Shown one piece after another: positions 1 to 64,000 of a stretch of 64,000 nucleotides of DNA. The stretch is from Amphiscolops sp. MND2022 (lineage: Eukaryota). The DNA lies in assembly GCA_964187785.1 (NCBI GenBank), contig OZ076409.1, positions 69,256,001 to 69,320,000 on the forward strand, in the 5' to 3' direction. The position numbers and the translations under genes were made by a program. Position 1 is the first letter of the stretch; each line of letters opens with the position of its first letter. The notes below the pieces were generated by a model. It saw only the letters and a program-made list of their open reading frames with translations, did no database searches and was not told the origin of the DNA.

Positions 1-3000
1 ACCCTTCACTTCGTGTTTTCTCTCAGCATCTACCAACGAAGAGCAAGCCACGAATCGAATCGAGGAGGTACTTAAATCTACTGTTTTCCTTCAGCTTATA
101 AGCTGAATATCCTATAGGGATGAAATGAATCCTTATACATAGTAACTTTTATCAGAAAACTGCTATAATATTCTCGGAAAAACCTCAGTCCTAGTGAGAA
201 GTTTTCCACAAAAAGATGCATCGTCAATATTTGATATTTCATTTCCTCTTTTTGTTTTTCTAAAACAATGGCAGTCGTTTAATCATTCGTTTTTTGTTCA
301 GAATCGTCCGTGCGAAGCCGCCTCTTGTTCATTGACCTCGCAGGCGCCGTGGCGTCTAGGAGCTCCTCTGACGAAAGTAACTCCCATTCACCTTTATACG
401 CTACTCTTGACCCAGACGTGACGTCATCAGATCTGACGTCATCGGACGTGACTTCACCAAACCTAAACTCACAGTCAAACATGATGACACAGCAGAATTT
501 GATGACGTCAAAAATTCATCAGATAGCCACAGAGGTTTCATTGTCTCAACAGAAGTTGCATTCTACGCTAAGATCACCAATGCCTGAAGACGAATCGAAC
601 CAAGATTTCAACCAGTACCATTCAGCAATGCAGAATGCGCTTCTGAACCTTCTCAATGGAGGAAGAACGAACTTTCCTTGGTAAATGTCCAATTTTGGAT
701 TCCAGAGCAGCCCATCCATGGGCCATCGATGAATCATTGCGACCCATCGATGGACCATGACATGGGTGCCATGCGTTATCGATGGGCCATCGAGGGGACC
801 GTGCTGATCTCCCATCAATGTGCCATCGCGATATCGGTCATGGTATCATTTTTTCACTAATTTTACAAAAAAGTTTTGATAGAAAGGGGATGTAATGAGA
901 GAAGAATCAATTTTCTAAAGGAATCTTATCACAATATTGCAGAAAATAGTTATACATGACTGTATGAGCTTCAGAGAAAGCTCACACTGTTTGAAATGTA
1001 TCAGAAATTGGTCAATGGATTCCCAAATTAATCCATAGTACCAAGTGGCATCTCAAAATGCCAATAAAAAATAAAAAATCTATTATTGAAAAGAAAGAGG
1101 CCTTCACTGCAGATGGAACAGTTCCTCGAGAAACAATACATCCGAGAACCAGACTTGAAAACTGGCAGTTTTTACAAATAGCAGCAGAAAATGGAAAAAA
1201 AATTTAAAATCTTCGGTTATAATCCCACAGGTGTGTCAAAACAATTTTTGAAGTTTTGCAATGTTTTGCTTGAGGTACAGCGGTAAAATATTAATTGAAA
1301 ATTATAATTGAGTCTTTCATCAATTGGATGAAAAGTAATCACTATTTTTGCTGTTATTTTTGGGAAAGTTGGTTAAAGTTGGTTTTGTCCAATTGATTTA
1401 AGACTCAATTATAATTTTTTATTGATACTTTATCCCAGTACCCCAAGCAAAACGGCAAAACTTCAAATATTGCTTTTTTGAAACAAGTGTGGTTTGATAT
1501 CAGGTCATTCTGCCGCCAGCATCTGATACTGAATTGATTTCTCCTATTTATGAAAAGAATTCGCCTGAGATTATAACATGAAAGGTTGCATTAAAAATCG
1601 GCGCATTGAATCCAATTTTGTTATAATTACAAGCTTCCCGAAAAATGAAAATGTTTGAACTTTAAGTAATTACTACTCCATCTTGTAAACAAGTTTTCAA
1701 TGCGCCGAAAGAACTCTGAGCAAGTTTTCAACGATTTTTTAAAGAGCTGAACACATTGATGCTAATCGAAAAAGCTGTTTGAAATCATCTAACATTCATA
1801 AACAAGTTTAGAAAAAAAAAACAAAAACTGCCTGCCTGTAGCCAAGAGTTTGTATCTAAATTGTCCATCGAGTTTGAACAAACATGATCAGCACTCGAAC
1901 AAAAACTTCTCATTCAATTTAATCACGCATAACTTTGACCTACACGTCATGGGATCAAAAATTGAATCAAACAAATTCAATTCACTCATTCTGTTTTTAT
2001 ACTTCAAATTTCCTTTTTGGCTCCATCCATTAACTATGAAGAGCCCTCAGGAAAAGCTACAGGAAGTTCAAGGTTGAATATGGCCGGTAGCAGGAAGGAA
2101 AGGGCCGTACCGGAGGGGGCAGTACAGCACAAACAAGGCTGCTTAGGAATTTAATTTGAGGCTTTGTTCCGGTAAACTGTTCCCTGCCGAGATTACATCC
2201 ATTTCAAATAATCCACCAAAGACCTCAGCCAACTAGAACAAATAATCTCACCAATTTAGCAAATTAACGTCTCTTTGCTACAAAGCGCCCAATATAACCA
2301 GCTCTATACTTTTCCCCAGTGCTGTTTATAGTCGGAAATGCAGCAGCTGCTTTGAACATTATCCTTCTTCTCAGGGATTACTGCTAGTATGATTGTGTCC
2401 GACCGGTTTCCATTCCCGCACAAACGCGCTCAAGCCGGAGAAATAAACCAGACTTATACCTGAAATAATTCATGTCTTTCAAGTCTGGCGCTTTGATGCG
2501 ACAGTTGCGTTTTTGAAGCACCATCTTTGAATGTTGGAAGCGGCTTTTACGGTCCAGAAGAGACTTTATTGGCGTTTGAACATATCTCTGAGATGTCTTA
2601 AAAATCATATGAAAGAAAAAACAGTAGTCATTTCTATACGCTTTAATGAATAATTTCAAACAAACCTCATCTGATTTTGTGAAACGCATCAAAGACATGG
2701 CGCTCATTTAATCTGTTTTTAGAAAATACCGACAAAGTTGGGCTCGCACAGTCGGTCCAATTTTTATATCTTTGAAAAATTTACCTTCTATCAACCTGCG
2801 TCACATGAAAGACTTTTCTATCTTTTTATCAATGCTTTATCGATTTTCAAAACCTTTCTTTGATTCTCGCTCTCGAAGCTTCAGGTGAAAATAGAAAAAA
2901 ATCAAAGTATTCACGCGATGTGAATGGTGAAAGGAGATGGTGCAAAAAATATTGCAGAAATTTAGTTGACAAAAATTTTATCGTTAATGAATGTGATGAT

Positions 3001-6000
3001 AAAGCGAATAAAATATGAGTTGATTTGTAAATAACAACCCATGTTTACAGATTTACCACAACGATTCACCATTTTCCCATGCCGAGAATCATTCCATGAT
3101 CATGGAAAGATATCCATAATGCCATTGGTGAACATGGATGAAAATCCAAGATGCCATTGATGAAAAGCTATGCATTTAACCATAAAAAGGCATAAGTATA
3201 ATTTATTATGCCATAGTGGTGTACTTAAACAACGCTGGAGTAGAAAATTGGTGAACTCAAGTTGGTAGTTCCACGTTTAAAAGTAAATGATATCTTAATT
3301 CGTACCCAATTTTGATTTAAATAAGAACAACATTACGAATCTGATTCAACAAGCCTTTTTGTAAAGTTTTTGAAAGTTTCATAGATTTTATATTTTGATG
3401 CTGAAAACTTTTTTGTAAACGAAATTTGTTCCATTTGAACCCTTCTGATTGGTTCTCGTTAATTGCTTAAATTATCACACTTTTTCCATAGTTAACAAAA
3501 CTTAGAGTTGTCTGTCATAGATCTTCTTGTATGAAGCATGGGTTCTCATCGGAGCCATTATCATGGATGATTATCCATGATTCGAAGGTAATGATAATCA
3601 CCAAGGATGATTAGCCTTGATTCGAATGTAATGAAAATCGCCCTGGATGATTGGCCATGCTTTGAATGGAATGCATAAAAAACCATGATCATGGATGGAA
3701 AGCCCCGAGTGAGCCATGATGGTCGACCTAGGAAAGTTGGTTTTCAAGATTCGTTTCTTTTCCAGGTTTTTTGAGCTTCTGAAAACTATTGGCACCTCTT
3801 CAAATTTTCAACAATTTAAGTTCAATTTCATTTTAAACATGACATGAAGAGTATGAATCCAGCATTGAAGAGATTTTGTAGGTACTATTTCCACCTAATG
3901 CCTTGAGATGTGACCGACTCGAGAAGGAAGTGAACTAAATATTTGTTCAATGCGGGAAGAAGCTGCTCTCGCTGCAGTTTTCTCGGTAGTCTGATTTTGT
4001 CAGAATACAAATGGAAAATCGCTTCAAAGAAAAAACTGGGTCAATGATTTCGCAGTCAGCATTCTTCATACTTTGAAATGTTTTAAAATAAACTCGACTG
4101 AGCGACAAATCGATTTGAAGATTCATTTCAAATAAACTGAAACGTGCGCAGTTTACAACACCAGGACACAATATAAAACTGCACGGAAGGTTGAAAGTAA
4201 ACACGGGTTTCATGCCGGGAAGTCTTGTCGACGAATTGTTTTGGGTTTTGTTCCGGGCTATTTATACTGCTTCTTGTCATGGAGCCGCTACTAGGTACAA
4301 GTTTACCATAGAGAGTTTGAAGTGAATCGTGTATAATTACTATTTAGTGAGAAATATCGTTTTGTTTTAGCAAACTGGTTTCGATTTTGAGAGAAATTTT
4401 CTGCGGGGGAAGCTGCAGAACGGTAGTGATAGGACACGTTTCAGCTGGACGACCACAGCACAGTGAACTAGTTAAAACTGTCTCATTCATAGCCAAGCTG
4501 TACAGAAATAAACGCCCCTCAAATCGATCTAAAGTAAGTCATTCTTAGAAATACTTTATGTATTAGGCACATTTTTAGCCAATGTAAGTTGATTAAGTAT
4601 GTGAAAAAAACCTTGCATAATCAGAGAAAACTCAAAAATTTAAGCAAAAATTCCCAAAAAAGTTTATGCAAAAGATTATTGCTGAGCTTTTCTAAATGCT
4701 CATTTTGAATGGAAATGATAATTTTGAGAATATTTAGTTCAAACTGTACTATTTTTTGTTTCAGCGTCAAACTTTGATGAATCCTTATTAGTGTATAATG
4801 CAAATTGGCTAGACGTTTAAATTGAAGAGGTTTAATAAAAGCGTTGTTTTCAAAGCCTAAAGCTGAGAACGGCGTCAACTATTTTTTGTGCCAAATTACA
4901 GCCTAAACAGTGAACTATTTTCAAAATGAAACTTCAAAAAATTCTCGAAAGCCTTCTTACTTGGCGTTGTAATGGTGTTGCGTGGTTCACAAAATGTGAT
5001 TTGATACTTATAAGTTTCTTTGCTTTTAGCCCTTCCCTTTTCCCGTAGGCGTACTTTTTTCAAATAAGATAAGCTCAAGAAACCTTAAGTAATTCATGAT
5101 GCATCCTTGAAGTCTGCAGAGTGTTCTTTTCATTTAATCTAGTATGCAAAAAAGTATGAATTTTATCACTCTGTACTGAGAAAATAAGAACACTTCGATT
5201 TTTGCAGCACAGCGGATGGTCTACTGATCAATGGTCACCCGCGGTACCCCATTGTTCTCAACTAAGAGCACCCTCTTCAAACAGCTGTCCCGAGGATAAT
5301 AGGTCACCCTTCAGAGAAGGGGGTTTCTCATCCGATGCCAACAGCGAGGTCCCTTTGGGTTCAAGCTCCAACAGATCCAACACTGGTGCCCACTTGGACG
5401 AAAACATGAAAAGACTGCTCGGTCAGACTTTAATCAGTCCATGCTCTGCCGGTTCCGTATCTGAATGTTCCGGAGGTGTTTCCAGGATGCTGCACAGCAG
5501 TGGCGCTAGCCATGGAGGTTCAGTTTCTCCAGGGTCTCAATTAATACCCTCGGAGAGTTCAGCCTTTGTGCCGATATCTAGGCCCCATAATGTTACTGTA
5601 TCTACAGCCCAGTCTGTGAAGTTCCCGACTTCAAACAGCGTTCTAGCGAAGCCAATCCCGTCTTACCAGCTACAGGATTTCAATGGCAGAGAAAGACGAG
5701 CTAGTCTGTAAGTTAAAACTAGTATTTGATGAGCCTATTTAGGTTTGTGAACTAAATTTGGGTTACGTTTGAACTGCCGATGGTCTATGAATCAAAATAG
5801 ATAAAACAAAATGAAGAATTTCAAAAATGAGACACATGAATCCCAAATAAGGCCTCAATCATATTGCTCGACATTACTTGATGAAATTGATCAGATTATC
5901 GAAACAAATATAGTAAGTGACTGAAAAATGAATGCTATAAAAACTATTGCAAGAAACTTGAAATGATTTTCGAAATCAAAAACTTTCTCAATTAGTTTTC

Positions 6001-8539
6001 TTTTTATTTCAGGCTCAGTAACCCAAACTCTATCAACAGTACCTCTGCACAATCGGACAACGAAAGTCAATATGTTTGCAAAAAATCAATTCGTCCTTCC
6101 GGCTCTAACTCACAACTCCCTCAAAACAAACAATTATCATATGATTACAGAATCGGAACAAAGTTTCTCCAGAGACCTCAACCCGAGTACTCCTCGGACT
6201 CTGAAAGAGGCTCCAATCATATGACGTCAGCAAGCGATACGGAGGTTTTGGAGCCCAGGTCTAACATCATGATGGGCTATCTGAATGCCTCGAAATTGTC
6301 ACTTATAGAGGAATCGGAAGTTGCTAAAATTAATGCTTTTAACGATCTGCGAAAAAGGAACATGCATCTCCGAAACGCCAGACCCGGAACCCCCCAATGC
6401 AAAAACCGGCTCTTGAGTAAGTCAAGTAGCAGTCAGCAAACTGCTTCAGGGTTGAACCCAGCACGTGACTACATGGTTCAAAATCGGTTAACAGACCTTT
6501 CAAGTCAATACTTGTGCCAGGAAAAAGGTAGAAACCAGAAGAAAAGGGTATCGTCCGTTCTTTTTTCACAACGCATTAGGAGCAAGAACCGCAAAAACCA
6601 TCCGAGAGCTAACTCTTTGGGCGATTCTAGCGCAAGCAATGCCAACCTTTGGATTAATTCCAACACCCCATACTTACCTTGGAGACGGTTAGATTATACT
6701 GCACCTCATCCCACACAAAACATTACGTCATCTCAGGGTAGCTTAGCTTCCGAAGGTGCGGTCTCGAGTTGTTTTGGACTGAGAATCGGAAACAGCCATC
6801 AAATGGGGTCAGGTGCTCAAAAGTGCAACAAAATTGACAGTCTTAATTTTAATGACACAAGAGAGAAAAATTCAAAATTACTTAGTAAAGAAAAGGTTCC
6901 AGAAAGCAGTAAAGGCCATTCGAACAAAAGAAGGAAGTCTTTTTTGCAAACAATTAGAAAGAAACTTTTTGGTTCCGCCTCACTACCGTGTTCGCCTCTG
7001 AACTCTTTGTCCAGACACAACGAAACATCTGGATCCAAGTCTAGCTCAATCGAAAGAAAAAAGGTCTGTAATATCAACCCAAACAATTCCGGGCCTTCAA
7101 AAAACATGCAAATGGGTTGTTCATACCCCAATCCCAGTCAAGTGCCACTGTCTCACAACAGCCCCCCAACCAGTTTCTTGAACAACCCATACGAGAATTA
7201 CCACTCAATTTTCTACAGCACCGAGGGCCCCCAGCCTGCAGTTAAGTCCATGAGTAGAATGGGTCTATCGCTCAACCTTCAATGCAACAGTTTGGGAGGA
7301 CAACAAAACCCGATGTCCGATTCCGACAGTGGAATCGAGAGTTTGGCCTCGTCTACCAATCACAAGTACAATCAACTTCGTGGCATCATCAACAGCCGAA
7401 GTTTTGGCCACAGTTATGACTCTATAGCTGACATTCGGTAATTTTTTAAAAATCTTATTCATATTTCTTGATTTTCACTCTGACTTGTTTACACTCCAAA
7501 TGAACACATACTAAAATAAAGAAAATGATAATTTTTGAAGATTTCATATGTCCTATTTTTAGTCGGCGTTTTCGAAGAAAATCCCGACTCTTACAGTGGC
7601 TAGTTTTTTTTCGTCAGTTCAACGCGAACGTCCACTTTTTGTGCATTAAGGCAATTAATGCACATTTACAAATTTTTACCATATGTACTTAGTACTTCAT
7701 TTTCAACGTATCCAAAGTGTCTAACATGAGATAAAAAGCGTCCCCCCTTTTACATTTTTCGGCACTATGCGACTTACCGGAAAATTCGAAAAAAAAATTC
7801 AAAAAAAATTCGGAAATTTTTTTCTCAATTTTTAGTTTTTTGAGAGCTTTTGTTGTCTCCAGTTGTAGAAAAAGTGGTTTTCGAGTCTTTTTGAGCCTTA
7901 GATATGGCGCCGACTTGGGCCGTTCCCGGCTTGTTACCACTTGAAGTGAAAGGTAATAAAAAAATAAGCTCATTTAAGGTTTTTTAGTGAAGCTTTTTTG
8001 ATATACAGATCCCATAAAAGCCATTAAAATTTGCGAAAACAATCACCTCATGTTGGCCTTTTGCCCTACAAGTCTTCATTTATTATTCCAGAGTGACCCC
8101 ACACATGAACTACCCACAACAACGTCTCCCTCAACTACCCAGAAGTGACTCATGCCACCAGTACAACAACAGGTCATGCAGTCGACACAACTCACAGTCG
8201 CATGCCTACTTCGGGGTCAACTCGGGTCACCACTCTGACCAAGAAACTGACCGCCGCAGTTGCTGTTCCTTCCAGAGATACATGCACCAAAACACGCAAA
8301 ACCGTCAAACCCCCCAACCTCTGCGATCACAAACCTTCGTTCTACCCACCCAGCAAACCATTGGGCGTTTTTCATGTGGACATTCGGCTCAGTTTCAAGA
8401 GCAATGGGTCGATGGCTTCAAACCTAGCAACTTGAACTCAAGTGAAGTTACAGCAAGTCGAAAACACACGGCCGATCAAGATCCTCAGAAATTTGCAGAA
8501 ACTTTATCTCAAAAACTGCAGCATTTAAAAATGAAATAG
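1..8539 (+). CDS. kif26: Kinesin-11 (KIF26-like) protein, 5'-truncated by the window; exons <1-67, 302-680, 4371-4533, 5208-5707, 6013-7437, 8092-8539
   Basis: GT-AG junctions join in phase. Translation gives LHFVFSLSIYQRR...RSRLLFIDLAG...HSAMQNALLNLLNGGRTNFP...KLVSILREIFCGGSCRTVVIGHVSAG...ELVKTVSFIAKL. This matches the C-terminal half of the kinesin motor as recalled for KIF26 (FTLHIYQ, RSRLHLIDLG, LSALGNVILALVNG, KL.MLLRE...CRTTMIAHIS). A long Ser-rich tail follows; AATAAA at 8588-8593. Confidence 0.8.
705..845. repeat. CCCATCGATGG-rich short repeat (MITE-like fragment)
   Basis: Repeated ccatcgatgg units; a similar patch occurs at about 39800-39880. Confidence 0.4.
1224..1492. mobile_element. 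Fold-back/MITE-like element (long imperfect inverted repeat)
   Basis: gaagttttgc..gttttgcttgaggtac..aattataattgagtct..atcaattgga is mirrored by tccaattgat..agactcaattataatt..gtaccccaagcaaaac..gcaaaacttc. Confidence 0.6.
7556..7935 (+). mobile_element. DINE-1/HINE-like non-autonomous element, family A
   Basis: Starts TTTTAGTCGGCG with a nearby inverted copy (CCCGACT). Ends CGCCGACTT + short hairpin + CTTGTT, with internal cccct...tttttcggcact repeats. Confidence 0.6.
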
Positions 8540-10596
8540 ACTAAAATACACACTTTGTAGCATTGTAGCAAATTGTTCTTAATTTTGAATAAAGTAATTG
8601 CAGAGCAAACCCCAGATGAAGTTAAATAGATGTGAAGCCAAATAACGAGAAATTTTATTTTTGATTGTTTTCATTTTTCTTTTTTTAAAAAAAAAAACAG
8701 AACGGCGTATAGGACAATCAAAAAAGACAAGTTCTGAATTGTTAAGTTAGAAGTAAATAGAAACATTTCGCTGGACTCAACAATGTTATATAACAGAGTG
8801 ATAGTCTCCGAATGTTCTTCCGACACTAGACAAGACATTTTTTTCTGGGCGAATTCTAGAACTTGCAAGAGGCATGACAAAGATCGTGGAGAAGCAAAAA
8901 TTTTGTCTTTCGTGGGCAAGCTTTTTTCGTCAGGGTCTTTGAAGCGTCCACTTTTATAAATTTCCCGAGACAAAGGAATCCGCTATCCAGGACGCTTCTT
9001 CAGTGAGAAATCCTCCACTGTTTGTTTGAAAAAGTGGCTCAAATTGATATCGAACCTCCATAAAAGTAACAAGAAATTCTAATTTTCAAACTTCAGCAAT
9101 TTATGTACAATTTGTGCAATTTATGAAAAAAATCCCTATATTAGTGTAGCTGGTTTGAATATTCACGACGTTCGAATTCACAAAAATGCATCTTTAGTAT
9201 AATTAGGAAATTGGCGATTTTTTTAAATAGAGAAAGTACTTTTTTCAAGAGCCGAATCAAGTTTTTTTGTAGTACTTTCTTCCAATGTATTTCAAAGCAA
9301 GGCGTGAAATCAGTTGAAAAGTGTAGAAGTTTTCACAATCGAACCTTAAGAACGTGTCCCAGCTATTTTACTTCGGGGCGGAAAAATACCGATGCTCAGT
9401 CGGCGTCTCGTTATGGAATCCACCGACTGAAAATCCATCGCAACAAACTAGAAACAAAAAACAAACTACAAAGAGAAATGGTAAATCAAAAGAAAACAAG
9501 GTCCATGGTTGTAGTCGGACTCACCTTAACACCTGAAGCACAAAAACTATGCGTTCCCTTGTTGAACTTGCGTGCACTTTTAACATGTTTTTCAGAGTTA
9601 CCAAAGTTTTTACTGTTAACAATTTCGCTGCAATTTTAATGCCAATAGTTATAAACTGCAATCTAGCGTCATCTGCTTCGTGCTATTTGAGAAGCGGTGA
9701 TGTCATCAGACGAGTAGTTGTATTGAAAAACTTGATCGTATCGGTAACAGTGTGAAATATTTTGAAATTTGATTACAATAGTGGAGATTGCAGTGTAGTT
9801 ATACATGATTTACTAAAAGATCCTTACTGAATTCAACCACTGGAACTTTACTGAATTTTTTTAGGTTTTGTGAAAAACTACCCTGAATGCACTGCGTGGC
9901 ACGCCTGGAGCATGTAAAAAGTTCCATCTAGCGTTGACGACGCTGGGCAGATTCTGAAAGGATTGACTGGTTACAAAAAATGGTTGTCTCAAACCTAATG
10001 ACGAGTTTCGGCGGGATTTCAATGATATTAGAATTTTTTTAAAACTTACATGATATCACTAAAACATTCCAATAAAGGTTTTATCACAAAAAAGACGATA
10101 TTTTTGAATCCAGAGAGACTGTCATTTTTCAAACACCAATCAAATTTAAATAGGATTGAATATCTTCTCCTCCGTTTGCCATGAAAATTGTTTTTTGTAT
10201 GTTTTTCCCTTGAAGAATTTCTAAATTTTTCCCTCAGAGAATTCCGAATCTTTTTGCGGCATTTTTAGTTCTATGTGAATGATAAAAATAGTGCTGAATG
10301 CTGAACAATTTCATGATTGTTCCGATAAGCATAGTTTTCAGAAACAGCTAAGGATCACAATTTTGCTCAATAATTTAGTCGAATTTGCTTTTCGATCCCA
10401 TATCAGTCAATGATGTTGCAGGTTTTGAGGAAATAAAACGTTACCAATAGTATTCATTCAGCACGCTTAAGTTTGAATGTTTTTTCAAACACTATGGTAG
10501 GCATCATACAATGTTCATTCATCAGCTACAACGTTGGTGGTACACAATGTTTGGCTTCTATAGAAACACCGGTTGCTAAGTGGTGAAACTAAAATA

Positions 10597-11654
10597 AACA
10601 AGCTGGGAACGTCTAAAGGCGGCGCTATATCTATAGCTCGAAAAGTGCGAAGTTTTTGAAATTTGCGTAGAACGTTTTCATAAAAAACTGTTTTCGATCC
10701 TCCGCCTCCTCCTTCGTAAAACGTAATATAGTTCGGATATAACGTTTGAAATTCGGATATACGGATATAACACTTTATTCCGGATATTGGGCCAAAAATT
10801 CGGGTAGTGTTGAAAAAATTTTGTGGGTATATATTGAGAACCTAATTTCAGACGACAAATAGTCATTTTCGAAAATCTCACAATGCCAAAAATTGTAAAA
10901 GGGGGACCTATTGGGCTACTTGAAAACCCAGTTTGTTGCAAAATACCAAAAACATTGAAAAGTTTTCCCTTTGGAGGCATTTGAAAATTTTTGAAAAAAA
11001 AACGAAAACAGAATTTTGAACAGTCGCAGAGTGCCAAAAAATGTGAAAGAGGGGACCCTTCGGGATTTATTAACATCCATTCTGTTACAAAATATCAAAA
11101 AGATGAAAGTTACTATGTTTTCGAGGTTCTGGACGTCAGTTTTGTTTTGGACGAGGTTCTGACGTTTCCAGTTTGCTTGGACATGTATAGTTCAAATTGA
11201 ACAAAGGATCAAAAAAAGTGGATCTTTCAGTGCGAGGTCTGTGGTCTGGAGAAAAACAAGTCGGCAACGGCCCAAGTCGGCGCCATAATTAAGGCTCAAC
11301 AAATGATGTGGAATTTTGGTGAAAAATTGGAAAAAAATTTTTGGGAAAAAAGAAAACGTTCAATCCGAACTTTGAAAACGTTATACCAGAACTTTGAAAA
11401 CGTTGCATCCGAATTTTCACTTTGAAAACGTTTCATTCATTAAAACGTTATATCCGAACTGAAATTCGGGTTGACCTCTCGGGTAAAAGGTGAACAAATG
11501 AACAACATAAGTGGACCAATCAGAGTGAAGTGAAAAAATACCCACTGTAATAGTCGGGCTTTTTTCCTTCAGGGAAAAGTCGCCGACCAAAAAAGAAAAA
11601 AGGATCACTGTAAGAGTTGGGCATTTGTTGCTTCACGAAAAGCGCCGACTAAAA
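10597..11654 (-). mobile_element. HINE-like family A, tandem/nested copies
   Basis: aacaag...ggcgctatatcta start, repeated aaagggggaccc units, second aacaagtcggcaacggcccaagtcggcgcc near 11255, end gcgccgactaaaa. Confidence 0.55.
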
Positions 11655-11769
11655 AATTCCAAATTTTTCAGCAACAAAGTGTTTGATAAAATGGTTCAAT
11701 AAAAAATTTTTTTCTGACTTCAAACGTCAATCGTTTTGTAATCGTTTAATTTGTATGCAGGCTTCCACA

Positions 11770-12394
11770 TTTTTAGTCGGCGCGTTTTCCTTTTGAAGAA
11801 AAATGCCCGACTATAGCAGTGCCCTTTCAACATTTTTCGGCACTTTGCAACATTTTTCGAAAGAAAAAAATTTTTCAAAAATTTCAAGTTTTTTTCCAAA
11901 AATGTTTAGTTCTTTTTGAGCCTTAGATATAGCGCCGACGTATTCATAGTGTTTTTTTTCTTCAGACCACAAACCTCACACTGATCGGTTCACTTTTTGG
12001 AAACATTCCTGGAACCACCTAAGGCCAAGTCCGGCCAAGGCAAACTTAGTCCAAAGGGTCCCCCTTTCATTTTTACTTTTTCAAGGAAACCTACAAAACC
12101 GGACGTGCCTAAAGGGTCCCCCAATTCGATTTTTTTCGGCACTGTGCGACTTTTTTTCGGAACTTTTTTAATGTCTCCAAATTTTTTCAATGTCTCCCCC
12201 CTTCGAACTTTTTGATATTTTGCAACAGAATGTATGTTAATAAATCAAAAAGGGTCCACCTTTTATGTTTTTTGGCACTAAGCAACATTTTTAGAAAGAA
12301 AACAATTCAAAAATTTCAAGTTTTTTTCCAAGAAAATGTTTTGCGCTTTTTGAGCTTTAGATATAGCGCCGACTTCAGACGTTCGCGTCTTGTT
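11770..12394 (+). mobile_element. HINE-like family A copy/copies
   Basis: ttttagtcggcgcg...cccgact start; gatatagcgccgacttcagacgttcgcgtcttgtt end. Confidence 0.6.
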
Positions 12395-14098
12395 TGCTAC
12401 TAACTTGAAAACTAACTGGTCAGGGAAAACTTTTTGTCTATATTTTTTGAGTAAAAATAATGAGTTGAAAAAAAACATTTGAAAATCCTTTGGTTTCAAA
12501 AATTTTATTCAACATTACGAGTGAACCGATAGCGGGCAAAAGATTCAATGAAAAAATCGACGCCACTCAAAAATGAACGCCACTTTTTTAAAAACAAAGA
12601 ATGAGAGTTAAAAAATATTAACGAAATTTTAGAAATTTTACATTCTACTGAACCATTTTTCGAAAAAAATGCACAACCAGAATTCACCCACCTTCCGTTT
12701 TGTAAATACTTCACGAAAAAATTTCAACACAGCTAACGTTTTCGATATATCCTCAAGCGGAGGCAATTGCTCTTTGAATGCTCTTAACTTTTGCTCTATG
12801 AATGTGATCAGTTTTTTTCACATCACTTCTTGATCGATTTTTAGGAAACGTTTCTTGAAGATAACACGATTCAAATTCCAATATTCAACGCGCAGTCAAT
12901 CCTTGGTCGTTTACAACAATACAGTGACTTGAAGTTGACTCCTAAACTGGATAGTGTAGTTTTTTTTTCCATTTTTCGCCCATTATCCGTACCTGTTACT
13001 TACTTTTCCAAGTCTTTTCCAAAAGTTGCCATGTTTCAAAACTATTCCCAAATTATAGAGGTTCTTCCACAGAATACAACTAACATAAAATGAGGTTCGT
13101 CGCATACGTATTTCTGCAGATATTTGAGGTTTTTGGATATGACCAAAACAATCCCAAAAAGATACCAAAAGGATCCCAAGAACGTCATAAATCCCAAAGT
13201 TTTCAAAGTTTGATCTTTTGAAGTAACTTGTAGTTATTGAAGTCCTCGAGGGGTAAGAACATCCACTATTTCAACAACGAACAATCAAACTATTTTGTAG
13301 AAGAAATTTGAAATTTCTATGCAGAATACGCACACGAAATGGCAACACAAAAGATAACTTTGGTCAATTTCAAAGGTGTTGAGCTATATATGTACTTTTT
13401 TTTCGACCAGTTGCGTGCCTTTGAAAAATCAATGCTTTTGAGAAACAACTATACTTTTTCGGAAAAAAACAACGTTATTTTTTGATGAAATCGAATGTCA
13501 GCAGTATCAAAAACTGCCAAGAACGTGTCATCTTTGGACCGTTTATTTGGACCGCTTTTATAACACCCTTTGCATGTTTTTGGATATCACTATCCAGTGA
13601 GTTCAAAAACAATCAGCAGAACTCAGAAAAGCAAAATTTGGCAATTCGGCATACTTTTCATGGGATATTAACTTTTCATCGGTAATATATGGGAAATAAG
13701 CAAAAAAATTCGAAGGTGCTTTGCAGTTTTTATGCAATTGTTGTTGTTTCAGTGGGTATCAAGATCCATTTGAATGGAACACTCATTAAATTAACTGAAC
13801 GAATGAACTTCGTCTACTTAGTTTTCGTGTGAATTAAAACGGAGTTTTTTTCGGGAAGATTGTGTAGAAAACAATGAAATTTTTTGGGGATCCCTGGTTG
13901 GAACTGCTTGAACTTTCTACATGTTTTTGTAGGCAATCTCGACTAGGAAGAATAGTGTAGCCGTTAAATCAATAGGTTGGACTTAAGAAAAAAGAAATGA
14001 ACGACAACGAGTAATCAGACCTTCGTGATTTTGCGAAAAACGCTTCGAAATCACAGCTTCAAGAACATTTGGCTGGATTTTTGGTCATTGTAACTTGC

Positions 14099-15596
14099 TG
14101 TCACAGCCTAGAGCTTGTGTTGGACCCGTGGAGCAGCAATAGAGGCAAATGACTCGACCATCTATTATTTCAAACTGGAGAAAACTTATCACTTCTTGAG
14201 ACTTGTTTTACATGTATTCATATATGACTTTTGTACACCAGCATTATTCAAATTTGTTTGTCATTACAGTTAACTGTGCTCGTAAATTAATACTCATTCA
14301 TAAACAATTCGCTAAATGTTTCAAGGTGTTAACATATTTGATGTATAATATCGCTCAACATGATTTGTAGTGAAATGAATAAATTATGCATGATTTGTAT
14401 GATGCTTTAGTACGTAAGGACTTTATTTGAGTTAATCTGCCACATTGAGTTTGCAGCATATAGAAGTACAATATTGCCTTTTTCAACTCAATAATATCTT
14501 TTAGAAGTATGACTCATTACGTTGAATTAATTATACGTGCTACATTATGCTGAGATTAACACCTGCTTTACATATGAGTCATACTACGTGTTGCCACATT
14601 TTTCTCATAAACGATGAACGGAGTAATGCAGTTTGCGTGTTAACCAATCACAGGGAATTATTCGTCATGTAAGATACTATTAATAGATAATTGTGTCATG
14701 TAAGAATCTATTTATATAACTTTGGAAAATAACGGAGTGCTATTTTTAGCCATTACATAAAAATGATGTAATGATGATTTCCTAAAAGTTGGCTGTCATG
14801 CTGCTAAATATAGCCCAAATTAAAAAGGAGACTAAGGAACCCGATAATATTCATTCAACAGAAAACTTCCAGACTGATCAGACCTTTTTTTCATCTTCAT
14901 AACAATTGTTTCGACTTCGATAATTTAATGTTATGCGCATTTTCTTCAATCTCATTCCAACTCAATTTTACTTTGCTTCTCAAACCTAATTAAAATTCTT
15001 CTCTCCAACATTGCATTTTAATCTGGCCAAAATGGGAAACAAGAGAAATAGGAGATCTAGACGAGGACAATCACCCTCACTTGAGAGAGAGTTGAGCGCA
15101 TCAGAAATAGAGACATCACAAGGTAATGAAACAGTTATTGAAACTTTAAGTAACTTTGAAAATGTTGGTTCAGTTAGGGACGAAGAAATAGCTCTAGACA
15201 GCGGAACACAAAATGAAAACGAAATGCAAATTTGGACCCAAAGACTAACAGATAAAACGAACAAAGAAGTAACAAACTTAAGAAAAGAAATGGATGAAAA
15301 GTTAGAGAAAATACTGAAAGAAATGAAAAATAACAGAAGAACACAGTCCGTACCAAACAGGAGATATCGAGAACAAAACACCCCCAGAGCAGGAACTTCG
15401 AAATACATAAGTAATGAGGACGGTGAAGAAAACGCATCTGGACCAGAAAATCAAGAATGTGAGATACAGGATAATCCTTTCAGGCCATCTAATTTAAACG
15501 AACTTAGAACACCAATGCAACCTTTGGGCATACAAAACATTGATTTAAATGACTCTGTGGTCATGAATGAGGACCGTACACGAGAGGATTATCACA
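14099..15596 (+). repeat. Left LTR of element 1
   Basis: TGTCACAG...TATCACA; nearly identical to 24980-26477 (roughly 1-2% substitutions by eye); CTTGC lies on both sides. Confidence 0.92.
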
Positions 15597-15619
15597 CTTG
15601 CTATAAGGGGATAATTTAA
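15032..15619 (+). CDS. LTR-encoded ORF, probable Gag N-terminal region (basic start, coiled coil); terminates in flank
   Basis: MGNKRNRRSRR...NLRKEMDEKLEKILKEMK...EDYH is open up to the LTR end; the equivalent ORF in element 2 continues into gag. Confidence 0.6.
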   Translation: MGNKRNRRSRRGQSPSLERELSASEIETSQGNETVIETLSNFENVGSVRDEEIALDSGTQNENEMQIWTQRLTDKTNKEVTNLRKEMDEKLEKILKEMKNNRRTQSVPNRRYREQNTPRAGTSKYISNEDGEENASGPENQECEIQDNPFRPSNLNELRTPMQPLGIQNIDLNDSVVMNEDRTREDYHTCYKGII

Positions 15620-16123
15620 TGAAAATGAGACGTCTTTGTAAATCAGAAGTTCTCGGTCGGCTGCATTTGGGGAAGGAATTTTTTACCTATTATCTCGATT
15701 TTTGATGATTTTATGCAATTGATTTGAACGTTGTGGATGTTTTTATGGGTATAAGCATCCAAAACGCTCGAACATTTGTACACTTAGCTATTTATTAGAC
15801 ACTTTTATAAAACCTATAATAGTTCTTCCCAATTCATTCTCAATTTTTCTACTATTCAGTAGTTTGTTAGTACCTTGTTTTAAACTTTAAAAAAAATTTT
15901 TTGGCTAATCTCAAAACCACGAACGCACCGACGACAAAACATTTAGAAATTTCCTATTCTTCATGAAAAAGTTTTTCAAACAGTGTCGCAATTAGAATCA
16001 TTGAAAGCTCCAAGAAAACATGATATCCAGCATGCTTTTTTGAAGATAAAGTTGAAAACACTGATCAAAATTTGATCTCCAGAAAAAAGTTGCTAACCTG
16101 AAACAAGCAGCTATCCTTATCAC
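15597..16123 (+). repeat. Duplicate of the host flank that follows the right LTR (26478-27004)
   Basis: Direct sequence match from cttgctataagggg to ctatcct(t/g)atcac with a few substitutions. Confidence 0.9.
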
Positions 16124-18296
16124 ATGTAGCAGGAGCAATGAATACAGCTGCAGACTTCCTGTCGCGAACGGAAATTATTCCTACAGAAAAACTAGAAATG
16201 AATTTACGTAACGACATACAAACAAAAGCTATCGAGGTTAATATCCAATCCTCTGGCATAGCCGAAGAAGAACAAATTTACGTCCACCCGGACGATGAAA
16301 ATGATGAAAAAACACTCTGGGAACAGAAAGACAACATCCGAAATCAAGCACAAACAGAAACACACAATGAACCGGAAAACGAAATAACTGAATTACAAAA
16401 TTTCCATAAACCAACTGCCGGAACAGTAGATTATCGGGAAGGACATTTCCGAGACAATGCAAAAATCCGACTCGAATAAAATAATGACCCAGTCCTTCGC
16501 AATCTCAGAGCCAAAATAGAGGGTGAACCTTTTGATCAATCAGCGTTCACACAAGACAATCGTTACCAACACTACCTACAAAACATACCCCGCATCGAAA
16601 TCCGACAAGACATTCTTGTACGAAAATACTACAATGATATTGGACAAATCTCACACTACCAAATACTCTTACCAAAACAGCTTCTTGAAGAGTTCCTACA
16701 AGCATTGCATGGACACAATGCAAATCACCCAGGAATAACAAAAATGATACAGGAAGCACGACAAAAATACTATTACCCATGCTTGGCAAAACACATCAAA
16801 AATGGGTACAAAACTGCCAAATGTGCATTCAAAACAAAAAAATCAACAATGATTTACTGAAAACAGAACTCTTAAACTGTCCAGAATGGGATCTCGGCCC
16901 AGAAGATATTCTTCAGATGGACATTCTACCTAATCTCCCACCAAGTGGAGGATTTGATAACATCATAACAGCAATTGATGTCTTCTCAAGATATTTATTT
17001 GCTTATCCAACAACCCGAATCACAGCCCCTACAGTCGCAAGTGTCATTATGGACATTCTGTGCAAACACACATATTTACCAACGACCATAATAACTGACA
17101 TGGGCACTCAATTCAACTCACAAAGCACCCGAGAAGTAGCAGCAGTGCTTGGAGTTGAACTAAAACATGCTTCGACAAAACATGCACAAACAATCGGCAT
17201 GCTAGAACGCACTCATGCTACAGTAAAAACACATTTGAAAGCAGCTACAGGTGAATTCCGCAATAATTGGCACAATATCCTACCACTGGCTGTCTTAAAC
17301 CACAACACAACGTATCATACTAGCTTAGGATGCGAACCCACCCGTGTTTTCCACGGCAAGATACCACATAACATCTTAGACTACAAGCTGGGCTATAATC
17401 CTAACCCATGTTATACTCCACAGTCTGACATTGCAGAAGAAATACAACGCAGAATGCAGATACTCAATGATCAAACCAAAAAGAACATCATGCAGTCATA
17501 CTTAAAATATAAAGCATACTATGACCGCAAGGCGAAAGCAGCACCGCTTACTACAACAGACTATTGCTATATACTGAACCCAAAGGCAGACACACAAGCA
17601 ACAAAACTTTCGTTTCGAGAATTCCGTTGGATAGGGCCCTACAAAGTTGAAAAGGTCCTACCTAACAATAATTACATCGTACGAAGGCTAGGGACAAACA
17701 AAACACAACTGTTACACCGAATACGTTTGAGGAAATTTACACCTAGCGCACCACTAGCCGATAATGTTGTCAGAGAAACTGATTGGCAAAAAGACGACAA
17801 CATGATAGTAACACACGATGATCTGTATGCCCATACATGGGACACAAACTTTGGTACAGATCCATTTGAAACAGAACTCCCAGATAACGAACAAGAGGAC
17901 ATACAAGAATATGTACCGATTAACCGCCCACCCTCCCTCGAAATTTCAAAAAACAGTGGGGGAGCCTCGGTAGAACAAACTACCGTTCCTAATATAGAAA
18001 CCCCAATCGAAAACACAGAAAACGAAACTGATACAAATGATAATCAGCATAACATACTACCTAACCCTACTATTGATGCAGAAAAGTCCCCAGAAATTGC
18101 AGGTGGAAATCAAGAAATAACACTACCAGAAGATAATGTTGAGGTTCAAAAAGGAAAATCACCCACAAATACATGTGGACAAAAATACAATTTACGACCG
18201 AATCCAAACCTTAATTTTTCAGATTATATTAAAAACAAGAGACTATCAAGACTGAACTCACTGCTTCTTAACTTGAATCACTACCGTAACAAGTAA
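16121..18296 (+). pseudogene. pol: pol remnant: RNase H C-terminus plus integrase (HHCC, DDE, GPY module)
   Basis: HVAGAMNTAADFLSR; HGHNANHPG...C..C; LQMDIL / ITDMG / MLERTH; WIGPYKV. In-frame stop at 16477-16479 and a frameshift near 16790. Confidence 0.92.
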
Positions 18297-18362
18297 ATAG
18301 AACGTAATACAAATGAAAGAGTATTTTGTTCCAAAATAAAGAACAGTATAAAGCACAGCAAA

Positions 18363-21300
18363 CTAATCGTGCTTGTTTGGAGTAAAAACCCCTTTCTTCT
18401 TCTCCTTCTTCTCTCCGGATTTGGGTGGATCTACATCGGGAAACATGGGCACCTCAAACAAGCGTCGTACCACTGGACTAGCTTTGCTAGTTGAGGGTTT
18501 CTCCGGAGAAGTTTTACTGGGGGTACTAGTTGCACTAGAACTTCTGCTGGGAACTGAATCAGCAGTTGACAACCAAATAGTCTCATCATCCACGCTACTC
18601 TTCTTATAATAGGCTTCCAAGGAAGCTCGAATCCCAATCTTGTGGAAATAGTTCGATGACAGTAAATTCCACATGGAGAACTTACGCTTATGCATCAACC
18701 CAGGCCCTTGGTCAAGAAGAGCGAAGGCTCGGGGTGAGGAAGCAGAGGCCAAAAATAAGCTTTCAATCTTCTTGATTGATGCAATCGAACACTGGAGACT
18801 TCTCACTGCAGAATTAAATTCTGAAACGTCTGACTTGAGTCCGTCCAAAGAAACAGTGAATAAAGGGGGAGCCTGAGAAGGACTTCTCAAAGTTTCGCAC
18901 AAATCCGGAAAAGCCGAAATAACTCTGCCCGACTTTGTAACTCGTAGTACCGAGAGAAGAAGCTCACCCATTCTTTACTGCCATTGTCGACTTTGTCCGG
19001 TCGAAATTTCGTCACCAGGGAACAGTACTCGCTCACGATGACGGGCTTAACGCTTGGTGCGATCCATTTTTGTTGGACGAAGTAACCACATAGCAATTGT
19101 ATGGAATCGGTGTAGTGAGCTGAATTGCCAACTTTAACCACGACTTCGTCAAATGAAGACAACCCCCTGACGAATGAAGAGGTTGCTAATTCGCTGGTAA
19201 GAAGTTTCTTTAAAAAGCGCTTGTAAAAGGAAACAACTTGGCTGACAAACCGTCTTGGGGTAGGGATCCTACTCTTCTGCATTAGATCAGAAAAATCCTT
19301 GTCCAGCAAGAATTCATCAACTGTCTTGAACACTAGCTTTTCATCATCCATGTCCAAACTGAGGTAACTGTCCCAATCAGCGACATCACCAAGTTGAGTA
19401 GCAGGAAGGATAACTTGAAGTTGAGAGTAAATAAAGACACAGAATTGGTTGAATAAACGGAAACCCCCAGCAACAGTGGTGTGAACTTCCTTGAAGATTG
19501 AATTGTCTGGAACAATGATAAACTTTGTGATCTCAAATTATGGTTACAAAGATTTTCTTGGTCGATCCTTACAAAAGGGTTCTCCTAATGAGCGATCTTA
19601 AAGTTTGGAAAATAACAGTAACCCCTACTAAAACAAGGGGGACAACTCAAAAGTATGAAATCAAAATCAAATACTAACATTGGCTAAGTATGTTGCGGGT
19701 GATGAATAACCGCGCGACGAAGACTCGGTCCTTGACAATGAGATCATCCATTCCGGTGGGCTAAAAGGAAGAAGGAAGAGATTATATACTTAAAATCGAA
19801 CACAAGAAGAAGAAAAACCCAATCCAACAAAGCAAGTAGAGTTTCAAGAAGACGGAATTAAAGTACACAAACCTCGTGCATATGGAAGCGGTAGGTGGAG
19901 ATACGTCTACTGTTATAAAGATGTGCCACCACATTGTCCCAATTTGCGATCAACTGATCCAAAATCTCAACGGCTTGTGTCAAGTCATAGTCGAAATTAG
20001 TCACCATCTGAAAAATAACAATCACTATGAAATAGAAATCACGTGCTAAAATACTAAACATAAAGACAAAATGACGAATTCGTTCACCAGCAAGTTCAAC
20101 ATCACAATTTTGATGTGGCATGATTCATTCAACAACTAATATTGTGACGCAATGATGAATCATACATAATTGTGAAGAAAAGAACTAATTGAAAGAGTCG
20201 ATTATGCCGTACTATGCTGCAAACTATGAGATGCATAATGGGTATCTTTGAACATTTGAGCACGAAAAATGGAAAGTTGAAACAAGTTATGCGGCAGCCT
20301 ACTGCAAGAAATGAAGTACAATGACTTGGGAGCAAAGAACCGAAGAGGTAAGCATCGAAAAACTTGATTCAGAATCGCAACGCTGTTTATAAAGTTTGGA
20401 ACTCACAAATTAGTCCAACAGGCTATTTTTGCCGAATGATAAAGCCGAATAAATTAAGGGAGTAACTTATCGTATGGATTTATCATCTCTTAATTATGAC
20501 AAAATAAAGAAAGGAAACAAAACATTACCCTTTGAAAATCTGGGAGAACAGACAACCATGAACTTCCACATGCCGATCGAAGCCGCATTAGGAGGAAGTC
20601 GAGTACGCTGCGGAAGTCAAACCGGTCAAGGAGTTGCACCGACGGCACTAGAAGAACACTCTCAAGATCATCGGCATCGAATCTAGGAGTTGCACAAATT
20701 CTTCTCCGCTGCGGTAAGACTCGAGAAATTGCCCTTACGAAACGTCGAGTGAACCCAGACATAAACAGGATTTGCACGTCTTTGTCTAACAGCGCCAATA
20801 AACTGCTCACAGGATTGATGAGTGCGGTAGAATTGGTCATTCGCCCAGGGAACACAGCAATACACAAACTGTGAAGAGAATTTCCAGCCCAAAAGTTTAT
20901 GAAAAGTCTGGTTTCGTTAGAAAGAACTGCAAGACGAAGAGAGAAACTGCCCGAAGCTTCTATTGAAGTCACACAGTATGACAGCAATTCGCGAAACATG
21001 TGAGTTAGCAATCCCTAAATACAAAAGAAAAGAGTTGAATATTGAAGAAAAGTTCGGAACATAGATACAATGGGAAATTTACTTACCAATACTCGATGTG
21101 GTCTCCAATCGTACTGTGAAATTGGCTCGATGGATTTTGGTTTCACGAACGAGATCATGCCAAAGTGCTATAACGGTGTCCAAATGTCCTCCATGAACCA
21201 AGCCAAATTTGAGGAGATTGAGTTGCGATAAGACTTCCTTGCTCGGGGGGCTCGCTGAAGCTCCTTCCGGTTGTTCTAACTGGCCAACCCGTAAATAATA

Positions 21301-22813
21301 ACCACCAAGTCTGGGAGCCACAGAAAATTCTCTTTTCGCCCGATCCTTAGCATACTTGAGGGCCATGCCAGTGAGCTCGTTACAATGTTTATCGTACAAG
21401 GGGAGCCCAGGAGTCTCCATCCTGATACGGTGCTCCTTCACCAAATGAGCATCAGTCCGATAATGCCCCAGGATTTCGAGAGGTCCTTATGTCATCAAGG
21501 AGAGTTCGACCAAGCATACCCGGCACCGATATTTCTGGGGGTATCGCGCTGCGTCAGTGGGAGCGGTTACGAAGTACTTTAATATGGGGTATTTGTGATA
21601 CATCCACCCCGCTAATATGTGTCGTGGCTTCGCCCTTATCCCAGGCGGGGCTCCCTCATCTCGTCGGGTGTGCCTTGGTTTTTTGATAGGCTTTTCCTTG
21701 GGCACTTCCAATTCTTCAGCAGAAGAAAGATCTGAGCTGCCTGATGAATCCGATGAAGTGTCGTCACTCTCTTCTATTTGCCGGACTAGAGGCTTTTTGG
21801 GGGATGGTACCTCCTCTTTTGTCTCCAGTTCGCCTTGATGGCTGGCCATGGCTGGTGGAGAGTTGCCTGTCACTGTCTCGTGATACTGTTCTAGTATCTT
21901 ATCTCTGGCTTCCTCAGCTGCTTCTGCGAGTAGCCGTTCTAATCTTTGGTCTCCAGTGTCTTAGGGGCTAGAATGGAGTGCAACAGACGAATTGGTAACT
22001 GACATTTTTGCCCCCGTTTTTGGACTCTGCTGTTTCTTACTAGGGGGAGTCGAGCTAAGTAAAAACCTCGTAAAAGGAGAATCTTTAGAGGTACTTGGAA
22101 TCAATAATGAAGGGTTGTCGTCATTCGCAAAAGATGATGAGGAACAAGGTCGTTTGTTTCCAATTGGAGCATTACAAGGTTTTGAAGCTGATTCGCACTG
22201 TTTTGGAGGATTATCTGAACGACTTTCGGCCGTTGCTAACCTCTCAACGGGCTTAGTAGTTTCAACGTACTGACTGAAATCTCCGTCCAACAAAATTTGT
22301 GGAGAAAACTCCGGAGGAATATCGTCTTCATCAATCGAAAATCTTGGATTAGCTCTGACACTCAGAGTAACACTGGGCTTTGCAGCTAAGCGTCCTGATT
22401 TCACAGAAGTAAAGGGGAGTCTACTTTGTGATTGAGCTGGGGAAGAATCTGAAACAAAATTTGAAACATTGTGCTATATTCTGCAACCGGAAGTCAGTAT
22501 TTCCGCACAAAATTTGAAAAGGTGCTACATTCTGCAACCGGAAGTAAATGTTTTCGCACGAAATTTGAAAAAAGGAAAGTTGACAAATCTGAAGATAGTC
22601 GACAAAAGATATGAGTCTGGCCAGCTCATATTAAACTTCGAGATATCTCAAAAAGCAATCACTTAACCTGATCTGATCAGGAAAATACTGCAATTCAAGC
22701 TTACCACTTTTAGATGTAGATTTCTTCTTCTTCTGTTTGTTGGATGTCCCTGCTAGTGGCGATTTTGCTCCCTGATCCTTTTCGCTCGCTGATGATTGCC
22801 GAGTGCAAACCAT
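18363..22813 (-). pseudogene. Spliced antisense accessory gene of element 1 (Ser-rich N-terminus, CxxC..H..H zinc finger, hAT-transposase-like body)
   Basis: Exons 22813-22705, 22448-21087, 21014-20529, 20007-19873, 19760-19679, about 19604-19490 and about 19412-18363, mostly with GT..AG ends. In-frame stops at 21961 and 21487 and frameshifts are present; homologous to 28939-31657. Confidence 0.7.
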
Positions 22814-23084
22814 CGTTTTGTAAGAGAAGAGAAACAATAATCCAGTACAAAGAATTTGTGATGTGAATTTTAAAATTGGTGCAACGAATTCGAGCGAAAT
22901 CCAAATGGAAAATTACAAACTAATCTATAAAAAATTGCAAAATGAACACGGACAGATGAAAGTTGGAAGCAAAAGGAAACTTTAGACTTTAAAGACGGAA
23001 ATTTGACAAACAAAACTGCGGCGTGGCTTCCGGCTGAACAAATTCTAAGCATGACAAATTAGCATATTTGCGCAAATACTGTGC

Positions 23085-23196
23085 GCTGATTGGATGAGCT
23101 TATTACGGACCAATCAAATCTGCCAGAAAGATTGATGTCCTGAACGGCATTGCTGAAACAAATTACGCATACATGACGCCCCGCCCTCTAGTGGCA
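23085..23196. promoter_or_regulatory. Candidate internal promoter/insulator: two opposed CCAAT boxes, GC box, CTCF-like motif
   Basis: ATTGG 23089-23093, CCAAT 23110-23114, CCCCGCCC and CCGCCCTCTAGTGGCA 23181-23196, located between two divergent ORFs. Confidence 0.4.
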
Positions 23197-23872
23197 ATTT
23201 GATGTCATGTGTGAAAACAGACAGCAAAATGCAGTACAATACAAACTGAATGACCTAAAACAGAAAAATCCTACAATCATGTTTCATTCTCCTCATTTAC
23301 CTAACTAGCATGCATTACGTATCTGACATATTTATGCTGAAATGAACGTCATGAAGCAGTGTGTACATGATTTAAGGGAGTGAATTAAACTATTTTAATT
23401 ATGAAACTTGTCATGTATTTTAATTGAAAGTCATGTAATTTGGTTTAATTTCATTTTTGTTGATGATATTACTCAAAACGCATGCTATATTCCCATAAAA
23501 GGAAAATTTGTAAATTCTAAAAAATAGAACCGAGTTCTTAAAATTCATCATGCAGAATCTCACCTATATTTGTTTACAGTCAATTGTTATGCCTTTGTCA
23601 TCTCGAATGGGAAATTAACACCCTTATCCACCATATATGGAAGTTGTAAAGAGGACTTCATTTTGTTGTGGAGCTATTTAACTAAAATTGAGGTATAATC
23701 TAACGGTTACCCTAAAATTGCCGGGAAAAGGTTAACAAGAGAGGAAGATGACTCCACAAACTACCTACCTTATTCGGAAAACCCGGGAGAATAGTCAAAT
23801 TGTGAAGAAAAACGAAAAAGATTCATTCAATCAAAACTTTCTGAGAAAAACAGTTGAAACTTCAAAATCCAA

Positions 23873-25023
23873 ATGGAAAGCAAAATGCCAAGAACCTCAA
23901 ATCTCTTCACCATCGACGAGGATATGCAATCCATCTCTACAAATTCCCCTGGATTAATTAATATATCCAGTGATTCTGGGGAAGAATTTGTAACCGAGCA
24001 GTCCTACGTCGACCCAATTGACTTGAGATTCAGAGCCGGAGGGCCACTGCAAGACCCGATGTTGGCTTTTGTCAACGAAGATGCGGCTAGACTGTTCGCG
24101 GTTAGCGAGACAGTGTCGAGAGAAGATTCTTTCATCGATGTTATCGAAACTGACATCGAAAGAGAAATATTGAGCACAATAACCGAAAACACTGAACTAC
24201 CAGATTTTTCGCTTTCATCATTCGTCGAGTCAGACGAGAGCAATGATGATAATTTGCTGTTAAACGCGGACTTCGCAAACGCACCAAGAATTAGTTATGG
24301 TAGGCCCGTAGTCGCTGTTCCCCCGATGCGCGTTGGGGAAGTAATAGCACAGATGCCTCCGCTATCACAAAGTAATGTCAACAACTCCCTAAACAATCTC
24401 CATAGAAATGGTCCAATAAGACCAGTGCCAATAACTCCGATGGTGGTACCCCAAGAAATTCTGATCGTCAATCAACCTCATCAAAATAATCGTACTAGGG
24501 GAATTCTGCAAACGCCCTTAAGGGACAAAAACTTTAACCAAAATACTCAGCAACACATGTCTACCTTGACTGGCCGTGGAGCAATCCCTTTCCAACATGC
24601 TGGAATAACTAACATACAACATCTTGGTAACCTAGATAATTCTGGATATTATTACAACTCCGCCGGGCAACTATATTTAGACCCTCAAGGTGTACACAAT
24701 AACCCCGGGGTAGCTGAGACTTATCCTACCCAAGCATACAACAGTATGCAGGAACAGCCAATCCACAGAAGGATGCAGCTTAACCCGCCTGTAATGCCGC
24801 ACGTTCAGGGGAACTGTCACTGGTGTGGAAAACCTATGACGAAGTAGCCCTTGACGCCTTAGCAGCTTATACGATCGCCACCGAATACCCATGTGAAACA
24901 GTAAGAGACCGGAACATCAGGTCGCGAGCCTATCTAGATGGGTTCGAGGCTGCACTCATTTGCTTCAAAAATGCTGGCCTGTCACAGCCTAGAGCTTGTG
25001 TTGGACCCGTGGAGCAGCAATAG
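23873..25023 (+). pseudogene. Sense accessory ORF of element 1, unknown function, ends inside the right LTR
   Basis: 324-aa ORF (acidic, then Pro/Asn/Gln-rich, CHWC). It continues in another frame after an apparent 1-nt loss in ggaaaacc (about 24830) as YDEVALDAL...GLSQPRACVGPVEQQ*. Confidence 0.6.
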
Positions 25024-26477
25024 AGGCAAGTGACTCGACCATCTATTATTTCAAACTGGAGAAAACTTATCACTTCTTGAGACTTGTTTTACATGTATTC
25101 ATAAATGACTTTTGTACACCAGCATTATTCAAATTTGTTTGTCATTACAGTTAACTGTGCTCGTAAATTAATACTGATTCATAAACAATTCGCTAAATGT
25201 TACAAGCTGTTAACATATTTGATGTATAATATCGCTCAACATGATTTGTAGTGAAATGAATAAATTATGCATGATTTGTATGATGCTTTAGTACGTAAGG
25301 ACTTTATTTGAGTTAATCTGCCACATTGAATTTGCAGCATATAGAAGTACAATATTGCCTTTTTCAACTCAATTATATCTTTTAGAAGTATGACTCATTA
25401 CGTTGAATTAATTATACGTGCTACATTATGCTGAGATTAACACCTGCATTACATTTGAGTCATACTACGTGTTGCCACATTTTTCTCATAAACGATGAAC
25501 GGAGTAATGCAGTTTGCGTGTTAACCAATCACAGGGAATTATTCGTCATGTAAGATACTATTAATAGATAATTGTGTCATGTAAGAATCTATATATATAA
25601 TTTTGGAAAATAACGGAGTGCTATTTTTAGCCATTACATAAAAATGATGTGATGATGATTTCCTAAAAATTGGCTGTCATGCTGCTAAATATAGCCCAAA
25701 TTAAAAAGGAGACTAAGTAACCCGATAATATTCATTCAACAGAAAACTTCCAGACTGATCAGACCTTTTTTTCATCTTCATAACATTTGTTTCGACTTCC
25801 ATAATTTAATGTTATGCGCATTTTCTTCAATCTCATTCCAACTCAATTTTACTTTGCTTCTCAAACCTAATTAAAATTCTTCTCTCCAACATTGCATTTT
25901 AATCTGGCCAAAATGGGAAACAAGAGAAATAGGAGATCTAGACGAGGACAATCACCCTCACTTGAGAGAGAGTTGAGCGCATCAGAAATAGAGACATCAC
26001 AAGGTAATGAAACAGTTATTGAAACTTTAAGTAACTTTGAAAATGTTGGTTCAGTTAGGGACGAAGAAATAGCTCTAGACAGCGGAACACAAAATGAAAA
26101 CGAAATGCAAATTTGGACCCAAAGAATAACAGATAAAACGAACAAAGAAGTAACAAACTTAAGAAAAGAAATGGATGAAAAGTTAGAGAAAATACTGAAA
26201 GAAATGAAAAATAACAGAAGAACACAGTCCGTACCAAACAGGAGATATCGAGAACAAAACACCCCCAGAGCAGGCACTTCGAAATACATAAGTAATGAGG
26301 ACGGTGAAGAAAACGCATCTGGACCAGAAAATCAAGAATGTGAGATACAGGATAATCCTTTCAGGCCATCTAATTTAAACGAACTTAGAACACCAATGCA
26401 ACCTTTGGGCATACAAAACATTGATTTAAATGACTCTGTGGTCATGAATGAGGACCGTACACGAGAGGATTATCACA
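24980..26477 (+). repeat. Right (3') LTR of element 1
   Basis: Matches 14099-15596; followed by TSD CTTGC. Confidence 0.92.
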
Positions 26478-26500
26478 CTTGCTATAAGGGGATAATTTAA
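25913..26500 (+). CDS. Second copy of the LTR-encoded Gag-like N-terminal ORF
   Basis: Same protein as 15032-15619 with one L/I difference. Confidence 0.55.
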   Translation: MGNKRNRRSRRGQSPSLERELSASEIETSQGNETVIETLSNFENVGSVRDEEIALDSGTQNENEMQIWTQRITDKTNKEVTNLRKEMDEKLEKILKEMKNNRRTQSVPNRRYREQNTPRAGTSKYISNEDGEENASGPENQECEIQDNPFRPSNLNELRTPMQPLGIQNIDLNDSVVMNEDRTREDYHTCYKGII

Positions 26501-28006
26501 TGAAAATGAGACGTCTTTGTAAATCAGAAGTTCTCGGTCGGCTGCATTTGGGGAAGGAATTTTTTTACCTATTATCTCGATTCTTGATGATTTTATGCAA
26601 TTGATTTGAACGTTGTGGATGTTTTTATGGGTATAAGCATCCAAAACGCTCGAACATTTGTACACTTAGCTATTTATTAGACACTTTTATAAAACCTATA
26701 ATAGTTCTTCCCAATTCATTCTCAATTTTTCTACTATTCAGTAGTTTGTTAGTACCTTGTTTTAAACTTTAAAAATTTTTTTTAGTTAATCTCAAAACCA
26801 CGAACGCACCGACGACAAAACATTTAGAAATTTCCTATTCTTCATGAAAAAGTTTTTCAAACAGTGTCGCAATTAGAATCTTTGAAAGCTCCAAGAAAAC
26901 ATGATATCCAGCATGCTTTTTTGAAGATAAAGTTGAAAACACTGATCAAAATTTGACCTCCAGAAAAAAGTTTCTAACCTAAAACAAGCAGCTATCCTGA
27001 TCACTTATTTGGAAACACAATCTGAAAAGTATGCTGCCAAAATGACACGAAAATAGTCGCAATTTTCAAATTTTCAATTTTTTGCAATATTTCCAGAGTT
27101 TTAATTTTTTTTGAGAGTTAGAATATCTAAAAAGATCCAAAATGAATAATCGGCTTTTCGAGAGGCTTTTCCGAAGCGAATACTAATTAGTTTTTTGAAA
27201 AAGAGCCTCAAATTAACCACAAAAGTTCTGACGTTTTGAGACATTTCCTTTTTTGAAATTTGAAAGCCAATTTCTTCAGTTTGTCTGGTTTTGTACTGTT
27301 TCCGGACGTTTTGGACGTTTTCAAAGACAAGGTCGACAAAAACCTTGAAAGAAATTGAATGAATTTAGTGCCCTTCACGCTTTTAGCAAAAATTCTGATT
27401 TTTTTAAAGTACCCTCAAATGTTTATACCCTCAAAGACAAACTTTTAAACTATCTGCAAAAATGAAAATCTAACATAATCTTTTTATTGACAACTTCCGG
27501 CAATGTATGTAATCTTTTCAAACGTTGCAAGAGATTTCAATGCCTAATTTTCAATGCCTAAAATTTCAGAAACGGAGCAAAAAGACGTCTGGTACAATTT
27601 TAGGACAAGCTGAAAAAGCCTCAAAAAGGCATCGAAAAGATCTTTTGAAAATATTAAACAATATGTCGCATTTCGTTCAGTTTTCGAACAATTTCAAGGT
27701 TTAGAATATCAAGAGACTTTTTTGGTTGACACGAACTACCATACTTGCTTTTACAAAACGGAATTCGATTGTTTGTTCAGAAAGTACAATGATATCTAAC
27801 AAAAATTGAAAACGTGTATTTTTATAAAAACTTCTGGATAGTTCACTGCGTAAAACTACAAACAGTGTTTACAAATGAGCTGAGTATTTATGTAATACTC
27901 TTTACGACAAAAATCTTTTTCAAGAAGACCCCAATATTGCAAAAAAATCTAGAAAATATCAACTTTGCACTTTACAAACTCCAGCAAATTGAACAACAAA
28001 GGACCA

Positions 28007-28938
28007 TGTCGCGATTTTGTTCGCCTGTGTAAGAATCCACTGAACTCTCACTAGACATTCGTCTATAATTCTCCTGTGTAAAACACGTTTTGGGGCGGTT
28101 TTCCCGCGCTTGATGAGTATTTTCAACTTCGGGGTTCCGTTGTAGCCCACCGGCCCTTCGGACCACCATGGTGTAATTGCCTCTCCCCTGAAAATCTAGT
28201 GTATTTCGGATAGAAGGAAGTACTTTGTCAGCTATTGCTGTGGTAATTGCGTCTTGTATCTGAGAATTATTGCTAGATTTGATGTCATTGAGTTTCCTGG
28301 AAATTTGATTAGCAATTTCATCCTCAATCGTTCTAGTGTTCTTTATGGTCATCTCACTAATCTCTCTACTAATAGTATTTAGTAGTGATCTGTAAACCTC
28401 TCCTGTTAAATTAGAGTTGTTTTGTGGCCTACTGGACCCTGAATCTAAATTCAATTCATTTTTACTGTGATCATTTGTCTCATCATCCCTCGAATAACTG
28501 ACTAACAGTATATCGACGTTTTCCACATCAGACAACATGTCCAATTGATAAGAACGTCTTTCTTTAGCTCGTTGCTTTCTGGTAGACGGCATATGGAAAC
28601 TTGAAGTTTTCAACAGTCATTTAACAGAATAACGTGGGGTAACAAAGAGAGAAAGTATTGAGCAAGTATATCTCAGGTCAGTATCGCAAATTGTATGTTT
28701 CAATATTCATTTTAATTGTGTCCCTTCGGACACCAAGTAACTTATATTTATACTTAATTTTGCATGACTAGCTGAAACTGGGGTGTAATGTTACTATAAA
28801 TAGGTATTGCTTTCTCCCGAAATAGCTTTGACGAGTGACATCATGGTTACGTCATTAAGCTGCTCTGAAAAAAAGCATCAAAGGAACTCTGGGGGTAAGG
28901 CGGACTAGCCGTTATGTCCCAAATGAATTAGAATATGA
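28007..28938 (-). repeat. 3' LTR of element 2, inner ~690 bp deleted; contains Gag-like ORF 28592-27972
   Basis: Aligns with 35222-36220 with many substitutions and one ~69-bp indel. Confidence 0.85.
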
Positions 28939-31657
28939 ACGACGTGTCCCTACGACATGCTCGAGACTCTGATTCAGAGAGCCAGCCAACTGTCACTAGA
29001 TCCTCAACCCCCCCTAGTGGCAAAACTCCGAAGAAAAGCACCGGAAGGGGAAGTTCTCCCAGAAGTTTGTCCGGGGCACGGTATCGAGACTCAAGCTCTG
29101 GAGGCTACAGTGATACTGGTGGCGCGATTAGGAGCGATGATGATTCCGAAAGCATCAGATATTCTTCTGAGTATTCGAAGCATGATGCAATTACAGCTCC
29201 TTCACAAAAATCATCCCTTCCCGCTTGTAGCCAACAGGACCCTGGGTCTCCGAATGGTACTTTCAACGTGGACAGCCCTGGAGCCCAGACCCTTGCGTCT
29301 TTGAAACAGGAAGCTATGCAAGCCAAACGACAGCGTTCCAGGAACCAACAGGGACGGTTTACCACTTCCTCCGGTAAGGTCCCTAATACCACGAGAGAGT
29401 GTCGCGAACGTGCAAGATTATGATGGAGGAATACTTGAAAGGATTGGAATGGACCCACACCTTCGTCTGTGGCCCTGTGGATCCTAAGTGGAATCGTTAC
29501 AAATTCTACTGTCAAATTTGCAAAGCCAACATCTCTATTTATGCCAAGGGGGCTCGAGAAATCCTGAGGCACCATTCCTCCGAGAAGCACCTCCGCCAAG
29601 ACAAACGTTGGAGGTACGAGTATCGTTACAGAATAGACCCGGTCACGAACGTTCGCATTCCGAAGGTCAGAGGCCTGGACGGTAAGCTGTTCAGTTCCTT
29701 TCAAGCTCTACAGTTGCCAAAATTCAAGGATGCAGAAGTGGTGGACATCAGCGAAAAACTCCCATTTTATGATGAACTCATGTCTGGTGCAGACCATAGG
29801 TCATCTTCCTCTGAGAATCGTGCTCGAGTCCAACGATCAGTGCTAGGACGATTCCTTCTTCACTATGGGGACATTGACGTGCTGAGAAACTTACAAAGAC
29901 AATGCAGTCCAGAGCCTTCCTCAGTTTGAGAAATTACAACTTCAAGCACTGATGCACAAGAAGAGCTCAAGCGTGTTTGGGCGGATTGAATTCTTCTCTG
30001 TTCTCCGCTTCCCAGTGGTTTCCCTTGGAGCAGGCTTAGAGCTGGACTGGGTGTTGCTTTCCCCTGAACTGTCCAAGGTGATTGTGGCCTCTTATATAAT
30101 ATGGTGGCCTCATCTTAGGGACGTTTAGTAAGATTCCCTTGTTATTTTAGGCGATCAGGACGTGTCAGCTTGAACTGGTCAGTCTACTTTCCCTATGCCA
30201 AGAGCTTCTCAAAAACTGGACAAGAGTGACTGGTTACCTTCTCCAAAATTCCGCTACACAGGAGATCCAGGGCGTTCATAAGCTGGTACTAATTCTAGTT
30301 TGCTTATATGAATTTCACTTATCATCTAGTCTTTACGCCTCCTGGTCACCCTTAGTAATTTCCCATTTATGGGGTTTTGAAGACGGAACTCCACGTCTTT
30401 TCTTCTAGTCACTCAGGCTTCAGGTCATTCATGGTTGTGTTTCCGTTTCAGCCACAGAGCTTAGAGTGGTTTATGGTCTACGATGAGCTCTTCCCTACAC
30501 GGTTGGAGCTATTCTACCGCCTAGTCCACAATTACACCACGAGTTTTACACAGAACCTGAAGCAGCGTCGAGATCGTGGTTTCCATGTGTTCAGGGAATT
30601 GTGCGAATACCTGTTCAAACTGGGAAGGCGACGCATTCGGCCAGTCAACCTACCGGCTGAGAGCGACCATCAGGCAATTTTATCCCTTTCCATCCCCGAC
30701 GTCAAGACTCTGAGGTATCCGACTGTCTATCACGTTCGAAACTAGATACCAAACGCAACATAACATGTAAATCAAAAGCAGAAGCTGAGAATGGTAAAAA
30801 AAATGAAAGGATTGACTCTAGGAGAAATAACAGCAAAAAATTAGGAGAAGTTTGACCGCACAGCACGTACTTACGTGATTTTCTTGTTTAAAGGAGCTCA
30901 AGGACTCAATCGCTTTAGCTCGGACATCGTCAAAGGACTCGGGTCATTTGACCTTGATGTCATGCTTGTTGACCCCCTGGAGCGAGCTGACTATTGCTTT
31001 AGGCAGCTATTCACTAGCTTCCGACTCAGGGTATTGTTCCATGCTGATAAGGAATCGATCTACACTGAGGAGTACCTTTCCTTTTTGGATGCCATTCGAC
31101 ATGTTGGAATCCAGCAAACCAAACTGCTCATCACCGATGCGATAGATTTCATTTCTGGCCGAGAATCCTTAGGGTCTCGAACACATCTGCAGAGGATCTT
31201 TCGTCTTAGCTGCTTGTGTTTAGACGAGCATCGGTTATCCTTCTCTCCTGTCAAGTTTGGTTCGCACCATACTGATGTTCCCCAAAGTCCAATGTTCGAT
31301 GTTATCGCTCCCATCCAGTCTTACTTTATGTTTTTTGTGGATTGGACGTTTCCACTTCAGATTCTGCCCTTTCTTGTTAAAGTGTTGCTGGAGCAGTCAT
31401 TTGGAAATGCCGGTCTTAGTGACGACTATAGTCCCTGGGACAGCATTGATCACTTTGGCAGGGGACAGATCCGAGAAATTTTTGCTCTCATTGAGCCTAG
31501 AGGTGAGACCACTAGTAGGACCAGCAGGACTGAGAAGAGCATTGCCCAGAAGACCTTTCCAGTTCCAAAACCTAAAAAGCAACGCAGCTATTTACTGCCG
31601 GAGGAGGAGTTGACTGACTCAGCTCCGCGCCTAGTAGCCAGTTGCAGTAAAAATTAA
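28939..31657 (+). pseudogene. Spliced antisense accessory gene of element 2, homolog of 18363-22813
   Basis: Ser-rich segment; KFYCQICKANISIYAKGAREILRHHSSEKH finger; exon 30151-30285 (ELLKNWTRVTGYL); acceptor before 30452; SSDIVKGLGSFD...EEYLSFL...SRTHLQRIFRLSC. Confidence 0.68.
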
Positions 31658-31828
31658 TTAGACCATATGAACAATTGTATTTTAGTTTCTTCTTTTGTAC
31701 CATACGAACTCGTGTTTCTCGTGTTTAACTCTACGATTTGTTTTGAAATTCACTAGTTATTTGGTATTACAGTTAGTCTGTTCCCTCAGGAAATATTGTC
31801 AGAAAGGGGAAGATAATCTACTTGTTTG

Positions 31829-33560
31829 TTTAGAATCTGTATTCATCAGTGAAGTTGATGGTTGGGTTAGGTCGAAGGTTAAAATTTCCTCCCCTAGGGC
31901 TTTCGTTCTCTACAATCATATCATCGTTTTCATCGTCTGATATTTCGGGTACGATAGCATCGCTGCCTCCTGACGATTGTTGATCATCAATCCAGTCATT
32001 CTTGCGTTGTGAGCGTGTATTTGCAGTCAGATAAAAATTTTCATTTTCATGTGACCTGAAGTTGTTGATGAGTTGTTCGGCATCATTAGCAGCTATACCG
32101 ATGTCATCAACGTTTGGCGCACGTTGATCTGATTTTATGACCTTGTCTGATTACTCGCGTATGAAGCTAGAAAAGGCTGAAAGAACACGACTAAGGCTTT
32201 GTGCGATAGGCGAACGTTCTGCTAGCGAAGTTGAATGCAAGCATTTCAAAGGACCGTTGGTCGACCATTTGCAAACAGTGGTAGGCTTGTGAACAGTCCA
32301 ATTTGCAAAAGAGTTTTTTGCCTGCCATGTGTTGGCCAGCGTCAGTCAAGGTACTGACAGGATGATTGTTGTTGATGTAGTCATCGGAGATCAAGTTATT
32401 GTTTTCCGCAAGTCGACTAAGATTCGCAAATTACTATTTGGTTTCTTTTGGGCAAATACTGGCTTGCATATTTGGTGAACGGGAGTATTGTTATTATCCC
32501 ATATCTATAGAGAAATGCCAATTCCACGAGGATGCCCCCTTTGAGGTTAATCGACGTCGGTAGGCTTTGACTTGGGAATTGACCTTTGGAGTTACTTTCA
32601 CTTTGAACTCTTCGTTCATGCCAATGTCGAAGGGGTGTCTGGCAAAGATATCATGAAATTCAACCAATAGGTCTTCTATGCGAGTGATTCGTCTTGTTGG
32701 AGGCCACTCGAAATTGGTCAAAAAGTGTCGTCGGGGCAGAGGGCCTCAGTTTTTGTAGATTTGATCAAGCTACTTGCATAGTGAGCAGCGTTCTGAGGAT
32801 GATCTAGGTTTGAAATATTTCATCTGTTCCGGAGTTAGGACAGTGAAATGTGCAACTTGTGTACCCCTTTTGAGAGTATAGAGGCTGTCAGTGAAGTTGT
32901 TCAGATGAACCGATTTTTGACCATTGGTCAGGGTGATTAGAGCAGCACAAAAGGCAACATCGCCATCATCGGTGAGTGTGTTGCTCGGCTGAAGTATGCC
33001 AGTAACTGTAGTGTCTTCATACAGCTGTGAGGCCTAAGGACTAGATGTCGATCATTAGGTGGGATGGTGACATCCTCCCTAATGCAGATGGGTTCCATGA
33101 CATTGGTGTTCTTGTGGTCCGCCGTTTTCAGCTGCATTGAGAAAAAGGGGAATATTAGGACACCTTGTCTCATGTCCAGAATGGTATTATTTAGTTGGAG
33201 GAATGAACGGCCAATCAATGGATTAGTAAGTTTTTCCGTGACTATGAATATTTCGTGGAAATCTATGTCGCCGACTTCAACTTTCAACTCGACTGTGCTC
33301 TTCGGAGTTTTCAGCTGTCAGTTACCAACCATGATTTGGAAGTTGGGTGCTGGGTCTTCTTTTATTATAGACTGAGGGGCTAATAATAGGATTTTACGTA
33401 GATCAGCTTCTGAGATTGCGCTAGATAGTGCTCCCGTGTCTACAAGGCAATCGAAAGTTAGTTCGGCGAAATCCATTGGAACGTAGAGCAAGCGTTGCTT
33501 GTATTTGAGGCCAAGATTGGTTGTCAGCGGTACATAGTCTGGTTCCCCTGTTCTGGTGAC
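31829..33560 (-). pseudogene. pol: pol remnant: aspartic protease, RT N-terminal part, then integrase tail (RNase H and IN core deleted near 32045)
   Basis: LVDTGALSSAISE; LFCKLDCSQAYH...LAFNFASRTFAY...NVDDIGIA; tail NFNLRPNPTINFTDEYRF* resembles element 1 KYNLRPNPNLNFSD. Confidence 0.88.
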
Positions 33561-34199
33561 CAGGGTATTCACAAAACGTGGTGCAACGGCTGTAGCCAGA
33601 AGGACCTGTGGCCCTCCACGGTGAAACTCGTCGGCAGCTTCAGTGTGAGTCGATTGATGAGTGAGGTGTTGGCCATACTGCCATTGGTGAACTCGGGCCT
33701 TTGGAGGGACCATGTTCAGGGCTTAGTCGGTTTCATATGAATCCAGTTCAATGTCCTGAGCTGGTTGGTTATTATTGTTGTAAAAATATTGATGATGTTG
33801 ATTGTAGGAATTATCATCCCAGTAGTGGTCAAAACCATAGTCAGGGTCGGGATAATAGGGATTATAGTCATCAATTAGAGGTACGAGTCGTATACTGTAA
33901 GTATCGTTTTGTTGTCTGGTATACGTAGGGTCCGTAGTGTTTGAAAGAGTAGGCGGAGTCAGCATCTGCTGCTGCCAGTCCGCTGATGATGATTCTTTAT
34001 GTGTTGTAAAATATTCAGTGTAAAACACGTTTGAAGTGTCAGACATTACATATTGTCTGCCTCGAAGTTTTTCGTTGATTTGGAGTCGTGGCAAATCTAG
34101 TTTTTTGAGTTTTTCAGAAGAGAAGTTGTTTGTTTAATATTGGCGTCATTGTGATTTGTGGACGCCTCATCAGTTTCAAAATCTTCTAATTTGAGGATT

Positions 34200-35871
34200 T
34201 TAGGTTTGAGGTGGCCTCCAGCGCCTTTCCAACATCGCTCCGCCGGGTGGTTTGTTTTTTCACGAGTCGGACACTTTGGATAGTCTTTTTTGGTACTCTG
34301 GCCGTCATTGCGTTTTTGTTCTTCTTACTTTTTGAGTTTGCGACATTCGTTTTTTGTATGACTCAGTTTTTTGCAGTAATTTCAAGTTATTCCTGGCTCC
34401 ATGCCCGAAGAAAAAAGTCCTGTTCTCGGTCGTGTTGCTGTCGGGGCCGTTGACATTGTTGAAACAGGAATGTCGTCACTCTCCTCAAGTCCGTTCAATT
34501 CTAGTTCTCTTTCTAAATGGGCAACTATTTCCTCATAGGTGACGTTTTCGAGGCTAGCCATATTGACTGAGCGTTTCAGTTTTGGCGGCAGTTCGGCATA
34601 GAAGAGGCTATCAATCATTGCCTGGGCGTTCTCGCCAAACGCTTTTTCAGCCCCATGATTGAGTTCAAGGAAATCGGGGGAATCGGACAGTTTCATAGTG
34701 TTTAGGTCAAACACCAGTCTGTGCCATTTGCGTTTGGCGGTCGCCTGGCACTCAAATTTGACGTATTTCCTGCGAAATATGGCCAAAATGTCCTCCAATG
34801 TTTGCCTGTTTGCTGTATTGAGATTACCGAAAGTTTGTAGGGCTTTTTTCCGTAACAATGAATGAAATTGTTTATCATTGCTTCAGTCATATCAGGCTGC
34901 ATTTTGATCATTGTGTGAAAAAGGTCTTCAAAAAAATCGAATTTCCCGATTTGCCGTCAAACGTCAATGTAGTGGTGCTTACTGGGCGTATCATCAGGGT
35001 TTGTGCTGATGGACGGTTATGCATGCCGACCAATACTTCAGCAAGACAGTTGATGGTGTCTGAAGGGGTTGTATGGTTTGTATTCTCAAGGACTGGAGGA
35101 ACAGTGTCCTGAGACTCATCATTGAGAGAATCTTGGCGTTGCATCGGTTCACGGGATTGCATGGGCCGTCAAGTGAGGAGCTCAAGAACTGTATGTGGGG
35201 TAGGGTTGGCTCCTGTCACCAAGTCCCGATTTTGTTCGACTGTGTAAGAATCCACTGGACATTCGTCTCTCTCTAGACATTTGGCTATGATTCTCTTGTG
35301 TAAAACCCGTTTTGGGGCGGTTTTCCTCCGCTTGATGAGTATTTTCAACTTCGGGGTTCCGTTGTAGCCCACCGGCCCTTCGGTCCATCATGGTGTGATT
35401 AGTCACTCCTGGGCTCTCTTGAAACCCAGTGGACCACCGGTCCACACTGGTGTAATTGGTTCTCCCCTGCATACCTAGTGTATTTTGGATAGAAGGAATT
35501 ACTTTCTCAGCTATTGCTGTTGTAATTTCGTCTTGTATCTGAGAATTAATGGTAGATTTGATCTCATTGAGTTTCCTGGAAAATAGATTAGCAATTTCAT
35601 CCCCAATCGTCCCAGTAGTCTCTATGGTCATCTCACTATTCTCTCTCCTATTAGTATTTAGTAGTGATCTGAAATCATCTCCTGTTAGATTAGAGTTTTG
35701 TTGTGGCCTACTGGACCCTGAGTCCAAATTCAGTTTCTTTTCACTCTGATCGTTTCTCTCATCATCCCTTGAATAACTGCCTAACAATATATCAACGTTT
35801 TCCACAGCGGACAAAATGTCCAACTGCCTAGTGCGTCTTTCCTTAGCTCGTTGCTTCCTGGTAGACGGAAT
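34200..35871 (-). pseudogene. gag: gag remnant starting inside the 5' LTR
   Basis: ...PSTRKQRAKERR...EQNRDLVTGANP...TLTFDGKS..FEDLFHTMIKMQP...FRRKYVK...KWHRL...LPPKLKR...HLERELEL; several frameshifts. Confidence 0.8.
35204..35221 (-). promoter_or_regulatory. Putative primer-binding site
   Basis: TGGTGACAGGAGCCAACC directly follows the 5' LTR end; priming tRNA not identified. Confidence 0.55.
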
Positions 35872-36906
35872 ATGGAAACTTGAAGTTTTCAACAGTGATT
35901 TAACAGAATAACGTAGGGTAACAAAGAGAGAAAGTTTTGAGCAAGTATATCACGAATCAGTATTGCAAATTGTAGGTTTCAACATTCAATTAAATTGTGT
36001 CCATTGGGACTGCAAGTCACTGATATTTATACTTAATATTGCATGACTATCTAAAATTGTGGTGTCATGTTACTATAAATAGGTATTGCTTGTTCCCGGA
36101 ATAGCTTTGACGAGTGACATCATGGTAACGTCACTAAGCTGCTCTGAATAGAAATAGCATCAAAGGACATTTGGGGGTAAGGCGGACTAGCCTTTGTGTA
36201 CGAAATGAATTAAAATATGACATTGCATGACATCTAAATGCTGTGATGGACAATTTGTCAGTTAAAATACCTTTACGGTCTTAAAGTCCAAATGGCTGCA
36301 ACACAATATGTACAGATTCTCCATGGGTAAATAGCACCACGGCGGACCTTCGGTCCACATGGCTACAGCACAGAATACATAGTCATTGTAGTGAAATCAA
36401 ATAATACCACGGCGGTCTCACAGTCTGCGTGGCTACAGTAAATGTATATTAGTACTGCGTTGTGTTTAGCTGTTACTGCGTTGGAACGCGTGTACACCTA
36501 GCTACAGGAAACGATCATTTGAACTCGTTTCCTTCTTTGTGCTTACTTGTACGTTTTAATTTACACATTTAATCGCATTAAAATCCTGTAATTATACTAT
36601 CCTGTTTAATACTGTTTAATCTTAACAATCTACCACGTACAAACAGGTAATTCAAACACAGATGGGTAAATACATGAAATAGTATTCTCAAAGTAGTTTA
36701 CAAGCCGAAGAACTCGTGAATTAGATATAAAAGTTTGTTGTAGCTAAATCGACTAAGTGTCTTTTTTTGGTTGAAATGAGTTTTACTTTAGTAGTGAGTT
36801 GAACTGGTTGTAGACGGTTGTCCTCAGGGTCTATTACGGTTCATATGGGTAATACTCCAGGTGGTGGGTTAGGTGCGTTGTTTCCTGCCGGTTTTTGGCT
36901 GCGACA
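35222..36906 (-). repeat. 5' LTR of element 2 (1685 bp)
   Basis: Bounded by the TSD and the PBS; homologous to 28007-28938. Confidence 0.85.
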
Positions 36907-37802
36907 GACCACTAGACGTTTTCAGAACAGAACGTTGGAGCTTTGTTCAGAAAAAGTCTCAAGTAGTCTGCAAAGCCAACTTTCTTCCAATTTCAACCGT
37001 GTAGTTCAATTTCAGTATGTGTTTCGAACTTTTACGTTCGAATGAAGAATCACATCGGTCGAAGACACAATAGCTTCCTCTTAAGTTTTTTTCAAAGCTT
37101 AAAAGCTGAATATTTTTTGAATTAAACAAAGTGACTAATCAGGAGCCAAAAAACCCATTTTTGAACAATTGTCTCCGTTTTTATAGGATTAGCATGTTTT
37201 TGTAGTATGAATATTCACAGAGTTCAATAACAAAAGTTTGACATCAATACATATTTGAATTGGAGAAACATTCTTTCAGTGATTTCCAATGCAAGGGGTA
37301 AAATGAAATGATAAGTATTGAAGTTTTCGCACTCGAGCCTAAAGAACGTGCCTCGGTTTTATTTCGAGACGGAAAATTTCTCGAGACGGAATATATCCCG
37401 CTGCACAGCGGGCGTCTTGTTGATATCAATTTTGATAGTAACTTCTTATATGTTTTCTATCTACAAAGTACTCTGTCTGTTGACAAATTACAACGTTTCA
37501 AAAATTTTTGTTCAAAAGGTGCGTTTGATTTACGAGAAATTTTGCAGGAATGTGTGTTTGAAAATATGCACCCATTTTTAGCGTTTTAATCTGAATCGAG
37601 TAAAACATGAAATGAGAAGTACTAATAAATACTTACATTACGCATGCATTTTGAATTTCTGTTAAACTCTACAATTTTTTTCAACAGTCTGTTATTTGAT
37701 GTAAAATAATTGTCATCAATCAAAATGAATGTCACCGACGTGGTGTCCGTTTGAGTTCAAAGATTGGATTAAACTCTGATTTGTCAAAGTTTCCAACGTA
37801 TT

Positions 37803-40800
37803 TTATTCCAGGGGATTTGCTGACCCATCGAATTCACGTGACTTTCTGATCTCCCAGATTTTTCGTCCTCCATCTCGTGTCACTACGTCTGGTTTGTTTT
37901 CTGTTGGATTGGGAGGAACCACTGGTTGTAATGTTGGAACTACTTTCCCTGGAACGCAAAATTGTCAACACTTTCATTAGGACTGTATATGCCCTAGTTT
38001 TCGGAAATCACAAATTTTCTTACAAAGTTTGTACAAGAACTGCACATTTTGTAAGTTTTTTACAATGTCGAACATTACTGTAAAGGTTCTGATAACATTT
38101 TTACAAAATTTGATCTATTCTTATGAAATTCTTACGAGAAATGCGTTGGTTAATTTTCATCGATGGAATTTCGAAAAAAAATTTCGACAAATTCATTCAA
38201 AATTTCTCTGGATGTTTCTGTGTATTTTTTGAATAACATCTATGTCTCGCCAAATAGCCCTCCAATAGGGTTACCTTAATGGACCGCGTAGCATTAAGGA
38301 AGCTTTTCGGCACTGTTTTTCCTGGAGCCGCTTGATAAGTAGAATTTTTTGGGAAAACAAGAACTGAAATCATTGTATTTTGGTGGAGTAAGGAATGAAA
38401 CCATGATTCCGTTCTCGATTTTTATCAATCTGCTTCATTACGAAAAGTCCTATTATTAAGACCTACTGTTCGCATTATAGGCCTCTGCGCAGTTTGTATG
38501 AATTTGCATTCTATAATTTCATTTTACAAAGAAGTGCTCATATAATTTATATTACAGAGCACTCTTTGCCATTCCATTCGGCCAAATATGAAGTCTTTCA
38601 AAATGCAATTGCTCAACAGTTTCATCACGAATTCTGAACAATGTAAAAATATATTAAACAAGCCGAGAACGGCCAAAGTCGGCGCCATATCTAAGGCTCA
38701 AAATTGTAAAAGGGGGGGACCCTTTGACTTTAAAACATTTCCCAAAAAGTTTTTTAAAATGTGATTTTTGAACAGTGTCACAGTGCCGAAAAATGTAAAA
38801 AGGGGGACCCTTTGGGATTTTTTGACATCCATTGTGTTGCAAAATATCGAAACAAATGAAGAGAGGACCCTTTGGTGCAACCCAAAAATTTCAAAAAAAG
38901 TCGCATAGTGTCGAAAAAAGTGGGGCTAAGGTGGGATCCTTAGTGTGTTTTCGAGGTACTTTTTCTTTTTGTTTTGGACGCGCTTCTGAGGTTCGAGTGT
39001 TTTGAACCTCCATAGTTTAAGTTGTTGAACAAATGAACAAAAAAGTGGACTTTACGCGTCTAAAAAACTACCCACTGTCTACTAAAATGCGCCGATTAAT
39101 AACAAGACGGGAACGTCTCAAGTCGGCGCTATATCTAAGTCTCAAAAAGCGCAAAACATTTTTTTGGAAAAAACTTGAAATTTTCGAAAAAAATTTTTCT
39201 TTCGGAAAATGTCGCGTAGTGCCGAAAAATGTAAAAGGGGGGACCCTTTTTGATTTATAAACACACATTCTGTTGCAAAATAACAAAAAACTCCAAGGGG
39301 GGACCCTTTGGGGACATTGAAAAAATTTCGAAAAAAAGTCGCACAGTGCCGAAAAAAATTCAAAGGGGGGACCCTGTAGTTCCGTCCGGTTTTGTATCTT
39401 ACGTTAAAAATTGAGTACACGAAAGGGGGGACCCTTTGCAGTAACTCAGATATGGTTCTAGTGCTACACTTGCCGGTGCAGTACTTTTAGTAGTTCTGTA
39501 AAAAGTGTCCACTACGCATACATTCTGTGGTCTGACGAAAAAAAAAAAACTTGCCACTGTAATAGTCGGGCTCATTTTCTTCTAAAATGCGCCGACTAAA
39601 AACCACCTTTATTGAGAATCCTGAAAAGTTGAGAGTATGGTTAAGTTATTCATTTTGCCATGGTAAGACCTTATCAAGAGAGCCTTGTTTCCGAGAAAAA
39701 TTTTATTGTAAAATCCTATTTGGTCAGAAAAAATTTGAGAGGAAGTCAACAAAAATCAACATCTATGCAGATTTACATTGTTAGACAAGACACCTGTACT
39801 GGGATCCCATCGCAGTTCATCGATGGCCTTTGCATTCCCATTGGGCCCATCGATGGGCTTTTGTGAAGGATGATCCCATCGCTTGAAATTGAAATTTTTT
39901 GATCACAAAAATTCGTTCGAAACGGCCATGTTCAAATTTTCGGCGGATTCTATAGGCGGGGACTCAATTTTTAGACTGCCGCCAATTTAGAACTGCAAAT
40001 TTAGAACTGCAAATTTGGTTGAAAAACAGTTCAAATACTCAAGTGTTCTGATCGGGCATCGTTGTATCTTAAGATTTTCCGTTTTCGAAACAAATTCGCC
40101 TTAAATTTGATGAATCTCAAAGCTGGACTAACATTTTTGGCGAAACTGGGAATGCCAGTTGATTAAAATTAGAAATTTGTATCTTTAAAAGCCTCCCATG
40201 GGGCCACAACGCGTTGGGTTATAATTGAAATCTCATCGATTGGATTGAATGGAATCTCAATACGGGCATTTTTCTGTTTGCAAGGTATAAAATTTGATTG
40301 AAGAGTCCTCATGCTTTCTATTTAGGGATGCACTGATTTCATTGTTCTTCTATCAATTGCAAAAACTGTCGGCGTCAGAAAAGCCTCGGGCTGAATCATT
40401 ACCCGGGTCAAAAACCGTCGTATCCAACAGTAATTGGCCTGCAGAAACAGGCTCTAAGAAGCTGGAAATGTCAATTTACAAAAATTTCCGGATTTCTAAG
40501 TGTTTCCCATGTAACTTTCCGATAGTGGCTCTGGACGTTTGAGAGCATTTTGCTCCGTCTCCGGAATCTACAGGAGTGATGAGTTACATGTTTTCAAAAG
40601 CCCTTGAAAGGAGCTTTCATTTGATACACTCGAATTTCTCAGTCTTAAACAGGTGAGGTGTTATTGGAATTCTCGTCAGATTACCGCAAGCCGGATAAGT
40701 TATCGTATTTTTTTTGCACATTTTTGCATGCAAATTTTTTCAGCAGGTTGAAGTATAATGATTATGAAAACAAGTAGAATTAGTCGTTGTTGCGTGAAAT

Positions 40801-43800
40801 GAGCCTTTATTTTGAGTATCGGCTAAGGTATAGTGTTTTTTTAATCTTAGAATTTTGTCCATCGTGATAAAACACGATCTTGGAACAATGTATTATCTTA
40901 ATACGATCATAATAAAAATCTTGTCATGGGATCAATGGTTGCCAAAATGTAGTAAGAATTTGGCAAGATCTTGCCAAGGCAGCCATTGTGCTAGTAAGAG
41001 GGTAACCTCGGGTGTAACAAAAACAAAAATGCTGCAGACACTTTCTGATTTTGAAAACTTCCTAATAAAAACTTTTGGTTCTTGTTTTTAGTCGACGTTT
41101 TCGAAGAAAATGCCCGACTCTTACAGTGGCTAGTTTTTTTCGTCAGTTTACCGCGATCGGTCCACTTTTCTTGTTTTCTTGTTCATTTGTTCCACTTCTT
41201 CGGCAACTAATTTTCAGACTTTCAGAAGCAGGAGAGTGTGGGTTCGAGTCTCGCACTAAACCACAAGTTTTTTAATGTTTCCAAGAGTTGAAGGTGGACC
41301 AAAGGGTCCCCCTTTTGGGGTTTTTGGCACTATGCGATTTTGTTCAGAAAATTTTTGAATTCTATTAAAGGGTACCCCCTTGAATTTCTTTGAAGTTGTC
41401 GGTTTGTAAAAAACGTTTAATGAGCCTAAAGGGTCTCTTTTTGGGTTTTTCGGCATTATGCGACTTTTTTACCAAAAACTTTTTCGAAAAATTTTGATTT
41501 TTCTCAAAGGCAAATTAGTTTTTTTTGATGTAGAAGAAAACTGATTTCCAGTTTCGGGGGAAAACCCTTTCCGGATTTTTCGGCACTGTGTGATAAATGA
41601 AAAATTTCACAATAGGCTGAGTTTTTCCTTGACTATTATTGAAGCTTAGATATGACGCCGACTTGATCCGTTCCCGGCTTGTTAAATTGTGTATCGTTTT
41701 TGTCTTTCTAAAGTTGTTTCCTAAATAGAAGTTCCGTCTTTTCATCACAAGATTCTGTTTGTACAATTCTGTGTATGTGGAACAGAACATTCAGTCTTGA
41801 AAATCTCTCATCGCTACCACGTATATACAAACTATGTTCCAATTAAATCTTACTTGGAGGCTGAGGTGCATTTTGATTGGCCGATGACGTCACCTGTTTC
41901 TCCTCTCTTGCCAGAGCTGTGATTGAACTCTTGTTGATTTTGCCCACGTGCAGTTTATTATCCGCACTGAAAAAGGTAAAGCAACATATTTTTTTACCGT
42001 ACTGTCAAAGTTTTGTTCACAATCAAATGTTTCGAAAAATTTGTCAAAATTAACGTTTTTCAAAGTTTGGAGCCACAATTGAAGCATATAACATTCAATT
42101 TTCACCAATAAAGTCATAATGGAGCTCCAGAATATTTGAAGTGCTGAAAGTAATCGATTTTTTGAACTGAATATGTTTGGAGAATCATACTCCAATCAGT
42201 CAAAACCAAGTTTTGATTCATTTTGGCTCAAGTTCCCGATTGTTTTGGTATTCGGTCGTCTTTGCCAATGTTGATCAGTGATAATTGAAATCATCCACTG
42301 ATCATAATTCAAATTTCTGAAAAAAATATATATTTGATCTCATGATACTTTCCAATGGAATCTTAACGAGTTTAACGATTTTTTAAAGCTAAGGGGGTCC
42401 AACAAAAGAGGCTACCTACAGTAAGGCCCTTCTAAATGTGAGCTCCGCTAAACTCCTCACAAATGGGCTGGTTAACCCGTTTGCCAGTTGCAATGATGCG
42501 AAGTCTGTAATGTGCACGAACAGAAAAAAAAACAGCATTTTAAAACTTCAACTCAGCGATAATTTTGACAAAAAGAAAACTTTCTCAAAAATAGACTTCA
42601 AAGTCTACTTGATGATTGTCTTCCACCAACTTACTCTCTTGTGGGAAAGATCGAGTTTGACTCTCCCGAGGGTCTGTAACAGTCCAGTCGCCTCATGAAA
42701 GTGTAAAAGGCGAACACGATGCCTATCAGAACAAGAAGAGTGAGCAAAATAATCAAGGCCAGAACTACATTGCCCTCTGGGGTGTCAACCATCCAGCTTT
42801 CAGTTCCATCCTCACTCTCAGGGGCAAATTCCGAGCTGATTGGAGTAAGTTCCACTGAAAGGTAAGGTTATTATAAAAAAAATTTCATTTTGATTTTTGC
42901 AAAAATGCCTGTGCCCGGGTCTCGCGGAGAATTAAAATAGAAAAGTATTTTCTTTCACGGCTTCGTAAAAAGTACAGTCTTTACTCTAATCATGTTAACG
43001 TTTTATAACGTATGATGCCATCAAACCAGAAAGACGAACCAATTGTTTTTTCTACCATGTCTCGAACAAAAAAACAACTAGAGAGACGTGAAAGCTCAAA
43101 GCAAATTACTCAAATGTATAACTAAAGTACTGAATGACACCCAATGATAAGACTGTTAACCCATCATCTAACCGTGTCTGACTCCGAATGAAATGATTTG
43201 AGGAGACTGGAACAGTTCAGAGGGAGTTCCATCGGCGTACTCTCTAAAGGCGTCCAGCAGCTCCTGAGTTCTCACGAAGACCTTGGTTTGGTTCAGTCCG
43301 GATTCGGACAGAGTCAAGTCACTCTCAATAGCGTAGATCGACACTCTCACTCTAAAACAATTCGGAATTTCAAAAAAACCCTTTGAAAATCCTCCAAAAA
43401 ATTGTACTTTTACCCGAAGAGAGTGGCAAAGACCTGAAGTTTCCTCCTCAGAATCAGTTTCACAACATAACAAGTGTAATACGGTGCATATACCGATACC
43501 GCATCTTACGGTGACACTGTCAATCAAACTCGTTTCGATCAAAAAACCAGCCTAACAAATTAGATTCAAATGATGCTTTCTGTTTGTAAATACATAACAT
43601 GCTATTGTACAGTGCTTTACTTATATCATTTGAGCTAGAAAACAGTTAGACTTTAGATCGTACATTGACAGATAACACGCCAAAGAAAAAAGTCTTAGTT
43701 CGAACTTGTTTTATTATTCTAACGGAGATACACCCGTACTGACAACCCATGAAAACACACCATTGGCCATCGCTGGACCACCGGTGGAGACAATTTTGAA

Positions 43801-46800
43801 TAATCTGTCACTATTTCCACCGGTGGTCACCGGTGGACTTTTTTTTCGAAAAAATGAATTGTGAATTATAGAAAATTATTGAAAATTATTATTTCATTAT
43901 GAAATCCGAAGGTTATTTAAGTTTTCTAAAATTTACTTCTGCACTCAAGAAGTTCTGCAGCAATTAAAACTATTTTGGCACCGCGTGTATGCGAGTCGCG
44001 ATGTAGGCAATGCTGCGGAATAAATATAGCAAAACAAACAAATTACAAAAGCTGATAGCGCAGAGGTAAATGCTGGAGGGTCAACAAAACTAATACAGGT
44101 TCGCGTCACGATTTTTGCAATATTTTGTATACAACATGAAATTTTTCCCCACCGGTGGCCACCAGTGGTCCACCCCTGGCCACCACAAAATGTGTCATGG
44201 CCACCGCGGTGGCCACCGGTGGGGCTGCGATGGGAAGTGCGGTGGCCACCGGTGGGTTTCCCTGGGTTGTCAGCACAAGTAGAACAACAAGTTCCAACAT
44301 AAAAAATCCTGAGTTCAATAAACATAAACTTCAATAGAATTGCATCGTATCATTTTTTTCTACAGAAAAAAATGGAACCTCACCCATTGGAAACAACGCC
44401 TTCTCGTAAAACATATCCGTTCAGCTCGTAGATGAAGAACTTGTACGGATCCATGAGATCCTCCAGAGCTAGAATGAACTTATCCCGATCGAAACTGGAG
44501 TAGTCTATTCCACAATACAAATCCACCAGGACTGCTCTGGCGTCGAAAGTGTCCACTCGAATGGTCGCCATTTTCCTACAATTACAATTTATAAAACATA
44601 AACGCAGATTCCAGTGACGTGTAGTGCTGGTGCATGATATGTTTCGAAAGATTTTATACAAAACATCATGTACAATGCAAATTTGTGAAACCTTATTCCC
44701 TAATTGAATACCTTATTTTATCATTGCATTTTGAACTTTCCATCAAAACTTTTTTTTGAAATTACCGAGAGTTTTTGTAGCCGAAAACTCCGATTTTAAC
44801 AAGATCTTCCAGAATTTGAAACTTCCACATTGAAATTCATTCAAATTAAAGTTCTGAACTTTTAGTGCCATTCTGGTTTTTAATTTTTTTGCTTGAATTT
44901 AACTTCGTTCAAAACTGCTCCTTATTTTTTATCGAAGTTTTAAATTACAGAAAATATCAATTAAAAGAATCAGGTAAAATAATCAAAGATCAAGAAACTA
45001 TTGAAGTTTCAAAACATCTCGAAAACTGTCGATTAGGAAAGGTTTTACCAACTTTCCTATATTTTGGGGCTGACCGGCTTCTCCCGTGTCAAACACAACC
45101 CCATAGATGACGTAAGTAGAAAACGGTAGAAGGGTGATTCCTTTTGTGAAAACGTCTCCAGTGTCAGAATCGATCCCGAAATAGTCCGAGTAAGAACCAA
45201 GGGCGTAAATCGGCACTGCATTCAAACCTAAAACCAAGTTGGTGCTCATTAACATTCTTTGAAAAGTCCAATGAGTTTCATTTATTTTCAGGCTCTGTAT
45301 AGGATGATTGATTGATTAATTTTTGCTTCTTGGGTTCTGTGGAATTATTCATTTGTTGCCAGTAAGCTTGACTTTGTGAATTTACTCTGTAAAGAAAAAG
45401 AATCAAACCAGGTATCACTTAACGCTGTAAAAATCCAAGAACGTTATGAAAAATAGTATCTTTATGTTCAAATCCACCCTAACAATTTAATCCTTCACAA
45501 TTATAATCGTTCATTTGGCAAAATAGATATAACAGTGCACAATAGCTAACTCAACCTCAAACAACATCATTTTTTATACCAATCAAATTTCAGTAAAGTT
45601 ATAACCCTAACGACAACTTTTCGTTCGTTTTACAAAATACGGGGGTACTGCGTACAAAATATTTCAGCGCTTACTGTGGGCCAGGGGTAGGAGTTTGTGA
45701 AAAAGACCTCAATTTTAAAAGGAAGTATTTGTTCTACTGCTTATTCGTTATCGCAGACAATTTCATCATAAGGACACTCAGCAGAATTAAATCACGATAA
45801 ATCTAGCTGAAGTCTGGAGATCAAATCCTTTCCGATAAAAAAGATGACAAGTACATCCAAAACAACAATCATGACTCATTCTTGGCCTTTCATCCATGAT
45901 CGTGGCATCCCAGCGATCGAAGACATGGTACGCTTGCCAAGAACTATGGTAAATCGCTAGCTACCCTGGCCAAGATCTTACCATGATCTTACCTTGATCT
46001 TGCCAAGGATGCCATGATTATGCAAGATCGTGCCAAGCGTACCATGTTTGACCTTGTTTAGAAATTGTGTTGATCAATCCAAAACTTAGACGTTTTTTAC
46101 ACACATCGGACATTTTTTGTCATTATTTTAGTCTATGACTATTGTCAGAGAATTTTCATCATTCCTGGTGCCTTCCAACTAGTTGGGACACGGTAGTTAA
46201 CTGGAAATGCTTTTAGTCGAATTTTTCACATGACACCCTTGATAAGAATCTTGATAGACCATGACTGTCTTGTCAGGATCTTGCCATGATCTTGCCATGA
46301 TCTTGACAAGCGTTCCATGTATCATGATTAGACATGATCTTGACAAACGTACCATGGTTAACCATGATTTAGCAAGATTAGCCATGATCTTGGCAAGTGT
46401 AGCGTGTCTTCGATCGCTGGGATTGCATTCTAATCATGGCTAATCATCCATCCATGGTATTTTTCATTACATTTAAATCATGGCTGATCATGCTTGATTA
46501 AGCCTAAAAAAGCAAACCATGATTCATACATGAAGGTACATGACAGAAAGCTACATGTTTTGTTAAACATAGAAGGTTTTAGCAAGCCTGTGATAATTTA
46601 CGAATTTCAACAAAAAGCAAGCAAGAGCATTCCACTGGAAAATTTTTTACAAGAATGTTTCCTATGAAGATATGAAAAAACAGCAGAAAATAAAAACTAG
46701 AATATTTTCAAACAGTGTTTGGAAATTAACAAATCAAAGTCGCTACGTTTTATTTGACAAAATTGGTGCCATCGAACAAATCGTTGTTCACTTTTGGACG

Positions 46801-49800
46801 TTTAACTCTCTTTTCTCCTCAGCAACTTTCTATTCTAGTGGTGTTCAGAGCATCACCATTCCCAGATATTTGAACGTTTAGGCCTTCTCATGGTGAAATT
46901 CATGAGCTTTCATCCATGATCAGCCCTTACATCATGGATACTCATTCATGGGAAGCTATGACATCATGGCTTTTCATCTATAATCATCAATGGCATCATA
47001 TTTCATCCAAGATCATCTATGAATCATGGCTTTTCTTTCATTCATGAGCATCCATGAATCATGGATAGCTTTCTTTGCAAGATCCTAGGATGGTTCTCGG
47101 CATGGCGTACCCATGAATCATGGATGGAAACCCATGACCTGTAACGCAAGGCCACCAAACTGACTTTAAATACTGATGGGTCTCAAATGAAAGCTATAAA
47201 AGTCATTTGGATTGACATTTTTTCAGACAAGAGTTCAGTTTGTTGACTGACCAACGTCCAAATCGGTAGCGGTCAAAGTTGTCAAGTAGCTTCTATATTC
47301 TGTGTCATATCGGGTGGCCAGACTGAAAAATGTCTCCGTGAATTCAGGCTCGTTGTCATTCTGATCTATGATGAACACAGTGACAAGGGTAGTTGCTATT
47401 CTTTCATCTCCAACACCCGTGTTTTTGTCTATACATCTCACGTCAAACTCGACCTGGCAAAAAAACGTTCTATTCTTTTTTCGTTGCATTTCCAGAACAA
47501 AAAGAAGTCGGAGAGAAAGATAGAGTTTTCTAATTATTCACGATTATTCAAGATTCATCCTTCAAAAATCTTCATTGAGTCAAATCAACTTGTGAACAAT
47601 AAAAAAATCGTAGTGTGCGAAAATTGTGAACACTTTTGCTGTAATCGATTCACCCCATGATTCAAAAGTTAGAATTTCACAGTAGTTCGAGTGACAATCC
47701 ATTAAAATCAAGTGATATCACTTGGTTTTAATGGATTGTCACTCAAACTACTGTGAAATTTTCACATATGTCCATTCTAATATGTACTCTGTCCTTTTTT
47801 GAGTTCGCGAGCTGTTAAGGTTTTCTTGGCATCAGATTTGCAAATGGTCTAAAAATTGTCAGCTTGGAGGTATGGCTTGTTTCAAAGCAGCTTGCTCAAC
47901 ATGACATAGCGTTGAGAACTCGATATTGTTGTTTTCAGTATGATAATTTCTATCCCGCCATTTGCGTTATTTTATATTATGAACCTACAAAAAAGAAGGG
48001 CTTGCTCGAGGACCAACAAAAGGGAGGTGAAAGAAATTCGAGATAAATATCCCCCCCGGTATAGACTGAATGTTCTAACCAGTACATCTCGTTCCCCGCA
48101 TTACCGTCAATTGAAAATCGAGACTTGACAGATGGATTGAAACTCACTTGCTTGACAATTTCATAATCGGGAGGTCTCAAAACTTGCAGTCTGCCTGTAT
48201 TGGCATTGAGTTTGCCCACTTTGAAGTAATAGTCACCGTCATTGCTTGCAGAGGGACTGTTTCCTTGAATTGAGTACCGACTAAACAAAAGACGCTGGTA
48301 TGAATTTAGTGGAACGTTGAACGCTCATTGTTGTGATGTTAGTAGTGTACTAAAATTTTCACGACATATTATTGAACAAGACGCCCACTAAGCACCGGGA
48401 TATTTTCCGCTAAAAATGTAACGCACCAGCACAGGTCCTCATGTCTGCCAGGTAGACGCACTACCATCTGGGCCATGGTGACTAGAATTCACTAAATGCA
48501 GTAATAAAGTGGAGATTTGGCAGAATTTGTAAAAAAAAACGCAAGACATATTATGATTTTCCTCCCCCATTATATTATGTGGGCGGAAAATAAAAAGTTT
48601 TCTTCAAACACCTAGTAACGTTGATATAAGTATAATGATCCAACAATGATCTATCGTTCTTTAACGAAACAAATTTCAGTGTTTTTTCAGTTTATTTTTC
48701 TTTCAAAGTGCAATTGCATTAAAACAATGCAGCAATCGAATACCTTGACAGATATTGATGTTTCATTGCCTCCTCTAACGAGGACATTCATTCAAAGGGA
48801 ACTTTTCATTACATGAAACATTCACTTAGTGAAAAAAGATTTTCACATCTGCATCACATCAACGTTTAATCCATCATATCGCACAGCATTATCCCAAGTT
48901 AAGCTGCAGTGTACTCGGATCATGTGTTTATACACCCCCAAGCGGGGGGAAATAAGAAACAACGTTCAAATATTATTATTTCGACATCGTTTGCGCTGAA
49001 ATCAATCCAATAAAAATAATTGATGTCCACATAATCCTATCCTTTTAATTGATTCACAGTTAAAAGTTGTTCGTTTTAATTAATGGCGGAGAAATTATGC
49101 GTTAAAATAAGGGTTTTCATATCCCATTTTAGCTTGTTCCAAGGGTCAATTTTTGTCAGAATTTTTTTTGTCAGGAAGTTATCAAAAAGTCCGGATTTTT
49201 TGCTGTAATTGTCGAAACAACTCTAGAGACAATCATCCAAGTATTTATAGCCATATCAGTATTTTCATTCGCCCAAGAAGTTTTTTAAACATAAAAGTTG
49301 TTTTCGTGTTGGGGGGGGGGGGTTGGAATCAGAAAATTGATGTATCTGGGGGAGGGGGAGAATCCTTGACCGTGTACTCACTTGATATCGTCAGCGTAAC
49401 AATCACTGACATCCTCACACGTGATGTCTCCCACTATAGTGTCAAACACAGCATTTTCGTTCACAGTGAAATTGTAGGCTGCATCCATTAAAGGAATGAA
49501 CTCATTGGCGTCATTCAATTGCATAGAAAGTGTCACTGTGTTGGTTGTCTCCAGACCAGTGTTATCAACTCCAACTACCTGAAAAATCCTCAGAGTCTAG
49601 AACCTATCTAGCACCGGCTAGCTTGGAAAAGTTGAAGTAAACAGTTAAACAAGAAGTTTCTGATTCTATGTCGGGATACGTTATCAGATGGAGACTTGAA
49701 AAAAGTAAGTCTTCGAACTGCTCTGAAAATCAGAATGACAAGTGTATCATCAGTTTTTGTGGACATTAACAAAATTTTACATGGCATTAGAAGACTCAAA

Positions 49801-52800
49801 TGACAAGCAAGTGACTCACAAATTATTAACACGACCCCGAACTCAATAATCCGATTTTGATGGAGATTTTCAAGAACGTGTGAGCTCAAAATTTCATTTA
49901 CGCTTTCAATACTTACATTCATCTCAAACGTGTGAACGTTGGAAGTCCAGCCCTGTGCCTTGCAAAGCGTCTCGTAGTCAATTTGGTTCACTTGGTAAAG
50001 GTAGTAATCTGGAACATAGAGATTTTTGACGTTGTCTGTTAACGTTCGTAGTTTCTGAATGACAAAAACTCCAACTCTATCGTGAAACCATTATTGGCGT
50101 TTACTAAATTATTAAATTGAAAAACAACGCACTTATAGAACTGTTTTTTGAACTTTAGTTTTTTTCCGATTTCTCAAAAAGGACCGTTCCCCCCCCCCCC
50201 CAACGAAAACAATTTTTACGCTTCAAAAAACTTCTTTGGCGAATGAAAAAATCGATATGACTATCGATACTTAGAGGTTGTCCCTACAGTTATTTTGACA
50301 ATTAGCTAATTTTTTGATATTTTTATTTTGCAAAAAAGCAAAAATTCACACATGGAAGAAGGTAAAATTGCATACGAAAGTCCTTGTTTTAACGGAAATT
50401 TTCTCCGCCATAAATTAAAATTAAAATCAGAAAACGTTTAAGTGTGAATCAATGTACAAAATAGTATTAAATCGACATCAATTATTTTACTGGACAGAAA
50501 TATCAGCGCAAACAATGTCGACATAATGGTATTTGAACCTTGTTTCTTATCCCCCTTCCTCGTTTTTTTTTGGGGGTATAAAAAACATTGTTCGAGTACA
50601 GTGCAGCTAAACTTGGGATAATCTGCTGTACGATATGATGGATTAAATGTTGAGATCATGCAGATGTGGAATTCTTTTTTTCAGAAAGTAAGTGCTTAAT
50701 GTGGGCCTTAGCGGGTGTGGAATAAGAAACATGGCCCATTTAATTTTCAAATCACCAATTTTTTGAGTAAAAGGGTTATACTTTTCACATCTTTTCCATG
50801 AATTCTATGGAACCATAAGTAAATGATGCTGGCACAATACGGCGTCCATTACCACGAATAACTTACTTCCAGTGGCGCCGTTTTGTTTGATCTCGAAGTA
50901 GGGTTCCATGAGCGAGGGACTCTTGAACTGGAAGGTGGCCACGCAGGCTGACAGTCCAGTCACTCCGTCCCGGGCCGGACTGCAGTCTGGGTCGTAGTAC
51001 TCACGGGCGGCCGTGTAGTCGTTGAGGTCAGCGATGTAGATGCCATCTGTGTTGACCGAAGGGGTCGGAGAGGAGTCATAGTTCTGGAAGATGCTGATGC
51101 CTCTCTACAACAGATGAATTTAAAAAACCTGGATTGATTACATACTAGATTTCGAGGTCGAACTTTGATAGTTGATTAAGACCCAATCTCTAAATTGGTT
51201 AGTCTCTTAGATAGTTGGTCTTCTAGACAGTCTAAAAAAAACTGTCTTGACACCGGGTTTTGCAAACAGTGAAAATGCTATTAAGAGTTGTCTCAGTGGT
51301 TCCACGAAAGAATTAAGATCAACAACTGGTGTTTTAAGAGCATTAACTTTTCAGAAGGATAAAAACTTGAGTCATCAAAAAGTTTATAGTTTATAATAAA
51401 TTTCAAATCAGGTTCACGATCATCACTCGGGTAACAGAAGGTTTCCTATGCCATGTACAAGGCGGCCCTTTTGACTTTTTATTACACTATAAGCAACGAA
51501 AAAAGATGGAATACATTATGCGTGATCTATGAGCGAAAAGTTAAAACAAAATAAATTATGAACCAAAAGTTACGACAAAACAAACTCACTGATTCTGAGA
51601 AGATGAAGCGGCTAAACGTGGCAGGCACAGGTGTCTGATCAGGGTAACTAAACGAGTCTTCAAAGGCAGTGTTGATGCTGGAACATGAAAAACGTAGATG
51701 TCCTAATTGATGAAGAGAAGATACTAGTCAATACTCTATGGTTTTGTTTCGTATGTGAGACGTTTAGATTTTTTCTTTGCGATCGGTATATCCTTTTATT
51801 TTCAACGACTGTACCAGATTATTTTTAGTCAGCGCCTCATGAAGTGAAACGCGACTATTATAGTGACTTGTTTCAATCCACACGAACTGACCAAAATAGT
51901 TCTACAAAGTTCTACGAAATTTTACGGTGTCAAATTGAACCATTTGGACTAGGGAACTGAACCAAAAAGGTTTTTCCTTTTTTTTCCGCGTAACACACAA
52001 TACCGGGCGAGGCTAAAGGGTTTTTTTAGTTTTTTTCAGCATTGTGAGTCTTTTGTTTCGAAAAACAGTTTCCCAAAAAGGCCCCACTACGATTTATTTG
52101 ATGTTTTGCGACAGAATGGATGTTGAAAAATCTCAAAGGGTCCCTCGGTTCAGTTTTTTCGGCATTGTGAGACCTTTTCTTCCAAAAAATTCACCAAAGA
52201 GCCCCCTTCAATTTTTTGATGTTTTGCGACAGAAGGATGTTGAAAAATCTTGAAGGGTCCGTCGGTTCAGTTTTTTCGGCATTGTGAGATTAAATTTTGC
52301 ATATGAACGCATACATGAATAAAGACCCATGAAAATGTTAAGGTAAAATAATCTTGCTTTCAACTTTAGTGTAACTCGAAATCTTTTAGAGTACGTGATA
52401 CAATAGCTTTTGCATCACTTGTTGGTAACTGATTTCGAAAGCCCTTGATTGAATGATGACTCACTCTGAGTCGCCTGGAGCAATAGAGTCGAATTCGTTG
52501 AACCACGGAACTTCCTGCACGTCCAGAACTTTGAGGGTCAAGGTCGCAGTTTCACTGGTTGCTACAGGGCTCCCGTTATCAGTGACCTCTATTACGAGGA
52601 TGAACTCACGGCAGATTGACTCGTAGTCGAACTTGGCATTGGCAGCATCAGTGGACAGCAAAAGCGTGTTTCCGGTTGGAGGAGATGCTAAAAAACAACA
52701 AATGACGTGACTCGCGATTTCCATATTGTTACGTCATTCAAGTAGTCATTGAAACTGAATTCAAACATGCATACCTCCAGAAACATAGGAAAGTTTTCTT

Positions 52801-55800
52801 CAGTATTGAATACGTTTATGTAATGATTTTCGCCCATTCCCATTTTATGGAAAATGATTAGAAAATGAAAACAGCAGGTCCTAACCAACGAATTTGAACC
52901 AGTTGTCAGTTCCAGTACAACTGTTGTCAACCAGAACTCCGGCATGCAATTGGGCTGGGTCATCTTCGTCGAACACGGTCAAAGTTATGAGGTCAGTGTC
53001 AGTGATGGCAGGCGAGGAAGTGTACCGGGGGTAGAACTCATCAATGTACACCTGAGGTATCAAGGATAGAGTTCGACGACACTGATTTGAAATGGGAACA
53101 ACAAACAGCCTTACAGTACTCAAGAGTCGCTCGTTGAAAAACTGAACCATGAAACAATTCCTCAACCTAATTCCCTTAATGTCTCCAAAAACACAAGTAG
53201 TTTACTAACATTTACGTTTCAAGAGATACTGGGTTACGAATATAGGTTGAGGTATCGCATAATTCTCTATCGCATTAATTGGTGTACTGATATAAAGTTG
53301 GTCCTCAAGGCAAAAAAAAAACAAAATTACAAGCAAACTTTCTTGGCTCTTTTAGCGCATACATTGTTTAATTATTTTCTCGGCATTCATTTGGCATCAG
53401 CAAAAAAAGTTAAAAGTCTTTTAAAAATAGCTCATGTCGAAATGGCTTTCAAAATTTTGTTTGAAAAAGAAGCGCTTGAAAGAAAAGAGGGCGATAACAC
53501 ACCACTTGGGGAAGATTAGTAATAACAGCTGCCTCGTTCACATCGTCCACAATTAGCGTGACCTCGTGGCCAGATGGGTCTTTCTGTTTGGGGGTATATG
53601 CAGTGACCTTCAAGGTGTACTGGTCTATGGCCTCGTGGTCGTTGCTGAGTGGGGCAGGTGCCCATGAAACCTTTCCATCTGCAATCAAAACATTTTTAGT
53701 TTACAGCGAGAATTCACAAAAACGGCAACGGCTCAAGTCAGTTTCGTGCTAAAGGCTCAAAAAGCCTAAATTTGGGACCGCAGCGGGAATCGATCCCACA
53801 GCATTCAGCTTCGGAATGATTATCCTTGGCCACCGAACTAACTGAACACAGCGACTGGTTAAATAGGTGAGCTAAAGAATGGACTTTCAAAAAGGATCAA
53901 ACTCAAAGCACTTCAAATTCGTTGTGGACCTGTTTTTCCTTGAAAAACTAAAAAATCATACACTGCCGAAAAATGTCCAATGAGAATATCCCGTCGGACT
54001 CTAAAAATTTCTGGCTACAATCATCAAAAAAATCCTAAGGCAGTTTTGAAGTTTCACGTAAAATGTAATATTCTCAAAGAGAGGTCCCTGTTGGAGGTCC
54101 CTACGGCGTAAGATGACGTCGCAAAGGAACCACCGTTTTGCTTGTTTCGTTCTTCGTTCTGACTTATGATCTTTTCCATAAGAGACTTCAGTATCGACAT
54201 TTCGTCTTGTAGACGATTAAATCTTTCTTCGTTCGCCGTTTGAGTATGATCTTCGTTCGTCGGCGAATTCCTACCCGATTGGTTTATCTCTTCTGAGAAA
54301 TTATTTGAGGATTCCATGTTAAGATTGGGAATATTATTCGCGTCGATCGAGGAAGTTTCCGGTAAAGAATTAGATAATACCTTTCCGTTTCTAAGTATTT
54401 TAGCGGATTCGATACTCATGAGCAATGAAAAGCAGGAATGTCGGATAAGAGTTGAATTATGAGAGTATGTAGTAAGACTAAGGCAATTATATACGTATTG
54501 TAGAACTAACAGAGAATGTAAGCGTATCGTACTGGTATAGCAAATCGTGTGACTTAGTTGGTAGCCTTCTCACCAGATCGATGGTAAGACGCAATTCTTA
54601 CCATCGCTTCCTTCTCATTGGATGTCGGGTGAGTGCTAATTAGCACTTGGTCACGTGACCGGTTGTTTTGCATGCCGCAACTGGGCTACCAATTAGCAAT
54701 TGCGCAATAACACAATTCAAAACATTTATCAGGAATTTATAATGAACTAATGTCAGCAAGCGCTCTCTGAGTCATGATAGTTACTGCAATTGCGCTAAGT
54801 CAGTGTCTAAAATGGATAGAATACAAATTCGGAGGCATGGGGATGTATAAATGACAATTTGCTAGCACTGAATCGATAAAAGGCAAATTATGACACAAGT
54901 TTTGTCGTTTATTCATCGTTGAACTGATTAAAATGCAAACTATAACAAGTTTTGTCGTTTTCCCATCGCTTTCACTAGTTGACCACGTTAGTATGGTAGT
55001 GGATGAAATGTTGATGAATGAGTTCCGCTCTAGTGTTGAATTGATCAACTAGATGTGAAAACGATGAACTGAGTTATGGGGAGAGCACTGAATATAATTC
55101 TGGAGTAGTTACATCACTTTATCATCGTTAAAAGGTGATTTTTAGCTATAGATGGGAAAGCGATGAAAGATTTCCATCGCTCTTCCATCGTTCGCCGTTT
55201 AGCACTGTAGTCGGGTCTTGGAAGCGTGATTTGAGCTGTAGATGAGAAAACGATGAAAGATTTCCATCGCTTTTCCATCGTTCGTTGGTTTAGCACTGTT
55301 CTTCAGGACTTAGAAGCGTAAGTGATGCATAAACGATGAAACATGTGGTCACAAGTATTCAATCAAGTAGCTTCATCGCTTTTACATCGTCTTTTCAATT
55401 CTCTCGTTTTTTGGTGTTCTGGTCATGTTTGAGCGATGTAATATGGATGAAACTAGTTAGATTGAATCAAATCACGAGTTCTAGCACTAATAGCATCGTT
55501 ATTTCATCGTTTCATGTATTTCAAAGAGAGGAGGCTTGTCACGCTAGTTTCCTCTGAGGCAGGAGTTCCCTAGCGAGTATCCATCTTGTCTATTCGTTAT
55601 GGCGGTCCAGTTTGACCGAGAAACTACTTTCTTTTCTCGTGACAAGCCATTAAATATACAATAGCATCAATTGCTTATTAGCACGATCATGAATTGCGGG
55701 CAAACGGAACTAGAATGCTCAGTATTAGATAAGTAAATAGCTCAAAATCTCAATGGGGGAATAGGGGGTTAGGTACAAGTAACGTAGGGTTGCTCACAAC

Positions 55801-58800
55801 CATAAATCTTATTATATGACATCATATTGCCCATATCTAAGTACATAAGACATATTATTTACATTACAGATATTTAGTAGATTATATTTCCATCATGCTG
55901 GCATGACAGTCCCTTTGTGACTGAATCGGAACTGTACTCCATTTTTCTTATGAGACAACACGAAGTTTTGGTATTCAGGATGTGATAGCCTGTTTGGAAG
56001 CGTGTAATACTGCGGTGTAATAGGTACGCTAATCAAGGTGCAGTTGGCGTCCTTATTTAGTTTTCTTTCACTTTTGTTAGTTTTTTTCTTGAAACTCTTG
56101 GCAAGATCTTGCAACATTCTGCATATTCTTGGCTTTTGATAAAAATCTTGCCAAGATTCTAACTAAGGGTCTCACAAAAATGCCACAGTCTTATCAAGAA
56201 TTCCAATAGATTCCACGCTGGGCAGCTTGCAGCAATGCAAAGGGGCCACTTAGTAAAGTTATAGTACTTCCCAGTGAAAAAATCTCGAATTCGGGTCGCT
56301 CCAGGCTTCCGTTTAATTACAACATCTTTTGCAATTTTAGTTACCAATTGTACCGTTGAAATGAAGGAGATAGGCAAAAGTCACTTTAAAATAAGGAAGA
56401 CAATTTGATGCCTGGAGCACTATATATTCGGATTCAATTATTGAAAACAAAAATCCACTTCATTAAACGCTAAAATTCGGAAACTAGTTTGGTTTTTAAA
56501 AAAATCGATGAAATTTTTAAACGCATTTATGATGACTTTTCCATTAGTTCGTGGTTTCCGTATTTTTCTTATTGTAGAAANNNNNNNNNNNNNNNNNNNN
56601 NNNNNNNNNNNNNNNNNNNNNNNNNNNNNNNNNNNNNNNNNNNNNNNNNNNNNNNNNNNNNNNNNNNNNNNNNNNNNNNNNNNNNNNNNNNNNNNNNNNN
56701 NNNNNNNNNNNNNNNNNNNNNNNNNNNNNNNNNNNNNNNNNNNNNNNNNNNNNNNNNNNNNNNNNNNNNNNNNNNNNNNNTACTGCACTATATGGTAGCG
56801 TTCAGCAAGTATACTGTGCTATGATTGGCTAATACTTTCGCGGACTGCTAGTCCAAGGCGACAAGCAAAGGATCATTTGAACACGTTTCCTTTGCCTGTA
56901 CGCCTTGGTGTCCAATTTTTAACTCAACTATAACGTATTGCGCTTTTACATGTATACAATAACAAAATGGACTAAGTGAAACTAATTTTACAAATGATCC
57001 GAATATTAATATTAAACATCATCATAACTTGACATAAAAATAATGAATTTGTTGAAAGGTAGTTTTAGTTCAGGGGGAGAGTGCCTGGAAGGTCTTGATG
57101 ACAGCTATAACTTATGGTATGGAAGTTCCCATCGCAGGCGGCAGCCCGCGACATAAGGCTATACCTAAAGGTTAGTTCTGGTTTTTTTCCACGTTGGAGA
57201 ATTCAGAATGTACTAAAAGTTCATTAATTTTTGATCATTCTCTTGTATCTTTTACACTGGATACTGAGTTTGTACATCTCAAATGTGCTCCATTCTTCAT
57301 TTCTTGTTTCAAGAAATTTTTACTTGTTTCAAATAAATTTTTGATTTCTCAACAGAAAATGTTTTACAACTTAGTTTTGAAATTTGTTTGGTTTGCTGGT
57401 GCCTTGTTTTTTTGTTTGGATTTGATGGGAGCCTGTGGTATGTTTTGCCACCTGTGGTTCATAAATATGATGTCGCATGAGCAAAGAGCCTGAGACTTTG
57501 AATTGTACATCATCCGCTTTCTGGAATCTTGTTTCAGCTAGATTTACATGCCGCGCAAACTTTTTGATCCTGAAAGCCCGAGCTTTAAGTTGTTGAATAA
57601 CTTCCCGAGAAAATTGTTGGTGGTAGATGTTTCCAGTTGAACATTCCGAAATTACACTTTGAAAACATGTCAACTACATGTCTAATATGCGAAAAACTTG
57701 TCAGAACCAAGTCGCCGAGCTCAAAGAATGGAAAAAACTTCACCAATTGAATCGTCGAAACTCAAAACATTTCTCTAATTACAGATCTTCAAATGAGAGC
57801 AAATAACCCATAAAGAGCCTCCCTGTTATGTTAAACTGTGGGGTACTAATGCATTCAATTTTGTACCTGATTTTATCGGTATAACTGTCAGAAATGTCTT
57901 GATAATCTAAATGACAGAGTAGTATTCATAACCCAGTACCATCACAAGATAAAAGCATAATTGGCTGCAAAGAGCTCACTTCTCTGACGAGTTTTCCGCT
58001 CTAAGTTTTTTCGGCGGGAAGATTTCGACGAGTTTTTCAGATTCGTGAGTTGGAAACTTAATTCATTTTCTTTTGGAGTCAAAAATTACTTTCTAGGATG
58101 AAAAGTAGAATTTGGTTAGCTAGTTTTGCAAACTGTTGCATTTCTCTCAGAACAAAGGCCAAAATAGTTGCAGTGTCTTCTGAATTCGTATCAAATGCAG
58201 AAACGAGTTTTTCAAGGTACAAACAAACAGACGTTGACGAAGTTGTCATATTTGCTTCATTATGTAATTCATAAAAGTCGCTGTAGAAGATTTTAATGCC
58301 GCGGTGTGTCTACATCAATACTTTTTTTCCGGTTTTGTTCTCAAAAATGCGCCAGAAAGGTACTTTTATGTGAAAAATATATGCAATAAAAAACGCCGTG
58401 ATTGGGCGTTCAAAGACCCAAATATGCATGCTTTTGATGAACCGAAATCGAACTAAAAACGGATTTTTGTGGTGTTCAATTTCATTGGTCATCCCTCTTG
58501 ATCAGCCACTGAGTCGTCGTTTTCAGCAACATTGGCCGCTGTTGGGCAGTTTGTATCAGGATTGACATCATCTTCGTTTTTCACGTTGATGGTAAGAGTA
58601 CCACTGTTACCCGAAGAGACCGCTGTCACCACACAAGTCTCGGTTTTTCCCGCCGGGAGGCTCTCATAATCAGGCGTGTTGCTGTTATCGTAACTTACTA
58701 AACAAAATATCGCTTGAAAAATGTTTTTGTAATGGACTTTTGGACCGCGGCTGAAGATACAAAAATCATACGCTTCTTTGAACCTCCTTGTTTCATTTTT

Positions 58801-59446
58801 GTTTCCTCTTTGAACTCTCTTGTTTCCGAAATGATATCCATGGTGTTTTTGTCCTACTTAGTTATGTATGAGGGAGATTTATGAAGGAGTTATTGTCCTA
58901 GCTTTATGTTGTCTAGCACTTCTTCTAAAAAGAATGAGGTGTTTCAAGCTGTGGTTCACGCAATGTGATTGGTAATTGGTTAATATTTGAATATAGATAT
59001 ACAGATTCTGGCATTTTCTAGATTATCTTTGTTAAGCGTGACACAGATTCAGTTTTAATGCTGTTTAGGATTGGAGCATTATACTTTGAGTGACTAATTC
59101 CATATTCAATAACTCAAAGGCACTTACAAGTACACTTCTTCCCGGAAGCAGAACAGTCAGCGGTGTCAATCTGCAAACTACATGAAGCTCCTGGGCCAGC
59201 AGCTACTGTGTAAGTATCATCTGCATCGCTGTATGCAATAAACACAACGCCTTCGAAGTTTTCAGGGATATCAATTGTGTTTGGCAAGTTGATAATTGTA
59301 GCTGGACTTCCAAAAGCACTCGGCAGCAGACCCAAAAACACTAAAAATAGTTTATTGCGACTATGGGTTTGAAATTTAAAGAAACTGTGGAAACACAACA
59401 AGCTATAGATTAAAAATAATCGTAACAGTAGTGTTTTTTGGTTCAT
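37803..59446 (-). CDS. Non-classical cadherin-related single-pass membrane protein (about 6 EC repeats, membrane-adjacent domain, TM, short tail)
   Basis: Exons: 59446/59340-59128, 58697-~58495, 57906-~57810, 53678-53503, 53051-52886, 52687-52465, 51677-51590, 51104-50867, 50008-49917, 49578-49382, 48280-48148, 47453-47252, 45227-45053, 44575-44384, 43351-43173, 42854-42635, 41966-41854, 40453-40403, 37948-37803. Phases are consistent from 53678 downward. Motifs PDYE, FDYE, DVNE, DQNDNEPEF, ATDLDVGLNA; TM VVLALIILLTLLVLIGIVFAFY; signal-like N-terminus. Confidence 0.88.
38657..39602 (-). mobile_element. Two adjacent HINE-like family A copies
   Basis: aacaagccgagaacggccaaagtcggcgcc (38657) and aacaagacgggaacgtctcaagtcggcgct (39101); end atagtcgggc...gcgccgactaaaa. 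Confidence 0.62.
41085..41683 (+). mobile_element. HINE-like family A copy
   Basis: Both ends closely match 7556-7935. Confidence 0.62.
43736..44276. mobile_element. MITE with CCACCGGTGG-rich terminal inverted repeats
   Basis: gtactgacaacccatgaaaacacacc... versus ...ggtgggtttccctgggttgtcagcac. Confidence 0.6.
45909..46421. mobile_element. MITE with CCCAG termini and AT on both flanks, nested in a CATGG-rich repeat
   Basis: cccagcgatcgaagaca...tgtcttcgatcgctggg; internal catgatcttgccaag units. Confidence 0.68.
47673..47760. repeat. 88-bp near-perfect palindrome
   Basis: Centred on gatatc; two mismatches between the arms. Confidence 0.9.
48375..48593 (-). mobile_element. HINE-like family B copy with tRNA-like internal segment
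   Basis: aacaagacgccc..taagcaccgggat..tttccgc at one end, ttttcctccc..gggcggaaaataa at the other; related ends near 9375-9412, 37385-37421, 59648-59800, 62761-62800 and 63085-63121. Confidence 0.5.
48840..50680. repeat. Pair of ~480-bp inverted repeats (48840-49322 and 50188-50680) in cadherin introns
   Basis: For example cacatctgcat..ttatcccaagtt.agctgca versus tgcagct.aacttgggataat..atgcagatgtg; G-run near 49311 mirrors C-run near 50190. Confidence 0.8.
51822..52290 (+). mobile_element. Degenerate/partial HINE-like family A copy
   Basis: ttttagtcagcgc...cgactattatagtg start; internal aagggtccc..tttttcggcattgtgaga repeats. Confidence 0.45.
53773..53852 (-). repeat. tRNA-derived (SINE-like) fragment
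   Basis: Minus strand shows A-box-like tagttcggtgg and B-box-like ggatcgattcc; no convincing cloverleaf. Confidence 0.35.
54089..55908 (-). mobile_element. Solo LTR (1820 bp) of a third Gypsy-like family, in a cadherin intron
   Basis: TGT...ACA ends; TSD GTCCC at 54084-54088 and 55909-55913; contains ORF MSIESAKILRNGKVL...coiled coil...GTSN open to the LTR end. Confidence 0.8.
56581..56780. other. Assembly gap (200 N)
   Basis: Run of N. Confidence 1.
56781..57153 (-). mobile_element. Outer end of an LTR related to element 2, cut by the gap
   Basis: gatcatttgaacacgtttcc matches gatcatttgaactcgtttcc near 36513; ends in gcgaca like 36906. Confidence 0.5.
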
Positions 59447-59949
59447 TTTGCGATCTGAAATGAATTAAATTGTGACTGACAGGACATGGACGGTATGCAC
59501 TCACCGACATCAAAGTACCGTTGTGTCCATCACTGTCACTCCTGTCAACGACTACAATTGACTCAAATATTTTTCAACTAAAGTATTGTTAACTTCAACA
59601 TGATTTTATACCCAGTTGCATGTAGAATGCTCACAAATTATACACAAAACAAGACGCCCGCTAAGCACCGGGATACTTTCCTCCCTTTTCGCTTTCATCA
59701 CTTGAGCCATAGCTATTTTGGGAGGGGACTAGAATCTAAATAATAAGATCTAAAATTTAATTATTATTTTCCGCCCATATTTCATATATGGGAAAGGAAA
59801 ATATTTAAATCAAACGGGTTTTTTTTTACAAAATTTGCCAAGAATTTATTTATATTTAACTTAAAGGGTGTTACCCATAGAATTCAACTCACATAAATTT
59901 AGCTTCGTGCGATATGTATGTAGCGATTTTTGGAGTTTTTTTTTAAAAA

Positions 59950-61450
59950 TGACGAAAATGACCCCTCAATGACAAAATGACCCCGAAAACGACAAAAATT
60001 CGAAAATTTCTCAATTTTTTAATGTTTTTATGCAATTTTTGTAACTTTTTTGATAGCCACCGCGAATTAGAATGTTGAAAACGTTCAACAAGGCACGAAT
60101 TCATTCTCCAATAGTCTTCTATGAAGAGATAAATGCGGTTTTGTAGCAGAAAATTGACCCCAAAAATGACAAAATTTTCCGATTTTTAACAATTTTAAAC
60201 AATTTTTGTCAAATTTTTGACATACTTCGTTAATTAAAATGTTGAGAACGCTCAACATGGCACGCATTTGCTGTCCAGTAGGCTTTTCAGAAAAGATAAT
60301 TGCTTTTTTTCAAATGAAAAAGGTCTCAAATTGATACCGAAAATAACAAAAAACACAAAACTTTCCATTTTTCAATTTTTCAATGCATTTTTTGTCAAAT
60401 TTTCGACAGACTTCGTACATTAGAATGTTGAGAAGCGTCAGCAAGGAAAAAGTATTAGTCCATTAGGCTTTTCCGAAGAATTTATTGCAGTTTTCTAAAG
60501 ATATCTCAAATTGGCACAGAAAAAAAAACAAAAATTCCAAAATTTCTCAATTTTTACCGTTTTCATGCATTTATTGTCAATTTTTTGATACACATCGTGA
60601 ATTAGAATGTTGAAAACGTTGAACAAAGCACGATATTGTTGTCCAATCGTTTTCTTTCAAGAGATAAATGCGGTTTTGTGAGAGAAAATTGACCCAATGA
60701 ATGACCAAAATTCCAAAATTTCCCGATTTTTAACGATTTATGCAATTTTTGTGCAATTTTTGTTAGACTTCGTTGATTTGAATATTGAAAACGGTCGAAA
60801 TGGCCCGTATTAGTTGTCCAGTAGGCTTTTCCGAAGAGATAATTGCTATTTTCCAAATGAAAAAGGTCTCAAATTGACACCGAAAATGACAAAAAACCCA
60901 AAACTTTCTTTTTTTCGTAATTTTTATGCAATTTTTGTCAAATTTTTGACAGACTTCGTAGATTAGAATGTTGAGAAGCGTAAGCAAAGAACAAAATTGG
61001 TCCAAAAAGCTTTTCCGAAGATTTTAATGCAGTTTTCTAGATGAAAAAAGTCTCAAGTTGGCACCAAAAACGACAACAAACCAAAAATTTTCCAATTTTC
61101 AATGTTTTTGTGCAATTTCTGTCACGATTTCGACAGTCTCCGTAGATTGGAATGTTGAAAACGTTCATCAAGGTAGCAGTTTGTTATCCTGTAGTCTTCA
61201 AGGATGAGATAGTTTCAGTTTTTCGAGTGAAAATGTCTCAACTTGACACCGAAATTGACAAAAATCTCAAAATTTAATAATTTTTAAAGTTTTATGCAAG
61301 TTTTCTTTAAAATTTGCAACAAACCCCGGAGAATGGAATGTTGGAAAGGGTCAACAATGAACAAATGTTGTCCCTAGTGGAACGATAAATGCAGTATCCT
61401 GGTATCCAGTAGGCTGTTTTGAAGATATAATTGCAATTTTTGGTTGGAAT
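59950..61450. repeat. Satellite-like array, ~180-bp monomers (about 8) with ~540-bp trimer structure
   Basis: gaatgttga(a/g)aa recurs near 60070, 60240, 60423, 60605, 60780, 60966, 61150 and 61336. Confidence 0.85.
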
Positions 61451-62798
61451 TGGTCTCAAAGCACCCCAAAGTCCATTCAACAACAAAAACGCACGTTTTT
61501 TGACAAATTATTCTTAGTTTTTGTTCAAACCATGAACATTTTTGTGGAATAAAATTTCCATTGACACGAGCGTTGAAACAAAATGGTATTCACAACGCAA
61601 TTTGGGGAAAACGTAGGATGAAGTTAGTCGAGTTTACAACAAAAGTGTCAAAAGTTCCAATTTTCCTCAATTTTCGACAACATAGTCCCAACTTTAGACC
61701 CTTTCCGAAATCTTACTCACAATCAGATCTTACAATCAGAAAACTCATGGGCTCAGGATTGAAACGTTTAGCTACCGGTAGTGTTTCAAAAAGATATCAG
61801 ACAAGTTTATTCGCTCAACTTTCAGAAACTATAGTTGAAAACGTTACTTCGACTATATTTGTCAAGTATTTTATTTTTGAATAAGCTCCAAGCAAAAACA
61901 CTAGATATGGAGAACACCTTCCAAAGGAAAATGTTTCAGGCTATATCGCGGGTTAGAAGGGTGTAAGCATTAAACAACAAATAAACTCGGTGTCCAGTAG
62001 GGCTATTTGTGAAGAGACATCTGTAGATTCACGTTAGAAAAGTTCCTTAAATTGATCCCAAAGTTGTCGGAAATATTTCCTGTTTTTGACTTTTTTGGTG
62101 GAAGTATGTGCAAACATATATCAACCTGGGAACGCTCAAGTTTCTTAAACTTGCAAAGGACCACTCAGTTTCAAGCTTATACCATTTTCTCAGTGCCAAA
62201 AATAATCCGAATAAATACTCATGATACTCGGAAGCCACTTTTTCCCAACAGGATTTTCAGAACGCCTTATTTTGATTTTTTTTCGGTAAAATCCTATGAA
62301 GGCGGAACAAGTTTCATCTCACAAACTACCTTTTTTAATGCCGAAATCAGCTATGAAATCAAGGGGGTACGCTTCCACCAAATGAAAATTTCGGGAAGAG
62401 GTTGATTTTCAACAGTCAATAAGAAACCTCATCAGTTCCACATGATTAAAAGTAACAAAGAGGTCACCCGTAAGACTCGGGAAACATATTTCCTTCACAG
62501 AAAACCTCAAAAACTAAAAATTGCAAAAAATATTATTTTTCGAAAATTGTTTTCGAAAAAAATGAAAAATTTCACTCGCTAAGTCGCATAGTACCGAAAA
62601 TACGAAAACTGGCCAACTATCGCAGAAATACTAAAATAAACGTGTTTCCTTTAAAACTGAGCAAAGATGAATCGAAGCTTTCTTTTCTTCGAACTTCTTA
62701 GCGTTTTTATAGTGCATTAGTTATTCTTGAGCCTCAAATTTATGTAGTTGTAGAACAGTTCGGGGCGGAAAATATCTCGCTGCTCAGCGGGCGTCTTG

Positions 62799-62976
62799 TT
62801 TTAGATCTTATTCCCTTTAGATCTTATTCCCATCCTGAAATTTTAGATCTTATTCCCTTTGGATCTTAATCCCATTTTTACTTTAGATCTTATTCGCATC
62901 AGATTTTATACTCGTCCTGAAATTTTAGATCTTGTTCCCTTTGGATCTTATTCCCTTTTTTGACTTTAGATCTTAT
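62799..62976. repeat. Minisatellite (tttagatcttattccc)n
   Basis: About 9 imperfect copies. Confidence 0.85.
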
Positions 62977-64000
62977 AGTTAAGTAACTAAATAGTCAAGT
63001 GACTATAGTTTCTTGACTCACCACCGTAGTGATGGAGCGTGGAGATTTGGCAGAATTTGGAAAAAAAACGCAACACAGATGATGATTTTCCTCCCCATTG
63101 AAAATGTGGGTCGGAAAATAACAATATATAGGCGTTCAACGGCAGTGCCTTTGAATGGCTGCAGCGACATGTAGTGTTGAGCGCTGGAGCATCTTGATTG
63201 AGATAACCAACGGACAAAGCCTACCTTAAGAAGCGCAAAACGAAGTCCTTTCAAAAAACTAGGCAAAATCATGGCACAGAAAAATTTTTGCTGCAGTTTT
63301 GTTGTTTCATAGCTTGAAGTTATAGCTCCATTGCTTCAAGTTTGGAGAACAAGAAACCAGAATAGAATCAAACTACGGAAGAGCGAGACTAAAAAACCAC
63401 TTGACCTTTCAGCTACAAATAATGTGTTCTTTCTTAAACCTGCCTGCAAAACTGATATCTTGTAACCGCAGTATCTTTTTCCTCAAAAAAAATGGCAGCA
63501 CTCATTAAAGTTTGAACTATGAAACTTTTTTTAGAAAAAAAACAAGACGCCTGAGCTTAGCCAATAAACTACGAACAATCAGAAAAAGTCAAAAAATTGA
63601 AGCTTTTGAAAATTTAAATTAAGTTTATACCCGAAGTAGCGTTCGAAAATATTGCAACTCAATCACTCAAAATGACGAAATTCAAAACCAACTATTTTGC
63701 AAACCGTCACAAATACTGTCAACAACATAAGTTTCTCAGAATTTTTCAAAGTTTACAAAAATTTTTGTTTGAAATTTTTACGACCCATATTGAAAAAGTT
63801 GAAAGTTACAATTTTCATGAATTTTAATTGGAATTTGATTTTTTTCGATATTTGTGACGCTTAAATTCATTTTTTTGAAAAATGTTATTGGGACATTCCT
63901 CAGAATCTCCCGATCCAACTTAATTGTCCTAATTGAGAATTTTCATTGAAGCAGAAAAAAGCATTATATTTTGTGCTCATTAACACTGCAATACATGTAT

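Follow-up and report, generated by a model that had tools for sequence, protein, structure and literature searches.

Ty3/Gypsy retrotransposons in the genome of Amphiscolops sp. MND2022 carry, between pol and the 3′ LTR, an antisense gene with five introns whose product is predicted to resemble hAT transposases in fold and appears to have lost the catalytic residues. Sequence comparison indicates that this gene is an exchangeable cassette, swapped between elements on near-identical gag-pol backbones. These observations suggest that a class I element captured a class II enzyme as a regulator. The reading we favor, at a rough probability of 45%, is that the hAT-derived gene encodes a trans-activator or anti-silencing factor acting on elements of its own type, and that its rare versions are favored. 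One copy lies in the window (the whole 64,000-nucleotide stretch analyzed here; Table 1) and was the subject of an earlier note.

Table 1. Features of the antisense gene, its host element and a second copy in the window.
Feature	Position	Strand	Remarks
5′ LTR	14099..15596	+	1,498 bp, TG..CA; contains the start of gag (~190 codons)
Copy of the element's own 3′ flank	15597..16120		occupies the place of gag-PR-RT
End of pol: RNase H end and integrase (H2C2, rve, p58 C-terminal)	16118..18296	+	stops and frameshift
Antisense gene, exon 6	18363..19506	-	all-helical part resembling an insertion domain, then C-terminal part and a basic, disordered tail; frame shifted near 18900
Antisense gene, exon 5	19679..19760	-	82 nt
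Antisense gene, exon 4	19873..20007	-	135 nt; homologous exon present in distant groups
Antisense gene, exon 3	20529..21014	-	162 codons; RNase H-like core, no conserved catalytic Asp
Antisense gene, exon 2	21087..22448	-	long low-complexity region, basic stretch, C2H2 finger, then helical region; two stops and one frameshift
Antisense gene, exon 1	22705..22813	-	start codon, Lys-rich; 100% identical in two relatives
Intergenic region, antisense gene/ORF3	22814..23870		CCAAT boxes at 23087 and 23110
ORF3, second accessory gene	23858..24847	+	no Pfam match; frameshift near end
3′ LTR	24980..26477	+	paired with 5′ LTR
Group 2 copy of antisense gene	28932..31657	+	decayed, partly deleted; inside minus-strand Gypsy element 28003-36220, on its antisense strand

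The LTRs of the window element are identical at 1480 of 1498 bases (98.8%) and are flanked by a 5-bp target duplication (14094-14098 and 26478-26482). The antisense gene sits between the 3′ LTR and an integrase recognized by Pfam (PF17921, E 1.2e-9; PF00665, rve, E 6.3e-12). The element is internally rearranged and non-autonomous, without gag, protease, or RT: the direct repeat formed by its ends (14098-16123 and 24979-27004) goes ~520 bp beyond the LTR, and the flank copy is joined directly to the RNase H end of pol. A tandem duplication followed by LTR-LTR recombination would fit this repeated flank (15597-16120 and 26478-27004), as would an assembly merge. Because ~190 gag codons lie inside the LTR (15034-15596 and 25915-26477 in the window; also in L031-L069), the gag frame runs over both the end of the LTR and the primer site, and in relatives of the window element it continues out of the LTR. 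This part of gag has a dN/dS near 1 (median 0.97; integrase 0.09). A sense-strand AATAAA occurs between the points where the converging frames of pol and the antisense gene stop, at 18334 in the window and also in L003, L007, L023, and L026, and could mark the end of a gag-pol mRNA before the overlap; no antisense-strand AATAAA was found in the scanned stretch of eight loci. Elsewhere the window contains a 1.9-kb element with inverted ends of ~510 bp (48811-50702), a degenerate tandem array with a unit of ~180 bp (59973-61373), and a repeat family dispersed in direct and inverted orientation (10597-12395 and 38657-39444). It also contains presumed host ORFs with what we take to be Axin-like motifs (5160-8539), for which neither Pfam nor PDB gave confirmation.

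The gene is found in many families, in antisense between pol and the 3′ LTR, as expected if a retrotransposon lineage keeps it. An exon search of the 1.07-Gb genome returned 4,804 candidates, among which all 150 scored matches had E ≤ 1.5e-55; first-look candidates numbered 4,804-8,054 in different searches. Loci were collected through the antisense gene itself, and all counts describe gene-bearing elements. Twenty elements were examined with both flanks (hand-picked minus-strand matches of high to low identity, most of them with long open frames). Every one has a flanking direct repeat, an integrase, the antisense gene, and a sense ORF3, and 19 have gag. Target duplications could be read at both LTR ends in 14, of which 12 are exact 5-bp duplications, one has a single mismatch, and one shows none. 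Full pol frames, such as that of L055, have the order protease, RT, RNase H, integrase by Pfam, which identifies the elements as Ty3/Gypsy. An integrase lies on the opposite strand within 1.5 kb of the antisense gene in 59 of 62 loci. Among loci found through the gene, the features of an antisense accessory ORF of the aORF-3R kind are present (location between pol and the 3′ LTR, antisense orientation, purifying selection).

Copies of the antisense gene in this genome form at least three groups, with about 20% identity between groups. On its minus strand the window also holds another, older Gypsy element with LTR-like repeats 86-88% alike; profiles of the gene match its group 2 copy at the finger (29411-29911), part of exon 3 (29886-30077), and exon 6 (30527-31495). 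A group 2 pol (L104:5167-9000) has a weak dUTPase-like match between protease and RT (E 0.005, below cut-off). In public proteins, 829 cluster representatives match a profile of the gene, and the ten looked up are all unnamed; one public protein is only 29% identical to its best match in this genome, so the family reaches beyond this assembly.

The motifs quoted in the earlier note all occur on the minus strand at 18363-22813, and the ORF pieces that it joined through introns resolve into six exons with matching phases. The introns, all GT..AG, are 256, 72, 521, 112, and 172 nt in gene order, and the joined exons amount to about 1,105 codons. In the window copy this frame is interrupted by stops near 21961 and 21487 and is shifted near 21140 and 18900. 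In 23 of the 32 group 1 and 2 loci, exon 3 measures exactly 486 nt from AG to GT; the other nine have indels or one mutated splice site there. In group 3 (20 loci), the exon 3 acceptor is one codon earlier and the donor is absent, the frame continuing into exon 4 homology without an intron. The L023/L076 and L106-L110 types are without intron 5, their frame crossing the junction predicted for the window into exon 6, and a public protein (P0097) has exon 4-5-6 homology in a single frame. Where copies differ, they do so mostly at the third positions of antisense codons (for example 968 vs 449 and 176; ten pairs). Judged by exon conservation and by intron loss between types, the introns are real. 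Intron 1 contains two 50-bp repeats (22471-22571), each with one CCGGAAGT motif, a candidate regulatory or binding site that we take to resemble an ETS site; one or two such motifs occur in nine of 20 elements scanned. In L101/L103:1498-3951, an in-frame internal deletion joins the disordered arm to exon 6 in an 818-aa frame in which the finger and core are absent.

The N-terminal part of the product is of low complexity, rich in Ser, Pro, and acidic residues, and is followed by a finger of the form C-x2-C-x16-H-x5-H that is invariant in 20/20 rows. This finger region matches Pfam zf-C2H2_ZN292 below cut-off in eight of 20 rows; zf-BED gave no match there in the Pfam scan and is among the ESM neighbors (0.83). 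The exon 3 model (pLDDT 54) shows three strands, a helix, a strand, and a helix, an RNase H-like arrangement. It aligns to residues 153-266 of Hermes, which is the top structure by Foldseek and tied for the top by VIA, while the exon 5/6 model aligns to Hermes 348-573. The hAT-like reading of the earlier note thus finds support in the predicted fold, with Hermes top or tied-top for both modeled parts. As far as the models go, the parts of the product would follow the order known from hAT transposases (Hermes, PDB 2BW3, 4D1Q, 8EDG), namely a finger, a helical region and the RNase H core, then a putative helical insertion and a C-terminal part.

Pfam profile scans and hhalign gave no significant sequence similarity to hAT, and the hAT link is supported by middling structural scores and language-model features. 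The hAT dimerization region PF05699 matches no exon 5/6 member, and its single match (E 0.15-0.17) falls in the wrong place, in exon 3. Ordinary hAT transposase frames of the Ac and DUF659 types, with intact catalytic motifs, are also common in this genome (L117-L141, L162-L182); none is detectably related to the cassette. The cassette could instead be a real accessory gene of other origin, derived from a Mutator, P, or Kolobok DDE family or from a host gene domesticated earlier from a transposase. We consider this rather improbable: Hermes is the only structure matching both modeled parts, and in colinear order, the exon 5/6 match covers 167 residues vs at most 119 for any other listed chain, and the ESM neighbors are hAT-related clusters.

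Catalytic columns of exon 3 were placed by motif reading in 46 gap-free rows, in which neither CxxH, which we take to be a hAT motif, nor RW occurs (0/46 each). Key residues of Hermes include D180, D248, R318, W319, and E572 (PMC6027215). The first catalytic Asp site is never Asp in the 46 rows and is Glu in nine; the second is Asp in one and Glu in eight. The two Asp that the earlier note reported as lacking are not conserved across rows, whereas a Trp at about the W319 position is kept in 45 of 46. No invariant Glu was found in the exon 5/6 alignment, and the third catalytic residue, which the earlier note had not counted among the losses, looks lost as well. Unlike Hermes, the product lacks conserved catalytic Asp, CxxH, and the Arg of RW, has a long disordered N-terminal arm, is borne by a retrotransposon, and in the window copy shows no terminal inverted repeats. 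As far as its residues indicate, it is not an active transposase and not a member of hAT as enzyme or element; in manner of working, the models suggest a scaffold derived from a transposase that binds DNA. That the cassette is a nested DNA transposon, or a passenger hitch-hiking in the retroelement, as reverse orientation and transposase fold at first suggest, is extremely unlikely, given that no inverted repeat longer than 9 bp joins the edge zones of the window cassette, the 5-bp target duplication belongs to the whole element, position and orientation are constant across the three deeply diverged groups, and purifying selection is strong without catalytic residues.

Within one backbone group, 49 pairs between subfamilies have a median dS of 0.26 in integrase and 0.25 in ORF3, and the antisense exons are 65-74% identical, with dN of 0.18-0.28 and dS saturated in 42/49, 32/32, and 40/40 pairs. 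The antisense gene is under strong purifying selection despite its lost catalytic residues. L033 and L037 share an integrase (dS 0.01) and differ in cassette; L031 and L033 share a cassette (dS 0.06-0.08) and differ in integrase (dS 0.56). The 92 loci examined include 70 with both integrase tail and cassette, among which 15 cassette types occur on three backbone groups, no type on more than one group, and in 53 pairs the cassettes differ while the integrase tails are 97% identical or more. At the DNA level, identity to the window stops at ~18240-18270, the end of pol, and returns at ~22997-23503, upstream of the start codon. These breakpoints indicate that the whole transcription unit is exchanged and that its versions are far older than their flanks.

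ORF3 lies head-to-head with the antisense gene, upstream of it, and is ~90% identical where the cassette drops to 60-70%; its median dN/dS is 0.19. Its C-terminal CxxC and helix domain is conserved across groups (window 23858-24990; L032, L044, L056, L058, L064, L103), and its frame passes the polypurine-tract position into the 3′ LTR. The intergenic region probably serves both genes as promoter and forms the right boundary of the exchanged unit; CCAAT[CG]A is present in the scanned 2.4-kb stretch of 20/20 elements, as a raw count with no shuffle control.

We propose that an ancestor of this Gypsy lineage very probably acquired a hAT-type transposase gene in reverse orientation; the simplest route, which we hold to be similarly probable, would be a DNA transposon that inserted between pol and the 3′ LTR and then lost its ends and catalytic residues. 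Introns opposite the genomic RNA strand of a retrotransposon escape splicing before reverse transcription, so the antisense position would have allowed the introns to be inherited. The gene would be transcribed from its own promoter in the region common to it and ORF3, giving a nuclear protein of 1,100-1,400 residues in which a long disordered arm is joined to an intact zinc finger that presumably binds DNA and to a non-cutting transposase scaffold. The likeliest of its conceivable jobs would be to bind a sequence of its own element type and keep that element transcribed despite host silencing. If rare versions are favored, which would be the cause of the swapping, many old versions would persist and recombine onto near-identical gag-pol backbones. 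More tentatively, the gene may be a hypervariable, exchangeable specificity cassette, in which the dead hAT scaffold recognizes and unlocks (or protects) its own type under frequency-dependent selection against host silencing. Antisense and genomic transcripts would both span the cassette, so that divergence of its sequence would curb cross-silencing, and such RNA-level pressure may add to any functional reading.

Other functions are compatible with the same origin. Truncated transposases repress some DNA transposons, the P-element repressor forms being an example, and such repressors usually consist of a dead transposase that keeps its DNA-binding part intact. The anatomy of the product would thus fit a copy-number or timing repressor that damps transcription or integration of its own element, yet a pure repressor would give little cause to keep and swap 15 deeply diverged cassette types, and families with the cassette are very abundant (see the first-look counts above), making this unlikely. 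Of comparably low probability is a targeting or tethering factor that steers integrase complexes toward certain chromatin or DNA sites: the zinc finger and basic tails are conserved and two full pol frames have no chromodomain, but target duplications are without an obvious common motif and cassettes swap freely on one unchanged integrase type, though a common interface could permit that. It is very unlikely that cassette and ORF3 act together as a module for self-recognition or addiction, whether as a poison with its antidote or by shutting out related elements, with the cassette diversity representing specificity types. Such deep, swappable diversity may be typical of specificity modules and the two genes lie head-to-head in 20/20 elements; however, ORF3 stays steady while the cassette changes, and the lack of co-variation as a matched pair weakens this reading, as does the absence of any toxin-like domain in cassette or ORF3 by Pfam.

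The earlier note did not know this arrangement from animal Gypsy elements. In plants and fungi, Gypsy elements with antisense genes at this place have been described before; the animal Gypsy-like modules reported in the sources available are of other kinds. Antisense ORFs between pol and the 3′ LTR are found in the plant Ty3/Gypsy elements Grande (gene23, maize), RIRE2 (rice), and Retand (TRP28/PF04195); in the available text of the sources, their origin and function are stated to be unknown, no similarity to other transposons is reported, and nested transposons are not supported as the source of antisense accessory genes (PMC7264820; PMC11963269). The gene described here resembles them in position, orientation, and presence in most copies, and the Grande product, with its own promoter and nuclear location, and the suggested DNA-binding regulatory role of the plant ORFs parallel our proposal. 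Unlike them, it has a predicted DDE-transposase fold, five introns, and cassette swapping; the Retand paper makes no mention of introns. The antisense extra gene brtn of Boty-like Gypsy elements in Botrytis and Sclerotinia (cited in PMC7264820 and PMC8365987) shares the same place in a non-plant lineage, but it is fungal and, in what those papers cite, has no described transposase link. The plant mobile domain, common to Gypsy, MULE, and the host silencing genes MAIL1/MAIN and with a proposed anti-silencing use (PMC5418596), is a precedent for a module exchanged across element classes; unlike the cassette, it has no transposase fold as described there, and Pfam scans gave no sequence kinship between the two. 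Bdelloid ORF3 types and planarian Burro are likewise animal LTR elements with captured, family-specific modules, including esterase, exonuclease, env-like, RING, SMC, and MATH (PMC5408684, PMC6431247), though the part of PMC5408684 available mentions neither transposase nor intron for the bdelloid elements. A literature search, mostly outside subscription journals, found no report of a transposase captured by an LTR element.

If the more tentative reading, that of a specificity cassette, is correct, this would be a transposon-to-transposon domestication across classes and the first Gypsy antisense accessory gene with a traceable origin, its source being readable from the fold in this lineage. 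A class I element would have kept a disarmed class II enzyme over a very long span, as three groups at about 20% identity, with more in public assemblies, suggest. Because old cassettes are swapped on young backbones, function is testable by comparison inside one genome: elements alike in all but their cassette can be set side by side for insertion sites, expression, and small-RNA load. The cassette may also help account for the abundance of these elements in a ~1-Gb genome.
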